DNA from: Candidatus Nealsonbacteria bacterium
GTDB lineage: Bacteria > Patescibacteriota > Minisyncoccia > Minisyncoccales > DAOVPY01
Direction of reading: 5' to 3'
Assembly (NCBI GenBank): GCA_030628945.1
Contig: DAOVPY010000002.1
Coordinates: forward strand, 23,831-87,830
DNA: 64,000 nucleotides
How positions within the stretch are numbered: position 1 is the stretch's first letter; every line of letters begins with the position of its first letter. Under the pieces are notes generated by a model. The model made no database searches. It was not told the origin of the DNA and saw only the letters and a list, made by a program, of their open reading frames with translations. The position numbers and the translations under genes are program-made. Positions 1 through 64,000 of this stretch are shown here, piece after piece.

Positions 1-1144
1 AAGCCAATCCGCCCTTGGAATATGGTTTTTCGTTCAAAGCGATGATGATTTTTTTTTCTTCCTGATCTAAATTTTCAGATGGAATTACATCGGCAAGATA
101 ATCGTCTTTTTTAACATAAGCCGTTAAATGCCTTACGTCAAAGATCGGCTCCCCTGTTAAACGACCTTTCTTGTCAAATTCTAAAGTAAGAATGAGATAA
201 CCCAGTTCAAATGGAACCACGGTTCTCCCTCTCCTGGCAAGCTGCCGTTTGGTGGCAGTGTGCAACGAAGGAATGGTCTGAGCGTAAAAATTATTTTTTC
301 TTTCTTTTTTCAACGGCAATTCAGGCGGAATTTCAAAATCAGCGTTAATGCCGCCCATCAGTAAAATATTGGGCGTATTTTCTTTCAGAAAGACATACTC
401 GGTGGCGTCCTGGTAACGTTCCATTGCCACCTCTAAACCGTAACTCAAGGTATAAGCGGAAGCATCAGCGTCTAAATGAGAAACCGTAATTAACGTATCT
501 CCGACTAAAAAGCTTGTTTGGTGATTCCCGTAACACTTAATATCTTTCCTTTTTTCTGCCAGGGCCTCGCCTATTGTCTTTGGTTCGCTAAAACTTAATT
601 CTCTGTAACTGTTTATAATATAATGCTTAAACCCTGCCTGGGGAAAATGCTCAACCAAGTAATCAAGCTCTTCTTCGTAATCAGATAAAAAATGGTCATC
701 TGTATCTTTCTTGGTCTTGGGTCTCCCGGCGCAAAGATTACCGGCAACCACGCTAAAGTATATATCTTCCTCTTTTTCTATTTCCTTAAAAACGGTTGCT
801 ATTAAATCTCCCTGTTGAGTTTTTAGCCCTAATCCCCAATCAGAAGTAAATAAAATTTTTACTGTCTGGGAAGCAATTTTGGGGAATTCAAGAATTCTGC
901 CGGGAGTAGTTTCTCTGGTTAGAGAAATCTTCCGGCTTTTTCTTTCAAATTCTATAAGATAACCGGTTTTTTTGTAAATTGGGCCCCTGATCTTATCCAA
1001 AAGGTCAAAAACATCTTCTTTTGGAATATCAAACGTCTCTGAAACCTCGGTAATATTTGAGTCCCCTTTCTCAAGTAATTGAATTATTTTTTCCTGGGCT
1101 TTAATCAAGCTAAAACCAACCTTTCCTTTTCCTGTTTGCTTCAT
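1..1144 (-). CDS. hypothetical protein, C-terminus beyond window; HTH-like N-terminus and degenerate calcineurin-like phosphoesterase motifs
   Basis: Not in the ORF track because it runs off the edge. Own minus-strand translation from ATG at 1144: MKQTGKGKVGFSLIKAQEKIIQLLEKGDSNITEVSETF...ILFTSDWGLG...VVAGNLCAG...CYGNHQT. No stop down to base 1. Confidence 0.6.
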   Translation of the reverse strand, partial: MKQTGKGKVGFSLIKAQEKIIQLLEKGDSNITEVSETFDIPKEDVFDLLDKIRGPIYKKTGYLIEFERKSRKISLTRETTPGRILEFPKIASQTVKILFTSDWGLGLKTQQGDLIATVFKEIEKEEDIYFSVVAGNLCAGRPKTKKDTDDHFLSDYEEELDYLVEHFPQAGFKHYIINSYRELSFSEPKTIGEALAEKRKDIKCYGNHQTSFLVGDTLITVSHLDADASAYTLSYGLEVAMERYQDATEYVFLKENTPNILLMGGINADFEIPPELPLKKERKNNFYAQTIPSLHTATKRQLARRGRTVVPFELGYLILTLEFDKKGRLTGEPIFDVRHLTAYVKKDDYLADVIPSENLDQEEKKIIIALNEKPYSKGGLA

Positions 1145-1264
1145 CTTTCTCTTTCCTTTTTTTAATTTACAATGTGCCTTATTATTTCAAGATACACGAT
1201 TATTAAAAATCCGTCAACTACCATGCCTCTTGAAAACAGATTTCTAACAAGGTAAAATAAAATA

Positions 1265-1852
1265 ATGTTTGAATCATTTTTGCATTTATTCATCACCCTG
1301 CTTATTATTATTGACCCCTTTGGCCTGATTCCTTATTTCTTGGCTCTTACCTCAAACTTTTCCCAAAAAGAAAGGGCTCTTGCTATTTCCAAGGCGGTTT
1401 TATTTGCTGCTTTGATTTTAAGTATTTTTGCCGTGTTCGGACAACATCTTTTAGAATATCTTAGTTTAAGCATTGCTTCTTTTAAGGTGGCCGGCGGACT
1501 TCTTCTGCTCTGGGTGGCTTTTGAAATGATTTTAAGCCATCCCAAACCCCCAAAAGAAAAAGAAGATATCGCGCTTGCGCCTTTGGCCACTCCCCTTTTA
1601 GCCGGGCCCGCGGCCATTGCCACAATAATTATCTACACGGGTCAGGCGTCTGGTTTTGTGGTTTCAAGATTGATTATAATCGGAATAGTTTTCGCGGTTT
1701 TATTTTTAACCTGGCTGATTTTAGTCAACTCGGAATATTTATTCAGGATTCTAAAAAAACAGGGCTCTCTTGCCTTGGCAAAAATTATGGGTCTTATCCT
1801 GGCGGCCTTGGCAATAGAAATGATATTCGCCGGAGTTAAAATCTTATTATAA
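1265..1852 (+). CDS. MarC/UPF0056 family integral membrane protein
   Basis: 195 aa, multi-TM. N-terminal IIDPFGLIPYFL and central FKVAGGLLLL resemble the MarC family. Confidence 0.7.
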   Translation: MFESFLHLFITLLIIIDPFGLIPYFLALTSNFSQKERALAISKAVLFAALILSIFAVFGQHLLEYLSLSIASFKVAGGLLLLWVAFEMILSHPKPPKEKEDIALAPLATPLLAGPAAIATIIIYTGQASGFVVSRLIIIGIVFAVLFLTWLILVNSEYLFRILKKQGSLALAKIMGLILAALAIEMIFAGVKILL

Positions 1853-1898
1853 TAATTAATTAAACAAACATTCATTCATGCCAATATAATATATTGAT

Positions 1899-3131
1899 AT
1901 GATTGTCCTTAAAAAAATGAACAATCAAAAATTAATAAAAGCAATAGAAAAATATTTTGTAAATACCTACCATCGTCAGGAAATAGCAGCGAAAAAAGCA
2001 GCTGGTTCGTTTATAGAAGATGTTGAAGGAAATCTTTATTTAGACTGGCTTTGCAATTATTCAGCAGCCGCTGCCGGACACTGCCACCCTAAAATAATAA
2101 AAGCAATCAAGGAACAAGCCGGAACAATGGACGCTGTTTCTAACGTGGTTTATCATACCGGATTACAGGTTGCTGAAAAAATTGTTGATTTTTGCGGATA
2201 TAAAACTCAACAAGGAAAAGTTCTGTTTATGAATAGTGGCTCCGAAGCAGTAGAAGCAGCCATTAAAATCGCCAGAATAACTGCTTATACCGGAAAAGGT
2301 ATAGCCAGAAATAAAGCTGAAATTATCAGCGCAAAAAATAGTTTTCATGGAAGAACTCCCGGAGCTATAGCCCTGTCCGGCGATTCCATTTATAAAAATT
2401 TTGAACCTCATCTTCCCGGATTCAGGCAAATTCCTTTTGGCGACAGCGAAGCCCTGAAAAAGGCTATTAACAAAAACACTTGCGCTGCCGTATTGGAGCC
2501 GATTCAAGCCGAAGGAGGAGTTAATATTCCGCCTTCGGGATATTTAAGAGAATGCAGGGAAATTTGCAAAAACGCTGAAATTCTATTTATTTTAGATGAA
2601 ATTCAAACCGGTTTTGGAAGAACCGGGGCAAAATTCTGCTGGCAGCATGAAAACGCTCAACCAGACCTTATGCTCGGTGGAAAATTTGCCGGAGGCAATC
2701 AAATTCCCGTTTCTTTTGTCGTAGGTCCGAAAGATATAATTGACATCATTCCCTCCGGACTGCATGGAAGCACTTATGGGGCCAATCCCTTAGGCTGCGC
2801 TATAATAAAAGCTGTGATAGAGGTCTTTGAAGAAGAAAAATTAGACCAACAAGCAAAAAAAACAGGTGAGTATCTGCTCAAAAAATTAGAAGAGGAAATC
2901 GGCGACAGCCCCCTTGTAAAGGAAATTCGAGGCAAGGGCCTGCTAATCGGGATTGAATTAAGCGCAAAAGCGAAAAAAGCCCGAAAGTACACCGAAGAGT
3001 TGCTGCAAAAAGAACATCTCCTTGTTAAAGAAAGGGGCGATAAAGTAATAGCGCTTACACCGCAACTGAATATCCAGCGGGATTTAGTAAATAAAGGAAT
3101 AGAAAAAATCAAAAAAGTTTTGGGAAAGTGA
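1899..3131 (+). CDS. class-III PLP-dependent aminotransferase (ornithine/acetylornithine aminotransferase-like)
   Basis: Motifs FMNSGSEAVEAAIKIAR, SFHGRT, EPIQAEGG, LDEIQTGFGRTG. Confidence 0.85.
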   Translation: MIVLKKMNNQKLIKAIEKYFVNTYHRQEIAAKKAAGSFIEDVEGNLYLDWLCNYSAAAAGHCHPKIIKAIKEQAGTMDAVSNVVYHTGLQVAEKIVDFCGYKTQQGKVLFMNSGSEAVEAAIKIARITAYTGKGIARNKAEIISAKNSFHGRTPGAIALSGDSIYKNFEPHLPGFRQIPFGDSEALKKAINKNTCAAVLEPIQAEGGVNIPPSGYLRECREICKNAEILFILDEIQTGFGRTGAKFCWQHENAQPDLMLGGKFAGGNQIPVSFVVGPKDIIDIIPSGLHGSTYGANPLGCAIIKAVIEVFEEEKLDQQAKKTGEYLLKKLEEEIGDSPLVKEIRGKGLLIGIELSAKAKKARKYTEELLQKEHLLVKERGDKVIALTPQLNIQRDLVNKGIEKIKKVLGK

Positions 3132-3171
3132 GTGGTTTGCTTTGTTTTTAGAATTTTGTTAAAATAATACT

Positions 3172-3864
3172 ATGAAAAATTCTCAAACCATTGTTATTGC
3201 TTTGGGCGGCTCAATAATCGTTCCTCAGAAAATTCAAATAAACTTTCTGAAAAAATTCAGAAAGTTTGTTTTGAAATTTTTGAAACAAGGCGCGAGATTT
3301 GTAATAGTTGCCGGCGGCGGAGCAATTGCCCGGAATTATCAAAACGCGGCCGCTGAAATCACCAGAATATCTGACGAAGACAAGGATTGGCTTGGAGTCC
3401 ACGCTACCCGCGACAACGCGCATCTTCTGCGGACTATTTTCAAAAATCATGCCTGCCCAATAGTTTTGGATAATCCATTCAAAAAAGTGGACGATAGAAA
3501 ATATCGTCTTTTTATTGGTTCCGGCTGGAAACCGGGCTGGTCCACGGACTATGACACAATTCTGCTTGCCAAAAGATTTAAAGCGGATAAAATCATTATC
3601 GCCTCAAAAATCGCTTATGTTTATGACAGCGATATTGAACAGAATAAAAATGCCAAACCCTTGTCAGAAATAACTTGGGCTGATTACCGTCGGCTCATAA
3701 GTTCAAAATGGAAGCCGGGAATGGGGGCGCCGGTGGACCCTGTGGCTGCCAAATTGGCCGCAAAACTCAAGATGGAGGTAATTGTTGTTAGGGGAACGAA
3801 CTTGAAAAATCTGGAAAACATTCTGCGAGACAAAAAATTCAAAGGAACCGTGATTAGACCTTGA
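3172..3864 (+). CDS. pyrH: uridylate kinase, short archaeal-type
   Basis: 230 aa amino-acid-kinase fold. ALGGSIIVP, VIVAGGGAIARNY, THATRDNAHLL, PGWSTDYDTILLA, VDPVAAKL and C-terminal GTVIRP parallel archaeal PyrH. Confidence 0.7.
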   Translation: MKNSQTIVIALGGSIIVPQKIQINFLKKFRKFVLKFLKQGARFVIVAGGGAIARNYQNAAAEITRISDEDKDWLGVHATRDNAHLLRTIFKNHACPIVLDNPFKKVDDRKYRLFIGSGWKPGWSTDYDTILLAKRFKADKIIIASKIAYVYDSDIEQNKNAKPLSEITWADYRRLISSKWKPGMGAPVDPVAAKLAAKLKMEVIVVRGTNLKNLENILRDKKFKGTVIRP

Positions 3865-3870
3865 GATTAT

Positions 3871-3988
3871 ATTTCGGGAAGTAATTTTAAGGATACGCTC
3901 GCTCGCTTCCTCGGCAAAATTCTCCCGCTAAAAGCGGGAGACCAAGCAATTTTGCCTCCGGATGCTCCTTAAAACTACTTCCCGAAAT
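3871..3988. repeat. 118-bp long imperfect palindrome in the pyrH / COG2403-gene spacer
   Basis: Outer arms atttcgggaagtaattttaagga / tccttaaaactacttcccgaaat (one mismatch). Inner arms ggcaaaatt / aattttgcc. Central hairpin ctcccgc-taaaa-gcgggag. Confidence 0.85.
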
Positions 3989-4009
3989 AACAAACAACGT
4001 AAAAATAAA

Positions 4010-5368
4010 ATGAAAAAATCCGTCAAAAAAATAATAATCCTTGGCGCTGCTGGCAGGGATTTTCATGATTTTAATGTATGTTTTCGTAATAATTCGGATT
4101 ACAAAGTAATAGCCTTTACTGCCGCTCAAATCCCCGGCATTGAAAACAGGATTTATCCTCCGGAGCTCAGCGGGCATTTTTATCCGAAAGGCATTCCAAT
4201 TTTTTCCGAGAAAAAACTTTCCGAATTGATTAAAAAACACAAGATAGACGAGGTGGTTTTTTCTTACAGCGATGTTTCTCATCAAAATGTAATGCATAAA
4301 GCATCACAAGTTCTCGCCGCTGGCGCGAATTTTTCGCTTTTGGGACCAAAAACCACAATGCTCAAAAGCAAAAAGCCGATAATCGCGGTTTGCGCGGTGC
4401 GGACCGGCTGCGGCAAAAGTCCGACAACCAGAAAAATCGCTGAAATTTTAAAAAAAGCAGGAAAAAAAGTGGCGATAATACGCCACCCAATGCCCTACGG
4501 CAACCTAAAAAAACAAATTACACAGAGATTTGAAAATTATGATGACTTAGGCAAGGCAAAATGCACCATAGAAGAAAGAGAAGAATATGAACCTATAATT
4601 AACGCTGGTTTTGTTGTATGGGCAGGCGTGGATTATGAAAAAATTCTGAGACAAGCGGAAAAAGAAACGGATATAATTATCTGGGACGGCGGCAACAATG
4701 ACCTGCCTTTTATAAAACCAAATTTATTTTTTACAATAACTGACCCGCGCCGGGTTGGCCACGAAACCTTATATCACTGCGGCGAAACAAATTTGAGAAT
4801 GGCGGATGTTGTAATTATCAGCAAAGAAGGCGATGCCGCAAAAAAAGACATCAAGCAACTCTGCGCAAATATTAAAAACATCAATCCAAAAGCAAAAATT
4901 CTCCACAGCAAGAGTAAAATTTCAGCAGACAAACCCGAACTGATAAAAAATAAAAATGTCCTGGTGATTGAAGACGGACCCACTGCCACTCACGGCGAAA
5001 TGCCGTTTGGCGCCGGAACAGTGGCAGCGAAAAAATACAGGGCTAAAAAAGTTGTTGAACCGAAAAAATGGGCAAAGGGAACTATTAAAAACGCGTTCAA
5101 AAAATATCCACATCTAAAAAATGTCCTGCCCGCAATTGGCTACAGCCAGAAACAAATCAAAGACCTTGAACAAACCATTAACGCTATCCCCTGCGATACC
5201 GTGATTTCCGCGACCCCTATCAATCTTTCCAGAATTATAAAAATAAACCCCCACTACCAAAAAATTGGTGTGAGGGCAAGTAAACCAATAGTTCAAATTT
5301 CCTACGAATTCCAGGAAATCGGGTCCCTAACCTTGACAAAAATCCTAAAAAACGCTCATTTTATCTAA
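4010..5368 (+). CDS. COG2403-type P-loop protein (predicted GTPase / cyclic 2,3-diphosphoglycerate synthetase-like)
   Basis: Start moved to MKKSVKKIIILGAAGRDFHDFN, after the palindrome. P-loop-like AVRTGCGKSPTT. Family assignment is from recall of COG2403 N-termini only. Confidence 0.55.
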   Translation: MKKSVKKIIILGAAGRDFHDFNVCFRNNSDYKVIAFTAAQIPGIENRIYPPELSGHFYPKGIPIFSEKKLSELIKKHKIDEVVFSYSDVSHQNVMHKASQVLAAGANFSLLGPKTTMLKSKKPIIAVCAVRTGCGKSPTTRKIAEILKKAGKKVAIIRHPMPYGNLKKQITQRFENYDDLGKAKCTIEEREEYEPIINAGFVVWAGVDYEKILRQAEKETDIIIWDGGNNDLPFIKPNLFFTITDPRRVGHETLYHCGETNLRMADVVIISKEGDAAKKDIKQLCANIKNINPKAKILHSKSKISADKPELIKNKNVLVIEDGPTATHGEMPFGAGTVAAKKYRAKKVVEPKKWAKGTIKNAFKKYPHLKNVLPAIGYSQKQIKDLEQTINAIPCDTVISATPINLSRIIKINPHYQKIGVRASKPIVQISYEFQEIGSLTLTKILKNAHFI

Positions 5369-5394
5369 TATAGAAAAGAAAAATTAAGAGAGAG

Positions 5395-5425
5395 AAAGAG
5401 GGCTAATCCAATTCCCCTCTTTTTA
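5395..5425. terminator. hairpin between convergent genes
   Basis: aaagaggg-12 nt loop-ccctcttt followed by a T-run. Lies between the stops at 5368 (+) and 5449 (-). Confidence 0.5.
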
Positions 5426-5448
5426 TCTTTGACAGAATGATTAATTTT

Positions 5449-5889
5449 TCAAAATAATTTTCGGCTTTTGACTTGCATATCCAGCGCTTCGTTGACTAAT
5501 TCATCGGCTTGTTGATTTTTTTCCCGACGGATGAATTTTAATTTTATTCTTTTGAAGTCCAGACGCAGATTCCACGCCTTCAAAAACAAGATCTGGATTT
5601 TTGGGTCCAGAACTTTATACTCTCCTTTTATTTGCTTAACCAAAAATTCAGAGTCAGACCTGATTTCAACTTCTGAATTTTTGGCTATTTTTTTCCCAAA
5701 AAGCGCCTTGATTTTCTCCATCGCGAAAATTACGGCCTGATACTCTGCCTCGTTATTGGTTGCCTCGCCCAAAAATTCGGAATATTTCTTGATTGGCTGT
5801 AGTTTCTCGTTGCAAACCACTACCCCGATCGCGGCCGGCCCCGGGTTTCCACGCGACCCGCCGTCAGTATAAATAATAAGTTTTTTCAT
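5449..5889 (-). CDS. rnhA: ribonuclease HI
   Basis: IYTDGGSRGNPGPAA, TNNEAEYQAV, IRSDSEFLVKQ and NQQADELV match the RNase H DEDD pattern. Confidence 0.85.
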   Translation of the reverse strand: MKKLIIYTDGGSRGNPGPAAIGVVVCNEKLQPIKKYSEFLGEATNNEAEYQAVIFAMEKIKALFGKKIAKNSEVEIRSDSEFLVKQIKGEYKVLDPKIQILFLKAWNLRLDFKRIKLKFIRREKNQQADELVNEALDMQVKSRKLF

Positions 5890-5978
5890 AGCCCTTTAAT
5901 CCTTTATAACACTTCTAAAAATAAAACGCGAATGTGGTATTGTTTTTTTAAAAAGAAATGCTAAAATAAACAAAAAGT

Positions 5979-6266
5979 ATGATTTCTAAACAAGAAGTTC
6001 AACATATCGCCAAACTCGCCCGACTTGGTTTAAGCCAGAAAGAAATTAAAAAATTTGAGAAAGAGCTCTCTTCAATTTTAGATTACGCAAAAAAAATAAA
6101 GAAAATAGATGTTTCTAAAGTCAGGGCGACTACTCATCCTTTTTTTCTTGAAAACGTAACAAGAGAAGACCGGGTGAAAAAACAAAAGCCAACACTGGCG
6201 AATAAATTAGTAGAAGCGACGCCAGAGAAAAAGGGAAGATATGTGAAAGTAAAAAGCGTTTTATAA
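5979..6266 (+). CDS. gatC: Asp/Glu-tRNA amidotransferase subunit C
   Basis: 95 aa. VQHIAKLARLGLSQKEIKKFEKELSSILDY is typical of GatC. Lies directly upstream of gatA. Confidence 0.85.
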   Translation: MISKQEVQHIAKLARLGLSQKEIKKFEKELSSILDYAKKIKKIDVSKVRATTHPFFLENVTREDRVKKQKPTLANKLVEATPEKKGRYVKVKSVL

Positions 6267-6275
6267 ATTTTAAAA

Positions 6276-7778
6276 ATGAATTTAACTTCTCTTACTATTA
6301 CCCAAACTCACCAAGGACTGCTCAAAAAGAAATTTTCCGCTTTAGAGCTGGCTAAAGCATATTTGCGCAGGATAGAAAAAGAGGATAAAAAGATTTGTTC
6401 TTTTCTTACGGTCTTCAAACAATCGGCTCTTTCCCAAGCTAAAATAACAGATGACTTGATTTTACAAAACAGAAAAATTCCTTTATTAGCCGGAATTCCT
6501 TGCGCTATAAAAGACAATATCCTGGTTAAAGGAAAGAGATGCACCGCCGGTTCAAAAATTTTGGAAAATTACACTGCCTCGTATGATGCTACTAGTATAG
6601 AATTTCTCAAAGCCCAGGGAGCCGTAATTCTCGGAAAAACCAATCTTGATGAGTTCGGACATGGTTCTTCCTGCGAAAATTCCGCCTTTATAAAAACGCG
6701 CAATCCTCATGATTTAAGCAAAGTGCCTGGCGGGTCTTCGGGCGGCTCGGCCGCGGCAGTGGCAGCTGATTTATGCTGTTGCGCTTTGGGCTCTGACACC
6801 GGCGGTTCTATCCGTTTACCTGCTTCTTTTTGCGGAGTAGTCGGTTTAAAGCCGACTTACGGCGCAGTTTCCCGATATGGACTTATTGCCATGGCTTCTT
6901 CTCTGGACCAGATTGGACCGCTCGCTAAAAATGCAGAAGACGCTAAAATAGTATTTCAAGCGATTTCAGGAAAAGACCCGTTTGATTCGACCTCGGTCGA
7001 ATTAGACAAAAAAATTCACCCTGTTAAATGCCGCTTTGCGGCAATTTCGCGCACAGCGAAATTATTTAACAGGGTAAAAATTGGAATTCCGAAAGAGTAT
7101 TTTGTGAAAGGCATGAATCCAAAGGTGGAAAAAATAGTAAGAAACGCGATTAAAAAATACGAGGAGATGGGAATGAAAATTGAAGAAATTTCTCTGCCCC
7201 ACACCGAATACGCCCTGGCTGCTTATTACCTTATTATGGCATCGGAAGTTTCGGCTAATCTGGCGCGGTATGACGGAATTCGTTTTGGCTCTTCCAAAAC
7301 AAACTCCGGAATCAACCCTTTCGGCAAGCTCAGGGTTGATGGTGAGCGAAGCCGAACCATCAAAAATTTATTAGATGTCTATCTACAAACCAGAGGAGAG
7401 GGATTTGGCGAAGAAGTGCGGCGAAGAATTATGTTGGGAACATATACCTTATCTGCCGGTTATTATGAAGCATATTATCTAAGGGCGCAAAAAATCCGAA
7501 CCCTGATTAAACAAGATTTTGACAAAGCGTTCCAAAAAATTGATGTTATTTTAACTCCTGCTTCGCCTGTTCCAGCTTTTGGACTGGGCGAAAAAACAAC
7601 CGACCCTCTCGCTATGTATCTTTCTGATATTTTTATGGTAGCGGCAAATTTGGCTGGCTTGCCGGCTTTATCTATGCCCTGCGGCAAAATAGGAAAACTA
7701 CCTGTCGGCTTGCAGATTATTGGAAAACCGTTCAACGAAGAAACAATTTTAGAAACAGGAAAAATTCTGGAAAATTAA
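6276..7778 (+). CDS. gatA: Asp/Glu-tRNA amidotransferase subunit A
   Basis: Amidase signature GGSSGGSAAAVAA...GSDTGGSIRLPASFCGVVGLKPTYG. Carries two extra hairpin-forming segments (see findings). Confidence 0.95.
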   Translation: MNLTSLTITQTHQGLLKKKFSALELAKAYLRRIEKEDKKICSFLTVFKQSALSQAKITDDLILQNRKIPLLAGIPCAIKDNILVKGKRCTAGSKILENYTASYDATSIEFLKAQGAVILGKTNLDEFGHGSSCENSAFIKTRNPHDLSKVPGGSSGGSAAAVAADLCCCALGSDTGGSIRLPASFCGVVGLKPTYGAVSRYGLIAMASSLDQIGPLAKNAEDAKIVFQAISGKDPFDSTSVELDKKIHPVKCRFAAISRTAKLFNRVKIGIPKEYFVKGMNPKVEKIVRNAIKKYEEMGMKIEEISLPHTEYALAAYYLIMASEVSANLARYDGIRFGSSKTNSGINPFGKLRVDGERSRTIKNLLDVYLQTRGEGFGEEVRRRIMLGTYTLSAGYYEAYYLRAQKIRTLIKQDFDKAFQKIDVILTPASPVPAFGLGEKTTDPLAMYLSDIFMVAANLAGLPALSMPCGKIGKLPVGLQIIGKPFNEETILETGKILEN

Positions 7779-7802
7779 AAAATACAAATCAAAAATTTTA
7801 AT

Positions 7803-8315
7803 ATGGATATAAATAATTTATTCTCATATATCACTTCTTCCGAACTTCAGGAAACTATTTTGCCGCTAAAACTCGGCTTTTTAGCCATTTCTTTATTTTT
7901 TCTGGCTATGATTATTTTTGTTCTTGGAAAAACAGAATGGTTGAGGCACGCGTTTTTAGAAAAGACAATTGAGTTTTTATCCTATCATCCTTACAAGATG
8001 AAAAAAGTGACCAAGGACTGGGCAAAAATCCTGAAAAGATTAGAAAAGGGCGCTGAGGCAGAATATAAACTGGCTATAATTGAAGCAGATGAAGTGTTTG
8101 ATAATACCTTAAAGAAAATGGAATATGGCGGCAAGACCATGGAAGAGAAGATGGAACAGGTCTCAGTGATTCTTCCTAATATAGACGAAATCCGGGAAGC
8201 CCATAAAATTCGCGATAATGTTGTTCATAACCCTAACTATAAATTAGGTCTGGATGAAGCAAAAAGAATCTTAGAAACCTATGAAAAAGCTCTTCGCGAG
8301 CTTGAAGTGTTTTGA
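7803..8315 (+). CDS. hypothetical membrane-anchored protein
   Basis: 170 aa. One TM helix (LGFLAISLFFLAMIIFVL) followed by a helical soluble domain. Confidence 0.55.
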   Translation: MDINNLFSYITSSELQETILPLKLGFLAISLFFLAMIIFVLGKTEWLRHAFLEKTIEFLSYHPYKMKKVTKDWAKILKRLEKGAEAEYKLAIIEADEVFDNTLKKMEYGGKTMEEKMEQVSVILPNIDEIREAHKIRDNVVHNPNYKLGLDEAKRILETYEKALRELEVF

Positions 8316-8340
8316 AATTTATAGTAAAATAATCGCATAT

Positions 8341-8411
8341 CGCGGCGTGGAGAAGTAGTATCTTGCGAGGCTCATAACCTCGAGACCCTGGTGCAATTCC
8401 AGGCGCCGCAA
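8341..8411 (+). tRNA. initiator-like tRNA-Met (CAU) with an atypical elbow
   Basis: CGCGGCG-TG-GAGAAGTAGTATCTT-G-CGAGG-CTCATAA-CCTCG-AGAC-CCTGG-TGCAATT-CCAGG-CGCCGCA-A. C1 lies opposite A72 and the ends resemble E. coli tRNA-fMet. The D-loop has no GG and the T-loop reads TGC. No CCA is encoded. Confidence 0.7.
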
Positions 8412-8479
8412 CATAAATTTTTCGCTTTGTTAAAAATTTATTCCCAACTACGAATTACTCACACTAATTACAAAATTAT

Positions 8480-8552
8480 GGCGGTGTAGCTCAGTGGTTA
8501 GAGCGATGCCTTCATAAGGCAGAGGTCGCAGGTTCAAATCCTGCCATCGCTA
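8480..8552 (+). tRNA. tRNA with CAU anticodon (elongator Met or lysidine-dependent Ile2)
   Basis: GGCGGTG-TA-GCTCAGTGGTTAGAGC...CC-TTCATAA-GG...GCAGGTTCAAATCCTGC-CATCGCT-A. Canonical cloverleaf. Confidence 0.85.
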
Positions 8553-8600
8553 CAAATCTCAAATCCATATCTCAAAATTTAAAACTAAATTTTAGCATAT

Positions 8601-8675
8601 GCAGCGGTAGCTTAGCTGGTTTAAAGCGCCGCCCTGTCACGGCGGAGATCGTGGGTTCAAATCCCATTCGCTGCG
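8601..8675 (+). tRNA. tRNA-Asp (GUC)
   Basis: GCAGCGG-TA-GCTTAGCTGGTTTAAAGC...anticodon loop CTGTCAC...GTGGGTTCAAATCCCAT-TCGCTGC-G. Confidence 0.9.
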
Positions 8676-8695
8676 CAAAATAACGTTATATTTAT

Positions 8696-8711
8696 CCCCG
8701 CGTCTGCGGGG
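8696..8711 (+). terminator. GC hairpin after the tRNA cluster
   Basis: ccccgc-gtct-gcgggg followed by a T-rich tract. Confidence 0.45.
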
Positions 8712-8748
8712 ATTTACTTTTTAAGTAAAAATAGGTTAAGATAAAATA

Positions 8749-10185
8749 ATGGAAAAAATATCTAACATTAAAACAACCGAATATATCGGGAAACAAGTGA
8801 AAATTTGCGGCTGGGTTCAAACAAAAAGGTCGCATGGAAAAATTATTTTTATTGATTTGCGGGACAAATCAAGTTTGGTGCAAATTGTTTTCACCCCGAG
8901 TTCTAATATCTATAAATTAGCGCAAAAACTTCGGCCGGAATGGGTGCTCAAAATTCAGGGAGTTGTTAACAAAAGGCCGAAAGGAATGGAAAATCCAAAA
9001 CTTGAAACCGGAAAAATAGAAATTCAGGCGCGAAATCTTGAGGTTTTATTTCAAGCAAAAACTCTGCCCTTTTCAATTGATACCAATGGTTATGAAATAT
9101 CAGAAGAAAAACGGCTGAAATACCGCTATCTGGATTTAAGAAGGCCGCGGCTGAAAAAAAATCTGGAAATCCGGCAAAAAGTAATTCAATTTATGCGAAA
9201 TTTTTTAATTGAACGCGATTTTATTGAAATAGAAACTCCGCTCTTAACCAAATCAACGCCTGAGGGCTCAAGGGATTTCATAGTTCCTTCGCGATTGTAT
9301 CCTGGAAAATTTTACGCTCTGCCTCAAAGCCCCCAGCAGTATAAGCAAATGCTGATTGTGGCCGGTTTTGAGAAATATTTCCAGATTGCCAGATGTTTAA
9401 GAGATGAGGATATGCGCGGAAACAGACAAGCCGAACATACTCAATTGGATATTGAAATGGCTTTTGTTTCCAGAGAAGAAATTTTGGAATTGATAGAAAA
9501 ACTTTACATTGGCTTAGTGAAAAAAATATTTCCCGAGAAAAAAATTACCAAGATTCCTTTTATCCGGATGACCCACAAAGAGGCAATGAAAAAATACAAA
9601 AGCGACAAGCCGGATTTAAGAAAAAACAAAAAAGACCCGGATGAATTGGCTTTTGCTTTTATTACGGATTTTCCAATGTTCAAATGGCATGAAAATCCTT
9701 CGGCAGGGGCTTCGACTGAGCTCAGCCGAATGTCCTCAGGGCAAGGAAAATGGGGAGCGGAACATCATCCTTTTACAATGCCTCAAACAGAGGATATTAA
9801 AAAAATCAAAAAAGAGCCAAAGAATATTTTAGCTCTTCAGGACGATTTTGTGCTTAACGGACAGGAGATTGGCGGCGGTGGCATAAGAAATACAAATTTA
9901 GATGTCCTTACAGCTGTTTTCGAGGTTTGTGGGCACAAAAAAGCGGAAATTAAAAAGAATTTCAAAAATTATTTTGAAGCGTTTAGTTACGGAGTTCCGC
10001 CTCACGGAGGAATCGCGCCCGGCATAGACAGGTTTTTGGCAATAGTTCTAAACGAGCCCAATATCCGCGAAGTAATCGCATTTCCCAAGACAGGCGACAA
10101 CCGCGATTTAATGATGGACGTACCGAGTGAAGTAACGAACGAACAGTTAAAGGAATTGCATATTAAAATTGTAAAGAAAAAATAA
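8749..10185 (+). CDS. aspS: aspartyl-tRNA synthetase, short form without the large bacterial insertion domain
   Basis: FIDLRD, QSPQQYKQML, ARCLRDEDMRGNRQAEHTQLDIEMAF, GAEHHPFTMP, GGGIRN, PPHGGIAPGIDR. Confidence 0.95.
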   Translation: MEKISNIKTTEYIGKQVKICGWVQTKRSHGKIIFIDLRDKSSLVQIVFTPSSNIYKLAQKLRPEWVLKIQGVVNKRPKGMENPKLETGKIEIQARNLEVLFQAKTLPFSIDTNGYEISEEKRLKYRYLDLRRPRLKKNLEIRQKVIQFMRNFLIERDFIEIETPLLTKSTPEGSRDFIVPSRLYPGKFYALPQSPQQYKQMLIVAGFEKYFQIARCLRDEDMRGNRQAEHTQLDIEMAFVSREEILELIEKLYIGLVKKIFPEKKITKIPFIRMTHKEAMKKYKSDKPDLRKNKKDPDELAFAFITDFPMFKWHENPSAGASTELSRMSSGQGKWGAEHHPFTMPQTEDIKKIKKEPKNILALQDDFVLNGQEIGGGGIRNTNLDVLTAVFEVCGHKKAEIKKNFKNYFEAFSYGVPPHGGIAPGIDRFLAIVLNEPNIREVIAFPKTGDNRDLMMDVPSEVTNEQLKELHIKIVKKK

Positions 10186-10186
10186 A

Positions 10187-11107
10187 ATGAAACTAAAAAT
10201 TTTTATAATTGCGCTTTTGGTTAGTTTGCCTTTTTGGTGGGGCGCGAATATCCTGGAAAAAGATTTGCAAGAGATTTTCTATTGGCAGGAAATCGCGCGA
10301 AATCCCCAAATCCTTACAGCGCAGATTTATCCCGTTTATAATAGAGCAAATCAACAAAATTTAGAAATTTCCGCAAAAGCCGCGATTTGTGTTTATTCAA
10401 ACGGGAATAAAGAGAAAATCCTTTTTGAAAAAAACAGCGATAAAAAACTGCCAATTGCCAGTTTGTCCAAGTTAATGACCGCTCTGGTTGCTTTAGAACA
10501 TTATGATATGGAGCAGATTGTAAAAATTAGCAAAAGAGCGGCTGAACAGCCGGGAATTGACGCTGGAAAATTAAAAACTGGAGAAAAATTCCATGCAAAA
10601 GATGTTCTTTGGGCTATGCTGATAGGGTCAAATAACAGCGCCGCGTACGCTTTGGCTGAAATGATTAACGAGCAGGGATTTGTAGGGTTGATGAATTTGG
10701 AAGCAAAAAAAATCCACTTAGAAAACACTGTTTTCAAAAATCCCACCGGATTAGACCATTCGCAGCAATATTCTACTGCAAAGGATTTAGTAAAATTAAC
10801 TAATGAGCTGTTAGACAAGCATCCTGTGATATGGGAAATCCTTGTTAAACCTGAATTTGAACTCTGCTCTGTTGATAAAGCTTTCTCTTATAAATTTTTT
10901 AACACCAACGAACTTTTGGGAGAAATACCTTTAATTGTCGGAGGAAAAACAGGCGAAACCCCTAACGCAAATGGATGCTTTATTTTGGTTCTGAAAACGC
11001 AGGATAACGGATATTTGATAAACGTAATTTTGGGAAGCAATGACAGGTTTGGAGAAATGAAAAAACTAATCCACGAACAAATGAGCAAATTCAGAAAACA
11101 ATTTTAA
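10187..11107 (+). CDS. serine-type D-Ala-D-Ala carboxypeptidase (PBP5/S11-like)
   Basis: N-terminal signal/TM. SxxK (ASLSKLMT), SxN (GSNNSAA) and KTG (GGKTGET) motifs. Confidence 0.8.
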   Translation: MKLKIFIIALLVSLPFWWGANILEKDLQEIFYWQEIARNPQILTAQIYPVYNRANQQNLEISAKAAICVYSNGNKEKILFEKNSDKKLPIASLSKLMTALVALEHYDMEQIVKISKRAAEQPGIDAGKLKTGEKFHAKDVLWAMLIGSNNSAAYALAEMINEQGFVGLMNLEAKKIHLENTVFKNPTGLDHSQQYSTAKDLVKLTNELLDKHPVIWEILVKPEFELCSVDKAFSYKFFNTNELLGEIPLIVGGKTGETPNANGCFILVLKTQDNGYLINVILGSNDRFGEMKKLIHEQMSKFRKQF

Positions 11108-11128
11108 TGAGTATTAGGAGGCAAAATT

Positions 11129-11198
11129 GCTCGGTTTTCGCTCCAGCGAAAAATTTTGCGGACGCTTAAGCGAGTTTTGCCGCTGGAGCAAAACGAGC
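11129..11198. repeat. intergenic compound hairpin
   Basis: gctcggttttcgctccagcg pairs with cgctggagcaaaacgagc. Central palindrome cgcttaagcg. GC-richer than the flanks. Confidence 0.6.
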
Positions 11199-11240
11199 GG
11201 CTCGTTAAAATTGTTTTCTAAATTTGCTTCTATAACTATT

Positions 11241-12320
11241 ATGTCCCGCAAAAATATATTATTATTTTCATTGTTCGCAGTAATAATCCTGTTTGTATTG
11301 CTTTTGGTTTTTAAAGACAAAATTTTTCAAATTTCTGAAAACAACGAACAGATGGAAGAAACTAATTTATTTCATCCGGTTTTATTGGATTGGAAGCAGG
11401 CAACCTCAAGCGCGCCATGGTCAAAAAGGGACGCGGCCACAACACTGGTTTTTCAGGACAAAATTTGGCTGTTCGGAGGAATAGAGGGAAAGGATAATTT
11501 TGACAACAGATATTGGAAGCTTGTTCACAAAAATGATGTTTGGAATTCAGAGGATGGGAAAAACTGGAAATTAGTTCAGGATAGCGCTGATTGGAAGCCA
11601 AGAAGATCTTTGACAGCGATTAATTTTCAAGATAAAATTTGGCTGCTCGGAGGATGGGAAAAACAGAGCGGCTTGACAAAAAACGATGTCTGGCATTCTG
11701 AAAACGGAATAAACTGGATACAAGCTGTTTCTACTTCTTCGGATAAATGGAGTCCGCGCGAAGGCCATTGCGCTGTTGTTTTTGACAATAAAATTTGGGT
11801 GCTCGGAGGAGTGGATTTTGACAAAAGACAATGTAAAAATGATGTTTGGTATTCCGAGGACGGAAAAAATTGGCGCCTTGCAACGTCTTTTGCTCCATGG
11901 TCACCGAGATACGACCATACAGTAACCGTGTTTAAAAATAAAATGTGGATGATAGGGGGTGTTGGATTGGACCAGGATGGAGACGCTAAAAATGATGTTT
12001 GGGTTTCAGAAAACGGCAAAGATTGGAGCAGGATAACAACTAATATTATATTGCCCGAAAGACACGGGCATACTTCTGTTGTCTATAAAGATAGAATTTG
12101 GCTGCTCAGCGGCTGGAATACTCAAAAAAATAAGGGCTTAAAAGATGTTTGGTGGTCAAGAGACGGCGAACATTGGTCAAAAACTTCAGAAGATACTCCC
12201 TGGCTCGGAAGAGAAGACCATACTTCAATTGTTTTTCAGGATAAAATTTGGATAATGGGAGGAATGGATACTAATTGGGACTGGAAAAATGATGTCTGGT
12301 ATTCATCTTCCTCTTTTTAA
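11241..12320 (+). CDS. membrane-anchored Kelch-like beta-propeller repeat protein
   Basis: Start moved to MSRKNILLFSLFAVIILFVLLLV. About 7 repeats of W..R..H..VVF..KIW..GG...NDVW.SEDGKNW. Confidence 0.7.
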   Translation: MSRKNILLFSLFAVIILFVLLLVFKDKIFQISENNEQMEETNLFHPVLLDWKQATSSAPWSKRDAATTLVFQDKIWLFGGIEGKDNFDNRYWKLVHKNDVWNSEDGKNWKLVQDSADWKPRRSLTAINFQDKIWLLGGWEKQSGLTKNDVWHSENGINWIQAVSTSSDKWSPREGHCAVVFDNKIWVLGGVDFDKRQCKNDVWYSEDGKNWRLATSFAPWSPRYDHTVTVFKNKMWMIGGVGLDQDGDAKNDVWVSENGKDWSRITTNIILPERHGHTSVVYKDRIWLLSGWNTQKNKGLKDVWWSRDGEHWSKTSEDTPWLGREDHTSIVFQDKIWIMGGMDTNWDWKNDVWYSSSSF

Positions 12321-12325
12321 AAAAA

Positions 12326-12895
12326 ATGTCTAAAATTTATTTATTTTTTATTTTAATAGGAATTATTTTGGGAATTTTTGTTTCGCAGTTTATTATTCCT
12401 AAAATAGAAACATTTTTGGTTCCCATATTAGAAAAAACTTCCGAGGAAGAAGCGTTTATTCGGTCTGGCCAAACTGATTCGTTGGAAAAAGAAATTCGCG
12501 CGGTTTGCAAAAAAACTCAAAAAGGAAAATGGGCAGAAGTTGATCTTGAACAGCAAAAATTAAGAATGTGCGAAAATGGAAATATAATACAAGAATTTCA
12601 AATTTCCAGCGGCAAAAAAGAAAGTCCCACCCCTACTGGCTGGTTTCGGGTAATTTATAAAACGCCTGTTCTTTATTCCAACCTTGCCCAAAGCTGGATG
12701 CCGTTTTGGGTTGGATTTGGCGGCGATTATGGTTTTCATGAACTTCCGGTCAGCAAAGAAAGAGAAGTAAGGGTTGGAGGAGATAAAATCGGCCAGCCCG
12801 ATTCCATAGGTTGTATCAGATTAAACGTGGGGGACGCGGAAAAATTTTATCAATGGGCGGAAATTGAGACGAAAATTGTAATTTTAGAGAAGTAA
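12326..12895 (+). CDS. L,D-transpeptidase (YkuD domain)
   Basis: N-terminal TM. TPTGWFRV, YGFHELP and SIGCIRL supply the catalytic His/Cys motif. Confidence 0.85.
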   Translation: MSKIYLFFILIGIILGIFVSQFIIPKIETFLVPILEKTSEEEAFIRSGQTDSLEKEIRAVCKKTQKGKWAEVDLEQQKLRMCENGNIIQEFQISSGKKESPTPTGWFRVIYKTPVLYSNLAQSWMPFWVGFGGDYGFHELPVSKEREVRVGGDKIGQPDSIGCIRLNVGDAEKFYQWAEIETKIVILEK

Positions 12896-12896
12896 A

Positions 12897-13988
12897 ATGG
12901 AGCCAATAACTATTAATGTTATAAAAATTTTTGCTCTCGGCGTTTGTTCTTTTATTTTTGCTTTTTCAGCAACTCCGATTTTAACTCATTTTTTGTACAA
13001 ACATAAACTCTGGCGGAAAGAAGTGAGAGAAAAGGCAATAGACGGAGGCGATTTGCCTTATTTTCAAAAATTTCACAAGCAGGGAGAAACCCATATTCCC
13101 AGATTTGGCGGGCTTTTAATCTGGCTCACGCCCCTGTTTTTAGCGGGATTATTTTTTTTCCTGGCAAAAACCAATTTTTACTGGTTTCAAAAACTGAATT
13201 TTTTAAGCCGCTCCCAGACCTGGCTGCCTTTGTTTGCGTTAGGCGCGGCTTCTTTGGTTGGTTTTGTTGATGATATTCTACAAGTTGTGGCTCCCCCTTC
13301 TCAAAGATTTTTAAGAAAAATTTGGGAAAGTCAATATATTGCGCGTGGTTTGGCTCTCAGGCACCGGCTTTTTTTAGTCGGCTTAATCGGTCTTATTGGC
13401 GGCTGGTGGTTTTTTGAAAAATTGGGCTGGAATACTCTGCATATACCCGGAGGAGGAGATTTGGAAATCGGCATTTTATACATTCCTCTTTTTATATTAG
13501 TAACAATGGCGGCATACAGCGGCGGCGTAATTGACGGCTTGGACGGTTTGGCTGGCGGAGCTTTTGCTTCTATATTTGGCGCTTATGCCGCTATTGCTTT
13601 AAGTCAAGGCCAGGTTGATATTGCCGCCTTCTGCGCTGTGATTTTGGGCGCTTTGCTCGCTTTTTTATGGTTTAACATTCCGCCCGCCAGATTTTATATG
13701 GGGGAAACTGGAATAATGGGCCTTTGTGTTGTCCTTACAGTAATTGCTTTTTTAACTGATTCTGTTTTAGTTCTGCCGATTATCGGATTTTTACTTGTTA
13801 TTGAAGCCGGTTCAGTCATCTTGCAACTTCTTTCCAAAAAATTCCGGCATAAAAAATTATTTTTAGCGGCTCCTTTGCACCTTCATTTTGAGGCAAAGGG
13901 CTGGCCTCACTACAAAATAACAATGCGTTTCTGGGTCATTGGTATTGTTATGGCAACAATCGGCGTAGCAATCAGGTTGCTTGGTTGA
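12897..13988 (+). CDS. mraY: phospho-N-acetylmuramoyl-pentapeptide transferase
   Basis: Polytopic. VIDGLDGLAGG, and C-terminal APLHLHFEAKGWPHYKITMRFWVIG typical of MraY. Confidence 0.85.
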   Translation: MEPITINVIKIFALGVCSFIFAFSATPILTHFLYKHKLWRKEVREKAIDGGDLPYFQKFHKQGETHIPRFGGLLIWLTPLFLAGLFFFLAKTNFYWFQKLNFLSRSQTWLPLFALGAASLVGFVDDILQVVAPPSQRFLRKIWESQYIARGLALRHRLFLVGLIGLIGGWWFFEKLGWNTLHIPGGGDLEIGILYIPLFILVTMAAYSGGVIDGLDGLAGGAFASIFGAYAAIALSQGQVDIAAFCAVILGALLAFLWFNIPPARFYMGETGIMGLCVVLTVIAFLTDSVLVLPIIGFLLVIEAGSVILQLLSKKFRHKKLFLAAPLHLHFEAKGWPHYKITMRFWVIGIVMATIGVAIRLLG

Positions 13989-14066
13989 TGGATTTGACTA
14001 TTTTTGAAATTTAGTATAAACAAAAAGCAAGACCGCAATTTAAAAACAGAAGAGGGAAAGAAAAAA

Positions 14067-14936
14067 ATGAAAGCAGAAATAAAAGCGGTTAAACCGCGGA
14101 TTTGGAATTTTGAAGTTGTGAAAGGAAAAAACGCCTGGGAAGAAGTTGTTGAATGCGCCAGGTTGTCTAATGTGCCTAAAATCATTGAAGACGAAATTGT
14201 TTTTTTGATGATGATTGAAAATGATTATGGCTCTATTTTAGAACATATAGGTATAAAATTTAATATTCAAATGAGTAAAGGATGCGCATTGGAATTACTT
14301 GAACACAGAATAGCAAGCCATTCTGCCGCGTCAACGCGATACAGCGACGCTAACAAAATGATACAAGGGCGAGAATCTGTTTACGAAATAATTATGCCGT
14401 GGGAATATCTGTCGTTGCCGGAAAACGACCCTAAAAGAGTTTCATTTTTACGGTCTGTTAAACGAGACATAGAAACTTATCAATATGAATTAAAAGAATT
14501 AGGCGCAAGAAGAGAAAGCGCGCGATATAATCTGCCGTTTGCGCACGCAGCAGGAATATATCATTACACTATAAATTTAAGATCTTTGTTGAATTTTTTT
14601 GGTTTGCGATTATGCGTACGCGCGTCAGATGAGATTCGTTCCGTCGCGGCTCAATTATATTTTGAACTTTTGAAAGTTTTACCAAATGTTAGGGGACTAG
14701 TTGGCTGCCGTGGATTTGCTCTGGCGGTTTGCCTGGAAAATAATGTTACAGGAGTCAGAAAAGGCAAACCGCTTTCAGGATATTCGCCTTGCTTATTTAG
14801 AAATCCAAAGAGCGATATTTATATTGCAACAAAGAAAGAAATAAGAAAGGGACTAGTTTTGCAAAAATTCAATTTAGAAAAAGCGATAAAAACCCAAACA
14901 AAAATCTTCAAAAAATGGGCTGCCTGGGAGGGATAA
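14067..14936 (+). CDS. divergent ThyX-like (Thy1 family) protein
   Basis: Start moved to MKAEIKAV behind a GAGGGAAAG RBS. The ThyX signature reads EHRIASHSAASTRY rather than RHR..S....S.RY. ARYNLP and NLRSLLNFFGLR are also present. Cys-rich C-terminal extension. Confidence 0.6.
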   Translation: MKAEIKAVKPRIWNFEVVKGKNAWEEVVECARLSNVPKIIEDEIVFLMMIENDYGSILEHIGIKFNIQMSKGCALELLEHRIASHSAASTRYSDANKMIQGRESVYEIIMPWEYLSLPENDPKRVSFLRSVKRDIETYQYELKELGARRESARYNLPFAHAAGIYHYTINLRSLLNFFGLRLCVRASDEIRSVAAQLYFELLKVLPNVRGLVGCRGFALAVCLENNVTGVRKGKPLSGYSPCLFRNPKSDIYIATKKEIRKGLVLQKFNLEKAIKTQTKIFKKWAAWEG

Positions 14937-14947
14937 TATTCAAAAAA

Positions 14948-14974
14948 AATCGGATTAAGAAATTTAATCCGATT
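14948..14974 (+). terminator. rho-independent terminator after the thyX-like gene
   Basis: aatcggattaa-gaaat-ttaatccgatt followed by tttt. Confidence 0.7.
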
Positions 14975-15016
14975 TTTGCTTTCAGAAGAGTTTTAAGTTA
15001 TAATAAGATAAAAAAC

Positions 15017-16519
15017 ATGAGGAAAATTGATATTTTAAGAAAAAAATATCCGCGATTTGTTTATAAGAGCTATTCTTACAAAATAACCGGCAAAAACCTG
15101 GAGATTTTTTTTGACTTCAAAATTCGCGATATTTCTTTTAAACCGAGGATAATCATTAAAAATATTGGCAAAAAACAACTGGCATTGCTGGAAAAAGGAG
15201 TATTAAATAATTTTATTTTTCATCTTGGCATGATGGAAATTCCCAGTTATTGGAAAACAACCTGCTCTCCAATAATTGAGGTCAAAGCCGGCTATCTGTC
15301 AAAAGAACAAATTAAGTGGTGGAAGGACTTTATTGTAAATGGAATGGGGCAGTTTTTTTACGAAAACAAAATCAACTTCACAAAGCCAAACTTTTTTAGA
15401 ATTATTTCAAATCAACAAAGATTTAACGGAGAACAGTTCTCCGTTAATTTAACGGAGAACTGTTCTCCGTTATCTTTTGCGAAAAACAGAGTGTTAATTC
15501 CGATGGGCGAAGGCAAAGATTCAATCGTAACATTAGAGTTATTAAAGCAGGAATTTGGAAAGAGCGGTGTAAATTGCTTTATTGTTAATCCTGCAAAAAA
15601 CCATTTTCAGATTCTAAAAATCGCCGGAATTGAGGAGCCAATAATTGTAGAGCGAAAAATTGACCCTCTTTTGTTGAAACTTTATAAGCAAGGATTTCTA
15701 AACGGACACACTCCGATTACAGCCCTGATTTCTAATTTAGCTGTTTTTACGGCTGTTTTATTCGGTTTCAACTATGTGGCGCTGTCCTGCGAAAGAAGCG
15801 CTAACGAAGAAAATATAAAATACCTCGGAAAAACAATCAATCACCAGTGGTCCAAAAGTTTTGAATTTGAAAAAAAATTCAGAAATTATTTAGATACATA
15901 CTTAATAAACTACTCTCTTATTCGCGCGAATAAGAGAGTAAAAAAGGTGAATTATTTCAGTTTTTTGAGGCCGTTGTATGAAATTCAAATCGCCAAGATT
16001 TTCTCAAATTTTCCGCAATATTTTTCAAGTTTTCTAAGCTGTAATGAGGCCAGAAAAACAAAGTCGGGAACCAAAAAAGCCACAGGCCAATGGTGCGGCA
16101 ATTGTTCAAAATGCCTGTTTATCTTTAGCATCTTATACCCTTTTATTGACGAGAAAAGATTGATTAAAATTTTTGGGCAAAATCTTTTTGAAAAAAAAGA
16201 ATTGTTGCCAATAATGAAACAGCTTCTTAAAAAGAAAGAAACTAAACCCTTTGAGTGTGTAGGCACAAAAAAAGAATCTTTGATCGCTTTTTACCTGAGC
16301 TGGGAGAAAGCAAAAAATTTGAATTTTTCGACAGGGGTACAAAAAGTCAAATTTTCTTTGTCTTCACTTCCTCCCCTTTTGGAATATTTTGAGAAACAAA
16401 TTTTGCCGAAATATCCAAATCTTGAAAAACAATCCGAAAAAATGATGAATTCGTGGAACAAGCAAAATTATGTTCCGAAAGAATTAGAAAAAGCGTTGAA
16501 GTTGAAATTTAAAAATTAA
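15017..16519 (+). CDS. hypothetical protein with a PP-loop-like ATP pyrophosphatase motif
   Basis: Start moved to MRKIDILRKKYPRF, after the terminator. IPMGEGKDSIV resembles the SGGKDS PP-loop. C-terminal WCGNCSKCLF cysteine motif. Confidence 0.6.
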   Translation: MRKIDILRKKYPRFVYKSYSYKITGKNLEIFFDFKIRDISFKPRIIIKNIGKKQLALLEKGVLNNFIFHLGMMEIPSYWKTTCSPIIEVKAGYLSKEQIKWWKDFIVNGMGQFFYENKINFTKPNFFRIISNQQRFNGEQFSVNLTENCSPLSFAKNRVLIPMGEGKDSIVTLELLKQEFGKSGVNCFIVNPAKNHFQILKIAGIEEPIIVERKIDPLLLKLYKQGFLNGHTPITALISNLAVFTAVLFGFNYVALSCERSANEENIKYLGKTINHQWSKSFEFEKKFRNYLDTYLINYSLIRANKRVKKVNYFSFLRPLYEIQIAKIFSNFPQYFSSFLSCNEARKTKSGTKKATGQWCGNCSKCLFIFSILYPFIDEKRLIKIFGQNLFEKKELLPIMKQLLKKKETKPFECVGTKKESLIAFYLSWEKAKNLNFSTGVQKVKFSLSSLPPLLEYFEKQILPKYPNLEKQSEKMMNSWNKQNYVPKELEKALKLKFKN

Positions 16520-16574
16520 AATCCCCTGATTAAAAAACCAAGGAATTTGCTTGAATTGAAAAAATAGCAACTGT

Positions 16575-17093
16575 TTAGGACTCTTTGCCGTATTGGCATT
16601 GGTCGTCAAGAATGTCTTTTGCTTGCCAATCCTCTACCCATTCTTGAATTTTGAAAATTTTATATTTTTTATTTTTTGTGGAACAAATCACTCTATTTAA
16701 GCCGGCGTTAATAAGCATTTTTTTGCAAATAAAACAAGGTAAAGCGTCTATTGCCTTGCCCTGCTCATCCTCTCCGCACAGAAACATATCACCGCGAAGC
16801 AAACTTACTCCCGCGCGCGCGGAATTAATTATAGCGTTCTGCTCGGCATGGACCGAACGGCAAATTTCATAACGTTGTCCGTGAGGGATATCCAATTTAT
16901 TGCGAAGGCATTCCCCTCTTTCAAAACAATCTTTTGTTTTCCTGGGCGCTCCGTTATAACCAGTAGCAATAATCTGGTCGTCGCAGACAATAATCGCGCC
17001 GAATTTAACCCGAAAACAGGTTGACCTCTGAGCCACCTGTTTAGCGATATCCAAATAATATTGTTCTTTGGAAATCCTAGACATATTATTCAA
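16575..17093 (-). CDS. deoxycytidylate (dCMP) deaminase
   Basis: Zinc motifs VHAEQNAI and [13 protein letters not shown]. 172 aa. Confidence 0.85.
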
Positions 17094-17505
17094 TTTCTAT
17101 CCCCATATTTCTTGCAGTGCCTTCAATTATCTTCATTGCCTGTTCAATGTCCTCGGTATTTAAATCGGGCATCTTTTTTTCAGCGATTTCTTTAAGTTGG
17201 GTTTTGGAAATTTTAGCGACCTTGATCTTATTGGGCGTTGCCGAGCCCTTTTCAATCCCAGCGGCTTTTTTTAGAAGTTCTGAAACTAATGGCTGTTTCA
17301 ATTTAAAATCATAAGTCCTGTCCCCATAGACCATAATTTCTATCGGAATTTTAAAACCCGCCTTGTCTTTAGTGGCGTCATTGAACTTTTGGCAGAATTC
17401 AGCAATATTTAAGCCGTGCTGGGCTAATGCCGGACCCACTGGAGGCGCCGGGGTTGCTTGACCGGCAGGTATTTGTAATTTAATTATGGCTTTGACTTTT
17501 TTCAT
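17086..17505 (-). CDS. rplK: 50S ribosomal protein L11
   Basis: [26 protein letters not shown], typical L11 N-terminus. Confidence 0.95.
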
Positions 17506-18047
17506 ACTTTTTTGATTTGAAGAGAATCCAGTTCAACGGGCGTATCTCTGCCAAACATATTCACCAAGACCTTTACCTTTCCTTTTTCTTCGTCAATTTC
17601 TGAAACCTTACCGTCAAAATCCTTAAAAGGTCCGTCAGTAATTTTTACAAGGTCTCCAATCTCAACATCAATTTTATATTGCGGTTCTTCGGCTCCGAGC
17701 CGTTTTTTTAAATTCTCAACTTCGGCTAAAGAAACCGGGATCGGCGTGGTTCCGGCTCCGACAAAACCGGTCACATTTGGGGTATTTCTAATCACATACC
17801 AGGAATCATCAGTAACAATCATTTCCACTAAAATATAACCGGGATAAAGCTTTCCCTCAACCACCTTTCTTTTGCCCCCTTTGATTCTAATTTTTTTCTC
17901 TTTCGGCACCAGAACATTAAAAATTTTATCTTCCATACCTAAACTCTCCACTCTTTGATTTAAGGCCTTTGCCACCGCATCTTCGTAACCGGAATAAGTG
18001 TGGATTACATACCAGCTTCTTTTTTGAGAAATTTGCTGTTTAGACAT
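17502..18047 (-). CDS. nusG: transcription antitermination factor NusG
   Basis: [14 protein letters not shown], plus a KOW region [18 protein letters not shown]. Confidence 0.95.
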
Positions 18048-18064
18048 ACTCGCTATTGCTCAAA

Positions 18065-18277
18065 TTAAAAATTTCTCTGAATTCCCTTTTCCAGTAATAT
18101 CGTAAATAAAAAATCCAGGCCTCCAAGAAATATGGCGACCGCGACCGAGGCGACGATAACAATCAAAGTGTATTTTAAAATCTGCTCCTGATTTGGCCAG
18201 TTAACTTTTTTGAGTTCTATCCGAACCTCGCCTAAAAAAGTAATAATTTTATTAATGAATTTCATATTTTTTTTCAT
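18065..18277 (-). CDS. secE: preprotein translocase subunit SecE
   Basis: Start moved to MKKNMKFINKIITFLGEVRIELKKVNWP. Single C-terminal TM. secE-nusG-rplK order. Confidence 0.8.
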   Translation of the reverse strand: MKKNMKFINKIITFLGEVRIELKKVNWPNQEQILKYTLIVIVASVAVAIFLGGLDFLFTILLEKGIQRNF

Positions 18278-18346
18278 CTTAAAAAGACCTCGCGGCCTTT
18301 TTAAGTATATTAACAAAACCAAACCTCTGTGTCAATGCCGCATTAA

Positions 18347-18832
18347 TCACCCTGCTATTTCTACCGAGTCCACGTAATATCTATCTAAAATTTTAAAGAG
18401 AGTAACGGCTTCCACCAATTCGCCAACTTCATTCTCTTCTCTGATTTTTACTATAAATCTAAACGCAAAATCAGATAATTTTTCGCTTTTTATTATTTCA
18501 AAACTCTTAAAATCGTTAACCAAATCAAATTTGCCTTGGGAATACTGCTCCATTGCGTTCTCGGTCAAATAAATTAACGCCTGTTCTTTCTGTCTGGCAA
18601 TGCGGTTTTCCATAAACTTATCAAAAACATATTCAGCCGCATGTTGTTCCGCTTGAACCGCCTGTTGTTCTGTCGCTTCTTTCAGGGCCGGCACTTCTTT
18701 TTTGGCGAGTTGAAAAAACTGCCATACCAAAATACCTTCCGCTAAAACAACGCCTGAAACAGCGATCAAAATTATTATTGTCCAAATTGAAATTTTTCCT
18801 TGTGAAAATTGATTTGCGGTTTGATTATTCAT
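18347..18832 (-). CDS. hypothetical membrane-anchored protein
   Basis: 161 aa. One N-terminal TM (IWTIIILIAVSGVVLAEGILVW). Confidence 0.55.
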   Translation of the reverse strand: MNNQTANQFSQGKISIWTIIILIAVSGVVLAEGILVWQFFQLAKKEVPALKEATEQQAVQAEQHAAEYVFDKFMENRIARQKEQALIYLTENAMEQYSQGKFDLVNDFKSFEIIKSEKLSDFAFRFIVKIREENEVGELVEAVTLFKILDRYYVDSVEIAG

Positions 18833-18845
18833 TTTTTTTTATTTT

Positions 18846-20825
18846 TTAAATATCCAAGTTTTTAACTTTTTTGGCGTGCGCCTGGATGAACTTTCTACGG
18901 GGAAAAACCTCGTCGCCCATTAAAATATCAAAAATCCGGTCCGCCTCTTTGGCATTCTCAACAGTCACTTTCAATAAAATTCTGTTTTCCGGATTCATTG
19001 TTGTTATCCACAATTCTTCCGGATTCATTTCTCCCAAACCTTTATATCTTTGAATTGACGCAGGGGCCTGTTTCTGTTTCTTTATATCGCTTAAAATCTC
19101 TGTTTTGTCAGCATCGGTATAAGCGTATTCCAAGCGCCTGCCGCTTTGAATTTTGTAAAGCGGCGGCTGGGCAATGTAAAGATAGCCTTTTTCAATTATT
19201 TGAGGAAAATAACGGTAAAACAAGGTTAAAAGCAAAGTCCGAATATGCGAACCGTCCACATCAGCGTCAGACATCAATATAATTCTATGATATCTTAATT
19301 TTTCCAGATTAAAATCCTCGGCAATTGCCGTGCCCATGGCGATAATTAAAGATTTTATTTCTTTTGAATCCAAAATTTTATCCAAACGGGCCCTTTCCAC
19401 ATTCAAAATTTTTCCTTTGAGCGGCAAAATGGCCTGAAACCGCCGGTTCCTTGCCTGACGGCTGGAGCCTCCGGCTGATTCTCCTTCCACAATATAAAGT
19501 TCGGATTCCTCGGGCAAGCGCGAACTGCAATCAGCCAGTTTTCCTGGCAGGGCTAATCCGTCTAACGCGCCTTTTCTTAAAACGGTCTGCCGGGCCGCCC
19601 TTGCAGCTTTTCTTGCTTTGGCAACCAAAAGACAATTTTCAATAATAACTCTGGCATCCTGGGGATATCTTTCCAAAAAATCACACAAGCCCTCGGAAAC
19701 AACCGATTCCACTGCGAGCCGCGCTTCTGGATTGCCTAATTTTGCCTTTGTCTGCCCCTCAAATTGAGGTTCTTTTATTTTGACCGAAATTACACCGGTA
19801 AAGCCCTCTCTTATATCTTCGCCGGTAAGATTATCATCGCCGTCTTTAAGATAATTACTCCTTCTGGCATAATCATTAAGCGTTCGGGTAAGGGCGGCTC
19901 TAAAACCAGTAAGATGGCTTCCTCCCTCGCCCGTATAAATGTTATTGGCAAAACTTTCCTCGTAAGCTTCCCTCTCGTTAGTGTATCTGAAAGCGCCCTC
20001 TACTAAAATCCCCTCTTTTTCGCCATGCGTATAAAAAATTTCCTGCTGGCGAAAAGAAACGCCTCGCGTGAGATGCTTAATATACGCCCGAAGCCCGCCC
20101 TCAAAATAAAAAGTATAAATCTTATCCGGCGCTTTATCGTCGCGGCTGTCTTGAATGGTTATTTTAATACCTCTTGTCAAATAAGCCTGCTGGCGAAGAT
20201 GATTTAAGACCTTTTTCAGATTGAATTTTACTTCTTTAAAAATCTCCGTGTCCGGCTCAAAAGTAACGGTGGTTCCTGTCTGCCGGCAGGGGCTGATTTT
20301 TTTTACTTTTGTTTTCGCTATTCCCTCAGAATATTCCTGAACATACTTAAAACCTTGCCTGCAAACTTCGGCTTTCATATAAGAAGACAAAGCGCAAACA
20401 ACTGAAACGCCAACCCCGTGAAGACCGCCGGCCACCTGATATGCCTTGCCTCCAAATTTTGCTCCGGCATGCAGGGTAGTCATCACTGTCTCCAGGGCCG
20501 ACTTTTTGGTCTGAGGATGCTTGTCAACCGGAATGCCCCGGCCGTTGTCAGAAACCCTTACTCTGTTATTCGGCAAAAAACTTACTTCCATCCTGTTCCC
20601 GTATCCCATTATAAATTCATCTAAAACATTGTCGCAGCATTCCCAAATTAAATGATGTAAACCGTCAAATCCTGTAGAACCAATATACATTGCGGGCCGG
20701 CGCCGCACCGGAGCCAGACCTTGCAGGACATAAATGTCCTTTGCTGTATAGGATTCCTTTTGTTTTCGGGACTTCTTTATTTCCTTTATCTTATTTTGTT
20801 TTTTGATTATTTTTTTACGAACCAT
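18846..20825 (-). CDS. gyrB: DNA gyrase subunit B
   Basis: GLHHLIWECCDNVLDE, GGLHGVG, EGESAGGS, PLKGKILNVE, IMSDADVDGSHI. Confidence 0.97.
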   Translation of the reverse strand: MVRKKIIKKQNKIKEIKKSRKQKESYTAKDIYVLQGLAPVRRRPAMYIGSTGFDGLHHLIWECCDNVLDEFIMGYGNRMEVSFLPNNRVRVSDNGRGIPVDKHPQTKKSALETVMTTLHAGAKFGGKAYQVAGGLHGVGVSVVCALSSYMKAEVCRQGFKYVQEYSEGIAKTKVKKISPCRQTGTTVTFEPDTEIFKEVKFNLKKVLNHLRQQAYLTRGIKITIQDSRDDKAPDKIYTFYFEGGLRAYIKHLTRGVSFRQQEIFYTHGEKEGILVEGAFRYTNEREAYEESFANNIYTGEGGSHLTGFRAALTRTLNDYARRSNYLKDGDDNLTGEDIREGFTGVISVKIKEPQFEGQTKAKLGNPEARLAVESVVSEGLCDFLERYPQDARVIIENCLLVAKARKAARAARQTVLRKGALDGLALPGKLADCSSRLPEESELYIVEGESAGGSSRQARNRRFQAILPLKGKILNVERARLDKILDSKEIKSLIIAMGTAIAEDFNLEKLRYHRIILMSDADVDGSHIRTLLLTLFYRYFPQIIEKGYLYIAQPPLYKIQSGRRLEYAYTDADKTEILSDIKKQKQAPASIQRYKGLGEMNPEELWITTMNPENRILLKVTVENAKEADRIFDILMGDEVFPRRKFIQAHAKKVKNLDI

Positions 20826-20833
20826 AGTATTAA

Positions 20834-20947
20834 ACGTAAAGTGTAAAGTGAAAAGCGCAAAATAACAACTAAAAATTCAAAACAAAATTAAATTAAAAGT
20901 TTTAAGTTTTGAACTGTTGCTTTTCGCTTTTCGCTTTTCGTTTTGAG
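20834..20947. repeat. palindromic intergenic repeat element, copy 1
   Basis: Shares a 63-nt block (20867-20929) with 26428-26490, differing at one position. Flanks hold AAAGTG-type and cttttcg-type short repeats. Internal inverted repeats include ttcaaaac / gttttgaa. Confidence 0.9.
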
Positions 20948-20949
20948 TT

Positions 20950-23034
20950 TTATTTTCTTACTTCCCACGACGGCTGGCTTTCCAGCGCTTGCGCGATTTT
21001 TTGATGGACTGCGTCTATTTCTTTCGCGGTCAGAGTTCTGTCCTTTGCCTGATAAATAATATGAAAGGCGAAATTCTTTTTTCCCTCGGGCAATTCTTCG
21101 CCTTCGTAAATATCAAAAACATCCACATCCATGATTAATTTCCCTCCTGCCGTGTTAATTTTATTCAAAACCTCCACCACTTTTACTTTCCTCGGCACCA
21201 AGACAGCGATATCCCGGACAGCTGCCGGATAAGCGGAAATTGGCTGATACACCTGTTCTTCCGAGCATTGCTTTGCCAATCTTTCAAAATCAATGTTAAA
21301 AGCAACTACTCTTTGTTTAATTTTCAAAACTCTCAAAACCCCCTCGGAAATCCCTGCTAAAAATCCTATCTCTTCTCTATTAATCTTTATAACCGCGCAT
21401 TGTTCAAATGGGCGCATACCCGATTTTTTTGACGAACACTCATTATACCAAATATCGCTGATGCCTAATTTATTTAATAGTAAATCAACTATTCCTTTTA
21501 ATTCGTAAAACCCTTGTTTTGTTTCTCTTGTTGTTATAACACCCGCCAGACTCGTTTTTTCATGATTTTTACCAATAAAAATTTTGCCAATCTCAAAAAC
21601 TTTTATTTTCTCAAAATATTCTTGATTTTTTTGAATATTTTTCAGTAAATTGGGAATCAAACTCGGCCTCAAATATTTCTGCTCAACACTCACCGGATTC
21701 TCAACCTCAAGTAATCCCGGAATTTGTAACTTAAAATTTGAAACTTGTTTAGGGGAAATAAAAGAATAATTATAGACCTCTGCAAATCCAACTTCTTTCA
21801 AAATATTTTTTACCATTCCCTGCCAAAACAAATTGTCATTTTTCTGCGGCGGAATTAAAGTTGTTGTTGGCAAAATCCCGTTAATTTTTTCATATCCAAA
21901 AATTCGCGCAATTTCCTCAATTAAATCTTCCGGAATAGAAATATCTAATCTGAATGTGGGAACGCCCACATTCAGAATTTTCCTGAACCACGCTTTTAAC
22001 GGGGGACTCCCCCGCAGGGCTGCTTTGCTCCCGCTTTCAACGGGATTCAAACCCAATGATTTTAGAATTTTTATTATCTCTTTTTTGGAAATTTTTACGC
22101 CCAATAATTTATCAATATAAACCAAGTCCAATTTGATTATTTTTGGCAAGACCTTCTTGGGATAAAAATCCAGCAAGCCATTTGCGATTTTTCCATGGCT
22201 AATTTCTTGAATTAAACTTGTCGCTTTATTTATTGCCGCTTCAGTTAAATTCGGGTCTAATCCATGTTCAAAACGATAAGAGGCGTCAGTTTTCAGATTC
22301 AGCAATTTTGAACCTCGCCGAATAATTTGCGGCTCAAAATTCGCGGCCTCCAAAACTATTGTTTTGGTATTTTCATCAATCTCCGCTTTTTTGCCGCCTT
22401 TAATCCCGGCTATGGCCAACGGTTCCTTACTATCCGCAATTACTAAAATATTCTCATCTAACTCATATTTACTCCCATCCAAAGTGATTATCTCTTCTCC
22501 TCTCTTCGCTTTTCTCACAATGATTGTTTTGCCTTTGATTTTCTCAAAATCAAAAGCGTGCAGGGGTTGTCCTGTTTCTAACATTACATAATTTGCCGCG
22601 TCAACCACGTTATTGATTGGCTGTAAACCGCAAATTTTCAACCGCTCTTGCATCCATTTTGGCGAAAGACCAACTTTTACGCCAGTAATCATCCGGGCTG
22701 TATAACGAGAACACGATTTTTTGTCCGCAACTTCTACATTTAAAAAATTCTTGATGTTTAACTTTGAACTTTTAACTTTAATTTTTAACTTTTCATTTTT
22801 GACTTTTAACTTTGTAATCGCTCCTATCTCTCTCGCTAATCCCAAATAACAAGCGCAATCCGGCACCCTGTTTGGCAAAATATCAACATCCAAAACCCAA
22901 TCCTTGCCAGATTTTCTAATTTCTTCAACTTCAAAACTGCGAATAGCCAAAATCTCTGCCAACTTCTCTGGCTTGGGTAATTTTTTATTGAAAAAAGATT
23001 GCAGCCAATTATATGAAAAAATCATAATAATCAA
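20950..23034 (-). CDS. pheT: phenylalanyl-tRNA synthetase beta subunit
   Basis: FSYNWLQSF start, B3/4 and B5 regions, DLIEEIARIFGYEKI. 694 aa. Overlaps the pheS stop by 4 nt. Confidence 0.9.
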   Translation of the reverse strand: MIIMIFSYNWLQSFFNKKLPKPEKLAEILAIRSFEVEEIRKSGKDWVLDVDILPNRVPDCACYLGLAREIGAITKLKVKNEKLKIKVKSSKLNIKNFLNVEVADKKSCSRYTARMITGVKVGLSPKWMQERLKICGLQPINNVVDAANYVMLETGQPLHAFDFEKIKGKTIIVRKAKRGEEIITLDGSKYELDENILVIADSKEPLAIAGIKGGKKAEIDENTKTIVLEAANFEPQIIRRGSKLLNLKTDASYRFEHGLDPNLTEAAINKATSLIQEISHGKIANGLLDFYPKKVLPKIIKLDLVYIDKLLGVKISKKEIIKILKSLGLNPVESGSKAALRGSPPLKAWFRKILNVGVPTFRLDISIPEDLIEEIARIFGYEKINGILPTTTLIPPQKNDNLFWQGMVKNILKEVGFAEVYNYSFISPKQVSNFKLQIPGLLEVENPVSVEQKYLRPSLIPNLLKNIQKNQEYFEKIKVFEIGKIFIGKNHEKTSLAGVITTRETKQGFYELKGIVDLLLNKLGISDIWYNECSSKKSGMRPFEQCAVIKINREEIGFLAGISEGVLRVLKIKQRVVAFNIDFERLAKQCSEEQVYQPISAYPAAVRDIAVLVPRKVKVVEVLNKINTAGGKLIMDVDVFDIYEGEELPEGKKNFAFHIIYQAKDRTLTAKEIDAVHQKIAQALESQPSWEVRK

Positions 23035-23810
23035 AACTGTTCTAAAAATCGCAGGTCGTTGGAATAGAACAAACGGATATCGTTTATTTTGTATTTCATC
23101 ATTGCCAAACGGTCTAAACTAATACAGAAAGCAAACCCCTGCCAGAATTTAGGGTTGTAACCAACCGCCTTAAAAACATTGGGATGAACCATTCCGCCAG
23201 GCCAAAGTTCTATCCAGCCGGTCTGACCGCAAGTTGAACATCCTTTCCCTTTACAAACAAGACACTGGATATCCATCTCAAAGCTTGGCTCGGTAAAAGG
23301 AAAATAACCGGGTCTCATTCTTATTTTGACTTCTTTATTAAAAAATCGCTGAAAAAATTCTTTTGCTATTGCCTTGAAATTAGCCATTGAAATATCTTTG
23401 CCTATCATCAAACCTTCCACGTGATAAAATTGAACGTCGTGAGAAGCGTCTGTTGCTTCGTGCCGAAAAACCCTGCCCGGCGCGATAATCCTGAATGGCG
23501 GCTGATGCTTTTCCATATATCTAATTTGCACCGGCGAGGTGTGAGTACGAAGCAGTAGTTTATTTTTCAGCCAAAGAGTGTCCCACATATCCCGGGCCGG
23601 GTGGTCTTTGGGAATATTCAAAGCGTCAAAATTATACCATTCAGTTTCTATCTCTGGACCGCCAATTATGCTAAAACCCATTTGCTGAAAAATCTCCTCA
23701 ACCTGCCTTCTTACTAAAGTTAAAGGATGAAGATGGCCAAAAAATTGCTTTTTCCCGGGCGCGGTAACATCTATTCCCTGCTGTTTAATTTTAAGATTAT
23801 ATAAGCCCAT
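23031..23810 (-). CDS. pheS: phenylalanyl-tRNA synthetase alpha subunit, lacking the long N-terminal coiled coil
   Basis: GHLHPLT, RTHTSPVQIR, FRIIAPGRVFRHEATDASHDVQFYHVEGL, FPFTEPS, GWIELWPGGMVHP. Confidence 0.95.
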   Translation of the reverse strand: MGLYNLKIKQQGIDVTAPGKKQFFGHLHPLTLVRRQVEEIFQQMGFSIIGGPEIETEWYNFDALNIPKDHPARDMWDTLWLKNKLLLRTHTSPVQIRYMEKHQPPFRIIAPGRVFRHEATDASHDVQFYHVEGLMIGKDISMANFKAIAKEFFQRFFNKEVKIRMRPGYFPFTEPSFEMDIQCLVCKGKGCSTCGQTGWIELWPGGMVHPNVFKAVGYNPKFWQGFAFCISLDRLAMMKYKINDIRLFYSNDLRFLEQF

Positions 23811-23824
23811 TATTGTATTTTATC

Positions 23825-24049
23825 CTAATTTAAAGCAAAAAACAACCTGTTGAAAACTACAAATTCACCACAATCATCGGCTCTCCTGCCATTTTCAACC
23901 TCGGTATTCAGTAAAATATTTTCCGAGTTATTTTCAGGCGTTATTCCAATAACTTGAGGAGGCAGGACAAAAAAATAAAAACCGGTTCCTGTCGCGACAA
24001 AAATGAATAACAAGAAGAAGAAAAAAATGAATTTGAAAATCAATTTCAT
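23825..24049 (-). CDS. small membrane protein
   Basis: 74 aa with an N-terminal TM. Overlaps the upstream gene stop by 4 nt. Confidence 0.45.
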   Translation of the reverse strand: MKLIFKFIFFFFLLFIFVATGTGFYFFVLPPQVIGITPENNSENILLNTEVENGRRADDCGEFVVFNRLFFALN

Positions 24050-25209
24050 AAATTTTGTTTTAATTCAATGATTTTTAGAACCGGTTGTTCTATTTTTTCT
24101 TTTGAGAGCTCTTTGTTTTCAACTTCTTCTAAAAGCAAACTGAAAGACGTCTTTACGTCTTCCGGCTGGACAAAACCTGCCACCAGTAAAATATCCACCC
24201 CCGCTTTCACGGAAAAAATTATAGAATTTGGCAGAGAAAACTCTTTTTTCAGAGTTTTACTGGATAAATCGTCAGATATCAGCAAACAGTCGCTGCCTAA
24301 GGCGTTTTTCAAAAATTGAATACTTTTTGAAGAAAAAGCGAACGCCAGGTCTTGGTCTATTTTTTCATAAACAGCATTGGAAATCATTATCATTTCCGGC
24401 TCAGCCTCCATTGCTTTCTGAAATTGAGAAATCTCGGGTATTTTTGGCAAAAAAGGGATTTTCTCTGTTTCCGGATTAAAAGAAATGTTTCCGTAACCGG
24501 GAAAATGTTTTATAGCGGTCAAAATACCCGCTTCTTTTTGGCCCAAAATTATAGATTTTGCCAAGACGCCGGTTGAGGCCGGGGTTTTTTGAAAAGTTCT
24601 GGAGAATATAAAATCACCTGACGTTGATGTATCCAATACCGGCGCCAAATTAAGATTAACTCCTAATTTTTTGAGTTCTTTCCCTCTCCTTAATCCAACT
24701 TGGCGCGCGTCTTGTATATTTTTAATTTCTGATTGGGCAATTTTCTCTTCCAGCCATCCAATTCGGCAAAGCGGCTCACCTTCCTGGTCCACGGCAATAA
24801 ATAAGGGCAGGCCTGTATCTTCTAACGCGGCTTTTTGCAAATCATTAATCAGATCTTTCAATTGCTTTTCGTTTTTAATGTTTCTTTTCAGTAAAAGTAT
24901 GCCGCCGGGATGTATCTCTTTAATTAAATCTCTCAATTCAGGAGTTAAAACGATTCCTTCAAAGCCGATTATAAACATCTGGCCAACTTTTTGTTCTAAT
25001 GTAAGCCCTTGTAAAATCTCTTCGGCTTTGGCTAAATAAGGCTGGAACGAATCAGAAATTTTGATTTCTTGGAAATTGACCCGGTTTATTTTTCTGTCTT
25101 CAATCATTACTTCAAGGAAAAACCCAAAAATAAGAAAGCTTCCCACTAATATAAAAAGAATTATCAAATAAGAAATTTTTTGCATTTCATTAAAAACGAT
25201 TCGCCGCAA
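24046..25209 (-). CDS. glycoside hydrolase family 3 beta-N-acetylhexosaminidase-like (NagZ-like), membrane-anchored
   Basis: KVGQMFIIGF, AVDQEGE, KHFPGYG. Confidence 0.8.
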   Translation of the reverse strand: MRRIVFNEMQKISYLIILFILVGSFLIFGFFLEVMIEDRKINRVNFQEIKISDSFQPYLAKAEEILQGLTLEQKVGQMFIIGFEGIVLTPELRDLIKEIHPGGILLLKRNIKNEKQLKDLINDLQKAALEDTGLPLFIAVDQEGEPLCRIGWLEEKIAQSEIKNIQDARQVGLRRGKELKKLGVNLNLAPVLDTSTSGDFIFSRTFQKTPASTGVLAKSIILGQKEAGILTAIKHFPGYGNISFNPETEKIPFLPKIPEISQFQKAMEAEPEMIMISNAVYEKIDQDLAFAFSSKSIQFLKNALGSDCLLISDDLSSKTLKKEFSLPNSIIFSVKAGVDILLVAGFVQPEDVKTSFSLLLEEVENKELSKEKIEQPVLKIIELKQNL

Positions 25210-25259
25210 GCGAATTGTTTTAGTTTAATCGGGAAACATATTTTTTAACGATAAAATTA

Positions 25260-26387
25260 TTAAGCTTTAACTTCTTCAACTATTTTTTCCATTTCCATTT
25301 CTTTTGAACCGGTAATCAAAATCAAATCCCCTTTTTTCATTTTTTTCTGCAAAGCAAGGCCGGCTTCCGCGGTTTTGTCAAATTGAAAAATATTTTCCTT
25401 TGGAATTCCTTTGTCTAAAGCGCTTTTCGCGATAAATTTTGCTCTTTGCCCAACGGTAAAAAGCAAATCTACGCAGGCGGCCGCTTTCTCTCCAAGGGAT
25501 TCATGAGCTTCAACGCTATATTTCCCGATTTCTAAAATATCTCCCAAAACAGCGATTTTTCTGCCGTTTAAACCTCGCTTCTTTAAATCCAAACCCCATG
25601 GATTAATCCTTGATAAAATCTCCAGGGCCTCTGTTGTAGAATAAACAGTGGCGCCATTGCTGTTGTCTAAAATCCAGGAATTTTTTATCCCCTTGAGCAG
25701 CTTCATGCGGCCGCGTATACCCTGATAATTTTTTAGGGCTTGAGAAATTTGAACTAAATTCAAGCCAAAAATTATGCCAGCGGACGCCGCCACTAAGGCG
25801 GCGTAGATTTGTTCTTTGCCGAAAACCTTTTCCAGCCAAAATGGAATAATGTTGCCCTTATGATTTATTTTAAAATTTGTGCCGCCGTTTAATAAAATAT
25901 CGCTGGCCCGAAAATCAGCGTTTTTCTGAAAACCAAACGTCAAAGTGTGAAGATTGGTGAAATCGTCTATTTCTCTCACGGTTTCATCATCAAAATTTAA
26001 AATTAAATAACTGCGGGCTGGCAATGTCTTGGACAATTCAACAATCTCTTTAAGTTGTTTTTTCTCCCCGGCGAAAAAATCTTTATTTGAAGGAATCTCT
26101 CCTATATGGGTTATTGCCAAAACCAACAGCCGCGATTTCTTAATGAAAAAATTTAGATTTTGGGCTGTCCCGCCTCTCGCGCTTTTTTCAAAAAAAGTAA
26201 AGGGTAAAATCAAAACTTCGGACCCTAAAACACTCTTAAGGCCGATGTTTTGGCACTTTTTAACCTTAAAATGCTGAGATAAAATGATATAAATTGCCTC
26301 AGCCGCCGTCTCGTAATTATTGCCGGCGACAATAATGAGTTTCGGCTTTTTAAGAGAGAATATAAGTTTTGTGAAAAAATCAAACAT
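25260..26387 (-). CDS. Mur-ligase family protein, MurF-like with a degenerate ATP-binding loop
   Basis: C-terminal half is MurF-like (GRMKLL...ILDNSNGATVYST...KIAVLGDILEIGKYSVEAHESLG). The position of GxxGKT reads VAGNNYET. Confidence 0.65.
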   Translation of the reverse strand: MFDFFTKLIFSLKKPKLIIVAGNNYETAAEAIYIILSQHFKVKKCQNIGLKSVLGSEVLILPFTFFEKSARGGTAQNLNFFIKKSRLLVLAITHIGEIPSNKDFFAGEKKQLKEIVELSKTLPARSYLILNFDDETVREIDDFTNLHTLTFGFQKNADFRASDILLNGGTNFKINHKGNIIPFWLEKVFGKEQIYAALVAASAGIIFGLNLVQISQALKNYQGIRGRMKLLKGIKNSWILDNSNGATVYSTTEALEILSRINPWGLDLKKRGLNGRKIAVLGDILEIGKYSVEAHESLGEKAAACVDLLFTVGQRAKFIAKSALDKGIPKENIFQFDKTAEAGLALQKKMKKGDLILITGSKEMEMEKIVEEVKA

Positions 26388-26404
26388 AATCGCTAACGCT
26401 CAAA

Positions 26405-26522
26405 GCGTAAAGTGTAAAGCGAAAAAAGCAAAATAACAACTAAAAATTCAAAACAAAATTTAATTAAAAGTTTTAAGTTTTGAACTGTTGTTTTGCGTTT
26501 TTCACTTTTCATTTTGCGTTTT
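26405..26522. repeat. palindromic intergenic repeat element, copy 2
   Basis: See copy 1. Same orientation, again between the stop of one minus-strand gene (ftsI) and the start of the next. Confidence 0.9.
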
Positions 26523-26524
26523 TT

Positions 26525-28195
26525 TTAGTGGTCCGGCGGAATTTGATAAGAGTCAATGATATGTTTGGCTAATTTCTGAAAAATTGGCAACGCCGAATAT
26601 TCAGCCGTTTTGGTCTTGGGATTGTCTAATTTAACTAAAATCAAAAATTCTGGCTCAAAAGCCGGAGCCCAGCCAATAAACGACTGCCAGGTTTTATCGG
26701 CTGAATATGTTCCCTTTTCCGGCACCTGAGCCGTGCCGGTTTTGCCGGCAACATAATAACCCGGGATTTTCGCGCCTTTGGCAAAACCGTTTTCCACCAC
26801 GCTTACCAACATCGCCGTAAGAACAGAAGCTGTCCTCCGGGAAATTATATCATGGGAAATTATCTCGGGCCTGGTTTCAATTATTTTATCATTTTCAATA
26901 ATTTTTTCCACCACATAGGGCTTAATTAATTTCCCGCCGTTAGCAACAACGCAGAAAGCCCTTGCCAGCTGAATCGGAGTCATCTCAACCCCCTGGCCGA
27001 AAGACGCGGTAGCGAAATTTATTTCATAGCCCTTTTTCAACTCTTCATTAAGAGAACTAATTTCCCACGGCAAATCAATCCCTGTCTTTTCTAAAAGTCC
27101 AAAACGTTCAATATATTCCAAAAAAACATTATGTCCGGCTTGTCTTTCGGCAAACACGGCGCCGGTATTAATGGACTTCTCCAGAACCTCGGTCATTGAA
27201 ATTTTGCCCGGATAAATCATTTGTCCGTAATTTTCAATAGTTCTGCCACCTATTTTTACAATTCCCGGATCAACATACAATGTCTGCGGCGTTATTTTCT
27301 CTTCGTTAAGAGCGGCGGCCATGGTGATTACCTTAAAAACCGAACCGGGTTCAAAGAGTTTCTGAACCGCGCCGTTGAGAAATATCTCAAAATTTTCTTC
27401 TTCAGAATATTTATTGGGATTAAAACAAGGAAAATTGGCTAAAGCAAGAATCTTGCCGGAATGCGGATTCATAACTATAATCTCACCCCCTTCAATATCT
27501 AAATTGTCTTGCGCTTCTTTCAATAATTTTTCGGCAAAATATTGAATGTCGTAATCAACGGTAAGAATAAGGTCGGCTCCTTTTTCAGTTTTATTCCTCT
27601 CTAATAAAGAAAAGAACAAATATCCGCCAGAACCCCTTTCTCCCTCCATAAGCCCTTGCTCCCCCTTTAAAACATCATTCCAATATTCTTCCAAACCATA
27701 TTGACCGGCTCCCTCTCCTCCCAAAAAACCAACAAGCTGAGAAGCTAAAGACTTTTGAGGATATTCCCGCCAAATTTCTTCTCTCAAATAAACCCCGTGC
27801 AAATTTAACGTTTCTAAAGCATCCGCTTGTTCCGTGGTTAATCGCGTCTTGAGTAATTCAAATGAACTGCTGTTTTTTTCGATTTTTCTCAAAACCCATT
27901 CCTGGTCCAAGCCCAGAACGTCATTCAATAGGGCAGCTGTTTCCTGTTTTTTATCAATTTCCTTGGGCGAAACGTAGAGATATTTTCCTTTAATGCTGGT
28001 TGCCAATATTTCTTTGTTTTTAAAAAAAATCCCGCCTCGCTCTCCCTGAGTGGAAGAAAAAATTTTCTGCTGGCCCATGGCCAAAGCGCTGTAAAAATCG
28101 TAATAAATAACTTGGAGAAAAAACAAGCGGGTTCCTATTACCGCTCCAAAAAGAATAATTAAAATTAAAATGAAATTCGTCCGCCAATGTTTCAT
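26525..28195 (-). CDS. ftsI: penicillin-binding protein 2/3-type transpeptidase
   Basis: N-terminal TM. SxxK (GSVFKVIT), SxN (KSINT), KTG (GKTGTAQ). Sits in the dcw cluster. Confidence 0.9.
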   Translation of the reverse strand: MKHWRTNFILILIILFGAVIGTRLFFLQVIYYDFYSALAMGQQKIFSSTQGERGGIFFKNKEILATSIKGKYLYVSPKEIDKKQETAALLNDVLGLDQEWVLRKIEKNSSSFELLKTRLTTEQADALETLNLHGVYLREEIWREYPQKSLASQLVGFLGGEGAGQYGLEEYWNDVLKGEQGLMEGERGSGGYLFFSLLERNKTEKGADLILTVDYDIQYFAEKLLKEAQDNLDIEGGEIIVMNPHSGKILALANFPCFNPNKYSEEENFEIFLNGAVQKLFEPGSVFKVITMAAALNEEKITPQTLYVDPGIVKIGGRTIENYGQMIYPGKISMTEVLEKSINTGAVFAERQAGHNVFLEYIERFGLLEKTGIDLPWEISSLNEELKKGYEINFATASFGQGVEMTPIQLARAFCVVANGGKLIKPYVVEKIIENDKIIETRPEIISHDIISRRTASVLTAMLVSVVENGFAKGAKIPGYYVAGKTGTAQVPEKGTYSADKTWQSFIGWAPAFEPEFLILVKLDNPKTKTAEYSALPIFQKLAKHIIDSYQIPPDH

Positions 28196-28539
28196 TTTAC
28201 CGCAACGGCTCCGTCTAAAATTTGAATGTAGGAAGGTTCTTTTACTTTTTCAAAATTCAAATTATTGACTAACTTTTCAATATTCTCCAACGAATTTATC
28301 TGGACAAAGTTCATTTCCAGACTTTGATTTTCTTGAAAAAGTCTATTTATCTTTTTGTTATAATTTTCAACTAAATAACTGCTTCCGGCCATTTCGTTAA
28401 TTTGAAAAACATAAAAACTCAAAAGTAAAATCAAACCGATAAGACCTAAAACCAAAACCGCAACAAAGCGAACTCGCGGAAATCTCATTATAAATAATTT
28501 ATTTTGAGAAATAGAATAGGTTAGAGTATTGGTAGTCAT
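28192..28539 (-). CDS. ftsL: FtsL-like cell-division protein
   Basis: 115 aa with a TM then a coiled coil. Positioned between rsmH and ftsI. Confidence 0.6.
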   Translation of the reverse strand: MTTNTLTYSISQNKLFIMRFPRVRFVAVLVLGLIGLILLLSFYVFQINEMAGSSYLVENYNKKINRLFQENQSLEMNFVQINSLENIEKLVNNLNFEKVKEPSYIQILDGAVAVK

Positions 28540-28566
28540 AAATAATATATCGAAATATCGAAATAT

Positions 28567-29463
28567 TTAGAACTTTATAACTGCTCGCAGTTTGGCTGAC
28601 CGCGAACGAGGATTTATTCTCACCTCCTCTTCTGATGGTTCGACTGGCTTTTTTGTTAAAATTCTTAACAAACCCTGCTTTGCTTGGTCCCGAAAAAAAT
28701 TCTTAACAATTCTGTCCTCGCCGGAATGGAAAGAAATCACTACGAGTCGTCCGCTCGGTTCTAAAATGTCCAATGCCTGCGGGAGAACAATCTTTAAATT
28801 CTCTAATTCCTGATTTACAGCGATTCTCAACGCCTGAAACGTCCGGGTAGCAAAATGGATTTTTCCGAACTTATATCGCTTCGGAAACGCTCTTCTGATA
28901 ATTTCTTTCAATTGAAAAGTGGTTTTAATCGGCTTTACTTTTCTTATCTCGCAAATTCTTTTAGCTATTCTTTTAGCAAACCTCTCCCCACCATACTCTC
29001 TTAAGATTTCTTCTATCTTTTCTTCTGACCAGGTATTTACAATTTTCTCTGCCGTTTCTTGATAATGGATTTTTAACGACCGTGAGAAATCTATTACATC
29101 GGAATATCGCATGTCTAATGGTTCATCTTTTTGAAAACTAAATCCCCTTTTACTCTCCTCAAGGTGCCACGATGACATTCCAAGGTCAAACAAGATTCCA
29201 TCTGGCTTAAAATTATATCTCTCAGTAATCTTCTTTAAATTTGCATAAGAATCATTAACAAGTATCAATCGATTTTTTAATTCTAAATTCTTGATTATCG
29301 TTGGGTCGCGGTCTATTCCCAAAACCTTTCCGCTCAAACCATTCTTTTCTAAAATTGCCATTGCGTGGCCTCCTTCGCCAATAGTACAATCAATAAAATT
29401 TTCATTCCATTGAGGATTTAAATACCTTAAAACCTCTTTTTTAAGAACCGGAATATGCTTCAA
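28567..29463 (-). CDS. rsmH: 16S rRNA m4C1402 methyltransferase
   Basis: HIPVLKKEVL, DCTIGEGGHA, GIDRDP, FDLGMSS, ISFHSGEDRIVK. Confidence 0.95.
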   Translation of the reverse strand: MKHIPVLKKEVLRYLNPQWNENFIDCTIGEGGHAMAILEKNGLSGKVLGIDRDPTIIKNLELKNRLILVNDSYANLKKITERYNFKPDGILFDLGMSSWHLEESKRGFSFQKDEPLDMRYSDVIDFSRSLKIHYQETAEKIVNTWSEEKIEEILREYGGERFAKRIAKRICEIRKVKPIKTTFQLKEIIRRAFPKRYKFGKIHFATRTFQALRIAVNQELENLKIVLPQALDILEPSGRLVVISFHSGEDRIVKNFFRDQAKQGLLRILTKKPVEPSEEEVRINPRSRSAKLRAVIKF

Positions 29464-29472
29464 AATTCAAGA

Positions 29473-29904
29473 TTATATGCCTAACTCTCCCAACTTAGCG
29501 GCAAAATCGCCTACTTCCTTTTCAGTTCTCTTTTTATAATTATCCCATTTTTGCGCGTCCCAAATTTCTAATCTGTTATAAAGACCGCAAATTACCGTAT
29601 TTTTCTTTAGATTGGCGTATTGTTTTAAATACTCTGGAATAAGAATTCTGCCTAATTTATCCAAATCCACGGCCATTGCTCCGGCTAACATAATTCTCGC
29701 AAAGCCCCGGGCTTCCAGCTGGCTGGCAGGCAGCTTGCCTAATTTATCAGACATCACTTGCCATGCTTTTAAGGAATAGACAACTAAACAATTATCCAAA
29801 CCCCTGGTAATTATTGCGGTTTTACCAAGTTCTTTTCGAAATTTAGCTGGAAGAGCCAATCTTTTTTTAGTATCAATAGTATGTCTGTATTCGCCTATGA
29901 ACAT
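29473..29904 (-). CDS. mraZ: transcriptional regulator MraZ
   Basis: Start moved to MFIGEYRHTIDTKKRLALPAKFR. A second SpoVT/AbrB-like half contains DKLGRILIP. Confidence 0.9.
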   Translation of the reverse strand: MFIGEYRHTIDTKKRLALPAKFRKELGKTAIITRGLDNCLVVYSLKAWQVMSDKLGKLPASQLEARGFARIMLAGAMAVDLDKLGRILIPEYLKQYANLKKNTVICGLYNRLEIWDAQKWDNYKKRTEKEVGDFAAKLGELGI

Positions 29905-29961
29905 GCTGAATGTAGTACGAACTTTGTGAGTTATCCACAAAATTCGAAGTTATTAACATAG

Positions 29962-30003
29962 TTTTCCACAATCTCCCACTACACTTTATCTATACTCCAC
30001 TTT
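29962..30003 (-). promoter_or_regulatory. candidate MraZ operator (GTGG-type boxes at helical spacing)
   Basis: The minus strand reads AAAGTGGAGTATAGATAAAGTGTAGTGGGAGATTGTGGAAAAC. GTGG words sit at offsets 0, 21 and 31, with GTGT at 16. The region is 60-100 nt upstream of mraZ. Confidence 0.45.
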
Positions 30004-30041
30004 ATATGCCTCGTCAACCCTTATTTTTCCACAGAATATCC

Positions 30042-30075
30042 ACAACCCCGCCTTTGTGTACAAAAGCGGGGTTGT
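30042..30075. repeat. long GC-rich hairpin
   Basis: acaaccccgc ... gcggggttgt, with an internally pairing loop (tttgt/acaaa). Confidence 0.7.
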
Positions 30076-30108
30076 GCCCCACTCTAAAAATAAAAATCCC
30101 CTAAACCA

Positions 30109-30150
30109 ATCCATTACAAACTAATCCGATCGGATTAGTTTGTAATGGAT
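30109..30150. repeat. perfect 42-bp palindrome
   Basis: atccattacaaactaatccga|tcggattagtttgtaatggat with no mismatches. Confidence 0.95.
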
Positions 30151-30164
30151 ATAAAAACAAAAAA

Positions 30165-30189
30165 CAAAATAAAAAGCGCCTACGGCGCC
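30165..30189 (-). terminator. rho-independent terminator of the 35394-30191 operon
   Basis: The minus strand reads GCGCC-GTA-GGCGC followed by TTTTTATTTTGTTTTTT, immediately after the stop at 30191. Confidence 0.75.
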
Positions 30190-30190
30190 T

Positions 30191-30412
30191 TTATTTATTT
30201 AGCTCAAAACATTCTAAAAGTTTTTCTGCTTCTTCTAATCTCAATACTCTGTATCTATCTCCGCCAGACTCTTTTATAGTTTTTATATCTTTTTGTAAAA
30301 CCCGTATAACTTCCTTAACTTTCATATCAGAAAGATATACCATTATTTTTGTCTTTTTCAAAATATGAAGAACCGCTCTAATTTCTTCCGCAGAAAGTAT
30401 TAATTCTGCCAT
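30191..30412 (-). CDS. hypothetical small protein (73 aa)
   Basis: Start moved to MAELILSAEEIRAV, preceded by an AGGAGG RBS. The longer track version overlaps the upstream ORF. Confidence 0.55.
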   Translation of the reverse strand: MAELILSAEEIRAVLHILKKTKIMVYLSDMKVKEVIRVLQKDIKTIKESGGDRYRVLRLEEAEKLLECFELNK

Positions 30413-30428
30413 TTTTCCTTTTGGCCTC

Positions 30429-30746
30429 CTATTTTCTATATTTCTCCAGACAGCTTTCAACCATTTCTTTCTCTGCCTCAACTTTTCCGTTGGGAAATCG
30501 TTTTGTGACTTCATTCATAAACATCTTTCCTTTTTCAATGTCCTCTGCCTTGGGCCCATCAAGACTAAAAAATCTTCGTCCTTTTTCTTTTTCCTTTATG
30601 GATACTATCACGTCCAAACACATAAAATCGCAGGCAAGTTGCCAGGCTTCTATTTGTTCCTGTTCGGACTGCCCCCAAGATTGTAATCCATTCAAAATAA
30701 CCTCCATTGCCACATCCTCCCGACATATATCCTTTCCTTTATTCAT
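30429..30746 (-). CDS. hypothetical small acidic protein (105 aa)
   Basis: AGGAGGG RBS upstream of MNKGKDICRE. Ends 17 nt before the 73-aa ORF. Confidence 0.55.
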   Translation of the reverse strand: MNKGKDICREDVAMEVILNGLQSWGQSEQEQIEAWQLACDFMCLDVIVSIKEKEKGRRFFSLDGPKAEDIEKGKMFMNEVTKRFPNGKVEAEKEMVESCLEKYRK

Positions 30747-30794
30747 TTTTACCCTCCTGTTGAATCTTACAACAAACTATCAAATTTGTCAAAT

Positions 30795-33344
30795 TTAGTT
30801 AATCTTCAATTTAAATTCTTTTGGCTCTATTTCCGCTCTATCCCCTCTTTTAAGTTCGTTGCTCAAAATGGCATGGGCTAAAACATTTTCCACTTTGTCC
30901 TGGATAACCCGGGCCAGATTTCTCGCGCCGAAAACCGGATTATAGCCCAATTCCACAATTTTTTCTTTTAAGGGCTGGGTGATTATAAAATCAATGCCCT
31001 TTTCTTTGAGATTTTTCTTTAATTTTTGAAACATCAATCCGGAAATGTCCAAAAGATTTTCTTTGCTCAAAGGTTGAAAAACAACCATTGCCGTAAACCG
31101 GTTAATAAATTCGGGACGGAAAATGGCTTTTTTGAATAAGTAATCCAGAAGTTTTTGTTTTACCAAAGACCATTCGCTTTTTTCTTTCAGGACTTGCAAA
31201 ATAATCTTATAGCCCGCGTTAGAAGTGGCAATAATAATAGTATTGGAAAAATCTACTTTTCTGCCATGACCGTCTGTAAGATGACCCTCGTCCAACACCT
31301 GCAAAAACAAATTCAGGATATTGGGATGGGCTTTTTCAATTTCGTCTAAAAGAACCAAGGAAAAAGGATTTTCCCTCACTTCAGTGGTCAAAAGGCCCTC
31401 TGCTTCCGAAGAGCCAATCAAACGGCTGATATCTTTCACTGCTTGAAATTCCGACATATCCAAACGGATCATTCGCGATTCTGCTTTAAAATAAATCTCG
31501 GCAAGGGCTTTGGCTGTTTCGGTTTTTCCAACCCCGGTAGGGCCTAAAAATAAAAAGCAGCCCATTGGTCCTTTTGCTTTACTCACTTCAGCCCTTGCCC
31601 TTCTTAAGGCGGCAGAAATTTCTTCCACCGCTTTATCCTGATTAATAAGCCGCTTGTGAATTAAATTTTCCAAGTTAAGGAGAATTTCTTTTTCTTTTTC
31701 TTCCATTTCGCCAACCGGAATTTCGGTCTTCTGGGCAATGAGCTTGGCTATATGTTTTGACAGAACTAATTTATCTTTGGTTGAATGGATAACATAAACC
31801 ACTGCTTCGTCCAATAAATCCATTGCTTTCTTGGGAAAAGGCGTGGCAGGCATATAACGTTTGGCAAAATAAAAAATATCCCTGATAGCCGGATAAGTTA
31901 TTAATAATTTGTATTTTGTTTCCAGACGCAGGGCTAAATTCTCTAACAATCTAATGGTGTCCTGTTGAGAAATCTCGGATGCCTCTACTTTTTCAAAAAG
32001 CGAAAGCAAAGAAGGATTTTTTTCAATATATTTATGAAAGCCGGCATAACTGGTGATAGCTATAATTTGAAATTGCGGCAATTTTAAGTATGGAGAAATA
32101 AGCCCTGAAATATCAATTGTCCCGGGTCGCGCGACGCTGCGCGCAAAATTATGAAATCCATCAATCACTAAAATAATATTCCCTGCTGAAACCACTTCTT
32201 GAAAAATTTTATCTAAAATAATCTCTGTTTCTTTCGCGTCTTCAATGTTGGAGATTAAAGACGGCAGATTCAGTTCAACCACTCTTTTATAATTTATCGG
32301 TTCCAAGCTAAGACCAAAAAAACTCTTCTGAGCCAATGCCCGGACAATGCTTTTGCGGCCGACTCCGGGCTCGCCAACCAATAAAACATTATTAAGTTTT
32401 GAACGGGATAATATTCTCTCAGCGGACTTTATTTCATTTTTATGGCCAATAATTTCTTCAAATCTTTCCTGCTTTATTATATCTCCCCAATCAAAAGAAT
32501 ATTGGTCCAGAGTTATGGTGTAGCCACTTGTCCACTCTTTTGCCAAACTTCCTCTCTTTAATAAATTTTTATATTCCCACCATTTTTTTCTCTCCGCGAT
32601 TCTCTTTTCCAGAGATTCCATCCACCAAACCAAATTCTCAATGTCTTGAACGTTAAGCTCGGTCCTAATTAAAATCCGCGCGAAAATCGGGTTGTGTTTA
32701 GCCAGCGCCGTTAAAACATCTCCTATTTCTATTCTTTGATGTTCCTTTTGAACGGCAAGTTTGAGCGCCTCTAAAATTGTTTTTTGAAAATCCTTTGAAA
32801 AAAATTGAGCGGAGGCCTGTCCTCCTCTATTTTGTTCAATCTCGATTTTTAAGATTTTTTTGAGCTCCCCTATATCCAAAATGGCTCGCGCGAAGATAAA
32901 ATTTAATTTCAAGTTATCTGTCAAAAGAAAATAAAACAAAATAGACGAGTTTAAAAAGACATTTTTCCTTTTAGCGAATTTCTCGGCGCGCCTTGCTGCT
33001 TTTGCCGCTTCAAAACCTAAAAACTCGGCTATGTTAAACCTTTTCGGTTCCAAAACAACGTCGGACATCTTAATCTTAAACCCGGGATTTTTTAATCGTA
33101 AATCAAAAAAAGCCCGCTTCCATGAACAGGCGATAAAAATAAGCAAAGAAATTATTGAAAGCCCGAGCAGAACCGACAAAATTTCAGGAGGAAATATTTC
33201 CAATAAAAAAGCAACTAAAAAAAAGAAGAAAAGAAGAACAGATATAATCTTAAAGAGTTTCTTGAAAAAACCAACCAATCTAAAGCTTGGCTCCCATTTC
33301 ACTGCTTGATAAATTTTTGTCTTTTTCAAATGAAAATTAAACAT
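30795..33344 (-). CDS. ClpB/ClpC-like double AAA+ protein with N-terminal TM helices and a degenerate first ATPase module
   Basis: D2 is canonical (GPTGVGKTETAKAL, LVLLDEIEKAHPNILN, GARNLARVIQ). D1 reads GEPGVGRKS and ILVIDGFHNF. The N-terminus has hydrophobic helices and then Clp_N-like repeats. Confidence 0.85.
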   Translation of the reverse strand: MFNFHLKKTKIYQAVKWEPSFRLVGFFKKLFKIISVLLFFFFLVAFLLEIFPPEILSVLLGLSIISLLIFIACSWKRAFFDLRLKNPGFKIKMSDVVLEPKRFNIAEFLGFEAAKAARRAEKFAKRKNVFLNSSILFYFLLTDNLKLNFIFARAILDIGELKKILKIEIEQNRGGQASAQFFSKDFQKTILEALKLAVQKEHQRIEIGDVLTALAKHNPIFARILIRTELNVQDIENLVWWMESLEKRIAERKKWWEYKNLLKRGSLAKEWTSGYTITLDQYSFDWGDIIKQERFEEIIGHKNEIKSAERILSRSKLNNVLLVGEPGVGRKSIVRALAQKSFFGLSLEPINYKRVVELNLPSLISNIEDAKETEIILDKIFQEVVSAGNIILVIDGFHNFARSVARPGTIDISGLISPYLKLPQFQIIAITSYAGFHKYIEKNPSLLSLFEKVEASEISQQDTIRLLENLALRLETKYKLLITYPAIRDIFYFAKRYMPATPFPKKAMDLLDEAVVYVIHSTKDKLVLSKHIAKLIAQKTEIPVGEMEEKEKEILLNLENLIHKRLINQDKAVEEISAALRRARAEVSKAKGPMGCFLFLGPTGVGKTETAKALAEIYFKAESRMIRLDMSEFQAVKDISRLIGSSEAEGLLTTEVRENPFSLVLLDEIEKAHPNILNLFLQVLDEGHLTDGHGRKVDFSNTIIIATSNAGYKIILQVLKEKSEWSLVKQKLLDYLFKKAIFRPEFINRFTAMVVFQPLSKENLLDISGLMFQKLKKNLKEKGIDFIITQPLKEKIVELGYNPVFGARNLARVIQDKVENVLAHAILSNELKRGDRAEIEPKEFKLKIN

Positions 33345-33347
33345 TTT

Positions 33348-33731
33348 TCAAAACATTATTTTGAAACCAAAGCCAAAACCAAAAATGAGCAATACGGGAA
33401 GGGCGAGCCAGGCCAAAAACACAACCATTCCCGCAATAATTATAAAAATCTCAAAAATCAATCCAAAAACTATCAATATGCTCCTTACAATCGCTCCCAA
33501 ACTGCGGGAAATAACGTTAAAACACCAAACCTCAAAATATCTCTTGAAATCAAATCCTCTACCGTAAAAATAGCGGTATCTCCGCCAATGAGAAAAAAAG
33601 GTCTTAAAAAGCAAAGGAAGAGAAAAATAATTCAGGTTAAATCTAAGAAAATTTCGCCAGGCCTCTAAAATCTCCTGCGGCATTTTCAAAAAATGCCATT
33701 CTAAAAATTGAATAAAAATGCTTTTCCCCAT
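33348..33731 (-). CDS. hypothetical membrane protein (127 aa)
   Basis: Aromatic/basic N-terminal half and two C-terminal TM helices. Its stop lies 3 nt from the ClpB-like start. Confidence 0.6.
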   Translation of the reverse strand: MGKSIFIQFLEWHFLKMPQEILEAWRNFLRFNLNYFSLPLLFKTFFSHWRRYRYFYGRGFDFKRYFEVWCFNVISRSLGAIVRSILIVFGLIFEIFIIIAGMVVFLAWLALPVLLIFGFGFGFKIMF

Positions 33732-33802
33732 TAAATATATTTTACCACAAAACCTAATAAAAATGAATTCCAGGAAATGAAAAAGTCCCCAACAAATGAG
33801 GA

Positions 33803-35020
33803 CTATTCTTCTTCTATTAAATCAAATAAAGACGGAACATTCTTGCCTTTCTCTTCCAATTTAGAAATTTTATTTTGCATTTCTATTTCTTTTTCTCTCT
33901 CTTTCACCAAATAAGCGTCCGAGCCCGCGTAAAACTTTTCTATTCTTTTTAACCGCGGCAGTTGAGAAAGAACAATGGTAACGCTTACCGAACCTCCTCC
34001 CGAAACAGGATAATATCCTCCCCTGATTTCGGCTTCGGGCGCGAATTTTTTCAGACGTTTCTCAATATCGCTAAGAATATTGGCATAAGTATCTTTCTCC
34101 GATGCCCGCAGAAGAAACAGAATTCTTCCTGCTTCCTTGCCCATCTCTTCCAAACTTGAATACTTGGAATAAAGAGACAACTCTGCTAACGCTTCTTCTA
34201 CAGCGGCTATGGCATAAGAAATCACATCGCTTTCTTCGGTAAAATCTTTTTTCTTGAGCCGGTCCCAAAAAGGTATTTTTGATTGTCCGGAGCCCATAAT
34301 TGTCCAGCCGTTCAAAGAAACAATAATATCGCTGGCATCTACTACCTTATTAATATGCTTTGTTTTCCTCTGCTCTCCCGCGTATAACAGGTCTATGAAG
34401 GGAAAAACTATTTCGTAATTGATTGCCTCCAGATTGCCTGATAAAGAAGCGTTTTTTTGGATATAAGCTTCATTATCCACTAAGAACACTGCGTCAGCCT
34501 CTTCGTAGGTTGCCTTAAGGCAGATGGCAGTATTATAGACCGCCCTTTCTTCGTTTTTTTCTTCGTATTCAAAAGGAAGAACTAACAGAGCGTAAATCGG
34601 CATATCCCTGCCGTAATTCTTTTTCATCTGTTTAACAATCACGGGTACCGAACCAGAGCCGGTGCCGCCGCTCGTGGCTCCAATCACTAAAACAGCGTCT
34701 GTTTTTCCGTAAAAACCTTTAATCTTTTCATTAATGACATCGGTTATCAAACCGAACTTGTCATGAGCAAGTTGAGCGCCTTTTTCATTGAGCTTGCCGG
34801 CTCCGGATCCTTTGCCCCTTTCATCGGTAAGTAAAATGCGAAATTCTTTAGATATGTTTTTCACCCCGTAAAGGTCAATTCGCGCCGTATTTATCGCCAA
34901 GGCGCCGGTGAGAATTTTTTCTTTTAAATGTCTCTTCCTTCTTATATCCTGCGCCGAATATACAAACTCGTCTGCAATCCTGTTTCCGCACTGTCCGCAT
35001 CCTATAACAAACAATTTCAT
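33803..35020 (-). CDS. tubulin/FtsZ-superfamily GTPase, CetZ-like
   Basis: MKLFVIGCGQCGNRIADEF, AINTARIDL, GKGSGAGKLNEKGA, GATSGGTGSGSVPVIV, FLVDNEA, VVDASDI, C-terminal NVPSLFDLIEEE. Confidence 0.8.
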   Translation of the reverse strand: MKLFVIGCGQCGNRIADEFVYSAQDIRRKRHLKEKILTGALAINTARIDLYGVKNISKEFRILLTDERGKGSGAGKLNEKGAQLAHDKFGLITDVINEKIKGFYGKTDAVLVIGATSGGTGSGSVPVIVKQMKKNYGRDMPIYALLVLPFEYEEKNEERAVYNTAICLKATYEEADAVFLVDNEAYIQKNASLSGNLEAINYEIVFPFIDLLYAGEQRKTKHINKVVDASDIIVSLNGWTIMGSGQSKIPFWDRLKKKDFTEESDVISYAIAAVEEALAELSLYSKYSSLEEMGKEAGRILFLLRASEKDTYANILSDIEKRLKKFAPEAEIRGGYYPVSGGGSVSVTIVLSQLPRLKRIEKFYAGSDAYLVKEREKEIEMQNKISKLEEKGKNVPSLFDLIEEE

Positions 35021-35043
35021 TTTTTTCGTCTCCTTTTTTTATT

Positions 35044-35394
35044 CTATCTATTGCAGAAAAAAGCAATAAGCAATAAAACTATTGCCACAAGAATAGCTAT
35101 AAATGTCCAATACCAAGCGTTAAATAAAACAGCTAAAACCACCCCGATAAATGTCATTGCTAAAGCGATTGCTTGAATAACAGAATTAAATAAATTAACC
35201 ATTACAAAACCGCGTAAAACGCCAAACATTGCAGCTACTACTCCCACGCCGACAATTACTAAAAATGTCCAATTTTGGCTGATAAAAACTGCTGCCGCTC
35301 CAACAACCATTAAAATCACGCCTAATCCTAAAAGAGTCGGAGTCAATATTTCGGTTCTCTCAAATCCTTGTCTTCTCATTTTGTTTTTCTTCAC
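35044..35394 (-). CDS. hypothetical 4-TM membrane protein (116 aa)
   Basis: Four hydrophobic helices. An AGGAG RBS for the next gene lies in the 23-nt gap. Confidence 0.6.
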   Translation of the reverse strand: MKKNKMRRQGFERTEILTPTLLGLGVILMVVGAAAVFISQNWTFLVIVGVGVVAAMFGVLRGFVMVNLFNSVIQAIALAMTFIGVVLAVLFNAWYWTFIAILVAIVLLLIAFFCNR

Positions 35395-35420
35395 CCCGTT
35401 AATTTTTCAACGAACCTCGG

Positions 35421-35494
<74 letters not shown>

Positions 35495-35533
35495 CTTATT
35501 TCCATACTAACATCTATCACCAAAAAAAGTAAA

Positions 35534-35560
35534 CCCCCACACCAAAATTTGGTGTGGGGG
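35534..35560 (-). terminator. perfect 13-bp-stem hairpin terminator
   Basis: cccccacaccaaa-a-tttggtgtggggg, with a T-run on the minus strand. Lies downstream of the stop at 35589. Confidence 0.8.
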
Positions 35561-35588
35561 TTCTAATATCTCTATATTTTATTCCTTT

Positions 35589-36269
35589 TTACTCTCCTTT
35601 CAGTTTCCGATGCAAATCCCGCAAAATCTCGCCTGCTATATCCTTTCCTCCAAGACCAAAAGCCAAACCAGCGCCTATAACTATCATCGCCACTAAACCG
35701 GTGAACATGGTATACATCAAAGCCGGAGCAATCTTAAGCTGAACCAATATAGCCAAAATAGCAAATATCCAAATTGACCACTTGACAATTATTCCAGCTA
35801 TATGACCATATCCTATTTTTGCTCCCTCTATACCGGCTCTTACTATTTTTTCCGTAATATCGGCAATAAGCACTGCTACAACAAAAATCAGAACCGCTAC
35901 TATTACGTTGGGAAGATAATTCAAAACATTTGTCAGGAAATCCGCAAACTGAACCAATCCTAAAATTTCTACTGCCGCTAAAAGAAAGACAACAAATAAA
36001 ACCCACTTAAAAATAGCTCCGATAAATCCGGCTACGTCAACTTTAATTTCAGCTTTCTCCAGGGCCTCTCTCCAGCCGGCTTTTTCCAGAAGTTGATTAA
36101 GTCGCGCTTTTTCAAGAATTTTAGCCGCTAATTTACCGACTCCTACGGCAATAAACCAACCCACAACGAGAATCACAATCGCCCCAACAAGATTTGGAAT
36201 AAAAGCCAAAAATCCCTGCCAGAGATTTTGGAGAGCTTCAAGGGTTACTGAATACCAATCTAAAACCAT
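35589..36269 (-). CDS. conserved-TM-helix repeat membrane protein (small mechanosensitive-channel-like)
   Basis: 226 aa. Repeated hydrophobic helix units separated by short amphipathic linkers. Family assignment is tentative. Confidence 0.5.
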   Translation of the reverse strand: MVLDWYSVTLEALQNLWQGFLAFIPNLVGAIVILVVGWFIAVGVGKLAAKILEKARLNQLLEKAGWREALEKAEIKVDVAGFIGAIFKWVLFVVFLLAAVEILGLVQFADFLTNVLNYLPNVIVAVLIFVVAVLIADITEKIVRAGIEGAKIGYGHIAGIIVKWSIWIFAILAILVQLKIAPALMYTMFTGLVAMIVIGAGLAFGLGGKDIAGEILRDLHRKLKGE

Positions 36270-36378
36270 AATTAATAATATGTTTATATGTTTAACAGTT
36301 ATTTTCGACCTTTATTGAAAGATTAAGTTATTATACCAGAAAATAAAAAAGTTCCCCTGTGGAAAACTTTTGAAACAA

Positions 36379-36897
36379 CTAAATCCTTTTTATGCTCCTC
36401 AGAACAAAATAAGCGATTAAGCCGCCGACCAAAGCCGTTGCAAGCTGTGGCCAGCTAAACATCAATGCCGCTTTTTGGGCAATCTCTTTTTTGAGAAGCA
36501 AATCAATAACTATTGAACTCGCGCCGAATAAAAAGACAAACTTTAAAATACTCGCCAAAATTATGCCCAGCCAGTAATTTCTTTCCTTAAAATAACCGAA
36601 AACCACAATCAAAATAGTGTTGCCGAGCATAATAAAGGGAATTATCGGGGCCAATATTGGCGGCAAAAGCCCGACAGATAAAGCGATTACGCTGGGAATA
36701 ATGCCAACCAAAATCGCGTTTTGGGTTCCCAAAACTCCAACCGAGATAAAAAGCGCGGCATTAACAATAGGGCCGGTAATTGCCTGCTGGCGCAATAAAG
36801 AAGCAGCGCTTACAATGCCGACCAATACAATAAATTGGATTAAAATAAAAACTTTTTCTTTTGAAATTATTGTTGTTAGAGTTTTTTCTTGGTTCAT
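36379..36897 (-). CDS. integral membrane protein, translationally coupled to hydA (possibly ECF S-component-like)
   Basis: Start moved to MNQEKT so that its ATG overlaps the hydA TGA (ATGA). 5-6 TM helices. Confidence 0.55.
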   Translation of the reverse strand: MNQEKTLTTIISKEKVFILIQFIVLVGIVSAASLLRQQAITGPIVNAALFISVGVLGTQNAILVGIIPSVIALSVGLLPPILAPIIPFIMLGNTILIVVFGYFKERNYWLGIILASILKFVFLFGASSIVIDLLLKKEIAQKAALMFSWPQLATALVGGLIAYFVLRSIKRI

Positions 36898-38576
36898 ATA
36901 ACTTCTCTTCTCTTTGCAAAATATTTTGTGCGGCAAATAAGCCGGATTTTTTCTTTTGAAAAAAGAAAATCGCGATAAACTTTCTTTATTGCGGGATTAT
37001 GATGAGCCAGACGGATTTCTTTTTTGGCGTCAATCCTATAAAGAGCTTTTGCCCTCTCCTCTCTGATTTTACCATTCGTCGGCATTGGCTGACCACCGCC
37101 GCCGATACATCCGCCGGGACAAGCCATTATTTCCACGGCGTCGTATAATTTAGGATTTCTTTTTAAATCTTCCAAAATCTTTTTGGCATTCCCCAAACCG
37201 CTCGCCACGGCTATTTTTATCGGCCTTCCATTGATATTTATCGCGGCTTTCTTTATCCCCTCCATCCCCCGCGCCTTTTTAAACTCTATTCTCAATGGCT
37301 TGTTTTTGGCAAATTTGTCAAAAATAGTACGCAGGGCTGACTCCATAACCCCGCCGCTGGCTCCGTAAATCACTCCCCCGCCGCTTGGAATGCCCAAAGG
37401 GTCATCGGCTTTCTCTCCCAAAATTTTTTTGAGATTAATTTTGCGCTTTTTGAAAAAACAAGCTATCTCCCGGGTAGTTAAAACATAATCAACCGGTTTT
37501 AAGCCGTTTATTTCCAACTCCTTTCTTTGAATTTCATATTTTTTAGCCACGCAGGGCATAATAGAAACAACTATTATTTTTTTGGGCTCAATGTCTTGTT
37601 TTTCAGCCCAATAGGTTTTAATCAATCCGCCCAAAATGGCCTGAGGCGACCTCACCGCGGCTAAATTAGAAACAAATTCCGGATAATAGAATTCAACGAA
37701 TTTGACCCACGCGGGACAGCAGGAACTCAGACAAGGGCCGGTTTGATTTTCCAACTTCTCAAGTAATTCCCCGGATTCTTCAACAGTGGTAAAATCAGCG
37801 CCCACGCTGGTATCAAAAACTTTAGCAGCTCCTAATTTTTTGAGGCCCGCGACTAATTGCTCTGTCACTATTGAACCGTAAGGCATATTAAATTCCTCGC
37901 CAATGCTGGTTCTGATAGAAGGCGCAAATTGAAAAACAACAATTTTATTCTTGTTTTTCAACGCTCTCTCAACGTCTTTCAAATTTGACGCAGCTTCAAG
38001 GGCGCCGGTCGGACAATGAATAATACACTGGCCGCAATAAACGCAGTCCCGAGTTTGTTTTTGGGAAGGAGTTATTTTCAGAAGATGGCCCCTGCCCTTA
38101 ATTTCCAAAAAGCGCGCGCCCTGGTTTTCGCAAACCTCAACGCAATTGCGGCAGTCAATGCATTTTGAACTGTCAAAAACAACTGCGGGCCCGAATTTGC
38201 GAACCGGCTCATCGCCTTTTCTGAAAGAAAACCTGTTTATTTCTATTTTGTATTTTTTGGCTAATCTAAAAAGCTCACAATCCCCGCGGTGCCGGGCGAA
38301 AATCAATTCTAAATTAATTTTTCTGGCTTTTTTAATTTTCGCGGACTCGGTGATAATTTCCATGCCCGGTTCAATCTTTGTCGCGCAAGCCGCAAACAGC
38401 CCCTTCCTTCCCTTGATTTCCACCATACAAATTCGGCAAATAGCCTTGATATTAAGGTCCGGGTGAAAACAAAGAGCCGGAATTTCAATTCCATTTTCTT
38501 GAGCTACCTCTAATATGGTTTGCTCTTTTTGGCACTCAATCTTTTTGTTGTTAATAACGGCTCTAATTTTTTTCAT
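36894..38576 (-). CDS. hydA: [FeFe]-hydrogenase catalytic subunit
   Basis: N-terminal 2Fe-2S and 4Fe-4S cysteine motifs. H-cluster motifs SSCCPAW, MPCVAKKYE, EIMACPGGCIGGGGQP. Confidence 0.92.
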   Translation of the reverse strand: MKKIRAVINNKKIECQKEQTILEVAQENGIEIPALCFHPDLNIKAICRICMVEIKGRKGLFAACATKIEPGMEIITESAKIKKARKINLELIFARHRGDCELFRLAKKYKIEINRFSFRKGDEPVRKFGPAVVFDSSKCIDCRNCVEVCENQGARFLEIKGRGHLLKITPSQKQTRDCVYCGQCIIHCPTGALEAASNLKDVERALKNKNKIVVFQFAPSIRTSIGEEFNMPYGSIVTEQLVAGLKKLGAAKVFDTSVGADFTTVEESGELLEKLENQTGPCLSSCCPAWVKFVEFYYPEFVSNLAAVRSPQAILGGLIKTYWAEKQDIEPKKIIVVSIMPCVAKKYEIQRKELEINGLKPVDYVLTTREIACFFKKRKINLKKILGEKADDPLGIPSGGGVIYGASGGVMESALRTIFDKFAKNKPLRIEFKKARGMEGIKKAAININGRPIKIAVASGLGNAKKILEDLKRNPKLYDAVEIMACPGGCIGGGGQPMPTNGKIREERAKALYRIDAKKEIRLAHHNPAIKKVYRDFLFSKEKIRLICRTKYFAKRREVI

Positions 38577-39562
38577 TTCCCCTTTTTCATAATTTTTTCA
38601 ATTAAACTTCTGAAAGGAGGAACCAAGATTTTTCCAAAAGAGCAAAAACTGGTTTCCTCTAAAACAAAAAACAGGTCTTGTATTGTTTTTTTGTCAATGT
38701 TTTCTTTTTGCGCCATTTCAGCGATACGATAAACGCCTTCCCGGCAAGGCGTACATTTGCCGCAGCCGGATTCAAGAAAAAACTTGGCCCATTTCTTGAG
38801 CAAAAACTCGGGTTTGGTTTTTGCGCGGTTAAAAACAATAATAGCTCCCTGTCCCTTGGCTTTCTGTTTTAATTCCTTGGGAAGCAAAATCTCGCCGGAA
38901 GCGCCGCCGCCAACCTGAACAAAAAAATCAAACGCGGGTAAATTTTCAGTTTTTTCCAAAACCCTCTCAATTGGCCAATTTTCCGGCAAATCATAAACGC
39001 CTTTGTTTTTTACCTCGCCGCTGATTGAATAAAAACGAGTTCCAAGGAACTCGTTTTTAGCGATTTTAGCGACGCAATAAAATGTCTCGGCATTGTTAAT
39101 CAAAGTCGGGCAGCCAAAAAGGCCGAACTGAACGGGATATGGCGGCTTCATTCTCGGCTCTAACCTTTTTCCTTCAATCGCGTTTAGCAAAACCGTTTCT
39201 TCACCCGCCAGATAACCGCCTGTTTTTTTGAAAAGCGTAATTGGCAGATTTCGTGTAAGCGCATCTAATTTCTTTTTGAATTTTTCATAATAATCTTTGC
39301 GAAGATAGATGTAAGCCGAACTATTATCAATCGTTTTCAGGGCTATTTTTATTCCTTCCATCATTTCCTCAAGATAATTCTCTAAAATAAAACCGTCCTT
39401 GAAAACATCGGGCTCGCCTTCGGAAACATTGCAAATAATATATTTCTTTTTTGCTTTGGCTTTCCTGACCATCTCCCATTTTAGACCGGTTGGAAAACCA
39501 GACCCGCTCCTGCCCAGGAGATTGTGTTTTTTTAATTTCGCGATAATATCTTGCTTGTCCAT
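38573..39562 (-). CDS. NuoF-like flavoprotein subunit (HydB-like), short form
   Basis: GRSGSGFPTGLKWE, CNVSEGEPDVFKD, GGYLAGEETVLLNAIEG, PPYPVQFGLFGCPTLINNAETF, SGCGKCTPCREG. ATGA overlap with hydA. Confidence 0.85.
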   Translation of the reverse strand: MDKQDIIAKLKKHNLLGRSGSGFPTGLKWEMVRKAKAKKKYIICNVSEGEPDVFKDGFILENYLEEMMEGIKIALKTIDNSSAYIYLRKDYYEKFKKKLDALTRNLPITLFKKTGGYLAGEETVLLNAIEGKRLEPRMKPPYPVQFGLFGCPTLINNAETFYCVAKIAKNEFLGTRFYSISGEVKNKGVYDLPENWPIERVLEKTENLPAFDFFVQVGGGASGEILLPKELKQKAKGQGAIIVFNRAKTKPEFLLKKWAKFFLESGCGKCTPCREGVYRIAEMAQKENIDKKTIQDLFFVLEETSFCSFGKILVPPFRSLIEKIMKKGK

Positions 39563-39565
39563 AAA
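39535..39565. repeat. 31-nt direct repeat, copy A (covers the nuoF-like start codon)
   Basis: atttcgcgataatatcttgcttgtccataaa. Matches 44690-44720 at 28 of 31 positions. Confidence 0.9.
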
Positions 39566-39706
39566 TTAAAAAGGTGTTTGTTAGATAAAGTTAGAACTTT
39601 TTACGAACAAAACCTTGACGCTGATTGATTGCCAGCCTACTTGCCCCGACTTCGCCAAGATTTTTTTTTCGGCGGACGGACTACAAATCAAGGGGTGACG
39701 GGTGGG

Positions 39707-41248
39707 TCAAAAATTATTTTTAAAAATGGAATTAAAAATACTTTGATAGTCTTCCTTAAATAAGAATTTAGCATTTTTATAGTATTCTGTAAATATACTA
39801 CTCATGAAAGATTGAAACGCCCATTTCTTTTTATCGTCGTCAAAAACTTTCTTCTGCATAAAATCTGAAATCCCTGTTTTTTGTATTATTTGGATCATAT
39901 TTTCAAACTCATCAACTGAGCAAATTGAATAAGGCATTTGTTCCAAATATGACGGGTCAATCTTTTCTTGCTTTAGTTTTTCAATCAATATTTTGTTTAA
40001 TTCATTAAAAAACCGATCACCAAATAAATACCATTGCTCAAGAGTTAATACTAAAGGAAATATCTTTTTATTTTTATCAAACTTGAATGAAGGATATTTA
40101 TTGTCCTTATAATCTTTTATTGTTTTGTAGATTTGCAAAACAAAACTTGCCATTTTTTCTAATTCCTCGTTAACATAAGAGCTATCATTAAGTTCAAACT
40201 TTGCCGGCAATCTTAATCTTTTAGTTTTACATTCTACAAATAAAGCAGAATCATTATCATAAATAATCCAATCAGCACTATCTTTTCTATCTTTTCCGAC
40301 GAAGTATTGTTCCTCTGCCTGAAAATTAATTTTTTCATTAGTCGCCGTAGCTTTCTCAATAACTTCACCTGTATAATTTTGGAAAGATGTACCGAAATAG
40401 TTATCAAAATTTTTTCCATTGCAAATTTCATAATAGACACCACTGGTTATACGCCAAAATAACAAAGTCGGCAATGGACAGACTAAACGCTCTTGACCAA
40501 AATAAATCATTTTAATAATCGGGGAAGCTCTTAACGACGAAAAAGAATAAACAAATTTGTTATTAAATTCTTGTTCATTTTTTATTTTTTCTTTTAGTCC
40601 ACTGATTGAGACAGAGAAAACTTTTAAAAACTTTTCAACATTTTCCTGGTTTATTTCTTTAACTTCTACTTTGATTGGTAAATTAACAGCAGGATATTTT
40701 AAATAGGCACCTATAAACATCATTCCTACGAGATACAAATTTTTTGCTGTTAATCCAATGGATTTTTGTAAAATTTCATCTAATTTTGGCATACTAAAAA
40801 TTTTGTAATAGCGGGTTAAAAATTTACTATTTGGTCTTGCCTGCCAAGGAAATTGACGATGTGATATTCGAAATAATTCAACAAGAATATTATCTTTATT
40901 TATATAAGCACCACCAATATTATTTTCTAAATTTTTTAGTTTATTAACAGCGCCAGCAAAATAACCCGATTTTTTAAGAGTTTGATTATTAAAAGAGCTT
41001 TCTTGTCCATTGATGATTATTTCTCTTGATAAAGCTTCTAATTCCCATTCAGAACACATTCTTGTTTTCTGTATGTGATCGTTATTCAAAAACTCTAAAA
41101 TCACTTCTATTTCTTTGGATATTGGATTATTGAATTGTAAATGTTGAATGTATGACCAAATGACGAAAAAAGAATCATCAAGCGACAATTTGCTTAGATG
41201 ATTTCTTAGTGGTTTATATTCATTAAAAACAAAATCATCTTGTGTCAT
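39707..41248 (-). CDS. hypothetical protein with a PD-(D/E)xK nuclease motif (candidate second endonuclease subunit)
   Basis: 513 aa. SADWIIYDNDSALFVECKTKR fits D...ExK. The gap to the upstream gene is 13 nt. Confidence 0.5.
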   Translation of the reverse strand: MTQDDFVFNEYKPLRNHLSKLSLDDSFFVIWSYIQHLQFNNPISKEIEVILEFLNNDHIQKTRMCSEWELEALSREIIINGQESSFNNQTLKKSGYFAGAVNKLKNLENNIGGAYINKDNILVELFRISHRQFPWQARPNSKFLTRYYKIFSMPKLDEILQKSIGLTAKNLYLVGMMFIGAYLKYPAVNLPIKVEVKEINQENVEKFLKVFSVSISGLKEKIKNEQEFNNKFVYSFSSLRASPIIKMIYFGQERLVCPLPTLLFWRITSGVYYEICNGKNFDNYFGTSFQNYTGEVIEKATATNEKINFQAEEQYFVGKDRKDSADWIIYDNDSALFVECKTKRLRLPAKFELNDSSYVNEELEKMASFVLQIYKTIKDYKDNKYPSFKFDKNKKIFPLVLTLEQWYLFGDRFFNELNKILIEKLKQEKIDPSYLEQMPYSICSVDEFENMIQIIQKTGISDFMQKKVFDDDKKKWAFQSFMSSIFTEYYKNAKFLFKEDYQSIFNSIFKNNF

Positions 41249-41261
41249 TTTTTATACAATT

Positions 41262-42653
41262 TTATGACCAAAAATCCAAAAGATTTTTTATTGCTTCCTT
41301 AAATAATGCAGGGGCTTTTATTCCCAAAACAAGATCGCCGTTTTCATTAAGTAAAAAGCCGACTTTAATTTCAACGACTTTCTTTTCTGTCCCGCCGTAC
41401 AAAACAACAGTGCGGATAATTTTGTATTTTGGATAATACTTTTTAATATAAATTTTTTCTATATCACCGAAACTTTTTAATTCCTTAATTCCATTTTGGC
41501 GAAATTGATATTTTTTACCTTCAATATTTATAATTTTACTTCTACCGAAGTCAATTAAAATTAAATCTGGGATACTGATAATTTTATTTTTATTGCCAGC
41601 TTTATACGCCTTTCTGTCCGAGTATTTTTCAAGCGGAATATACTTACCATCACTCGTTATAAAATAACCCTTTTCGCAACCGGCATGATTTTCAAAAATT
41701 GAAAATCCTTTAGTAAAGTTTTCAACGACTAGATGAATAAAAATTGTGCCAAGCTTTTCGCCCTCTATTTCATATTTCCAATAAATATCCCTTTCTTTAC
41801 TTGTAGGCAAAGTCAATCCTTGAATTTGTAATTTTAAATGATTGGCAATTTTTACAAATTTATTACCAGATTGCAGATGTTTTTGTTTTAATCCGTGTTT
41901 TGTAATAACAATTTCGCCAGTCCAACCCAATTTTCGAATTGCCGCACTAATTAAACTTAACGCTCCGATATTTGGATCGTGAGCAAGCCCGCCTAATTTA
42001 TACAATCTTCCTGAAATTGTTATTTTATTATCCTTTTTCTTTATTAAAATCGGCACATTGCCTTTATGGGCGTGGTGCATTTTCTTCTTAAGGGCAACGA
42101 TTTCATCAATTGAATTAAACGGCCTAAAGATTTTTTCATCTAATTTCTTGCCAAGTATTTCTACACCAAGCATCAGCAACAATTTTGTACCGAAAATATA
42201 AGTGGCTGTCGGTATTTCCTTTTGTTCTACTTTTAGATTATAGAGCATTACTTTTTTGATTTCGGGGTAATAATTTTCAATAAAAACAAATTTTGAGGCG
42301 CGTTGATATACGCCGGTATTTCGGCTTTCTTTGTCATCGGTTTTTGTTTCTTCAATCGCGTAAAGCGGAGTATCTTTTTGCGTTGGCTGTTTCCCTTGAT
42401 AGAAAATAAGAAAATCAACAAAGCTGGAAAATCCGCTAACGGATTTTATAAAAACCCTTTCAATTTTATTACAACGAAAACCAACTACCTCGTATAAAAA
42501 AGCAAATTTTTCGCTCTCTAAAATTGGCAAAATCCTAATTGTGTCAACAAAACAAGCGAACTTATTGTCTTTCGCAAACATCATTAAAATATTTGCGATA
42601 ACTTCTCGCTTTGGTCTTTCTTCTGTTAAAATCCACAAATTTTTATTTTTCAT
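41262..42653 (-). CDS. putative type II restriction endonuclease
   Basis: 463 aa. IPDLILIDFGRSKIINIEGKK fits PD...ExK. The gap to the methyltransferase gene is 2 nt. Confidence 0.55.
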   Translation of the reverse strand: MKNKNLWILTEERPKREVIANILMMFAKDNKFACFVDTIRILPILESEKFAFLYEVVGFRCNKIERVFIKSVSGFSSFVDFLIFYQGKQPTQKDTPLYAIEETKTDDKESRNTGVYQRASKFVFIENYYPEIKKVMLYNLKVEQKEIPTATYIFGTKLLLMLGVEILGKKLDEKIFRPFNSIDEIVALKKKMHHAHKGNVPILIKKKDNKITISGRLYKLGGLAHDPNIGALSLISAAIRKLGWTGEIVITKHGLKQKHLQSGNKFVKIANHLKLQIQGLTLPTSKERDIYWKYEIEGEKLGTIFIHLVVENFTKGFSIFENHAGCEKGYFITSDGKYIPLEKYSDRKAYKAGNKNKIISIPDLILIDFGRSKIINIEGKKYQFRQNGIKELKSFGDIEKIYIKKYYPKYKIIRTVVLYGGTEKKVVEIKVGFLLNENGDLVLGIKAPALFKEAIKNLLDFWS

Positions 42654-42655
42654 AA

Positions 42656-44542
42656 TTATTTTTCTTTACGAAATATCATAATGAATTGATGAAATTGGTT
42701 GGCAACGAAAGCGTGGGGATATCCGAACGGATAAAGTTTTTGCGTTGCGTCATACCAAATTTTATAACCCTTGAAAGAAAGGTCTGGTACTTCAAGCAAC
42801 TTATCAGTAATAGAACAATGCAACATATTATGCCCGTTTCCATTCGGCTGTAAATCTTTAACGAAAATCGCAATGTATCCTTTTGGTTTTAGATATTTCG
42901 CCGACTTCGCGATAACATCTTTTAGAGATTCAAGGAAATTTTCTCTCTCCATATTTCCTAAATCGCTTTCGTGATTTGTAAAAGGGGTGGCGACAGCAAA
43001 ACCGGTTTTCTTTTTTTTCTGACCTGTCCTTTTTTTGCTCAACATTTCTCCGTATGGCGGATCAGTAAGAATAAAATCAATTTGAGTATTCTTTGGTAAA
43101 ACTTTGTCTATTTCTAAAGAATTTCCAACAATCGCTTTTTGTTCTGTAATACCAAGCTCTTTGCAAACTTTTTTATACAAGTCAATATATTTTTTAGATA
43201 GATCAACGCCAATTCCTTTTCTATCGGACAATGAACATGCAATAAGCGTTCCACCAACGCCCATGAAAGGATCAAATACTATTTGATTTTCCTTTGTAAA
43301 GAAATCAACGAATTTTTTCATCAATTGCGGAGGTTTTGGCGAAGGATGCTTGCCTCGCAAATGATGAGCAAAACCGTCAGCTCCTTTTGTTGAATAATGC
43401 GTAACTTCAACAGAATTAAGAAAGTATATCCATTCAGAGCCGCTTAAATCGTTAAGTTTATTTTTTTGATTAATCCTTTTCAAATAATAAATTTTTTCTT
43501 TTACTCCGTTTTTTTGTTTTCCGTTGCTATTACTTTTGTATCTTTGATAATTTTGCTCTGCGATTTCGGTTTTTCCTGCTTTATTGAATAACTTTAATAT
43601 TTCGTTTTCGGACATTATCCCGTCATCGTTATAACTTAAAAGCAAATGTTTAAAATTATTTTTCTTTATGATTTCGTCAAGTGCTTTTATTCCTGTTCTC
43701 GCGTTGCAAAATTCCGACTTTTGGTTTTCGTAAGTCCTCATTCCAGTAACACCTTTAATTTCCGGTTTGTCCCATTTAGCGATAGTTTCCAAAATGTGAT
43801 AGTTGGGGGCGTATTGTCGCTCATTATACGGCGGATCAAGATATAAAATATCAATACATTTTACTTGGTCTAAAACTTTTAATCCGTTGCCATAATAAAC
43901 TTTATTTGTTGTCTCGCTTTTTATGATTTCCGGCACTTCAAGCGTTAATTTTTTGAAAGCTCTTTTGTCCCATTCTTTCAAAAATGCCGAATATGTTCCG
44001 CTTATATTTGCCACAAACGGCACGGCCTCAATAAGCGAGGCGAGTAAAAAATAATATTCTTGCTCATTGATAAGATTTGATTTTTCCCATTCTTCTGTTT
44101 TTTCTCTTATTGCGTCAATTCGTTTAGAATTTTCGCCAGTAAAATATTTACGATGATGATTTTGTCCTTGCGTGCCTTCGGGAGAATAATTTTTATAAAC
44201 AAACCCTTCCACACCCTCTAAATTATTAAGGTATTTAATTATTTCTTTGGCATTTTGGCTGTCGCTTATAAAAAGCGTTTCCTCAACAGGATCAATTTTT
44301 AAGTGTTTTAATAATTTTGTAAATTTAGGATATTGATTTTGCTCAATATAAACTTTTTGCAGAACATAAGAAAAATACAAAAGGTCAGACGAGATAATTT
44401 TGTAGCCGAGTTTCTTAAAATGTTTTGCAACACTTCCGGTTCCGGCGAATAAATCGCAAAAAACATTACCCTTCAAATCCTTTCCTTTAACAAAGGTCTC
44501 TATAAAATCAAGTAAATTTTCTTTACAGCCAATAAATCGCAT
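42656..44542 (-). CDS. fused two-domain DNA methyltransferase (Dam/D12-like plus N6A/N4C-type)
   Basis: The N-terminal half has FIGCKENLLDFI, DLFAGTGSV, YLDPPYNERQY. The C-terminal half has HPSPKPPQLMKKFV, FDPFMGVGGT, ILTDPPYGE. Confidence 0.85.
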   Translation of the reverse strand: MRFIGCKENLLDFIETFVKGKDLKGNVFCDLFAGTGSVAKHFKKLGYKIISSDLLYFSYVLQKVYIEQNQYPKFTKLLKHLKIDPVEETLFISDSQNAKEIIKYLNNLEGVEGFVYKNYSPEGTQGQNHHRKYFTGENSKRIDAIREKTEEWEKSNLINEQEYYFLLASLIEAVPFVANISGTYSAFLKEWDKRAFKKLTLEVPEIIKSETTNKVYYGNGLKVLDQVKCIDILYLDPPYNERQYAPNYHILETIAKWDKPEIKGVTGMRTYENQKSEFCNARTGIKALDEIIKKNNFKHLLLSYNDDGIMSENEILKLFNKAGKTEIAEQNYQRYKSNSNGKQKNGVKEKIYYLKRINQKNKLNDLSGSEWIYFLNSVEVTHYSTKGADGFAHHLRGKHPSPKPPQLMKKFVDFFTKENQIVFDPFMGVGGTLIACSLSDRKGIGVDLSKKYIDLYKKVCKELGITEQKAIVGNSLEIDKVLPKNTQIDFILTDPPYGEMLSKKRTGQKKKKTGFAVATPFTNHESDLGNMERENFLESLKDVIAKSAKYLKPKGYIAIFVKDLQPNGNGHNMLHCSITDKLLEVPDLSFKGYKIWYDATQKLYPFGYPHAFVANQFHQFIMIFRKEK

Positions 44543-44689
44543 AGTTATTTTATAAAATCATTAACACAAACGCCCGACACTCTGGCGATTTTTTTATGTT
44601 TTTTTAATTTTCAAATTCTGACCATCGCATTAAAAACCCATCTTCCCCAATTTTATTAAATTCAAAGCAGTGATATTCCATAATTTTTT

Positions 44690-44720
44690 ATTTCGCGATA
44701 ATATCTTGCGCATCCATAAA
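44690..44720. repeat. 31-nt direct repeat, copy B (relic of the nuoF-like 5' end)
   Basis: atttcgcgataatatcttgcgcatccataaa. The minus strand encodes MDAQDIIAK then a stop, versus MDKQDIIAK at the real gene start. Confidence 0.9.
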
Positions 44721-44748
44721 ATTTACTACGAAAAAATCTTAATCTTAT

Positions 44749-45030
44749 CTATATTTTTAACCCGGAATATTCGCGCAAGGTTTTTAATGTTGCTTGGACA
44801 GATTCATTTTCAGTGTTTAACAATTTTATATTTTTAAATCTTTCAGCCAGCATAGTAATCACTTCATCAGCCCAGGACGGCGTCAAAACTTCTACTCCTG
44901 AAAAATCTATTTCAATTAATTCATCATCTCTCAAATCTTTAATCAAAGAAGATTGCATTACAAAAAATGCTTCTCTGCCGGCTGGACGAGAAATAAGCAT
45001 ACGGCCAAATTTCTTTAGTTTAATTTGCAT
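44749..45030 (-). CDS. STAS-like small protein (DUF4325-like)
   Basis: 93 aa. GREAFFVM...IEIDFSGVEVLTPSWADEVI resembles STAS/anti-anti-sigma-like folds. Assignment is from recall only. Confidence 0.5.
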   Translation of the reverse strand: MQIKLKKFGRMLISRPAGREAFFVMQSSLIKDLRDDELIEIDFSGVEVLTPSWADEVITMLAERFKNIKLLNTENESVQATLKTLREYSGLKI

Positions 45031-45034
45031 ATAT

Positions 45035-45607
45035 TTAAGATTTAATAATGGCTAAACAACCTTTAATATTTTTTGTAATCTTTTTTACTTCAAAAATTTT
45101 ATTTATGTTTATTTCTGCATTACCGCTTATAAATATTAAATCAAATTTTTTGCTCTTTACGCTATCTTTGACAAACTTTAATCCATTGCCCCTCCTTTCG
45201 GGGTATCTAGAGGAGATAGTTTGAGTAAAAGCCACATTCAAAGCGTCTTTGTGATTATTTAATGCTGGTTTAACTCTTTGCAGGGTTTTTAAAATTCCCA
45301 ATCCCCTATCTGCTAAAACTATAATACATTTATCACCTAAAATTTCATAACCAAAAAAAATTCCCATTACATCGGGCCAATTGCCTAAATTATGATCAAA
45401 AGAATTATTGCCTATTTCTCCGGCTATTGCTGAAAGCAATGCTTTACTTTGATTTAATTTTTCATTTTTGGATAACATTATCGTCATCTTTTCCAGGCGC
45501 GCCTGAAAAATGTCTCGGGTTTGGCAATAATAATTACTATCTACGTCTATTCTATCTGCTTCTAATGTTGTCCAATTATAAACTAATTTTTCTATGTTGA
45601 TGTCCAT
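45035..45607 (-). CDS. GHKL/HATPase_c-type ATP-binding protein (anti-sigma-factor-kinase-like)
   Basis: N-box-like EIGNNSFDH, G1-like LADRGLGI, G2-like RRGNGLKF. 190 aa. Confidence 0.6.
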   Translation of the reverse strand: MDINIEKLVYNWTTLEADRIDVDSNYYCQTRDIFQARLEKMTIMLSKNEKLNQSKALLSAIAGEIGNNSFDHNLGNWPDVMGIFFGYEILGDKCIIVLADRGLGILKTLQRVKPALNNHKDALNVAFTQTISSRYPERRGNGLKFVKDSVKSKKFDLIFISGNAEININKIFEVKKITKNIKGCLAIIKS

Positions 45608-45635
45608 AAAATTAAAAACATTAACAAATCGCTTG

Positions 45636-45709
45636 TGGTGGACCTGGGCAGAATCGGACTGCCATTTCTACATTGCAAATGTAGTGTTCTACCACTAAAC
45701 TACAGGCCC
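45636..45709 (-). tRNA. tRNA-Cys (GCA), CCA encoded
   Basis: Reverse complement GGGCCTGTAGTTTAGTGGTAGAACACTACATTTGCAATGTAGAAATGGCAGTCCGATTCTGCCCAGGTCCACCA. Confidence 0.9.
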
Positions 45710-45721
45710 TAAATTTTTATG

Positions 45722-45795
45722 TGGGCGCGGCAGGAGTCGAACCTGCGACCTCACGATTATCAGTCGTGTGCTCTAACCAACTGAGCTACGCGCCC
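45722..45795 (-). tRNA. tRNA-Ile (GAU)
   Basis: Reverse complement GGGCGCGTAGCTCAGTTGGTTAGAGCACACGACTGATAATCGTGAGGTCGCAGGTTCGACTCCTGCCGCGCCCA. Confidence 0.9.
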
Positions 45796-46478
45796 TTTTT
45801 GTATTCCATATATTTATCAATAAAAGCCTGAATTGCCATCATTAACTCTCGCTTTTTTTCTACACCAAGAACATAAATGCTGCAAGTTCCGTGTCGGAAC
45901 GATTCCTTGTATGAAAAACTTGATTTTTGTAATTTACGAATTGCCGGTTTATAAAACTGCTTTTTCTGAAATCCTAATTCAATCTCCCAAAATTTTTTCT
46001 CCTTCTCAATATCCATATTTTCATAGAGATGTAATTGCACTTTTATTTTTTCTTTTGTAATGCCGAGAAAATCAACTAGCCACTTAATAAAAAACTTAAT
46101 AATCCAAGGATCGGTATTTGCCAAACCGATCTTATCACGATTTTTCTTATCTCCCTCACCTAAATAAAGCATTAAACCTGCTATAAAAAAGGCGTCTTTA
46201 GAAAGTTTAGTAAATCTTTTTTGGTATTTATTATAAACCTCCAAATCTTTCTGTTTTCTCTTTTGCCGCATCGCGGCGCGAAATCTTTCTATCTTTACCT
46301 CGCTTTTCTTCCACCCTTTCTTTCGCAACTCTTTGATTTTCTCTTCACTAAGTGGAAATTCCTGAAGCCAATAACTTAGAGTGCTTTTAGCTACACCCAA
46401 TCTTTTTCTAATTTCCCCATAACTGAATTCGTTTTCTGTGCGAAGTTTAACGGCTTGTTCTCGTAGTTGTGAATTCAT
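45786..46478 (-). CDS. HTH plus LAGLIDADG-like endonuclease-family protein
   Basis: N-terminal HTH (SYGEIRKRLGVAKSTLSYWL). FIAGLMLYLGEGDK and LANTDPWIIKFFIKWL resemble LAGLIDADG_3-type domains. The last 10 nt overlap tRNA-Ile. Confidence 0.55.
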   Translation of the reverse strand: MNSQLREQAVKLRTENEFSYGEIRKRLGVAKSTLSYWLQEFPLSEEKIKELRKKGWKKSEVKIERFRAAMRQKRKQKDLEVYNKYQKRFTKLSKDAFFIAGLMLYLGEGDKKNRDKIGLANTDPWIIKFFIKWLVDFLGITKEKIKVQLHLYENMDIEKEKKFWEIELGFQKKQFYKPAIRKLQKSSFSYKESFRHGTCSIYVLGVEKKRELMMAIQAFIDKYMEYKKGA

Positions 46479-47014
46479 TTTTTTCTTTTTATTTTCTTTT
46501 TGTTTTTCTTCTTCTTTGCTTCGCTGAAATTTCCAAGTATTAAATTTGGTATCAATTTTTTCAGATTATTCGGGCTGATTTTAATTGACCAATTATAATC
46601 GCCGCTATTGATAATGATTTTTGGATTTCTTAACAATCCCCTATCAACGAAAGTCAACAGCTTCCACAAACTCCCAAAACACGGAATCGCGCCAATCTTC
46701 GCGCCTTTTAGATTTTTCTTCATCCACAACTCAATGGCAAAATCAATTTTCTTCACTATTTTCTCTCCTGTTTTTTTTCGCCCAGCATTTATCGCTTTTT
46801 TTAATTTCATTTTATCCAAATTCTTATTTGCCGGAATTAGAACTAATCCTATACTGCGGTCAAATTTTATTACCAATGTCTTGCCAACAATTTTTTGAGG
46901 AACTCTTAAAGTAGCCGCTTTATCATAAGCGGTATAAACGGTCCGATGTTCTATTGATTCATATTTAACCCCTGCTTTCCCCAAAAAATTAAGTATCTTT
47001 TTAGAAATAGCCAT
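46475..47014 (-). CDS. YbaK/aminoacyl-tRNA-editing-domain-like protein with a Lys-rich tail
   Basis: VKYESIEHRTVYTAYDKAATLRVPQKIVGKTLVIK resembles the YbaK/ProX family. C-terminal KKKKNKKKIKRKK. Confidence 0.55.
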   Translation of the reverse strand: MAISKKILNFLGKAGVKYESIEHRTVYTAYDKAATLRVPQKIVGKTLVIKFDRSIGLVLIPANKNLDKMKLKKAINAGRKKTGEKIVKKIDFAIELWMKKNLKGAKIGAIPCFGSLWKLLTFVDRGLLRNPKIIINSGDYNWSIKISPNNLKKLIPNLILGNFSEAKKKKNKKKIKRKK

Positions 47015-47078
47015 ATTAATCTTATTCTACAAAAAAATCCGAAAATTACAACCCGAGAAAGAGCGATTTTCGCCCTAT

Positions 47079-48299
47079 TTAGGCTTTTTGGCTTAATTTC
47101 TTTCCGACCATTGCGACAACAAAGACGAAAATTCCACCCAGAATAAATAAATTGCTAAAGCCCAAAATACCGATAATCAATCCGGAAAGCAAAGAACCCA
47201 AAGCCGCTCCTAACGGCGAGAAAATCGTATCCAGAGCGCCTGCTTCCTTGGGATGTTCTTTTAACCGCTGAGACAGCAAACCGCTTCTTCCCGAACCAGA
47301 CATCAAACCGCCAACTGCCTGGCCAATTTTTACGAAAAAAATACTGGAAAAATTGGCAAAACCGCCCAAACTGCCCAAAGCGATTGAAAAAAATCCTGTG
47401 ATTGCCGCTCCCTGAAAAATACTTTTTTGGCTGGTTAATTTCTCTATTCGCTTGATGAGTAAAAGGGAGAGAGGCAGGAAAACCAGGGAAAGCAGGGAGA
47501 CAAAAAGCAAAATTAAATTTTGAGTCCAGCCCAAATCTTTCAAAAACAAAACAAAGAAAGCGCGGTAAAACCCGCCCAAAAGCAAAACGCAAAAAGCAAC
47601 CATAATCGGAATAAAGATATTTCTTTTTTTTAATTTTTCAAAGACGCTCTGATAATTTTGTTGAATATCCTGAAATTTCTCTTTCCACAATAACGTTTTC
47701 CCGGATATCTTTATGGAAAGGCCCGGGATTTTTTGCCTTTCAAGCGAAATAAAGCAAAAGATAGCGTTAAAAAACTGCAAGACCAAGCTAAAAGCGAAAA
47801 CTCCGAAAAAATTAAATTTCCAAATAAGAATGGCGCCGACAACCGGAGCAATAACAGCGGCGTAAAAAGGAGCCGAATAAAACCAGGCAAAAGCCCGATT
47901 TGGATTTTCCAAGGGAGCGGCAATAAGAATTCCGCGCATACTCACGAAAAATAAAGCCGCTGAAATCCCCAAAAAAATCTGGAAAAGAGAAAACAAAATC
48001 CACATTTGAACCGGGTGAATCAGAATCATTCCCAGACAATAAATCCCATAGCCGAAAATCCCTGATGTTGCTAAAATTATCGGGCTTATTTTATGGCTGA
48101 AAAAACCAACAACAGGGGCGAAAAGGGCAAGCGGCAGATAAATCAAGAGATAGGTATAACCAACCTGGGGCAAAGAAAAACCTCTGGCAATTAAAAACAA
48201 AGGGAAATACAAAGAAAAAAGTTTGTAACCGAACATCAAAAGAAAATGCGAGACAGTCGCGTCCCGGGTAATCCTCTCAATTTTCGGAAAAATGGTCAT
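47079..48299 (-). CDS. MFS-type transporter
   Basis: 406 aa, about 12 TM helices in a 6+6 layout with a central loop. Confidence 0.65.
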   Translation of the reverse strand: MTIFPKIERITRDATVSHFLLMFGYKLFSLYFPLFLIARGFSLPQVGYTYLLIYLPLALFAPVVGFFSHKISPIILATSGIFGYGIYCLGMILIHPVQMWILFSLFQIFLGISAALFFVSMRGILIAAPLENPNRAFAWFYSAPFYAAVIAPVVGAILIWKFNFFGVFAFSLVLQFFNAIFCFISLERQKIPGLSIKISGKTLLWKEKFQDIQQNYQSVFEKLKKRNIFIPIMVAFCVLLLGGFYRAFFVLFLKDLGWTQNLILLFVSLLSLVFLPLSLLLIKRIEKLTSQKSIFQGAAITGFFSIALGSLGGFANFSSIFFVKIGQAVGGLMSGSGRSGLLSQRLKEHPKEAGALDTIFSPLGAALGSLLSGLIIGILGFSNLFILGGIFVFVVAMVGKKLSQKA

Positions 48300-48399
48300 T
48301 AGTTCATTATACCTTATCAGCGTAAAACATAAAATAAATATGCCCAGCCAATCGGTTAAGCAGATTGAAATTTTCTGTCAAGTAATTTAGGATACTATA

Positions 48400-49662
48400 A
48401 TGACTAAAAAAACGCAGACTATTTTATCTTTGATTTGTTTGTTTCTTCTTTTCTTGACAGCGCCAATATCCATTTTTTACTCCCAGGGATACCGTTTTGA
48501 TTTTGAGGCGAAAAAAATTGTCCAAACCGGCGGTTTTTACGCCAAAACCCTGCCGAAAAGCGCTGAAATCCATATCAATGAAAAACTCAGAGAAAAAACC
48601 GACTTTTTATTTGGAACCGCGCTTATTAAAAATCTTTTGCCCAAAACCTATGAAATAGAAATAAAAAAACAGGGCTACCACCCCTGGAAAAAATCTTTGG
48701 AAATAAAAGAAAAACAGGTTACCGAGGCAAAAAATATTGTGTTAATTCCTGAAAATCCTGATTTTGTCCTTTTAGATAAAAATATAAAAAACTTTTGGTT
48801 TTCGCCAAATTCGCAAAAAATAATTCTTAAAAAAGAAAACGAAAAAGGCTGGATTTTAGATATTCTTGACATAAAACAGGATACTCAAACTCCGCTCCTC
48901 TCCGAAGAAAAAGTCGGACAAACGAATATTTTAGACCTTGTCTGGTCATCAGACTCAAATAAAATTTTATTGAAAACCCTGAATTCATTTTTTGTTTTAG
49001 AATTAGATAATCCGTCTATTATTTTCCCTTTGGACTTTTTAGGGAAAAACATTGAAAAAATATCTTTTGACCCATCCAATACAAAAAAAATATTTTTCTT
49101 CATGCCTTCAACAACCGCCAATTCTCTTTTTCTAATGAACTATCGCGAAAAAAAAATCCCTGAACCAATTTTAAATAATGTAATAACCTATGAAAATTTT
49201 GGGAAAGATATTATTTGGCTCTCAAGTGAGGGATTTGTTTATCGCAGTAATTCCAACGGAAAAATTTTACAAGTTTTTAATTCCAAGCCGCTCAAAACGC
49301 CTGAATCAATTAAAAATTTTATATTTTCTCCCGACAATAAAAAAATCGCTTATTCCAGCGATTTTGAAATCTGGATTTTCTTTTTGGAGCAGCAAGATTG
49401 CCAGCCCCAAAAAGCCATGGGAGAAAAAGTATTTCTAACCCGTTTTTCAAAAAAAATTGACAACTGCTTCTGGCTTACAAGCCATTATTTAATATTTAAT
49501 GTGGACAACAAAATAAAAATCGCGGAAATTGACGACCGCGACAGAATAAATATCATTGAATTGTGTGAATTTAAAAATCCGCAACTCTTCTTTAATCAAA
49601 ATGACAAAAAACTCTATATTCTGAGCGAAGGAAATTTATATCAATCAAAAAAATTATACTAA
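48400..49662 (+). CDS. membrane-anchored PEGA-domain / beta-propeller-like protein
   Basis: N-terminal TM. PEGA-like PKSAEIHINEKL...LPKTYEIEIKKQGYHPW. The C-terminal region has TolB-like repeats (FSPNSQKI, WSSDSNKI, FSPDNKKIAY). Confidence 0.55.
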   Translation: MTKKTQTILSLICLFLLFLTAPISIFYSQGYRFDFEAKKIVQTGGFYAKTLPKSAEIHINEKLREKTDFLFGTALIKNLLPKTYEIEIKKQGYHPWKKSLEIKEKQVTEAKNIVLIPENPDFVLLDKNIKNFWFSPNSQKIILKKENEKGWILDILDIKQDTQTPLLSEEKVGQTNILDLVWSSDSNKILLKTLNSFFVLELDNPSIIFPLDFLGKNIEKISFDPSNTKKIFFFMPSTTANSLFLMNYREKKIPEPILNNVITYENFGKDIIWLSSEGFVYRSNSNGKILQVFNSKPLKTPESIKNFIFSPDNKKIAYSSDFEIWIFFLEQQDCQPQKAMGEKVFLTRFSKKIDNCFWLTSHYLIFNVDNKIKIAEIDDRDRINIIELCEFKNPQLFFNQNDKKLYILSEGNLYQSKKLY

Positions 49663-50280
49663 TTTCTGGCATTCTTCCTGATATTCGCAATATTCGCAAC
49701 GCCAGTGTTCAATATCAGAAGGTATTGGAGGAATGCTATCTTCCTTAATCTGTTTTTCCAGAACTTCAAATTCCTTCAGAATATTTTTGACTAAACTTTC
49801 GTCATAATCAATTAAAAACTCTTTTAATTCCTGATTATCCTTATTTTCATAAAGCACTATGCCTTTTGGAATCTTGAAATAGTGTAAATAGAGTTGTAGT
49901 TGTTTTAAGTGACCTTGATCCGGAGCGGTTAATTTATCAAATTTGTATTTAGAAATACTTTTGATTTCTACCACGCAGGGTTTTCCATCTAATCCAATAA
50001 TTACATCTGCTCTCCCTGAAAAAAGTTGTCCATGCGGGGTCTTTACTTCTGCCGCCTGAACCACTCCCAAACTAAAAAGAGCGCTCACAATTCTGGTATG
50101 GGTCTGCTCGCCGTTATCAAAAATTCTTAGGACTCGCGGCTCGGTTTCTTTCTTGGGATATTTCTTGAATTTAAAATAAACCTGGCGCGGACATCTCGCA
50201 ACGTCAGTAACATAAAAATGCTTCTGCTCCCTGTCTTTAAATCTATCCCTATAAAATTGGTCAATGAGTTCCTTAAGCAT
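49654..50280 (-). CDS. Cas4/RecB-like PD-(D/E)xK exonuclease with a Fe-S cysteine cluster
   Basis: N-terminal Cys (DVARCPRQVYF), GRADVIIG...VVEIKS, QLQLY, C-terminal CEYCEYQEEC. Confidence 0.75.
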   Translation of the reverse strand: MLKELIDQFYRDRFKDREQKHFYVTDVARCPRQVYFKFKKYPKKETEPRVLRIFDNGEQTHTRIVSALFSLGVVQAAEVKTPHGQLFSGRADVIIGLDGKPCVVEIKSISKYKFDKLTAPDQGHLKQLQLYLHYFKIPKGIVLYENKDNQELKEFLIDYDESLVKNILKEFEVLEKQIKEDSIPPIPSDIEHWRCEYCEYQEECQKLV

Positions 50281-50448
50281 TAATCAAACTTTTTTATTTT
50301 CCTACCGCTTTGCCCACTGAAGTGATAAATGATACCACTTCAGACAAATCGCTTCTCTACGGCTAAATAAATAGGAATTAGAATAATCGGCTTCTAAGTG
50401 AATTATATTTTATTTCTATCAAATGTCAAAGGACTAAAAAAACCCAAC

Positions 50449-50640
50449 CTAAACTACGCGATCAATGTAGCGGTTGAGTTGTCTAATCAGCGGCTTCATT
50501 ATTAAAAGTCGCTCTCTGTATCTTAACAGTTTTCTATATTTTACTTCTGGGATTTTATAAATCCTTTGTTTTGTTTTAGTTTTATTTTCCATAGTTTTCC
50601 ACAGCTTAACCTTTCTACTTTTAATTTTAATGATTTTCAA
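50449..50640 (-). CDS. small basic hypothetical protein
   Basis: 63 aa, Lys/Arg-rich, downstream of the integrase. No motif recognised. Confidence 0.35.
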   Translation of the reverse strand: MKIIKIKSRKVKLWKTMENKTKTKQRIYKIPEVKYRKLLRYRERLLIMKPLIRQLNRYIDRVV

Positions 50641-50684
50641 ACCTTTGTCAAGTCCTGACTTGTCCCCAACATTTCCACAGCCCC

Positions 50685-51578
50685 CTAAACCTCATTCATA
50701 ATCCTCTGGTGCGTCTCTTTCGCTTTCCTTATTTCCACTTTCGCATAAAATTTCAAAGTGGTGCGCGGCGACTTATGCCGAGCAAGATGTTGAACCTCTT
50801 TTATTGTCGCACCCTTGTCTAATAATAAAGAACAAAAACTTCTTCTTAAAGAATGATGAGTGATCTGTTTCGTAAATCCAAACTCCTTTCTATATTTTAA
50901 CAAATGCTTTCTGGCTACACAAGACGATAATCTTGAAATCTTTTGCGGATTGTAAGTAATAAATAAATCCGGGCACTCATCTCCTCGCGTTGCCAAATAT
51001 CTTTTGAGCCAACTCAAACTTCTTTCCGAAAAATAAAGCCATCCTTCATTCTCTCCTTTTGCTCCTTTAATTTTTACTTCTCTATTTTCTAAATCAATAC
51101 CATTTTTATTAAGCGACAAAATTTCTGAAATCCTTGCTCCGGTTGAAAAAAGTATTTCGTATAATGTGCGATCCCGCAATCCGTAAAGAGTATGTAAGGA
51201 TATTTTTTCAACAAAATTGTTAAACTCTGTCTCGGTTAAAAAGTCCTGTTCTTTTTCGGCAACTTTTGGGACCTCAATTTCTCTCCAGTCAAACGGAATT
51301 TTTTCCCCGCTTTCTTTTAAGAATTTTAGATAGCGCCGAAGGGTGCAAATGGCCCGGGTTGGTCCATGTTCTCCGTGAGTCCTGCCGGCTTCTATAACTG
51401 AAGCCACATCGGCGATTTTCAAATGTTTTATTTTTTTATCTATCAATAAAGAATGCGAAACCGCGCCAAACAAAAATCGGCGATGTTCCCGGATTGTTTT
51501 TTCAGTCAATCCTTTCTGTCTCATGTATTCAAAATAATTTTGGAAGCCGTCTTTTACTCTCATAAAAAAACCACTCAT
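50685..51578 (-). CDS. tyrosine site-specific recombinase/integrase
   Basis: SAM-like N-domain. Catalytic pattern GARISEIL, HHSLRRSF, LARHKSPRTTLKFY. Confidence 0.9.
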   Translation of the reverse strand: MSGFFMRVKDGFQNYFEYMRQKGLTEKTIREHRRFLFGAVSHSLLIDKKIKHLKIADVASVIEAGRTHGEHGPTRAICTLRRYLKFLKESGEKIPFDWREIEVPKVAEKEQDFLTETEFNNFVEKISLHTLYGLRDRTLYEILFSTGARISEILSLNKNGIDLENREVKIKGAKGENEGWLYFSERSLSWLKRYLATRGDECPDLFITYNPQKISRLSSCVARKHLLKYRKEFGFTKQITHHSLRRSFCSLLLDKGATIKEVQHLARHKSPRTTLKFYAKVEIRKAKETHQRIMNEV

Positions 51579-51800
51579 CTACTCCCATCTTAACCTGGAG
51601 GGCAAAATAGTTTCAATGAGTGGCTCTTCTATTATACCAAAAGAACCAATTTCAATGAAACCGCTTACCTCCAGGTTCTTGCCAGAAGGCAAGGCGTCCC
51701 AAGGGACACAAGCGGTTCGTATTTAGTATAATATCCTATCTTACACAAACTAAAAACCCTGTCAAGGGCGACAAGATTTTTAGCAAAATTCTGGATCCTT

Positions 51801-52013
51801 TTATATTTGCGATTTGTTTATCAGTATAAGCTCGCTCGCTTCGTTTTGCCACTCCCTAAGCGCTTTCAGCATTGCCGCTACAATTCCGATTATTCCTGCC
51901 GGAAGCAAAATTTGAAATTCTTGCGAACTCAAAAGCCCGATGACTCCCGCCACTACAAAAATCTCAATGAACCGCATCACTATTCTCTTTATGGTTGTAT
52001 TATAAATGCTCAT
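51801..52013 (-). CDS. holin-like small membrane protein
   Basis: 70 aa with two TM helices, next to the lysin gene. Confidence 0.45.
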   Translation of the reverse strand: MSIYNTTIKRIVMRFIEIFVVAGVIGLLSSQEFQILLPAGIIGIVAAMLKALREWQNEASELILINKSQI

Positions 52014-52051
52014 GATGGTTTTTAGATTTCGTTTTTAAATTATTCGACCTT

Positions 52052-52438
52052 TTATAAATACTTCAAATAAAGCCCTGACCAATATCCAACCCAGTCATCT
52101 ATGCGTCCTTTCCTATATCTGTCAATCATTAAATTAACGCATTTGTTAATATCATTAAGGGCTTCCCATTTTGTAATTAGTTGCATTTTTTCAATATACC
52201 ATTCTGAATTATACTGACATAAACCATAATCATAACTGCCGTTCCAATTTCTGTTTATCGCTTTCGGGTTCATATCTGATTCAGCGTAGATTACTGCCAC
52301 TATCAAATTGCATTCCCATTCTTCTAATCTTCTCTTTTCGCAAATTCTTCTGACTTTTAATTCAACCCTTAATTTTTTAAGAGCTTGAAGCTGTAAAGAG
52401 ATTATTTTTTTAATAAGAGAAATGATTTTGAATTTCAT
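52052..52438 (-). CDS. lytic transglycosylase (SLT-domain) endolysin
   Basis: Start moved to MKFKIISL so that its ATG overlaps the upstream TGA. VIYAESDMNPKA...YDYGLCQYN fits the SLT E-S...GLxQ pattern. Confidence 0.7.
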   Translation of the reverse strand: MKFKIISLIKKIISLQLQALKKLRVELKVRRICEKRRLEEWECNLIVAVIYAESDMNPKAINRNWNGSYDYGLCQYNSEWYIEKMQLITKWEALNDINKCVNLMIDRYRKGRIDDWVGYWSGLYLKYL

Positions 52439-52701
52439 TTTGTTAAAATATAAATTATTAAAGCGGTAACGATAGTCACTAACGCGGTAATAAAATGAGA
52501 CAATCTCCAAGAGGGCTTTTCCACATTCTTAATAAGCGCTAAATTTAATTTTTCCCGCGATTCTTTTCTAAAATCGTTAAAATCTTTTACAAAGTGAGGG
52601 AAATCATTATCCAGAAATTTCAAAAACCGCTCTGATAAAACTTCCTGCCGGGCCATTCGTTCATATAGAGATATCTCTTTTTTGTTATTGTTTTCTGACA
52701 T
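52435..52701 (-). CDS. small membrane protein (holin or spanin candidate)
   Basis: 88 aa with a C-terminal TM (ITALVTIVTALIIYIL). Translationally coupled to the lysin. Confidence 0.45.
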   Translation of the reverse strand: MSENNNKKEISLYERMARQEVLSERFLKFLDNDFPHFVKDFNDFRKESREKLNLALIKNVEKPSWRLSHFITALVTIVTALIIYILTK

Positions 52702-52741
52702 AGGACTTTACAAAATTTTAATTATAAAGTATTAAATAATA

Positions 52742-52909
52742 ATGAAAGAGCGAATTAAAACAATCTGGGAATTTATCAAAACTAATTGGTTTAAAATTGC
52801 TATTTTAATATCGCTCTATTGGTTTATTCAGGAAATCAGTTATTTAAATAACTTAAGTATAGATATTTGGCATCACTCCCCTTCTTCTTCTCTTCCCGGT
52901 CTTCATTAG
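52742..52909 (+). CDS. possible small TM protein, below the ORF-track cutoff
   Basis: Own translation MKERIKTIWEFIKTNWFKIAILISLYWFIQEISYLNNLSIDIWHHSPSSSLPGLH. Opposite strand to its neighbours. Confidence 0.25.
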   Translation: MKERIKTIWEFIKTNWFKIAILISLYWFIQEISYLNNLSIDIWHHSPSSSLPGLH

Positions 52910-52910
52910 T

Positions 52911-55900
52911 CTATAATCCTGGCAAAGTCGGCAATGATGGACTAAACAATTCCCCCATCGTTTTCTTTTTTTCTAATCCCGGCAACGTGGGAAGTTCAAG
53001 TTCCAATTTTTTAAATTCTTCAGGCAATTTGCCTGATTTTTTTTCTTTATATTTAGACGCTTTTCCAAACCACCAATAATATAATTTTCCACCAATGGGG
53101 ATATTCTGAACTGTTCTCATATCATTTACATCAAAACATTCATCTGGATTTTTCCATACTTTGGTTAAATCTTTCCATACATCGTCCACTACATTAGTCG
53201 GTGGTAGTATCTCGCCCGCAACGCGAGCGCCAAGTCCTTGTTCGGCTAATTCTCTTCTTTCCCACTTACTCGCAAAAAATAATTTAGCCGTGCTTTCTAT
53301 TACTCTATCAGAAAGTTTCATTTCTCTTCCGAGTATTATATCTTTTATTTCATCAGCAGTTGCTTCACAAGCCACTAATGCGGCTGTCAATTTTAGAAAA
53401 TTTGAGAAACCCTCAACAAAAGTTTCTTTTTTTGTCATTTTTGAAATAGCTTCTCGTCTATAAATATCCATCATTTTTATCGTCCAAGTTTTAAGCATAT
53501 AAAATATCTTACCATTTCCGCTTTTAAGATATTGTTCTGGCACTTCTGATAAAGCGACTGGCTGAAAATCTAATAATTTATTAAAAGCCAAATACTTCAC
53601 ATCATCAGTAATCTCTCCGCGTTGTAAATCTCTAATAATATCATCGGTTTTATCTCCGAAAACATCCGTTAATTCTTTCATAAATTTTTTATACTTTTGG
53701 ATATTTTTAGATTGATGCTGAAGTCGTCTAATAGTTGAATTGATTAAACTTTCTTTTCCAATAGCGTCTATTTTATCTAATCCAATTATCTTAAAAGTCT
53801 TATTAACCGCTTGCGACCCTTTGCTGGCATCGGCAAATTCTGAGGCAATTCTTTCTATCCCTAAATCAGCTTTCTTAATTTTTGCCTTTCCTATTATTAT
53901 TCTTGGCAATCCTGTAATTGTTCTAATTAGTCCGCCGGAATAAATACTGAAAGCTAAGTCGCCAATCTGGGTTATAGCGTTATAAGGACTACCCATTACG
54001 GTAATATAAGAGAGATTTTTAATTGGTCCGACAACCCTACCCATTTTTCCAGGGTTAAATCTCGCTCTTAAAATAGATGTTAATTCTTTTTCCTGGGCTA
54101 CTGTTATTTTTCCTTTGGCCATTAAATCCATAACATAAGCGCCGATACTATTGTCTATGTGTAATCCTCCCTCCACATCGGTTATAATATGTTTTCCAAA
54201 AAATTTGCGAGCCTCTATTGCATCATTCACCTGGTCAATATAAGAAATAATGGTTTTATCCGATTCTAAATAAAATTGGTTGAGTTCTGGACTGATAAAA
54301 TCCAATACTCTTTCCTTCATCGCGGCAGTTTTTGAAAGAGCTACCTGTCCTCGGCCATATCCTCTTATGGCTGTATTGATAAGATACGCTTTTTCATCGG
54401 CGTCTAACACTCTGCCTAATATCATTTCTTTTTCTTTAATGGCCGCGTCAAATTTACTCCAGTCATCTCTTTTCATTATAAATTCTAAAAATCCTTCAGG
54501 GTCTTTGATTATTCTCGGCCAATAATTTTTCTCGTAGCCAAGTTCGTATCCAACATCATTGGCTCTCTTGTAAAGGTCATCAAGAGTATCTTTAACTTTT
54601 AGATACTCATTTTCCATTTTGTATTTTTTCGCTAATTCAAATACTTTATCTTGTTTTCCATTTTTCAGAGCCAAATCAAGTTCCAGCCAATCTGTTTTAC
54701 TCATTCCTTTTTTTATTAAAAATCCTCTGGGTTTTGCTTTTTCTAAAAAGTTTTTGGCAATCGTTTTATCCGCCGCGCTTTTAGTTTTAATTTCATACTC
54801 CATTCTTCTAATCGCTCTTTTCAAAGAAATATCTATATTTTCAAGCCGGGTAGAAATAACTCCTATTATATTTTCAATTTCTTTTTTGGGCTCTTTCGCC
54901 GCTTTTTTTATTCTTTCTATTTTCGGTTCCTTAATCCCTTTCAAAATTCTGTTCGCTTCATACATTTCTTCTGTAATCTCCGGAGCTTCTTTTCCTATTG
55001 CTTCAATTTTTGGAACAAACCCTCTTGCTTTCTTAAAAGCCAACCGCTCTTTCATTTTATTAAGAATTTTTTCAAGTTCTGTTGTGTTCATTTTTCTAAG
55101 CGGTTTTAAAATTCCAAACTCTTTTTTTATTTCGTTAATTGGGGTTTGATTAAATTCGCCTAATAATTTTTGATAAGATATTTTTGTTCTCATTAATCCC
55201 CTTTCCTTATGTATATTTTTTAAAATTCCTTTTTCTATATCAGATTGAATAGTTGCCATTTCTATTTTTTGCTTATTTAAAATTTCAGCAATTTTGTTTT
55301 GTATTTTTTGAGAAATACTTTTTAATTCAGATTCATCCGCTTGTTTAATTCTGGCTATCTCTTTTCTATCGGCGATTTGAGATAATAATTTTTTTCTCAT
55401 TTCTCTTTTTCCTGCTTCTACTCCTATCCGAGCTCCTCGCGCTTCAGCCCTCAATTTTGCTTTTAATGCTGCTTTTTCTGTTGGTATTATTTTTATACGA
55501 CCTGCCTCTATTGCCGTTGGTGAAATAACTTCACCTGGTTTTTCTATCGGTTTAATAATCTGTTTCAATGTTTTTGTGGGTTTTATCTCTGCGGCTTTAA
55601 TTATCTTCTCTGACTTTATCTTTGTAGTTTTTTGTATCTCATCAACCCTATTTAGTATTTTGGCTATTTCATCGGCTTTGTTTGTTTCTGCGATTACTTT
55701 TGAAAAAGAAGGAATTAAATCATCGGCAACATTTACTTTTTTAAGAATTTTTACCACATCATCAACTTTATTCATTTTTGCTAAAATTTTAATCACTCCG
55801 CTTTTCCCAGCTCCCCAGCCGGTAAAATCAAGTCCGATTACAGCACCAACTCCTAACGCACCGAATCCTAATGGATATTTTTCAAATGGTTTTATTTTAT

Positions 55901-56414
55901 ATCTTTTGCCTATTTTTACCGCAGTTAATTCCGCTTCGGCGATGCGAGTTGAGATTGCTTTTAACGGTTCTTTACCAAAAATAAGTTCCTTAAATTGTTT
56001 TTGAAATCCTTCGCCTAATTCCTCTGATGTTAATTCCTTTTTTCCTGTAATAGGCGAAGTCAAAGTCAATCCTACACTTGCTCCTGATTTTGCTATTTCT
56101 TCCTGAATGGTTTTCAGAAATCCTGTCCCGCCTTTTACTATCTTTTTAGTTACTTCGGGCATTTCTCTAATAACATCTCTTACTCTTACTTTTGGAGTTG
56201 GTTTTAACCATTCTCCCAATGTTAGCGTTGGTTTTGGCGGAGCTTCTTTCGCCATCATCTCAATTTTCTCCTCGGCCGCTTTTTTCTGAAGAGACCCTAA
56301 ACCCGCTCCCACTTCAAAAGTCATTGGTTTTTCTTCTGGTTTCTTAAACCAACTACCGACCGTTTCAACTGGCTTTTTAATTTTCCCCTTAAATTGTTGC
56401 CAAAAATTAGCCAT
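52911..56414 (-). CDS. tape-measure-like / internal virion giant protein
   Basis: 1167 aa, long Lys/Glu-rich helical stretches, Gly-rich hydrophobic segment GFGALGVGAVIGLDFTGWGAG. The C-terminus repeats LPTLPGL. Confidence 0.5.
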   Translation of the reverse strand: MANFWQQFKGKIKKPVETVGSWFKKPEEKPMTFEVGAGLGSLQKKAAEEKIEMMAKEAPPKPTLTLGEWLKPTPKVRVRDVIREMPEVTKKIVKGGTGFLKTIQEEIAKSGASVGLTLTSPITGKKELTSEELGEGFQKQFKELIFGKEPLKAISTRIAEAELTAVKIGKRYKIKPFEKYPLGFGALGVGAVIGLDFTGWGAGKSGVIKILAKMNKVDDVVKILKKVNVADDLIPSFSKVIAETNKADEIAKILNRVDEIQKTTKIKSEKIIKAAEIKPTKTLKQIIKPIEKPGEVISPTAIEAGRIKIIPTEKAALKAKLRAEARGARIGVEAGKREMRKKLLSQIADRKEIARIKQADESELKSISQKIQNKIAEILNKQKIEMATIQSDIEKGILKNIHKERGLMRTKISYQKLLGEFNQTPINEIKKEFGILKPLRKMNTTELEKILNKMKERLAFKKARGFVPKIEAIGKEAPEITEEMYEANRILKGIKEPKIERIKKAAKEPKKEIENIIGVISTRLENIDISLKRAIRRMEYEIKTKSAADKTIAKNFLEKAKPRGFLIKKGMSKTDWLELDLALKNGKQDKVFELAKKYKMENEYLKVKDTLDDLYKRANDVGYELGYEKNYWPRIIKDPEGFLEFIMKRDDWSKFDAAIKEKEMILGRVLDADEKAYLINTAIRGYGRGQVALSKTAAMKERVLDFISPELNQFYLESDKTIISYIDQVNDAIEARKFFGKHIITDVEGGLHIDNSIGAYVMDLMAKGKITVAQEKELTSILRARFNPGKMGRVVGPIKNLSYITVMGSPYNAITQIGDLAFSIYSGGLIRTITGLPRIIIGKAKIKKADLGIERIASEFADASKGSQAVNKTFKIIGLDKIDAIGKESLINSTIRRLQHQSKNIQKYKKFMKELTDVFGDKTDDIIRDLQRGEITDDVKYLAFNKLLDFQPVALSEVPEQYLKSGNGKIFYMLKTWTIKMMDIYRREAISKMTKKETFVEGFSNFLKLTAALVACEATADEIKDIILGREMKLSDRVIESTAKLFFASKWERRELAEQGLGARVAGEILPPTNVVDDVWKDLTKVWKNPDECFDVNDMRTVQNIPIGGKLYYWWFGKASKYKEKKSGKLPEEFKKLELELPTLPGLEKKKTMGELFSPSLPTLPGL

Positions 56415-56458
56415 ATCTAAAAAAGATAAATAAAATAAAACTTCTAATCCTCGGTTTT

Positions 56459-57688
56459 TTACTTAATTCCTGGTAATCTGTGCCAAATTTCGCTTAAAAA
56501 ACCTTTTTTCTTTTTTCCGTAAAATTTATCTAATGCCATTTCTACCTCTAACGGAATTGGTTTCTCTGCTTCTTTATACATATTTTCAATATCTTTCCTG
56601 GTCTTACCATAATCAAAATACTCTTTTATCATCTCGTCTGCGATTTCCTCCGGCGTTTTTTCCTCTGCTTTTTCTTTTTCAAAAATATCAGATAATACTT
56701 TTTGTGCTTCACTTTCTGGCATTCCAATCAATCCATACTTTGCAGCCCACTCACTCCAGCCAACTGTTTTTTCCGGTTCTGGCTTTTTTGCCTCCGCCTC
56801 TCTTAACGCCATTAACCTTTCGTCAAGCCCAAATCCTTTTTCCCATCTCTCCGTTTTTTCTTCCTCGCTCAATTCTTTAATCAATGCTGTCTGATAACTT
56901 TTTACTAAACCACTTAATCGTTTTTCCTCGCTTTCCCAATAAGTATATTTGGTGCCGGCGTCTTTCATTCCATATCCAACCTTTCTGGTTACCTCGTCTA
57001 TGCCGGTATTGTATTGACTGGCTAAGGTATTTCTCTGGTCTATGAGCCGATTTAAATCAGCTGTCGCAGCATCTACTTCTTCTTTCTTTCTTCCCTTAAT
57101 CATCCATTGAGGAATTGGCTTGCCCATTTCGTCAAGCAACATCTTATCTCTTAAAGATTTTCTATTTGTAATATCTGTATCAATTCCAGCAATTTTGGTT
57201 TTCGTATCTCCTAATCCAACCTTGCCATATTCGTCTTCGTAAAGGCTCACCTGTAGTCCGAGCATTTCATCGTAGGCGCTTTTTTTCTCTGTTCCTGCCG
57301 TGGCTAAATCGGTCTGAATTTTACTGTAATTGTAAATATCAGTCGGCTTGCCCGGTTCCGCTATTTCTTCCTTCTGAAATTCGTCCACACCTGCCCCCAC
57401 GGGGGCTTTCGGCTCTTCTAAGGCATACAATCCTCTTCCCGCGGCCTCACCCCCTAATTGAGCGCTAATCTCCTCAGCTCGTTTCACTGGCTCTGTTTTC
57501 AACGGCACTTCACCCGTTCTCGGTATTCCCGGCCCAACAACCCCCGGGATAGGCGTGTAATGAGTAACTGAAAGGGGTTTAGGTTTCAGCGCTACCTCTT
57601 GTATCTTCGGTCGAGCCAAAAACTCAGCCAGAGTTCCCGGTTGTGGTTTCCTATATTTTGGTTTGAAATAATCAGTTAAAAATGCCAT
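56459..57688 (-). CDS. phage hypothetical protein (409 aa)
   Basis: Pro/Gly-rich N-terminus, then a charged helical region. Lies in the structural block. Confidence 0.5.
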   Translation of the reverse strand: MAFLTDYFKPKYRKPQPGTLAEFLARPKIQEVALKPKPLSVTHYTPIPGVVGPGIPRTGEVPLKTEPVKRAEEISAQLGGEAAGRGLYALEEPKAPVGAGVDEFQKEEIAEPGKPTDIYNYSKIQTDLATAGTEKKSAYDEMLGLQVSLYEDEYGKVGLGDTKTKIAGIDTDITNRKSLRDKMLLDEMGKPIPQWMIKGRKKEEVDAATADLNRLIDQRNTLASQYNTGIDEVTRKVGYGMKDAGTKYTYWESEEKRLSGLVKSYQTALIKELSEEEKTERWEKGFGLDERLMALREAEAKKPEPEKTVGWSEWAAKYGLIGMPESEAQKVLSDIFEKEKAEEKTPEEIADEMIKEYFDYGKTRKDIENMYKEAEKPIPLEVEMALDKFYGKKKKGFLSEIWHRLPGIK

Positions 57689-57689
57689 A

Positions 57690-57905
57690 TTATTTTTGTG
57701 GTTGTTTCGCTAATTTAATCTTGCCCGTCTTAAGGTCTATTTCGTAGTTTTGATTCATATCTAAAGAATAACGAGGGAGCAAATTTTTAATATAAATCTG
57801 ATTTTGAATTTCTAAAGCCTGAGAAATCAAGATATGCTGATTTATCAAATCAGCTCTTTTTTTTAATTCTTCTAAATCTTCTGATTTTAATTTTTTCTCA
57901 AACAT
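57690..57905 (-). CDS. phage hypothetical small protein
   Basis: 71 aa. Its stop is adjacent to the next gene's start. Confidence 0.4.
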   Translation of the reverse strand: MFEKKLKSEDLEELKKRADLINQHILISQALEIQNQIYIKNLLPRYSLDMNQNYEIDLKTGKIKLAKQPQK

Positions 57906-57978
57906 AATTTTGATTTGATTTATTGACTTAATTCGACGTTTAATTTGACTTATTTTTTAATTAAGTTATCATTTAATA

Positions 57979-58533
57979 ATGGACACAAAATCTTTAATCA
58001 GCGGAATTTTAATCGGGGCTATTGCTATTCCTACCTTAGGAATGGCCGGCTCATTTACCAGTTCTCTCATTGCCGGTAAAACTCCCGCTGAAGCTGTAGA
58101 AATCCTCGCCACTCGGATTGACACTCTCATCGGCCGGGTTGAAATTGTTGAGACCAAACAGACAAAAACCGAATTGTGGCAAGAAAAAGAAGATGCGTGT
58201 AATAAGGCAAGAGACTTTTTGACTGAAAATATGCCTACTGGATATAAATGGTTTTTAGACACAATTTCTCGTCGAGAAAGAGGTATTATGGGAACTGAAT
58301 CTCAAATTAGTCTTCTAATCTGTCAAGGATTTGTGAAAGAAGAAGAAGATTGCAAAATCGGAGAAGTAAATTGTAAAGGCAAATGCATAACAGTTGAAGA
58401 TAGAAAAAATTCGCAAACATACTTAGAAACAAATGCTAAACCAGAACTTTCAAGACTTATTTCTATCAAAGAACAATATTTATTGCTTAAACAGAAATGT
58501 GATGATTTAACCGACCAATATAATTCTTTATAA
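57979..58533 (+). CDS. opposite-strand membrane-anchored Cys-containing protein (moron candidate)
   Basis: 184 aa. N-terminal TM (GILIGAIAIPTLGMAG). Followed by its own hairpin terminator. Confidence 0.55.
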   Translation: MDTKSLISGILIGAIAIPTLGMAGSFTSSLIAGKTPAEAVEILATRIDTLIGRVEIVETKQTKTELWQEKEDACNKARDFLTENMPTGYKWFLDTISRRERGIMGTESQISLLICQGFVKEEEDCKIGEVNCKGKCITVEDRKNSQTYLETNAKPELSRLISIKEQYLLLKQKCDDLTDQYNSL

Positions 58534-58561
58534 AAAGAACTAATCTTTAATTTTATTTTCT

Positions 58562-58586
58562 GTCGCTCTTTATGAGCGATTTTTTA
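58562..58586. terminator. bidirectional hairpin between convergent genes
   Basis: gtcgctc-tttat-gagcgat followed by tttttattt. Confidence 0.6.
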
Positions 58587-60035
58587 TTTGAGCTCTAAAT
58601 TTTCAACTTTTTCCAAAATCTCTTTTTGACCCTTGATCAACATTCCAATAACTGGTTTTAAATCTATGCGTTTTTTATTCTTTTTCCCGGATATCTCCAA
58701 CTGAAATTCTTCTGGGAAAGCACGAGTATTAAAACAAAGTCCTTCTTTCTTCAATATCGTTGGTGCTTTTATTTTCTTTAATTGTTCAATTCCCGAAGCA
58801 AAAGTAGGAATAGGAGAGCCAGCATTTCTCTCATCGTAATAACATAAATCTCTAAAGTTGTTATCGCCGTCAGCACATCTTGGTCTTCGTTTGTTAGGCG
58901 TTGCTTCCCAATTCTGAAAGAACATTTGTCCACAATATTTATTAGCTGTTGGGTCGGAACTAAGATAATTCAACCTTATTCTTGTTAGAAATTTCGTTTG
59001 ATAAGAATAAAAATCCTGAAGTGCAGTAGCTCCGTGATAAATTTTTCCATAAGAAGAATTAAATTTTAAATATTTTAAAAATACATCTCTCCAATAATAA
59101 ACAGAAGTGCCTAAATCATAAGATACAGATACTCCAGGTATTAAGTTAACAGCTGACATATTACAATCATTTGAAGCTAAAAATCTCGCGTTTCCATTAT
59201 AAGAAAGACCTACTCCACTTGGTCCATTTAATAATAACTGACCCGCTCCACTATCTGTTATCCAACTTAATAGCGAATTTGCTGCATTCCACCATGTTAA
59301 ATAATGATGATAACCCGCATGTTTTAGTTCTACTCGAAAATTTCCATCTGGCGCGGTTTGCATCTTTATAGCCGTCAAAGTTCCAACAGTGATTTTATTA
59401 GCGTTTAAATCATTTGCTATTTTTAAATTGGTGACTTGTGCATCTCCAATTTTGGCTGTGGTGATAATCGCATTTTTAATCTGGGCTGATAAAGTAATAA
59501 GCTGTCCTGTGGTCACCTTTGCCGATGTCACGGCGTAAGCGTCTATCTTCTCGGTTGTAATTGCCCCTGATAATATTTTTATGGCTGTCACTGCTCCTGT
59601 CGCGATTTTCCCGGCATCTATTGCTCCTACTTGGATTTTTGGCGTGCTTATGGCAAGATTACCAATTTTAGTTTCAGTAATCGCTCCAGCCGCTATTACA
59701 GCGCCCTGGATAGCATTCACAGCTATCTTAGCGTTTGTTACTGCTTGGCCGGCCAATTTTATTTCAGTTACCGCTCCATCAAAAAGATATTTATTGATTG
59801 CTCCCTCCGGTAAGTCATCGGAATCGTGATTTGCCAAATTCATAGCGCCGCTTTCTATTCCTGCCAGTTTTACTCCCTCTATCTTATTAATGTCTTTTAA
59901 CTCTTCCGGCTTCACTAAAAGGTTTTTATAAGAAATCAATTTCGGAAAAGGTTTGTCCTCAATCGACCAGTCCGGGTAATAAACTTTATTTTTTTCTTCT
60001 TTTGACATATTTAATAATCTCTTATAATGGTTCAA
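58584..60035 (-). CDS. tail-fibre-like protein with short periodic repeats
   Basis: Run of GA(V/I)T..KI-type repeats (AVTNAKIA, AITETKIG, AIDAGKIA, AVTAIKIL, AITTEKID, AVTSAKVT...), then a globular C-terminal domain. Confidence 0.6.
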   Translation of the reverse strand: MNHYKRLLNMSKEEKNKVYYPDWSIEDKPFPKLISYKNLLVKPEELKDINKIEGVKLAGIESGAMNLANHDSDDLPEGAINKYLFDGAVTEIKLAGQAVTNAKIAVNAIQGAVIAAGAITETKIGNLAISTPKIQVGAIDAGKIATGAVTAIKILSGAITTEKIDAYAVTSAKVTTGQLITLSAQIKNAIITTAKIGDAQVTNLKIANDLNANKITVGTLTAIKMQTAPDGNFRVELKHAGYHHYLTWWNAANSLLSWITDSGAGQLLLNGPSGVGLSYNGNARFLASNDCNMSAVNLIPGVSVSYDLGTSVYYWRDVFLKYLKFNSSYGKIYHGATALQDFYSYQTKFLTRIRLNYLSSDPTANKYCGQMFFQNWEATPNKRRPRCADGDNNFRDLCYYDERNAGSPIPTFASGIEQLKKIKAPTILKKEGLCFNTRAFPEEFQLEISGKKNKKRIDLKPVIGMLIKGQKEILEKVENLELK

Positions 60036-61608
60036 AATAATTATTGATAAACAAAATTTCAGGCGTAAAATTTCCCGAAGAATACAATTTCAAACGAACT
60101 TCGTAAACCTCGCCTTGTCCTTCTAAATCAAAAATTGCTTTTGTTTCTCCAATAATTGTATATGCCTTTCCGCTGCCTGTTGTTCCTTTATAAGCTCTTG
60201 CAAGGGTTAATTCTGTAGCAGAGACCACTGCCTGAATCTCATATGGTTTGTCATCTTCATCAACCTTGAATTTTCTTCCCACCATTGACGAATCCCATGA
60301 TGTTTCGGATCCCATTACCGTAACCAAATTATTAGTGACTGAAACCGTCCCTGCCTTATAATCGTCTTTATCAAAAACATCTGATTCGTCCTGCATTGCG
60401 GTTTCTAAATAATCTCCTATTCCATTGACGCGGTATTCAACCTTAACCGAACAGCCTAATGGTAAGGGTTTAGTAAGTATTTTAATGTGCCGGAATAAAG
60501 AATCTTTGTCAGCCTTAAATTCTAAAGATTCGTAAACCGCTTCGGCTTTATTGTCAGGGTCAATGTTATCTAATCCATAAGTTTCTCCATCCTTCCACGC
60601 CACAAGAAAATCATCGCCCCTGCCTAATATCGCCCCAATTTCTATGCTCTTTGAATCTATATTCGCTATGGTTATAGGTGAAGGTGTGTATTCCGCATTC
60701 AAGACCATTGGATAATTTTTATTTCTCTGATGATAAGAATAAACAAAGTTTATCCCGCCAAAAAGCATTTTTCCTTTCCAAACGTCAATTGCTCCCTGTC
60801 TAATTTGTGATGGTAATTCTCTTGCTTTATCTGTTACTCCCTGGCTAAACCAATATAATAATTCACCGGCAAAAATAAAAGTTGTCCCAATTGCTTTTAA
60901 GAAAGCGTTAATATCTCGTTCCTCCCAACCTTCCACCGGATCGTATGACTCAGAGGTTAAATCCCAGGTGACCATTTCTGCTTTCTCGTAATTTTTTGCT
61001 CCGATTAAAAGATTCGGTTTGTCCAAATCTAAGCATTGAATTTCCCAACCATAAAATAAATCCAATGCTTGATTATTCCACACTTCGCCGGCGCTTAAAG
61101 TGGCCACGTATCTCTTATTTCCAATACACATTAAATCTGATTTAGGAACAATAAAAATCGGATGTTTAGTATAGGAATATAATGTCTTCCAATTCGGTAA
61201 TGCATCGGCATTCCAATCAGAAGAAGTTTCAATGCATCTACCCAATTTTGTGGCAGTTGTAAAATAAAGATATCCATAAAAATATTCGGCATCTAATATT
61301 GCTCCGTTCGGATTGGTATAAACCTTAGTGACGGTTTCATTAACTATTTTGTAAACATTACCGGCATCTCCAAATCCATAAGACTTAGTGGCCGTAACTG
61401 GCACGGTTTTAATAATTAAATCCGTCACTTGATGATCCCCTGAATCTGGCGAAATCTTTTTCAATCTTTGATTCGCCGAAAGTGTGTTCGCATTCTTTTT
61501 ATGAATATTTAATCCCCACCCATTTTTAAATGAGCCTGGCACTCCCCGACCACCTTCGGAACTTTTTCCTCCGCAAAAATTATTGATTATAAAATTTGGC
61601 AATTGCAT
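60022..61608 (-). CDS. phage structural protein (528 aa)
   Basis: Overlaps the fibre gene start. Aromatic-rich and beta-rich in appearance. No motif recognised. Confidence 0.5.
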   Translation of the reverse strand: MQLPNFIINNFCGGKSSEGGRGVPGSFKNGWGLNIHKKNANTLSANQRLKKISPDSGDHQVTDLIIKTVPVTATKSYGFGDAGNVYKIVNETVTKVYTNPNGAILDAEYFYGYLYFTTATKLGRCIETSSDWNADALPNWKTLYSYTKHPIFIVPKSDLMCIGNKRYVATLSAGEVWNNQALDLFYGWEIQCLDLDKPNLLIGAKNYEKAEMVTWDLTSESYDPVEGWEERDINAFLKAIGTTFIFAGELLYWFSQGVTDKARELPSQIRQGAIDVWKGKMLFGGINFVYSYHQRNKNYPMVLNAEYTPSPITIANIDSKSIEIGAILGRGDDFLVAWKDGETYGLDNIDPDNKAEAVYESLEFKADKDSLFRHIKILTKPLPLGCSVKVEYRVNGIGDYLETAMQDESDVFDKDDYKAGTVSVTNNLVTVMGSETSWDSSMVGRKFKVDEDDKPYEIQAVVSATELTLARAYKGTTGSGKAYTIIGETKAIFDLEGQGEVYEVRLKLYSSGNFTPEILFINNYFEPL

Positions 61609-61633
61609 TTTACTTTATTTTTTAATTATGTAT

Positions 61634-62293
61634 TCAATCCCACCTTGAACATTTTGCTTGGCCGATAAAGCCCCCTGCCGGTTCCTCTTCTTCTCTGGCA
61701 ATCATTCTGGCTAATATCCCTCCCGATCCTTCTATTCTTGGGTTAGCTGGCGCCTCTACCTCTCTTCTTTCATCTAACGCTCCATTTCTCTTCCTTGCTT
61801 TTTGAAGACAAGTCGCAAAAGCCAGTTTCACAATTGACTCATCAAGTTCGCTAGGCGTCACTGGTTCGTCATTGTTATCTACTAATTTCTTCCATTTTTT
61901 AATTCCCCAAATATCTATTACTAAATCCGCTTCGCTGGGAGTTGGGCCAATAAAGTAAAATCCATTATGGGAACAAAAAACTTTCTTTGTGCTTTCGTTT
62001 ATCCGACAGGCCTGATAATCACTCCATTTTTTAATCTTAGTATATTTTTTGCTGTCAACTTCTAAATGATAAATGCTGTTTTCTTGAAACTCGTCGGGGT
62101 AATCATAATATTCACCATCAACCTTTGTCTTTGTAAATTTCGCGTATTCTAACGCTTTCCAATTATAATAATTGCACACTCTTTCGCCTGCATTATTAAG
62201 CCATTGTTTTTTCATTGCTTCGTTCCAGAAACCCGAAATCTTAGCCGCAGAGATTCTATTGTTTAACTCCGTAAGGAATTCGCTTAGTTTCAT
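61634..62293 (-). CDS. phage hypothetical protein (219 aa)
   Basis: Lies in the structural block. No motif recognised. Confidence 0.5.
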   Translation of the reverse strand: MKLSEFLTELNNRISAAKISGFWNEAMKKQWLNNAGERVCNYYNWKALEYAKFTKTKVDGEYYDYPDEFQENSIYHLEVDSKKYTKIKKWSDYQACRINESTKKVFCSHNGFYFIGPTPSEADLVIDIWGIKKWKKLVDNNDEPVTPSELDESIVKLAFATCLQKARKRNGALDERREVEAPANPRIEGSGGILARMIAREEEEPAGGFIGQAKCSRWD

Positions 62294-62298
62294 ATTTT

Positions 62299-64000
62299 TT
62301 AAAAATATTTATTTTGATAAAATGTATTTCGTTTGGAATATTTATTTTGATAAAATGTATTTCGTTTGGAATATTTATTTTGATAAAATGTAGGCACTTT
62401 AATCCGGTCCGCTCCCACTCCTGCCTCCTGGATTAAAATCTTGGCTAAAATTTCCGCAATCACATCTACTCCGGCCCCGCTATCAATCAAATCCACAACG
62501 CCTTTCATTACTACTTGGTCCGCTCCCGCGCCAGTATCTTGAAGCAATAACTTTGCCACAATAAGTTTAATAATATCGTTTCCTACTCCCTGGTCATCTA
62601 TATCTACCAATCCCAACATTTCTGCTGTATCCTGCCCTACTCCGCTATCTTCAATTTTTAGTCCAGATTTTATGCCAATCACCTCCGCTCCTGCTCCTGC
62701 TTCGATTAATAATAATTTCGCTTTAATGGCAGAAATTAAATCTGCTCCTATTCCTGAATCCTGAATTGCTTTTACTAATTTTATTTCCAAAAATGTTTCA
62801 TTTCCTATACCCGAATCTAAAATTGACTTCGCGTGAATTTTTAATATTGCGTCAACTCCACTCCCTTGATCTGCTATCGGTATTTTTCCTGTAATTAATG
62901 CTATTAAATCTACCCCTGCCCCACTCTCCGTTAAATTGAATTGTGCTTTTATGCCCGACATATCTGATCCCTGTCCTGTATCTTGTAAAGTTAATTTATT
63001 TACTATTGAAAGCGCATCTGCTCCAGAACCTAAATCGGAAACTTCTTTTTGGGTTATTATTGTATAAGTCACGCTCAAATAAGGGTCAGAACCAGTATTA
63101 GCGTATTCAGAAGACCTAAACGCCATATTTAATTTACAAACAGAAATATAAGTATCTCCTATATCCCACTCAACATCACGAATGCCGAATGCTGTCCATC
63201 CTGTTTTGTTAATCGCGTTTCTTCCTGCTTCATTAAGAACCCAAGCTACTTCAGTGCCAGCACTAGCCCAATCACTACCTAATCTATCAGTAGCCAAAGC
63301 TGTGCTTCCAAATTTAGTTCTATCCCAATCTCCTACAGCTAAAACAGTGTTAGATGTTCTTGTATGAGCCAATAGGCGGAAATAAGATGTCATTGCTCCT
63401 GATGCTGTTAGATATGCAGTAGAATGAAAAGTAGCCGCAGATATAACAGCACTATCATCTAATCCCGAAGTATCAAAAGGAAATGAAGACCTTACTAATC
63501 TACTACCTCCCAAATCTCCTATAACAACTTCCCAGTATGCAGCAGTGTATTGAGCCCACTCAGAACTGACGGCAGCCACAAGTGTATGCCACGCAGCTTC
63601 GTCCGCAATATTATATTTTCCCATACGCCCATCTCCTGCCCCAGCAAAATAACTTGTAGTAGTATCTGTTCTTATGGGATAAATCGCTTTTTCTAAAAAC
63701 TCTCTTGGTATTCGTTTAATCATCTTTCCTGCTAAAAATTCCATTTCAATGTCTAAGCTTCTTCCCCCATTTTCTTCCCAAACTCTTGCATTTCTAAAAT
63801 GAATATCTTTTTCTTGAAATCTCTGGTCTATTTTTTTAATAAAAGAACTATTTGTATCAAATTCTATTTCAAAGAAATCGCCTGTAAATTCGGGTTTCTT
63901 TTTAATTATTATTTCTTTTCTGAAAGAATTATATCCACAGGATAATTGAAAATCTATATTCGGTGCTATTTCGGAATAAGTAATTTGACAATGTTCAGTT
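62299..64000 (-). CDS. phage structural repeat protein, N-terminus beyond window
   Basis: The track starts at Met 63744, but the same frame stays open to base 64000 (own translation ...TEHCQITYSEIAPNIDFQLSCGYNSFRKEIIIKKKPEFTGDFFEIEFDT...LDIEMEFLAGK). Confidence 0.7.
   Translation of the reverse strand, partial: TEHCQITYSEIAPNIDFQLSCGYNSFRKEIIIKKKPEFTGDFFEIEFDTNSSFIKKIDQRFQEKDIHFRNARVWEENGGRSLDIEMEFLAGKMIKRIPREFLEKAIYPIRTDTTTSYFAGAGDGRMGKYNIADEAAWHTLVAAVSSEWAQYTAAYWEVVIGDLGGSRLVRSSFPFDTSGLDDSAVISAATFHSTAYLTASGAMTSYFRLLAHTRTSNTVLAVGDWDRTKFGSTALATDRLGSDWASAGTEVAWVLNEAGRNAINKTGWTAFGIRDVEWDIGDTYISVCKLNMAFRSSEYANTGSDPYLSVTYTIITQKEVSDLGSGADALSIVNKLTLQDTGQGSDMSGIKAQFNLTESGAGVDLIALITGKIPIADQGSGVDAILKIHAKSILDSGIGNETFLEIKLVKAIQDSGIGADLISAIKAKLLLIEAGAGAEVIGIKSGLKIEDSGVGQDTAEMLGLVDIDDQGVGNDIIKLIVAKLLLQDTGAGADQVVMKGVVDLIDSGAGVDVIAEILAKILIQEAGVGADRIKVPTFYQNKYSKRNTFYQNKYSKRNTFYQNKYF
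62304..62392. repeat. 33-bp tandem repeat, about 2.7 copies
   Basis: The unit aatatttattttgataaaatgtatttcgtttgg is repeated head to tail. It encodes TFYQNKYSKRN x3 at the C-terminus of the repeat protein. Confidence 0.95.

What the first reader, a model, noticed from the sequence alone, without database searches (positions are those of the whole stretch)
15421..15472. Tandem pair of 26-bp hairpin units inside a coding region
atttaacggagaacagttctccgtta is followed immediately by atttaacggagaactgttctccgtta. Each unit is a perfect hairpin (aacggagaac-N-gttctccgtt), and the second core is the exact reverse complement of the first. The pair encodes FNGEQFSVNLTENCSPLS in the PP-loop-motif protein. 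This looks like a duplicated or inverted mini-element inserted in-frame.
Basis: seen in the sequence. Interest (0 to 1): 0.55.

Follow-up and report, generated by a model that had tools for sequence, protein, structure and literature searches.

The report
In-frame palindromic repeat doublet in murL
The two hairpin units are real and form one 49-bp perfect palindrome that is translated as a floppy linker in a cell-wall enzyme, and they belong to a family of tiny palindromic repeats, not found in the literature searched, that is scattered through the genomes of these ultra-small bacteria, after genes and sometimes inside them.

Summary
Window 15421-15472 is 2 x 26 bp with one difference, at the central base. 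Positions 15424-15472 form a perfect 24+1+24 palindrome. An identical copy occurs in an assembly from a second sample.

It lies in the linker between the two domains of a MurL-like epimerase of a Patescibacterium. It encodes residues 170-187, which AlphaFold models as disordered. Distant homologues lack it. Close relatives carry one or two palindromic units at the same site, with different sequences.

The unit is not private to murL. Its consensus, TW-ACGGAGAAC-N-GTTCTCCGT-WA, recurs at 68 distinct sites on low-GC metagenome contigs. These sites mostly sit 3-40 nt after stop codons. About 12 lie deep inside housekeeping genes. One is the same kind of doublet, inserted in the inter-domain linker of an unrelated glycosyltransferase. 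A close relative carries five units in 21 kb.

Two other palindromes in this murL gene also encode disordered insertions.

Best reading: a palindromic repeat element resembling REP/REPIN repeats and the Rickettsia palindromic elements, tolerated in frame. How it spreads is unknown. I found no transposase in the window and no target-site duplication. Any function is unproven.

The parts
15421..15446 (.). Unit 1 of the doublet. The palindromic core TTAACGGAGAAC-A-GTTCTCCGTTAA lies at 15423-15447.
   Evidence: It matches the family consensus TW-ACGGAGAAC-N-GTTCTCCGT-WA derived.
15447..15472 (.). Unit 2 of the doublet. The core TAACGGAGAAC-T-GTTCTCCGTTA lies at 15450-15472. It is in the same reading frame as the single unit of relative L090/L001 and has the same right flank.
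15424..15472 (.). The doublet read as a whole: a perfect 49-bp palindrome (24+1+24). As RNA it can fold as one long hairpin or as two short ones. A pattern scan calls it terminator-like on both strands.
   Evidence: 100% complementary arms. (-41.1 kcal/mol, z -9.55). (20-pair stem followed by ATCTTTTG).
15422..15475 (+). Codons for residues 170-187 (FNGEQFSVNLTENCSPLS). This is the inter-domain linker peptide encoded by the doublet.
   Evidence: translation. (hypervariable, gapped alignment columns). (AlphaFold pLDDT below 50 for residues 170-188 in a model with pTM 0.84).
15017..16519 (+). Host gene: MurL-like UDP-MurNAc-L-Ala-L-Glu epimerase with MurL_N and PP-loop C-terminal domains. The probable start is the ATG at 15017. 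The open frame runs from 14915 and overlaps the end of thyX.
15911..15940 (.). Second perfect palindrome in the same gene (15+15, TACTCTCTTATTCGC|GCGAATAAGAGAGTA). It encodes YSLIRANKRV inside a 12-aa insertion shared only with P0002/L081. L081 has a different but equally perfect 16+16 palindrome there.
   Evidence: The arms match 13 of 15 positions of a terminator-positioned palindrome in the unrelated contig L136, 141-178. pLDDT is below 50 at residues 333-339.
16314..16355 (.). Third palindrome, imperfect (14 pairs, 1 mismatch, 12-nt loop), in the variable C-terminal loop of murL. Relatives carry other palindromes at this loop, including family-type TACAGAGAAC-A-GTTCTCTGTA in L085/L090 and AACGAGAAC-N-GTTCTCGTT in L031/L036.
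   Evidence: pLDDT is below 50 at residues 471-482.

Best explanation
The 52 bp are an inverted doublet of a very short, dispersed palindromic repeat element of Patescibacteria. The unit consensus is TW-ACGGAGAAC-N-GTTCTCCGT-WA. Family members mostly sit a few to a few tens of bases after stop codons, where they look like bidirectional terminator or 3'-end hairpins. They can also lie in frame in protein regions that tolerate insertions. Here the element occupies the linker between the two MurL domains and is translated as a disordered 17-18-residue stretch. It entered this site in an ancestor of a murL subclade. Since then it has behaved as palindromic DNA rather than as protein-coding sequence: units were duplicated (mostly in inverted orientation), lost, loop-flipped, decayed and made perfect again, while the peptide changed freely. 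Shown: the element is real; it is an insertion; the family exists and is multi-copy; it has the stated placement; the encoded peptide is modelled as disordered. Inferred: arm identity is kept by arm-to-arm templated correction (template switching at the replication fork). Also inferred: spread to new loci uses a hairpin-dependent DNA mechanism that has not been identified. I judge this copy most likely neutral or selfish. Its one predictable side effect is a very stable mRNA hairpin, which could pause or terminate transcription when translation is uncoupled.
For: Insertion in a tolerant site: the linker columns are gapped in most of 30 homologues. The linker is 31-38 aa without the element and 41-49 aa with palindromic DNA. 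Residues 170-188 have pLDDT below 50.

Structure is conserved but sequence and peptide are not. L090/L001 have a single unit. L083 has 2 units with period 27. L082 has a 41-bp perfect palindrome and L081 a 43-bp perfect palindrome. Between L086 and L087 the unit loop (TCCGT/ACGGA) and the inter-unit spacer are inverted.

The family is real. The metagenome scan returned more than 120 stretches. On low-GC contigs, copies that the search pattern did not force still keep the 19-nt consensus. GAGAAC-N-GTTCTC is the commonest 6+1+6 palindrome there: 8 of 224, where I estimate about 0.05 would be expected. Several contigs carry 2-3 copies. The 21-kb locus L213, from a close relative, has five units.

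Placement: of 68 distinct sites, 23 lie between co-directional genes, 8 between convergent genes and 1 between divergent genes. The median distance after the upstream stop codon is about 16 nt. Twelve sites are deep inside ORFs of at least 200 aa, in RecG, RNase HII, RtcA, FemAB, Wzy_C and GT4 proteins.

Independent in-frame doublet: the GT4 glycosyltransferase on L150 carries an 8-12 aa insertion, GERFSVGRTVLP, in its inter-domain linker. Only its closest relatives share it.

Doublets: the central bases are complementary in 6 of 8 independent doublets. Comparing the roughly 89% identical contigs L151 and L102, the same site holds a single unit in one and a doublet in the other.

Other observations: there is no excess of isolated half sites. 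The second murL palindrome has a relative in terminator position on L136.
Against: Only one locus of the family lies in this 64-kb window. No transposase was found: there is no Y1/RAYT hit among the window's ORFs. The flanks show no target-site duplication, only palindromic extension. The way the element spreads is therefore unknown.

The metagenome set was selected with the pattern itself, and I estimate the chance yield of that scan at tens of hits, which is not negligible. Some coding hits may therefore be chance or may have formed in place. In RtcA (L122) there is no length change. In TyrRS (L104) only a 4-aa insertion lies at the 5' arm, next to pre-existing F-S-V codons.

The linker palindromes of L081, L086/L087 and P0004 differ strongly in sequence from the family consensus. 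Either they diverged in place with arm correction, or the site was hit repeatedly.

Taxonomy of the metagenome contigs was checked by homologue names only for L150.
Confidence: 0.68

Rival explanations
1. The palindromes have a purely local mutational origin. They arise in place by replication template switching, that is, inverted duplication of neighbouring sequence followed by correction of near-palindromes to perfect ones. They persist only where the protein tolerates them. On this view there is no element family and no mobility.
For: In this window's PheT gene the 3' arm of palindrome 21947-21978 encodes the conserved P-T-F-R-L-D motif and the 5' arm lies in an insertion, as expected for an inverted copy of adjacent coding DNA. 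The TyrRS case on L104 looks the same. In L081 and L082 each unit is imperfect but the two units are perfectly complementary, as a single inverted duplication would give. Loops and spacer are flipped between L086 and L087. A published parallel exists: the perfect coding palindromes in Nematomorpha mitochondria, for which arm conversion by template switching was proposed (PMC6649704).
Against: It cannot explain why the same 19-23-nt sequence sits at dozens of unrelated loci, several per contig, with the consensus kept in copies the search did not select. It also cannot explain why two different murL palindromes have relatives at terminator positions on another contig. It remains the best account of how arms stay perfect and how doublets form.
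Confidence: 0.12
2. The hairpin is a selected mRNA (or DNA) structure of murL itself. It might pause ribosomes or RNA polymerase at the domain boundary, or act as a translation-dependent internal attenuator of a cell-wall gene.
For: Palindromic DNA is kept at exactly this linker site in at least eight lineages while both sequence and peptide change. The structure is very stable. The site is terminator-like on the sense strand, with a U-rich tail. It sits precisely between the two domains.
Against: Most MurL homologues lack it, including other Patescibacteria. It decays in L083, L085, L090 and P0004. The three mismatches seen are A·C on the sense strand, not the G·U expected if an RNA structure were under selection. 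The same element occurs in unrelated genes and after stop codons, so a function specific to murL is not needed. No expression data were available.
Confidence: 0.1
3. The palindrome is a binding site for a double-stranded-DNA-binding protein, such as an operator or a parS- or matS-like chromosome site, that happens to lie in a gene.
For: It is a conserved 7-1-7-type palindrome at low copy number across diverse genomes, found both in and between genes.
Against: Only 1 of 32 classifiable intergenic sites lies between divergent genes, and the sites cluster just after stop codons. In 16 of 47 sites the complementarity extends at least 4 pairs beyond the consensus using site-specific flanks. That points to a hairpin rather than a duplex recognition site. 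Doublet spacing varies from 18 to 27 nt.
Confidence: 0.05
4. The doublet is an assembly or amplification artefact, such as a fold-back chimera or a collapsed or expanded repeat.
For: Perfect palindromes do mislead assemblers. The Logan contig L091 folds back exactly at the neighbouring 30-bp palindrome 15911-15940.
Against: The doublet is identical in assemblies from two samples, which differ from each other by 3 SNPs nearby. The reading frame is intact through it. Relatives from other studies carry homologous units at the same codons.
Confidence: 0.02

Closest known systems
Rickettsia palindromic elements (RPE). The description here rests on my own knowledge of Ogata et al. 2000; the contrast with perfect coding palindromes is discussed in PMC6649704.
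   Same: Both are dispersed palindromic repeats found in intergenic DNA and inserted in frame into housekeeping genes at positions the protein tolerates, and both are translated as extra surface or loop peptide. Both occur in small, AT-rich, reduced genomes, and no transposase is known for either.
   Different: RPEs are about 100-150 bp and restricted to Rickettsia, and they lose repeat identity over time. This unit is 19-25 bp (49 bp as a doublet). It is perfect in this lineage. Most family members sit right after stop codons like terminators.
REP sequences and REPINs, which are inverted REP doublets mobilised by RAYT transposases (PMC3116915, PMC3337134; seen).
   Same: Both are short palindromes, placed at the 3' ends of genes between co-directional or convergent genes, and both occur as singlets, inverted doublets and small clusters. 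The inverted doublet forms a long hairpin.
   Different: No conserved 5' GTAG tetranucleotide is present. No RAYT gene was seen. Copy number looks low, roughly one locus per 7-60 kb in the DNA held here. REPs are extragenic by definition, whereas this copy and about a dozen others are inside ORFs. The units here are spaced only 18-27 nt apart.
Mobile G+C clusters, double-hairpin elements and 'byp' elements of fungal mitochondria (from my own knowledge; byps are mentioned in PMC6649704).
   Same: They are tiny, relatively GC-rich hairpin elements in AT-rich genomes. They form tandem arrays and are found in variable regions of genes.
   Different: They are organellar. The byp elements are skipped by the ribosome, whereas here the frame is kept open through the element in every homologue, so it is read.
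Perfect coding palindromes in Nematomorpha mitochondrial genes (PMC6649704).
   Same: They are perfect inverted repeats inside functional protein-coding genes. They are gained and lost between species, and their arm identity is apparently kept by a conversion or template-switch process rather than by a demonstrated function.
   Different: There both arms encode conserved protein and the sequences are locus-specific, up to 284 bp. Here the palindromes encode dispensable linker peptide and share one consensus across loci and genomes.

Membership tests
REP / REPIN | A short (about 20-40 nt) palindromic unit present at many dispersed loci in a genome | tested here: met
   The unit is 19-25 nt. There are 68 distinct sites on 82 low-GC metagenome loci. 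Several contigs carry 2-3 copies. There are five units in 21 kb of L213. Only one locus lies in this 64-kb window, so copy number is far below classic REPs.
REP / REPIN | Extragenic placement at the 3' ends of genes (co-directional or convergent spacers, not divergent ones) | tested here: not met
   The family as a whole fits: 31 of 32 classifiable intergenic sites, with a median of about 16 nt after the stop codon. This copy does not fit, because it lies about 400 nt inside murL. About 12 other copies are also deep inside ORFs.
REP / REPIN | Inverted doublets that form a long hairpin (the REPIN unit) | tested here: met
   Six of 8 independent doublets have complementary central bases, which makes them perfect long palindromes. 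This includes the window copy.
REP / REPIN | A conserved 5' GT[AG]G tetranucleotide next to the palindrome | tested here: not met
   Position-by-position counts over 50 sites give aa.TW-ACGGAGAAC...; no GTAG is present.
REP / REPIN | A cognate RAYT (Y1/HUH transposase) gene in the genome | tested here: inconclusive
   There is no Y1_Tnp hit or other transposase hit among the window's ORFs. However, the window is only part of the genome.
Rickettsia palindromic elements (RPE) | In-frame insertion of a repeated palindromic element into protein-coding genes at tolerated positions | tested here: met
   MurL linker. GT4 linker on L150. Variable loop of GluRS on L213.
Rickettsia palindromic elements (RPE) | Element length about 100-150 bp with sequence homology to RPE families of Rickettsia | tested here: not met
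   The unit is 19-25 bp and the doublet 49 bp. The host is a Patescibacterium.
MITE (non-autonomous transposon) | Terminal inverted repeats flanked by a direct target-site duplication, with a related full-length insertion sequence | tested here: not met
   The flanks are complementary (stem extension), not direct repeats. There is no excess of isolated half sites that could be the ends of an insertion sequence.
Intrinsic (Rho-independent) terminator | A stable stem-loop followed by a U tract, placed downstream of a coding region, that ends transcription | tested here: inconclusive
   The sequence pattern is met on both strands, and intergenic family members are placed as terminators would be. 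This copy is inside the ORF, and termination itself cannot be tested with these tools.
DNA uptake sequences (DUS/USS) | A large genome-wide excess of the single (unpaired) short motif | tested here: not met
   There are 26 solo half sites (about half of them decayed full sites) against a control mean of 18. There are no further copies in the window.
Programmed translational bypass elements (T4 gene 60, mitochondrial byps) | The inserted segment is not read: its frame or stop codons are incompatible with read-through | tested here: not met
   The frame is open through the element in the window and in every relative, although lengths and sequences differ.
Palindrome formed and maintained by template switching | Perfect arms with lineage-specific sequence, inverted copies of adjacent DNA, and loop inversions between relatives | tested here: met
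   L081 and L082 have perfect long palindromes built of imperfect units. Loop and spacer are inverted between L086 and L087. PheT 21947-21978 fits the same pattern. The enzymatic mechanism itself cannot be tested here.

The most novel reading that the evidence does not exclude
Patescibacteria carry a previously undescribed class of ultra-short (19-25 bp) self-complementary repeat elements. The elements multiply as hairpins, typically as inverted doublets, without any recognisable transposase. They supply the hairpins at the 3' ends of many genes. They also repeatedly seed new disordered linker and loop peptides in essential enzymes such as MurL, GT4 glycosyltransferase, GluRS, RecG and RNase HII.
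Probability: 0.45. Interest if true: 0.72.

Novelty: new variant of a known kind. Interest (0 to 1): 0.58.

Why it matters
Patescibacteria have some of the smallest and most streamlined bacterial genomes, and repeat families are not expected there. A tiny palindromic element that acts as a terminator-like hairpin after genes, and that is also tolerated in frame inside essential cell-wall and translation enzymes, would matter in three ways. It would be a simple, traceable source of protein insertions. It would give a marker for strain typing. It would also be a practical hazard for assembly and gene calling, since one public contig already folds back at a neighbouring palindrome. Finally, it offers a bacterial system for asking how perfect palindromes are kept perfect inside coding DNA.

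Tried and rejected
- Rfam scan of 14800-16700: nothing reached a gathering score. There were only weak hairpin-like hits to miRNA and sRNA models.
- Search for the core elsewhere in the window: none found.
- Literature searches for palindromic, in-frame or REP elements in CPR/Patescibacteria, and for the motif itself: nothing relevant.
- DNA-uptake-sequence idea: rejected, because there is no excess of half sites.
- Operator or parS-like site: rejected on placement and on stem extension by the flanks.
- Gene-cassette idea (attC-like sites), raised by an extra gene next to the L102 doublet: rejected. The comparison of L102 with L151 shows two separate indels, one a gene and one a 25-nt unit.
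- A supposed second site on L151 (9127) turned out to be a 2-mismatch chance match inside a gene.
- The repeat on L120 (83 nt, 1092 bp apart) may be an assembly end effect and was not used.
- Scan of viral contigs: one hit only, so this is not a phage feature.
- My own Pfam scan gave no hit for the MurL ORF, although precomputed Pfam annotations list MurL_N and MurL_epimerase_C. Identification therefore rests on NCBIfam and the precomputed annotations.
Full report
**1. The observation**

Window 15421-15472 reads ATTTAACGGAGAACAGTTCTCCGTTA | ATTTAACGGAGAACTGTTCTCCGTTA. Tandem Repeats Finder reports period 26, 2.0 copies and 96% matches. The single difference is the central base of each hairpin, A versus T. 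Unit 2 is therefore the reverse complement of unit 1, and 15424-15472 is one perfect palindrome with 24-nt arms around one base. As RNA the region folds at -41.1 kcal/mol, with z = -9.55. The core AACGGAGAAC occurs nowhere else in the window.

The same 52 bp are present in two assemblies from different samples. L089 is identical to the window over 21.6 kb. L212 differs by 3 SNPs in 5.2 kb. Raw reads could not be checked.

**2. Where it sits**

The host ORF (14915-16519, probable start at 15017) is a MurL-like epimerase. It matches NCBIfam NF041275 at E 6e-69, and the identical database protein carries precomputed MurL_N and MurL_epimerase_C domains. It follows mraY-like and thyX genes. Homologue names and the contig titles place it in Patescibacteria: Parcubacteria or Minisyncoccales.

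In a 30-sequence alignment the doublet falls in the hypervariable, gapped linker between the N-terminal domain and the PP-loop domain. An AlphaFold model (pTM 0.84) has only three low-confidence segments inside the mature protein: residues 170-188, 333-339 and 471-482. These coincide with the peptides encoded by three palindromes:
- the doublet at 15421-15472;
- a perfect 15+15 palindrome at 15911-15940, which forms a 12-aa insertion shared only with P0002;
- an imperfect palindrome at 16314-16355.

**3. History at the murL linker**

I fetched DNA for ten close relatives. Distant homologues have a 31-38 aa linker and no comparable palindrome (one, L007, has an unrelated 12-pair one). One subclade has 41-49 aa and palindromic DNA at the same place. 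The sequences differ between lineages:
- L090/L001: one unit, TAACGAAGAACAGTTCTCCGTTA.
- L083: two units with period 27.
- L085: two overlapping hairpins.
- L082: a 41-bp perfect palindrome, GGAGACCCGTTCTCCCCCAA-a-TTGGGGGAGAACGGGTCTCC.
- L081: a 43-bp perfect palindrome with a different stem.
- L086 and L087: two units each. Between them, the unit loop (TCCGT versus ACGGA) and the spacer (GAATTGAACGAAGC versus GCTTCGTTCAATTT) are inverted.

The encoded peptides are unrelated wherever the DNA differs. What is conserved is therefore self-complementarity, not sequence or protein. In L081 and L082 each unit is imperfect while the two units are perfectly complementary, which is the signature of an inverted duplication.

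The flanks of L090's single unit match the left flank of window unit 1 and the right flank of window unit 2. The length difference is 27 nt (+26, +3, -2), so the reading frame was preserved. Because most relatives have two units, the doublet is probably old.

**4. The unit is a member of a dispersed family**

A metagenome scan with ACGRAGAACNGTTCTYCGT returned more than 120 stretches. None of the 80 loci I checked by tblastn contained murL. On contigs with GC at or below 0.46 nearly all hits are the perfect GGAG form.

The decisive evidence comes from copies the pattern did not select. On the same contigs, further sites keep the 19-nt consensus (L102, L103, L105, L131, L146, L150, L152, L170; more on L178, L180, L186). 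GAGAAC-N-GTTCTC is the most frequent 6+1+6 palindrome among unselected sites: 8 of 224, where I estimate about 0.05 would be expected.

L213 is 21 kb from a close relative, the genome of P0004. It carries five units:
- one in the N-domain loop of murL;
- an internal doublet in a variable loop of GluRS;
- a doublet at the end of GluRS whose central TAA is the stop codon.

Position counts give the consensus aa.TW-ACGGAGAAC-N-GTTCTCCGT-WA.tt. Isolated half sites are not in excess.

**5. Placement and behaviour of the family**

The 68 distinct sites break down as follows:

| Context | Sites |
|---|---|
| Between co-directional genes | 23 |
| Between convergent genes | 8 |
| Between divergent genes | 1 |
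| Deep inside ORFs of at least 200 aa | 12 |
| In short or edge ORFs (ambiguous) | 11 |
| At contig edges | 13 |

The median distance after the upstream stop codon is about 16 nt. In 16 of 47 sites the stem is extended at least 4 pairs by site-specific flanks. This is the placement of terminator or REP-type hairpins.

The 12 coding sites are in RecG, RNase HII, RtcA, FemAB, Wzy_C, a GT4 glycosyltransferase and others. The GT4 case (L150) is a close parallel to the finding. It is a doublet with complementary centres (G then C) that forms an 8-12 aa insertion in the inter-domain linker, and only the closest relatives share it. The homologues are named Parcubacteria, Falkowbacteria and Patescibacteria.

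Among 8 independent doublets, with spacing 18-27 nt, 6 are inverted and 2 are direct. L102 and L151, which are about 89% identical, differ at one site by a single unit versus a doublet.

The second murL palindrome (15911-15940) has a relative matching 13 of 15 arm positions on contig L136. There it sits after a gene, about 400 bp from a family-1 hairpin that lies right after the sodN stop codon.

**6. Interpretation**

The best reading is a palindromic repeat element that resembles REP/REPIN repeats in placement and doublet form, and RPEs in its in-frame insertions. This copy is tolerated in frame because it lies in a disordered linker.

Perfect arms with lineage-specific sequence, flipped loops, and doublets made of inverted copies fit arm-to-arm templated correction by template switching. 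The same process was proposed for the perfect coding palindromes of Nematomorpha (PMC6649704). The PheT palindrome in this window (21947-21978) shows that process directly: its 3' arm encodes the conserved PTFRLD motif and its 5' arm lies in an insertion.

How units reach new loci is not known. I found no transposase in the window, no target-site duplication and no GTAG motif. A function for this copy is unproven. The pattern scan calls it terminator-like on both strands, so pausing or termination when translation is uncoupled is the one concrete, testable consequence.

**7. Rivals**

- A purely local template-switch origin does not explain one consensus at dozens of loci.
- A murL-specific selected RNA structure is weakened by three things: the element is absent from most homologues, it decays in several lineages, and it occurs in unrelated genes.
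- A duplex protein-binding site is contradicted by placement and by stem extension through the flanks.
- An assembly artefact is contradicted by two assemblies and by homologous units in other studies. Note, though, that Logan contig L091 does fold back at the neighbouring 30-bp palindrome.

**8. Caveats**

- The metagenome set was selected by the pattern itself, and I estimate the chance yield at tens of hits. Some coding hits show no insertion (RtcA) or only a half-arm insertion (TyrRS).
- Taxonomy of most contigs was inferred from GC content only.
- No paper describing such a family in these bacteria was found in the searchable library. That library is not exhaustive.

Noticed in passing
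window 15510, 15532, 15623: The only 3 differences between the window and the second-sample assembly L212 over 5,239 bp all fall within 114 bp, 38-151 bp downstream of the palindrome. One changes the PP-loop motif from GEGKDS to GVGKDS. This could be palindrome-associated mutagenesis or a short recombination tract.
   Followed up: partly
L091 (Logan contig SRR13892593_917249), fold point = window 15911-15940: This public contig is an inverted chimera: dCMP deaminase and the murL 3' part appear in both orientations, joined at the 30-bp perfect palindrome. The database proteins P0121 and P0122 are products of this artefact.
   Followed up: yes
window 21947-21978 (PheT, 20950-23034, minus strand): This palindrome has 13 pairs inside Phe-tRNA synthetase beta. 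Its 3' arm encodes the conserved P-T-F-R-L-D of the B5 domain. Its 5' arm lies in an insertion relative to the Thermus enzyme, so it looks like an inverted duplication of adjacent coding DNA.
   Followed up: partly
window 30109-30150 and 30041-30076: A 42-bp perfect palindrome (21+21, no loop) and a second GC-rich 16-pair hairpin lie upstream of mraZ (29473-29937, minus strand), in a divergent intergenic region ahead of the mraZ-mraW-ftsI cluster. Their function is unknown, and they are not the GAGAAC family.
   Followed up: no
window 14945-14977: A 14+5+14 perfect hairpin with A and T tails sits between the thyX stop (14936) and the probable murL start (15017). The listed murL ORF start at 14915 is probably too far upstream: residues 1-32 have pLDDT below 50 and no homologue aligns to them.
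   Followed up: partly
window about 50600-64000: This looks like a phage-like or integrated region. It has a tyrosine integrase (50685-51575), an SLT lysozyme-like gene (52052-52507), a 1166-aa ORF with no Pfam hit and a weak tail-fibre hit (58584-60032). It also has a perfect 33-bp x 2.7 tandem repeat at 62304-62392.
   Followed up: no
window 42656-44539 and 49654-50277: A fused D12-class and N6_N4 DNA methyltransferase (627 aa) and a Cas4-like PD-(D/E)XK nuclease sit among ORFs with no Pfam hit. This may be a defence or mobile island.
   Followed up: no
L213 16892-16922: In a close relative, the stop codon of GluRS is the central TAA of a family doublet. The last six residues (AREQFS) are encoded by one unit and the other unit is in the 3' UTR. 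An element at a gene end has become part of the coding sequence.
   Followed up: partly
window 14915-16519: My Pfam scan returned no family for this protein. The precomputed annotations for the identical database protein list PF26299 and PF26298. The local Pfam copy may lack these models.
   Followed up: no
L213 11885-11911; L180 16-125: There are other coding or clustered palindromes in relatives. One is a GC-rich 11-pair palindrome inside a MurD-like gene on L213. Another is a cluster of three family units within 110 nt on L180.
   Followed up: no

What the first reader, a model, noticed from the sequence alone, without database searches (positions are those of the whole stretch)
20834..20947. 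Repeated ~115-bp palindromic intergenic element (second copy at 26405-26522)
A 63-nt block (20867-20929 versus 26428-26490) differs at a single position, although the two copies are 5.5 kb apart. Both copies sit in the same orientation between the stop of one minus-strand gene and the start of the next (pheT/gyrB and ftsI/murF-like). The element has internal inverted repeats (ttcaaaac/gttttgaa, caac...gttg). Its flanks are built from short direct repeats: gtAAAGTGtAAAGTGaAAAG on the left and cttttcg-type on the right. The AAAGTG words echo the candidate MraZ boxes upstream of mraZ, and copy 2 lies inside the division cluster. The element could be a terminator-promoter cassette, a small RNA gene, or a MITE.
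Basis: seen in the sequence. Interest (0 to 1): 0.55.

Follow-up and report, generated by a model that had tools for sequence, protein, structure and literature searches.

The report
Small palindromic mobile insert, two copies
Two near-identical, non-coding, hairpin-forming DNA inserts of about 120-130 bases sit right after the stop codons of pheT and ftsI in an uncultured Parcubacteria-type bacterium; close relatives lack them at the same places, so they look like an ordinary small mobile repeat (a MITE-like element), not a special regulatory site.

Summary
Two copies lie at 20833-20950 and 26396-26525, both in the same orientation. They are 90% identical over 124 nt, and a 63-nt core differs at one base.

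Each copy fills an unusually long spacer (124 and 137 nt) between co-directional essential genes: pheT|gyrB and ftsI|Mur ligase. In four related genomes the same junctions are only 1-28 nt long, so both copies are lineage-specific insertions. Each is bracketed by TA. Removing copy 1 restores a junction like that of a relative.

The element is 74-75% A+T and non-coding. It is an imperfect palindrome built from heptads (AAARYG-N) that point inward. No Rfam family, strong promoter or canonical terminator was found.

No third copy occurs in about 80 kb of the source scaffold or in about 50 kb of relatives. Exact 22-mer scans of public collections gave only chance hits.

The best reading is a new, low-copy MITE-like element of the Correia/ERIC/RUP kind, probably co-transcribed passively. 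The MraZ link fails on box spacing. Genome-wide copy number remains unknown. Interest is low to moderate.

The parts
20833..20950 (-). Copy 1 of the element. It is 118 nt when read in gene orientation and lies between the pheT stop and the gyrB start. Its first A completes the pheT TAA stop codon.
   Evidence: The site is empty in L008, L009 and L010.
26396..26525 (-). Copy 2 of the element. It is 130 nt and lies between the ftsI stop and the Mur-ligase start. It has one more outer heptad pair than copy 1, and its first A completes the ftsI TAA stop codon.
   Evidence: The site is empty in L009 and L013.
20857..20919 (.). Near-invariant 63-nt core of copy 1. It holds the apical hairpin TTCAAAAC...GTTTTGAA and the CAAC/GTTG pair.
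   Evidence: Divergence between the copies is 1/63 in the core against 10/55 in the arms, Fisher p=0.0027.
26428..26490 (.). Near-invariant 63-nt core of copy 2.
20914..20950 (-). Copy 1, arm at the 5' end in gene orientation. It consists of five A-rich heptads: AAACTC AAAACGA AAAGCGA AAAGCGA AAAGCAA.
20833..20868 (-). Copy 1, arm at the 3' end in gene orientation. It consists of T-rich heptads that mirror the 5' arm, and it contains the weak promoter-like string TTGTTA-17-TACACT.
26485..26525 (-). Copy 2, 5' arm, made of A-rich heptads.
26396..26439 (-). Copy 2, 3' arm, made of T-rich heptads. It contains the same TTGTTA-17-TACACT string.
20951..20952 (-). TA flanking copy 1 on the upstream side. 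It forms the first two bases of the pheT stop codon and is a candidate target-site duplication together with 20831-20832.
   Evidence: Removing the element and one TA gives AGAAAATAATACTATGG, compared with AGAAAATAATATGG in L009.
20831..20832 (-). TA flanking copy 1 on the downstream side.
26526..26527 (-). TA flanking copy 2 on the upstream side. It forms the first two bases of the ftsI stop codon.
26394..26395 (-). TA flanking copy 2 on the downstream side.

Best explanation
The two copies belong to a previously undescribed, low-copy, non-autonomous palindromic insertion element. It is MITE-like, of the same kind as Correia/NEMIS, ERIC and RUP, and it sits in a Parcubacteria-type (near Nealsonbacteria) CPR genome.

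Shown here: both copies are insertions that relatives lack. Each sits exactly at the TA of a stop codon in what was a very short spacer of an operon of essential genes. The element's terminal A regenerates a TAA stop. The element is non-coding and A+T-rich. It is an imperfect palindrome built of inward-pointing heptads around a 63-nt core.

Inferred: the element was mobilised in trans, possibly by a TA-targeting transposase of the IS630/Tc1 type encoded elsewhere. It is now co-transcribed within the pheST-gyrB and dcw messages as a long imperfect hairpin. That hairpin is 6-11 kcal/mol weaker on the sense strand, where A.C mismatches replace G.U pairs. It lacks a U-tract after it, so transcription probably reads through. 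At most it would modulate mRNA stability or processing, as described for ERIC. It is most likely a tolerated passenger rather than a dedicated regulator.
For: Filled versus empty sites, pheT-gyrB junction:
- The spacer is 124 nt here.
- It is 11 nt in L008 (GyrB 88% identical), 1 nt in L009 (78%) and 1 nt in L010 (80%).

Filled versus empty sites, ftsI-Mur ligase junction:
- The spacer is 137 nt here.
- It is 26 nt in L009 and 28 nt in L013 (Mur ligase 68% identical).

Other junctions of this gene string are at most about 50 nt.

Boundaries: similarity between the copies ends at the gene boundaries. Deleting copy 1 plus one TA restores a junction that aligns with those of relatives.

Composition and structure:
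- The copies are 118 and 130 nt and 74-75% A+T, against 63% for the window.
- The terminal arms are imperfect inverted repeats.
- As RNA the + strand folds at -32 kcal/mol (copy 1) and -42 kcal/mol (copy 2), with z-scores of -4.4 and -5.8. The gene-sense strand folds at -26 and -33 kcal/mol, with z-scores of -2.8 and -3.5.

Negative searches: no Rfam family matched, and no promoter or terminator consensus hit fell inside either copy.

Fit to the class: these features match the description of bacterial MITEs in PMC2229807. That description lists elements under 200 bp, without protein-coding capacity, with terminal inverted repeats, TA at the termini, A+T richness, target-site duplication, transcripts that form long stem-loops, and ERIC co-transcribed with orientation-dependent effects.
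Against: - Only two copies were found in about 80 kb of the source scaffold (record 521-80914). The searches were blastn with word size 7 and a covariance model. This is roughly a tenth of a typical CPR genome.
- No copy was found in about 50 kb from four relatives.
- Exact 22-mer scans of GTDB genomes and JGI metagenomes gave only chance hits.
- No transposase or IS with matching ends was seen.
- The TA 'duplication' is weak evidence in A+T-rich DNA.
- Conservation runs opposite to the usual MITE pattern: the termini are the most diverged part (10/55) and the centre the least (1/63; p=0.0027). This hints either at selection on the core or at rapid turnover of the heptad arms.
Confidence: 0.65

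Rival explanations
1. The element is a selected cis-acting RNA module. On this view the hairpin, and especially the invariant 63-nt core, is kept because it controls stability, processing or translation of the flanking essential genes within the polycistronic mRNA. It would act as an RNase processing or stabiliser site that uncouples gyrB and the Mur ligase from their upstream genes. This could be a domesticated state of the same mobile element.
For: The core is far better conserved than the arms (1/63 against 10/55, p=0.0027). One compensatory pair (G-C to A-U, columns 25/97) and several changes that preserve pairing occur between the copies. Both copies have the same orientation relative to the genes. 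Orientation-dependent effects of ERIC on mRNA stability are a precedent (PMC2229807).
Against: Two sequences cannot establish covariation. Relatives do without the element at both junctions. The sense strand is the weaker folder. No known RNA family matches.
Confidence: 0.15
2. The element is a DNA-level protein-binding site. The contiguous heptads (AAARYG-N, four or five per arm, with the two arms pointing inward) would be iterons for a DNA-binding protein. The analogy is with the contiguous 7-bp repeats bound by the ribbon-helix-helix omega repressor of pSM19035 (from my own knowledge, not tested here).
For: The 7-nt periodicity is strong and statistically clear. AAAGYG-N-AAAGYG occurs five times in the window, all inside the two copies, against 0.13 expected.
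Against: No candidate binding protein was identified. The heptads are the most variable part of the element. The element is absent from relatives. Tandem heptads can also arise by slippage.
Confidence: 0.08
3. The element is a small RNA gene on the + strand, antisense to the operons. The long hairpin followed by a T-run would serve as its terminator.
For: The + strand folds better: -32 and -42 kcal/mol with 5-6 G.U pairs, against 2 G.U pairs on the other strand. T-runs follow the hairpin on the + strand (GAGTTTTATTTT and GCGTTTTTTTT).
Against: The sequences upstream on the + strand are unrelated coding DNA (the 5' ends of gyrB and the Mur ligase gene), with no shared or consensus promoter. Part of the T-run in copy 1 comes from the target: it is the complement of the conserved pheT codons AGA AAA TAA. 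No Rfam match was found.
Confidence: 0.05
4. The element is an MraZ operator or an MraZ-controlled cassette inside the division cluster.
For: AAAGTG words occur in the left arm. AAAGTGG and AAAGTGT also occur upstream of mraZ. Copy 2 lies inside the dcw cluster.
Against: MraZ sites are GTG(G/T) boxes separated by 6 nt, which gives a 10-nt period (PMC12957436). The element's boxes have a 7-nt period, and some read GCG. GTGK-N6-GTGK matches 29966-29979 upstream of mraZ but neither copy. AAAGTG occurs 27 times in the window. Copy 1 lies outside the dcw cluster, and relatives lack both copies.
Confidence: 0.03
5. The copies arose by local segmental duplication or are a chance similarity.
For: Only two copies were found, and they are 5.6 kb apart.
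Against: No flanking gene fragments are shared, because identity stops at the stop and start codons. None of 100 shuffles gave any match to either core half. Relatives have both junctions empty, which requires two separate insertions.
Confidence: 0.02

Closest known systems
Correia/NEMIS elements of Neisseria (bacterial MITEs)
   Same: They share a size of about 107-155 bp, A+T richness and lack of coding capacity. Both have terminal inverted repeats of about 24 bp and TA at the termini or as a target duplication. Both insert next to genes and are co-transcribed, and their transcripts fold into long stem-loops (PMC2229807).
   Different: There is no sequence similarity. Correia elements occur in roughly 100-250 copies per genome (PMC5039591), against two copies seen here in 80 kb. 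Correia ends are well conserved and carry promoter elements. Here the ends are the least conserved part and only a weak promoter-like string exists. The heptad-built arms are not a Correia feature.
ERIC/IRU of enterobacteria
   Same: ERIC is a 127-bp imperfect palindrome that lies between genes of one operon. It is co-transcribed and affects mRNA stability in a way that depends on orientation (PMC2229807).
   Different: The host phylum and the sequence are different. ERIC has short terminal repeats (7 bp) and no heptad architecture. No functional data exist for the present element.
RUP of Streptococcus pneumoniae (IS630-Spn1-dependent MITE)
   Same: RUP is about 107 bp, targets TA and is intergenic. 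It is thought to be mobilised in trans by an IS630-family transposase (PMC2229807).
   Different: RUP ends match a known IS, whereas no partner IS was found here. RUP has about 108 copies.
MraZ operator (GTG(G/T)-N6 repeats; AAAGTGT-N3 in Mycoplasma)
   Same: The AAAGTG word is shared.
   Different: The period is 7 nt instead of 10. The element is not upstream of mraZ, and it is absent in relatives.

Membership tests
Bacterial MITE (Correia/ERIC/RUP kind, as defined in PMC2229807) | Small (under about 200 bp) and without coding capacity | tested here: met
   The copies are 118 and 130 nt. No ORF of at least 60 aa starts in either copy, and there is no ATG in the sense-strand element.
Bacterial MITE (Correia/ERIC/RUP kind, as defined in PMC2229807) | A+T-rich | tested here: met
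   The copies are 74% and 75% A+T, against 63% for the window.
Bacterial MITE (Correia/ERIC/RUP kind, as defined in PMC2229807) | Terminal inverted repeats | tested here: met
   In both copies the 5' 45 nt align with the reverse complement of the 3' 45 nt. The repeats are imperfect, least so at the very tips. The whole element is an imperfect palindrome (I1, 9).
Bacterial MITE (Correia/ERIC/RUP kind, as defined in PMC2229807) | Target-site duplication / TA at the termini | tested here: inconclusive
   TA brackets both copies at 20951-52/20831-32 and 26526-27/26394-95. Removing copy 1 with one TA gives a junction like that of L009. However, TA is common in this DNA, and the boundaries can slide by a few bases.
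Bacterial MITE (Correia/ERIC/RUP kind, as defined in PMC2229807) | Filled and empty sites among related genomes (evidence of insertion) | tested here: met
   The pheT-gyrB site is empty in L008, L009 and L010. The ftsI-Mur ligase site is empty in L009 and L013.
Bacterial MITE (Correia/ERIC/RUP kind, as defined in PMC2229807) | Multiple dispersed copies in the genome | tested here: inconclusive
   Two copies were found in about 80 kb of the 145-kb source scaffold. The rest of the genome could not be reached. Exact 22-mer scans of public collections gave only chance hits.
Bacterial MITE (Correia/ERIC/RUP kind, as defined in PMC2229807) | Partner IS/transposase with matching ends | tested here: inconclusive
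   No other sequence in the window or in the extended scaffold matches the arms. Only about a tenth of the genome was seen.
Bacterial MITE (Correia/ERIC/RUP kind, as defined in PMC2229807) | Transcript predicted to form a long stable stem-loop | tested here: met
   The predicted energies are -26 to -42 kcal/mol, with z-scores of -2.8 to -5.8.
MraZ operator | Three or more GTG(G/T) boxes separated by 6 nt (10-nt period), upstream of mraZ (PMC12957436) | tested here: not met
   The element's boxes have a 7-nt period. GTGK-N6-GTGK is absent from both copies and present at 29966-29979 upstream of mraZ.
Intrinsic (Rho-independent) terminator in gene orientation | Short G+C-rich stem followed directly by a U-tract | tested here: not met
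   The scan reports no terminator-like site in either copy. In the sense strand the hairpin is followed by GTTTAATACT in copy 1 and by GCTTTGAGCG in copy 2.
Any Rfam RNA family | Score at or above the family's gathering threshold | tested here: not met
   Only tRNAs reach gathering threshold in the window. In the permissive scan the best hits are generic miRNA-precursor hairpins at 23 bits or less, against thresholds of 68-211 bits.

The most novel reading that the evidence does not exclude
The invariant 63-nt core flanked by inward-pointing arrays of contiguous heptads may not be a passive passenger. It could be a domesticated module that a minimal-genome CPR bacterium uses at operon junctions of essential genes. 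It might act as a heptad operator for a ribbon-helix-helix-type protein, or as an RNA processing or stabilising hairpin that uncouples gyrB and Mur-ligase expression from the genes upstream.
Probability: 0.1. Interest if true: 0.5.

Novelty: new member of a known kind. Interest (0 to 1): 0.25.

Why it matters
If the reading is right, a streamlined CPR (Parcubacteria-type) genome has recently taken up a small palindromic mobile element. Such genomes have 1-30 nt spacers and few described mobile elements. The element inserted into the TA of stop codons inside operons of essential genes (pheST-gyrB and the division/cell-wall cluster) without destroying them. That makes a tidy example of how MITE-like DNA can colonise a very compact genome. 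It also warns annotators not to read such inserts as regulatory sites such as MraZ boxes. It does not open a new mechanism.

Tried and rejected
1. Possible third copy inside pheT at 22763-22813 (D4). It is coding sequence for a Lys-rich stretch, KLKVKNEKLKIKVK, so the resemblance is compositional only.

2. Strain variants L002 and L003 as a conservation test. They are the same strain, 100% and 99.96% identical over 13 and 7 kb, so they carry no information.

3. Exact 22-mer scans of genome contigs and metagenome contigs. They gave 1 and 3 hits, all in unrelated contexts and therefore chance. The viral-contig scan and the phage blastn search gave nothing.

4. Covariance model R1 built from the two copies. 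Besides the two copies it found nothing below E about 0.25 in about 195 kb of window, scaffold extensions and relatives.

5. MAFFT alignments of filled and empty sites. They misplaced the long gap, so I replaced them with an explicit excision-and-align test.

6. Integron attC site. By reading the sequence, the ends do not fit R'' RYYYAAC / R' GTTRRRY. The neighbours are essential housekeeping genes, not cassettes.

7. REP/RAYT-type element. The element is too long and A+T-rich, and it has no GTAG head (by reading the sequence).

8. Small hydrophobic ORF on the + strand starting at TTG 20909. It runs into unrelated flanking DNA, and its Phe-rich sequence simply reflects the T-rich heptads.

9. 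Left-edge look-up with the MarC ORF and right-edge look-up with ORF 62299-63744. These did not return the long scaffold. Neighbouring ORFs did.

10. Literature search for MITEs in CPR/Patescibacteria. It found nothing relevant.

Full report
**What is there.** The window holds two copies of one sequence. The repeat finder reports 20832-20955 and 26403-26526 at 90% identity over 124 nt, 5571 nt apart and in the same orientation. Pairwise alignments agree. The two halves of the central block match exactly at 20857-20889/26428-26460 and at 20891-20919/26462-26490. None of 100 dinucleotide-preserving shuffles gave any match. The 63-nt block with a single difference is therefore 20857-20919 in copy 1.

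**Gene context.** All neighbouring genes are on the minus strand. Pfam identifies, in order:
- mraZ, rsmH, a small ORF, and an FtsI-type PBP (26525-28195);
- [copy 2];
- a Mur ligase (25260-26387), a GH3 protein, a small ORF, pheS and pheT (20950-23034);
- [copy 1];
- gyrB (18846-20825).

Each copy fills its whole spacer, 124 and 137 nt. The other spacers of this gene string are at most about 50 nt, and several genes overlap.

**Anatomy.** I read the element in gene orientation. It is 74-75% A+T, against 63% for the window. It consists of about five A-rich heptads (AAARYG-N), a central part, and about five mirrored T-rich heptads.
- The 7-nt period is clear. Lag-7 autocorrelation is 0.64 and 0.59, against 0.37 +/- 0.04, and none of 2000 shuffles reached the observed value.
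- AAAGYG-N-AAAGYG occurs five times in the window, all inside the two copies, against 0.13 expected.
- The whole element is an imperfect palindrome. As RNA the + strand folds at -32 and -42 kcal/mol (z -4.4 and -5.8). The gene-sense strand folds at -26 and -33 kcal/mol (z -2.8 and -3.5).
- The difference arises because 5-6 G.U pairs on the + strand become A.C mismatches on the sense strand.
- Divergence between the copies is uneven: 1 of 63 core positions against 10 of 55 arm positions, Fisher p=0.0027.
- One arm pair changed on both sides (G-C to A-U), and several one-sided changes keep pairing. Two sequences cannot carry a covariation argument.

**Known families.** At gathering thresholds the window has only tRNAs. 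A permissive scan of copy 1 gives only generic miRNA-precursor hairpin hits far below threshold. The promoter/terminator scan places no site inside either copy. The only shared promoter-like string in gene orientation is TTGTTA-17-TACACT, which matches 8 of 12 positions. By contrast, the mraZ promoter region carries a good TTGACG-17-TATAGA. In the sense strand the hairpin is followed by GTTTAATACT in copy 1 and GCTTTGAGCG in copy 2, which is not a U-tract.

**Source and relatives.** The identical GyrB lies on ENA ERZ23498683 scaffold_23 (144,953 bp). The window corresponds to record positions 8623-72622. GyrB homologues at about 75% identity are named Candidatus Nealsonbacteria or Parcubacteria by their sources, so this is a CPR bacterium.

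Contigs of the closest relatives show the same gene order but no element.
- pheT-gyrB: the spacer is 11 nt in L008 (GyrB 88% identical), 1 nt in L009 (78%) and 1 nt in L010 (80%).
- ftsI-Mur ligase: the spacer is 26 nt in L009 and 28 nt in L013 (Mur ligase 68% identical).

The end of pheT (…AGA AAA TAA) and the start of gyrB (ATGGTTCGTAAA) are conserved between the window and L008, so the extra 113-118 nt is a clean insertion. Both copies are bracketed by TA, and the upstream TA forms the first two bases of the stop codon. Cutting out 20833-20950 together with one TA leaves AGAAAATAATACTATGG. This aligns with L009's AGAAAATAATATGG. For copy 2 the same operation predicts an ancestral CAC TAG CGATT ATG. 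In both cases the element's first A rebuilds a TAA stop. TA is frequent in this DNA, so I rate the duplication as consistent but not proven.

**Copy number.** blastn with 7-nt words and a covariance model built from the two copies (R1) find no further copy in three places:
- the window itself;
- the scaffold extensions, which cover record 521-80914 in all;
- about 50 kb from four relatives.

An exact 22-mer from the core gave one hit in 185,579 GTDB species genomes and three in JGI metagenomes. All four lie in unrelated contexts. Nothing turned up in viral contigs or phage records. The remaining roughly 90% of the source genome could not be reached with the tools, so the genome-wide count is open.

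**Interpretation.** The features fit the published description of bacterial MITEs: under 200 bp, non-coding, terminal inverted repeats, TA termini, A+T-rich, target duplication, and transcripts that form long stem-loops (PMC2229807). ERIC in particular is a 127-bp imperfect palindrome that is co-transcribed inside operons and has orientation-dependent effects on mRNA stability.

I therefore read the pair as a new, low-copy MITE-like element that inserted twice at stop-codon TA sites of tight operon junctions. In a genome with 1-30 nt spacers, stop codons are among the few TA targets whose disruption is harmless, provided a stop is rebuilt.

Mobilisation in trans, read-through transcription and a neutral-to-mild effect on expression are inferences.

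Two things do not fit a textbook MITE. First, the tips are the most diverged part and the centre the most conserved. Second, the arms are made of tandem heptads. These points keep alive, at low probability, a selected RNA module or a heptad-binding protein site.

[quoted passage not shown] In Mycoplasma genitalium the site is AAAGTGT-N3 repeated (PMC12957436). The element's boxes are 7 nt apart, and some read GCG. GTGK-N6-GTGK matches upstream of mraZ (29966-29979) but not in the copies. AAAGTG occurs 27 times in the window. Copy 1 is outside the division cluster, and relatives lack both copies. The resemblance is lexical.

**Verdict.** The repeat is real and well bounded. It is best filed as a new member of a known kind, the small palindromic non-autonomous insertion elements. 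It is of modest interest unless the whole genome shows that the core is under selection.

Noticed in passing
window 15424-15473 and 15911-15940: Perfect palindromes lie in frame inside the MurL-like ORF 14915-16519(+). One is two tandem copies of TTAACGGAGAACWGTTCTCCGTTAA. The other is a 30-nt palindrome, CTACTCTCTTATTCGCGCGAATAAGAGAGTA. They could be short palindromic insertions in coding sequence, as seen for Rickettsia RPEs.
   Followed up: partly
window 11084-11228 and 3941-3986: A second intergenic palindrome has 28-nt arms that are 93% complementary and 89 nt apart, upstream of the Kelch-repeat gene. Its left part also matches 3941-3986 in inverted orientation (46 nt, 78%). This may be another small repeat family (I21 and I2).
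   Followed up: no
window about 51600-64000 and about 8 kb beyond (L014): A prophage-like block contains an SU10-type major capsid protein and an SLT-like lysozyme. It also holds large ORFs of 735 and 1167 aa and many ORFs without a Pfam hit.
   Followed up: no
window 62304-62402: A 33-nt unit is repeated three times in tandem (two identical copies, the third 79%). It sits at the 3' end of ORF 62299-63744(-) in the prophage-like block (D6).
   Followed up: no
window 29960-30195 (minus strand, upstream of mraZ): This region holds a good sigma-70-like TTGACG-17-TATAGA and a GTGG-N6-GTGG candidate MraZ box at 29966-29979. Upstream lie a perfect palindrome with roughly 19-nt arms (ccattacaaactaatccgatcggattagtttgtaatgg, about 30113-30150) and two terminator-like hairpins at 30041-30076 and 30172-30192.
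   Followed up: partly
window 11430-12270: Direct repeats with a period of about 150 nt (families D1 and D2) are the blades of a Kelch/beta-propeller protein and are not a DNA element.
   Followed up: partly
window 26388-26410 (minus strand): Copy 2 ends in a small extra hairpin, ACGCT-TTG-AGCGT, just before the Mur-ligase start codon. It mirrors the outermost heptad at the 5' end of copy 1, so copy 1 seems to have lost one outer heptad at its 3' end.
   Followed up: partly

What the first reader, a model, noticed from the sequence alone, without database searches (positions are those of the whole stretch)
30191..35394. Operon pairing a CetZ/tubulin-like GTPase with small membrane proteins and a membrane-anchored ClpB-like AAA+ protein
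Six co-directional minus-strand genes sit close together. In order they are a 4-TM protein (116 aa), a tubulin/FtsZ-superfamily protein (405 aa), and a 127-aa membrane protein whose stop lies 3 nt from the next start. That next gene is an 849-aa ClpB/ClpC-like protein with N-terminal TM helices. Two small soluble proteins (105 and 73 aa, both with AGGAGG-type RBS) follow, and the operon ends at a GC hairpin plus T-run (30165-30189). The operon lies immediately upstream of the mraZ-rsmH-ftsL-ftsI division cluster. I cannot assign a cytomotive-type GTPase, a membrane-tethered unfoldase and dedicated membrane partners to any described system. It could be a membrane-remodelling or division-accessory machine.
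Basis: partly seen in the sequence, partly recalled or inferred. Interest (0 to 1): 0.8.

Follow-up and report, generated by a model that had tools for sequence, protein, structure and literature searches.

The report
CetZ-like tubulin cassette beside Clp-like ATPase
The six genes exist as described, but they are two unrelated modules that happen to be adjacent: a rare two-gene cassette (a CetZ-type tubulin relative plus its own small membrane protein), and a membrane-anchored Clp-like ATPase pair that many candidate-phyla-radiation (CPR) bacteria keep upstream of their cell-division genes.

Summary
All six minus-strand genes, the protein family calls and the end terminator are confirmed. The 405-aa protein is not FtsZ. 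It is a CetZ-like tubulin-superfamily GTPase by Pfam (Tubulin + CetZ_C), by best PDB sequence match and by best fold match (Haloferax/Methanosaeta CetZ). Its nearest relatives (38-43% identity) are CetZ-like proteins of Dehalococcoidales.

The idea of one dedicated machine fails the synteny test. In 5 of 5 Patescibacteria relatives that lack CetZ, the 127-aa membrane protein and the 2-TM Clp-like ATPase still sit directly upstream of mraZ-rsmH-ftsL-ftsI. In 80 of 80 Dehalococcoidales loci, CetZ-like genes have no Clp neighbour.

The 116-aa 4-TM protein is an orphan with three homologues. It occurs only next to the CPR-type CetZ (3 of 3 lineages). The pair has its own conserved terminator, and the 127-aa gene has its own conserved promoter-like box.

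Best reading: tm116 + CetZ-like is an accessory 1.6-kb cassette between tRNA-Val and a conserved CPR block. It probably forms a membrane-tethered GTP-dependent filament. The Clp-like ATPase has a degenerate D1, no M domain and no ClpP loop, and it works independently.

Interest is moderate: a CetZ-type protein in a CPR bacterium, and an apparently undescribed CPR-wide membrane-anchored Hsp100 variant.

The parts
35531..35563 (-). Intrinsic terminator of the upstream MscS-like gene. It forms the upstream boundary.
   Evidence: 15-bp stem plus T-run; -27.1 kcal/mol, z = -6.1.
35419..35494 (-). tRNA-Val(CAC). The tm116-cetZ cassette lies immediately downstream of it.
   Evidence: ARAGORN and Rfam. 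The same tRNA precedes tm127 directly in L085 and precedes the cassette in L004.
35044..35394 (-). tm116: an orphan protein with about four TM segments. It is the candidate membrane receptor or anchor of the CetZ-like protein. The likely start is the ATG at 35379. It carries an invariant cytoplasmic N-terminal motif, GFERTEIL.
   Evidence: ORF; hydropathy; only 3 homologues among 5.8 billion clusters, each followed by a CetZ-like gene where context is visible; no Pfam, NCBIfam, PHROG or PADLOC family.
33803..35020 (-). CetZ-like tubulin/FtsZ-superfamily GTPase (405 aa). It has a T1 loop GCGQCGN, a T4 loop SGGTGSG, a T7 acid D231, a long C-terminal helix and a conserved tail NVPSLF followed by DLIEEE.
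   Evidence: Pfam Tubulin + CetZ_C; best PDB sequence hits CetZ1 4b46 (4e-35), CetZ2 4b45 and CetZ 3zid; AF2 model with pLDDT 86, whose top four folds are all CetZ chains; alignment and invariant columns; tree.
33784..33804 (-). Terminator-like hairpin plus T-run, overlapping the cetZ-like stop codon. It ends the two-gene cassette.
   Evidence: -14.1 kcal/mol (z = -2.2). The same hairpin is in L004 with a different loop (-15.5 kcal/mol, z = -4.1).
33739..33749 (-). Promoter-like extended -10 box (TGTGGTAAAAT), 7 nt before the tm127 ATG. This spacing suggests a leaderless or very short-leader transcript (inferred).
   Evidence: Sequence. The box and its spacing are conserved in L085, directly after tRNA-Val, and in L004.
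33348..33731 (-). tm127: a CPR-conserved small protein with an aromatic-rich N-terminal part and two C-terminal TM helices. It is the constant partner of the Clp-like gene.
   Evidence: Found upstream of the Clp-like gene in 7 of 7 loci at 54-76% identity; no Pfam or PDB relative.
30795..33344 (-). Membrane-anchored Hsp100/Clp-like double AAA+ ATPase (849 aa). Its layout is a 2-TM hairpin, a Clp_N-like helical domain, D1 with degenerate Walker A (GVGRKS) and Walker B (IDGF), and a canonical ClpB-type D2. It has no M domain and no ClpP-docking loop.
   Evidence: alignment to ClpB 1qvr; motif census in 120 CPR homologues; no [IVLM]G[FLIM] motif in D2, and a P-loop spacing of 277 residues; AF2 model.
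30764..30792 (-). Sigma-70-like promoter match (TTGACA-17-TAAGAT, 10 of 12) in front of s105.
   Evidence: This is a consensus match only.
30429..30746 (-). s105: a small soluble protein of unknown function, specific to this lineage.
   Evidence: ORF with an AGGAGG RBS; 80% identical copy in L085 only; no family hit.
30191..30412 (-). s73: a small soluble protein of unknown function, not conserved even in L085.
   Evidence: Public gene call of 73 aa; RBS; no homologous ORF in L085.
30172..30192 (-). Intrinsic terminator ending the row, upstream of mraZ.
   Evidence: 9-bp stem (5 GC pairs) plus T-run; -13.5 kcal/mol, z = -2.8.

Best explanation
The six-gene row is a composite of independent modules in a Patescibacteria (CPR) genome.

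Module A is tm116 + the CetZ-like gene (about 35418 to 33784, roughly 1.6 kb). It is an accessory cassette that lies between tRNA-Val and the resident genes and has its own terminator. The CetZ-like protein has every nucleotide-binding and catalytic motif of a polymerising tubulin-superfamily GTPase. I infer that it forms GTP-dependent filaments on the inner face of the membrane. I also infer that the orphan 4-TM protein tm116 is its dedicated membrane receptor. Contact would most likely be between the conserved cytoplasmic N-terminal GFERTEIL segment of tm116 and the conserved C-terminal tail of the CetZ-like protein. By analogy with archaeal CetZ, the likely role is cell-shape or envelope organisation, not primary division.

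Module B is tm127 + the membrane-anchored Clp-like ATPase. It is a conserved CPR gene pair that always sits upstream of the mraZ-rsmH-ftsL-ftsI cluster. The ATPase is a hexameric unfoldase tethered by a 2-TM hairpin and driven by D2 only. It cannot dock ClpP and lacks the DnaK-coupling M domain. It most likely pulls on or remodels membrane or envelope-associated proteins with tm127 as partner (inferred).

Module C is s105 + s73, lineage-specific small genes. The adjacency of A and B is a consequence of where the cassette sits, not evidence of a shared machine.

The composite architecture, the family assignments and the motif states are shown. The anchoring role of tm116, the filament function, and the substrates and role of the Clp-like ATPase are inferred.
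For: Composite architecture:
- L085, whose Clp-like protein is 77% identical, has MscS, tRNA-Val, tm127, LamG, Clp-like, s105, mraZ and no tm116 or CetZ.
- L086, L087, L090 and L091 (59-63% identity) also have tm127, Clp-like and the mraZ cluster without CetZ.
- L004 (CetZ 76% identical) has tRNA-Val, a tm116-like gene, CetZ, a tm127-like gene, LamG and Clp-like.
- L089 is a third lineage, with a tm116-like gene (61%) directly followed by a CetZ-like gene (66%).
- tm116 has only 3 homologues in 5.8 billion clusters.
- 80 Dehalococcoidales CetZ-like loci have no Clp, tm116 or tm127 relative within 8 kb. There the gene sits between eno-gap and dnaX-ybaB-recR.

Separate transcription:
- A hairpin plus T-run after the cetZ stop is conserved in the window and in L004.
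- An extended -10 box before tm127 is conserved in the window, L004 and L085.

CetZ identity and activity:
- Pfam Tubulin 91.7 bits and CetZ_C 41.6 bits (cut-off 21.6).
- The FtsZ equivalog model scores 51 bits against a cut-off of 295.
- PDB sequence search: CetZ1 4e-35, against about 1e-6 for the best FtsZ.
- AF2 pLDDT 86, with the top four folds all CetZ chains.
- D228 and D231 are invariant and align with the CetZ1 T7 residues D215 and E218.
- The tail motif [DN][IVL]P[ST]L[LF] is present in 26 of 35 bacterial-type sequences. It resembles CetZ1 LESLF, whose mutation abolishes function (bioRxiv 10.1101/2024.04.08.588506). It also resembles the FtsZ tail DVPSFL in L009.

Clp-like features.
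Against: - No experiment or transcript data exist. The terminator after cetZ is moderate (-14 kcal/mol, z = -2.2), so read-through into tm127 and the Clp-like gene is possible.
- All three tm116/CetZ lineages come from one study's metagenomes. The 3-of-3 adjacency therefore reflects a narrow clade and could be inherited rather than selected.
- The interaction between tm116 and the CetZ-like protein is untested. No complex prediction was possible.
- Only ±8 kb was seen in relatives, so a CetZ gene elsewhere in those genomes is not excluded.
- Whether the indel is a gain or a loss cannot be decided. GC and GC3 of the cassette are host-like, and no att-like repeats were found.
- Clp-family unfoldases are known to act on FtsZ in other bacteria (my recollection, not checked here). 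A functional link with a tubulin relative is therefore not absurd.
Confidence: 0.62

Rival explanations
1. One integrated machine. CetZ-like filaments, tm116, tm127 and the membrane-tethered Clp-like unfoldase cooperate in membrane remodelling or division. For example, the unfoldase could disassemble CetZ-like polymers at the membrane.
For: The genes are tightly packed and co-directional. They lie next to the division cluster. The arrangement recurs in L004. The terminator after cetZ is only moderate.
Against: tm127 + Clp-like is conserved without CetZ in 5 of 5 other CPR loci, including one at 77% identity. CetZ-like genes have no Clp neighbour in 80 of 80 Dehalococcoidales loci. A terminator and a promoter-like box, both conserved, lie between the modules. 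A LamG gene is inserted between tm127 and Clp-like in L004 and L085, so this neighbourhood tolerates unrelated insertions. Co-direction is the default across 30 kb here.
Confidence: 0.1
2. The CetZ-like protein is this organism's division GTPase. It would replace or duplicate FtsZ, which would explain its position beside the dcw cluster.
For: It lies 4 kb upstream of mraZ. No canonical ftsZ is in the 64-kb window. Its C-terminal tail resembles the FtsZ C-terminal peptide.
Against: The closest relative, L085, has the same dcw neighbourhood without it, so it is dispensable. Dehalococcoidales with CetZ-like genes also keep ftsA-ftsZ (L009). It scores 51 bits against a 295-bit cut-off on the FtsZ equivalog model. 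Patescibacteria were included among FtsZ-bearing bacteria in a family-wide survey (PMC9871819). The rest of this genome could not be searched.
Confidence: 0.07
3. The cassette is a remnant of a mobile element, and the tubulin relative is a TubZ/PhuZ-type DNA-partition or phage-cytoskeleton protein.
For: It is an indel directly downstream of a tRNA gene. There is one weak PHROG hit (2.8e-6, unknown function). TubZ structures are among the fold hits.
Against: There is no integrase, TubR-like adaptor, att-like repeat or other mobile gene in the cassette. CetZ structures and sequences score far better than TubZ. Composition is host-like. In Dehalococcoidales the family sits in a fixed housekeeping context. 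There are no PADLOC hits.
Confidence: 0.05
4. tm116 is unrelated to the CetZ-like protein and was merely co-inherited with it. The CetZ-like protein reaches the membrane through general anchors such as FtsA or SepF, via its FtsZ-like tail, or directly.
For: Dehalococcoidales CetZ-like proteins have the same tail motif but no tm116-like neighbour. Purified Haloferax CetZ1 binds liposomes without a partner. The three tm116 lineages are closely related.
Against: The distribution of tm116 matches that of the CPR-type CetZ exactly. The gap is 23 nt with a shared terminator. The CPR-type tail carries an extra segment (DLIEEE / DSLKEE) that is absent in Dehalococcoidales.
Confidence: 0.16

Closest known systems
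Archaeal CetZ (Haloferax volcanii CetZ1/CetZ2, Methanosaeta CetZ; PDB 4b46, 4b45, 3zid)
   Same: Same domain pair (Tubulin GTPase + CetZ_C), and the best sequence and fold matches. The T7 catalytic acid is conserved. A short hydrophobic C-terminal tail motif is shared (xSLF). The size is similar.
   Different: About 35% identity over the GTPase domain only. The host is bacterial, whereas reviews call CetZ archaea-specific (PMC9856176). The tail is followed by an acidic extension. The gene is paired with a 4-TM orphan gene. The tree places it in a bacterial-type clade, not inside canonical CetZ1 or CetZ2.
CetZ-like proteins of Chloroflexota-Dehalococcoidia (mentioned in Santana-Molina et al. 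2023, PMC9871819)
   Same: These are the nearest relatives (38-43% identity over the full length). They share the motifs and the C-terminal peptide and fall in the same clade.
   Different: They sit in a fixed housekeeping context (eno-gap / dnaX-ybaB-recR). They often occur as two paralogues flanking coiled-coil proteins, with no small TM partner and no Clp. The window protein sits on a long branch, and only a handful of CPR-type sequences exist (P0002 at 76% identity, plus fragments at about 62-66%).
FtsZ with its membrane tethers (FtsA, ZipA, SepF)
   Same: As a working analogy, both are tubulin-superfamily filaments held at the membrane through a conserved C-terminal peptide. The FtsZ tail in L009 is DVPSFL, against NVPSLF here.
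   Different: This protein is not an FtsZ. The proposed tether is a polytopic 4-TM protein unrelated to any known FtsZ anchor.
ClpB / ClpC / ClpA (Hsp100 class I AAA+ unfoldases)
   Same: It has two AAA+ modules, a ClpB-type D2 with the D2-small domain, an AAA_lid_9 domain and an N-terminal Clp_N-like helical domain.
   Different: It has an N-terminal 2-TM hairpin. Its D1 Walker A reads GxGRKS, and in this lineage Walker B reads IDGF. It has no M domain (ClpB residues 393-521 have no counterpart). It has no ClpP-docking [IVL]G[FL] loop. All equivalog scores are far below cut-off.
Membrane-anchored AAA+ machines such as FtsH or Msp1/ATAD1 (functional analogy from general knowledge)
   Same: Each is a hexameric AAA+ ring held at the cytoplasmic face of a membrane by N-terminal TM helices.
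   Different: They belong to a different AAA+ clade. FtsH carries a protease domain, whereas this protein has none and keeps Hsp100 architecture.

Membership tests
CetZ (tubulin superfamily) | Tubulin/FtsZ GTPase domain with T1 and T4 (GGGTGSG-type) nucleotide-binding loops | tested here: met
   PF00091 at 91.7 bits. GCGQCGN and SGGTGSG are present, and G118, G119, G121, S122 and G123 are invariant in the family alignment.
CetZ (tubulin superfamily) | CetZ-type C-terminal domain (Pfam CetZ_C, PF21011) | tested here: met
   41.6 bits against a cut-off of 21.6, covering residues 192-364 and 173 of 180 model positions.
CetZ (tubulin superfamily) | Closer to solved CetZ than to FtsZ, tubulin or TubZ in both sequence and fold | tested here: met
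   phmmer: CetZ1 4e-35, CetZ2 2.5e-21 and CetZ 2e-16, against about 1e-6 for BtubA and FtsZ. Foldseek ranks 1-4 are all CetZ chains.
CetZ (tubulin superfamily) | T7-loop catalytic acidic residue, needed for polymerisation-dependent GTPase activity (CetZ1 E218) | tested here: met
   VVDASDII aligns with CetZ1 VVDSSEII. D228 and D231 are invariant in 23 sequences.
CetZ (tubulin superfamily) | Falls inside the supported canonical (archaeal) CetZ clade | tested here: inconclusive
   The NJ tree places it in a bacterial-type clade (52% bootstrap) among archaeal CetZ-like clusters. Deep nodes are unsupported. The representative sequences carry no taxon labels.
CetZ (tubulin superfamily) | Role in cell-shape control | not testable with these tools
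   This needs genetics or imaging in an uncultured CPR organism.
FtsZ (orthodox) | Reaches the FtsZ equivalog model cut-off (TIGR00065, 295.2 bits) and has an FtsZ_C domain | tested here: not met
   51.2 bits, N-terminal half only. No FtsZ_C hit.
FtsZ (orthodox) | Encoded after ftsA at the distal end of the dcw cluster | tested here: not met
   It lies upstream of mraZ, separated from it by four genes, and no ftsA is in the window. In L009 the true ftsA-ftsZ pair is a separate gene next to the CetZ-like gene.
TubZ/PhuZ (plasmid or phage tubulins) | Partner DNA-binding adaptor (TubR) and centromere, or a phage or plasmid context | tested here: not met
   The cassette holds only tm116. There are no mobile genes or repeats. 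There is only one weak PHROG hit. TubZ folds rank below CetZ and FtsZ.
ClpB | Coiled-coil M domain inserted in the D1 small subdomain | tested here: not met
   D1 residues 276-518 align to ClpB 150-392 and D2 residues 528-840 to ClpB 522-838, so ClpB 393-521 has no counterpart. P-loop spacing is 277 residues. The AF2 model shows no long coiled coil.
ClpB | Two catalytically competent AAA+ modules, and a score at or above the equivalog cut-off | tested here: not met
   D1 Walker A is GVGRKS (Lys to Arg) and Walker B is IDGF (Glu to Gly), while D2 is canonical. TIGR03346 scores 481 bits against a cut-off of 1232.
ClpA/ClpC (ClpP partners) | ClpP-docking [IVL]G[FL] loop in D2 | tested here: not met
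   No such tripeptide lies after residue 109. D2 aligns to ClpB, which lacks the loop, almost without gaps; ClpC spans 13 more residues over the same stretch.
ClpA/ClpC (ClpP partners) | N-terminal Clp_N (double repeat) domain | tested here: inconclusive
   The ClpA model aligns from residue 118. PF02861 is precomputed for about a third of the listed CPR homologues. The AF2 model shows a confident helical domain at residues 93-227. No Clp_N hit appeared among the 25 of 30 families displayed for the window protein at E <= 0.1.
CPR membrane-anchored Clp-like family (defined here) | 2-TM N-terminal hairpin, variant D1 P-loop, a tm127-family gene immediately upstream and the mraZ cluster downstream | tested here: met
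   2 TM helices in 108 of 120 homologues, and GxPGxG(R/K)K(S/A) P-loops in most. tm127 lies upstream in 7 of 7 loci, and mraZ lies downstream in all 6 loci that extend far enough.

The most novel reading that the evidence does not exclude
The CPR-wide pair of tm127 and the membrane-tethered, D2-only, M-domain-less Hsp100 is a divisome-associated unfoldase. In this lineage it has acquired a horizontally derived CetZ-type filament, with its own polytopic membrane receptor, as a client or scaffold. On that reading the six genes really do cooperate in shaping or dividing an ultra-small cell.
Probability: 0.1. Interest if true: 0.8.

Novelty: new variant of a known kind. Interest (0 to 1): 0.45.

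Why it matters
CetZ is usually described as archaea-specific. Bacterial relatives have so far been mentioned only in passing, for Dehalococcoidia. A CetZ-type GTPase in an ultra-small CPR bacterium, paired with a private 4-TM protein, would be a compact and testable example of how a tubulin-family filament is tethered to a membrane.

Separately, the comparison shows that many Patescibacteria keep a membrane-anchored Hsp100 variant directly upstream of the division cluster. This variant has a degenerate D1, no M domain and no ClpP loop, and it comes with a conserved small membrane partner. I found no description of it in the searchable literature. It is a candidate CPR-specific envelope or division factor.

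The practical lesson is that adjacency in a genome where 30 kb of genes run in one direction is weak evidence for a shared system.

Tried and rejected
- A metagenome-contig scan with patterns specific to the CPR-type CetZ found no relatives.
- The afdb50 fold library was unavailable.
- The first bootstrap script timed out. It was replaced by a faster Kimura-distance NJ tree with 60 replicates.
- I tested whether tRNA-Val arrived with the cassette. L087, which has no CetZ, carries a tRNA like the window's, and only L085 differs. The idea was dropped.
- No att-like direct repeats flank the cassette.
- The cassette shows no GC or GC3 anomaly.
- Apart from one weak PHROG match of unknown function for the CetZ-like protein, phage and defence libraries gave only generic AAA+ hits for the Clp-like protein.
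- tm127 has no Pfam or PDB relative, even with a 7-sequence profile.
- The context of P0255, the nearest non-CPR representative, was uninformative because the contig is only 2 kb.
- I considered FtsZl1/FtsZl2 (Makarova and Koonin 2010, from memory). The weak Tubulin_2 hit is below cut-off (23 vs 27 bits), and the clear CetZ_C match argues against them.
- Whether a canonical ftsZ exists elsewhere in this genome could not be checked, because only the window is available.


Full report
**1. Observation**

The six minus-strand ORFs exist at the stated coordinates. They are tm116 (35044-35394), a 405-aa protein (33803-35020), tm127 (33348-33731), an 849-aa protein (30795-33344), s105 (30429-30746) and a 73-aa gene (30191-30412). 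The last lies inside a mechanical 107-aa ORF, and public gene calls agree with 73 aa.

The 3-nt gap between tm127 and the 849-aa gene is as described. So are the AGGAGG sites before both small genes and the closing hairpin plus T-run at 30172-30192. mraZ, rsmH, ftsL and ftsI follow directly.

Co-direction itself carries little weight. Every credible ORF between about 16.5 and 48.3 kb is on the minus strand. The row is bounded upstream by a strong terminator (35531-35563, -27 kcal/mol) and a tRNA-Val(CAC) at 35419-35494.

**2. The 405-aa protein**

- It matches Pfam Tubulin (9e-26) and CetZ_C (41.6 bits, cut-off 21.6).
- It scores only 51 bits on the FtsZ equivalog model, whose cut-off is 295.
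- Its best solved relatives by sequence are Haloferax CetZ1 (4e-35), CetZ2 and Methanosaeta CetZ. FtsZ and tubulins appear near 1e-6 or weaker.
- An AF2 model (pLDDT 86, pTM 0.86) has CetZ chains as its four best PDB fold matches, ahead of FtsZ and TubZ.
- The T1 loop (GCGQCGN) and the T4 loop (SGGTGSG) are intact. The T7 acids D228 and D231 align with CetZ1 D215 and E218 and are invariant in a 23-sequence alignment.

It should therefore be an active, polymerising GTPase.

The library of 1.84 billion representatives holds only 359 clusters with E <= 0.001. Among 5.8 billion clusters, only one other full-length protein exceeds 45% identity (P0002, 76%). The other clear CPR-type sequences are fragments at about 62-66% identity, all from the same study's metagenomes.

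The next relatives (38-43% identity) are annotated Dehalococcoidia or Chloroflexota. A scan of species-representative genomes found more than 500 such loci. The best 80 were nearly all Dehalococcoidales, and several genomes carried two or three copies.

A Kimura-distance NJ tree groups the window protein with P0002 (100% bootstrap) on a long branch. That branch sits inside this bacterial-type clade (52%), among archaeal CetZ-like clusters and far from E. coli FtsZ. Deep nodes are unresolved.

CetZ-like sequences in Dehalococcoidia were mentioned by Santana-Molina et al. 2023 (PMC9871819). Reviews still call CetZ archaea-specific (PMC9856176). I found nothing about CPR in the literature.

**3. 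The synteny test**

| Locus | Relation to the window | Gene order |
|---|---|---|
| Window | - | MscS, tRNA-Val, tm116, CetZ-like, tm127, Clp-like, s105, s73, mraZ... |
| L004 | CetZ 76% identical | MscS, tRNA-Val, tm116-like (70%), CetZ, tm127-like (71%), LamG-domain gene, Clp-like (contig ends here) |
| L085 | Clp-like 77% identical | MscS, tRNA-Val, tm127, LamG, Clp-like, s105, mraZ, rsmH, ftsL, ftsI; no tm116 or CetZ |
| L086, L087, L090, L091 | Clp-like 59-63% identical | tm127-family gene, Clp-like, 0-2 variable genes, mraZ cluster; no CetZ |
| L089 | third lineage, 850-bp contig | tm116-like (61%) directly followed by CetZ-like (66%) |

tm116 has only three homologues in the whole protein collection. 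Conversely, none of the 80 Dehalococcoidales loci has a Clp, tm116 or tm127 relative within 8 kb. There the gene lies between eno-gap and dnaX-ybaB-recR.

tm116 and CetZ therefore co-vary as a unit. tm127, the Clp-like gene and the mraZ cluster form a second, much older unit. The two units are adjacent only in this narrow lineage.

**4. Transcription signals**

These agree with the synteny result.

- A hairpin plus T-run overlaps the cetZ stop codon (33784-33804; -14.1 kcal/mol). It recurs in L004 with the same stem and a different loop (-15.5 kcal/mol, z = -4.1).
- Seven nucleotides before the tm127 ATG there is an extended -10 box (TGTGGTAAAAT, 33739-33749). It is conserved in L004. It is also conserved in L085, where it follows tRNA-Val directly.
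- A TTGACA-17-TAAGAT match precedes s105.

These are consensus matches, and read-through cannot be excluded.

The cassette (about 35418 to 33784, roughly 1.6 kb) has host-like GC and GC3 and no flanking repeats. Gain and loss cannot be told apart, and any transfer was not recent.

**5. Likely mechanism of the cassette (inferred)**

tm116 has about four hydrophobic segments with very short loops. Its only sizeable conserved soluble element is the N-terminal GFERTEIL motif, which is invariant in all three homologues.

The CetZ-like protein ends in a long helix (residues 358-392) and a tail, GKNVPSLFDLIEEE. The core motif [DN][IVL]P[ST]L[LF] occurs in 26 of 35 bacterial-type sequences. Three comparisons bear on it.

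- It resembles the CetZ1 terminus LESLF, whose mutation abolishes rod formation (bioRxiv 10.1101/2024.04.08.588506).
- It resembles the FtsZ C-terminal peptide, which reads DVPSFL in the FtsZ of L009.
- The CPR-type tail has an extra segment (DLIEEE / DSLKEE) that Dehalococcoidales lack.

I therefore propose that tm116 is a dedicated membrane receptor for the tail of a GTP-dependent CetZ-like filament. By analogy with archaeal CetZ, the role would be in shape or envelope organisation.

The main rival is that tm116 is a bystander and the tail uses general anchors. That is how Dehalococcoidales would have to manage, since they have no tm116.

**6. The 849-aa protein**

It belongs to a large Patescibacteria family. 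There are 120 or more clusters at 59% identity or higher over the full length, named Patescibacteria or Nealsonbacteria where named at all. The architecture is as follows.

- **Anchor.** A confident 2-helix hydrophobic hairpin spans residues 11-84, present in 108 of 120 homologues.
- **N domain.** A Clp_N-like helical domain spans residues 93-227.
- **D1.** The P-loop reads GxPGxG(R/K)K(S/A) in most family members and GVGRKS here. In this sub-lineage Walker B reads IDGF instead of IDEF.
- **D2.** It is canonical ClpB-type, with the D2-small domain.

Alignment to ClpB 1qvr shows that ClpB residues 393-521, the M domain, have no counterpart. P-loop spacing is 277 residues, and no [IVL]G[FL] ClpP-docking tripeptide exists in D2. 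All NCBIfam equivalog scores are far below cut-off.

The protein is therefore a membrane-tethered Hsp100 variant driven by D2 only. It is neither a ClpB disaggregase nor a ClpP partner.

Its constant upstream partner, tm127, has no known relatives. It carries the conserved motifs WxNFLxFNLNYFS and KTFFSxWRR plus two C-terminal TM helices. A role in remodelling membrane or division-associated proteins is plausible from the fixed position before mraZ, but it is untested. I found no description of this family in the searchable literature.

**7. Other rivals**

A mobile-element or TubZ/PhuZ-type reading is unlikely. The cassette holds no adaptor, integrase or repeats. Only one weak PHROG hit appeared, and there were no defence hits.

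Replacement of FtsZ is unlikely because the closest relative lacks the gene, and because Dehalococcoidales keep ftsA-ftsZ beside a CetZ-like gene. The window itself has no ftsZ, and the rest of the genome could not be examined.

**8. Verdict**

The protein identifications are correct. The proposed single CetZ-Clp machine is not supported.

What remains is of moderate interest.

- The first CetZ-type tubulin relative seen in a CPR bacterium, with a private membrane partner. It is a new member of the bacterial CetZ-like group, with a new partner.
- A widely conserved and apparently undescribed CPR membrane-anchored Hsp100 variant next to the division cluster. It is a new variant of a known kind.

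Noticed in passing
L023 3734-9179 (similar in L010, L013, L014, L016, L020-L022, L027, L034, L042, L046, L054, L060, L068, L083 and others): Many Dehalococcoidales carry two CetZ-like paralogues (~391 aa). These flank an oppositely oriented pair of Ala/Glu-rich, apparently coiled-coil proteins (~175 aa and 500-750 aa). The whole block lies between eno-gap and dnaX-ybaB-recR. It may be a conserved bacterial CetZ-plus-coiled-coil cytoskeletal locus.
   Followed up: partly
L009 5408-9176: In one Dehalococcoidales MAG the order is ftsA, ftsZ (45% identical to E. coli FtsZ), then a CetZ-like gene. The FtsZ tail (DVPSFL) and the CetZ-like tail (NIPTLL) are similar short peptides.
   Followed up: partly
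window 30111-30148 and 30041-30076: A perfect 38-nt palindrome (CCATTACAAACTAATCCGATCGGATTAGTTTGTAATGG) and a second 16-bp GC-rich hairpin lie between the row's terminator and mraZ. GTGG/GTGGG repeats at ~29960-30000, just before mraZ, could be MraZ boxes.
   Followed up: no
L085 7115-7981; L004 3093-3887; L086 16550-17389: A LamG-domain gene with a faint prepilin N-methylation signal (pseudopilin-like) sits between tm127 and the Clp-like gene in two relatives and elsewhere in a third. It is absent from that position in the window.
   Followed up: no
window 39707-44542: A 628-aa DNA methyltransferase (D12 plus N6_N4 domains) is followed by two large proteins (463 and 513 aa) with no Pfam family. 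This may be a restriction-modification or defence island.
   Followed up: no
window 36894-39562: An [FeFe]-hydrogenase-like protein (Fe_hyd_lg_C plus ferredoxin domains) is paired with a NuoF-like subunit (Complex1_51K). The same pair is in the relative L086.
   Followed up: no
window 50685-51578 and 52911-56414: A phage-integrase-family recombinase lies near a 1167-aa protein with low GC3 (0.26). Several downstream large ORFs (56459-63744) have no Pfam family. This may be a mobile or hypervariable region.
   Followed up: no
L011 and L024 (record titles): Two MAGs labelled Deltaproteobacteria carry Dehalococcoidales-type CetZ-like genes in the typical Dehalococcoidales context. The likely cause is mis-binning or mislabelling.
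   Followed up: no
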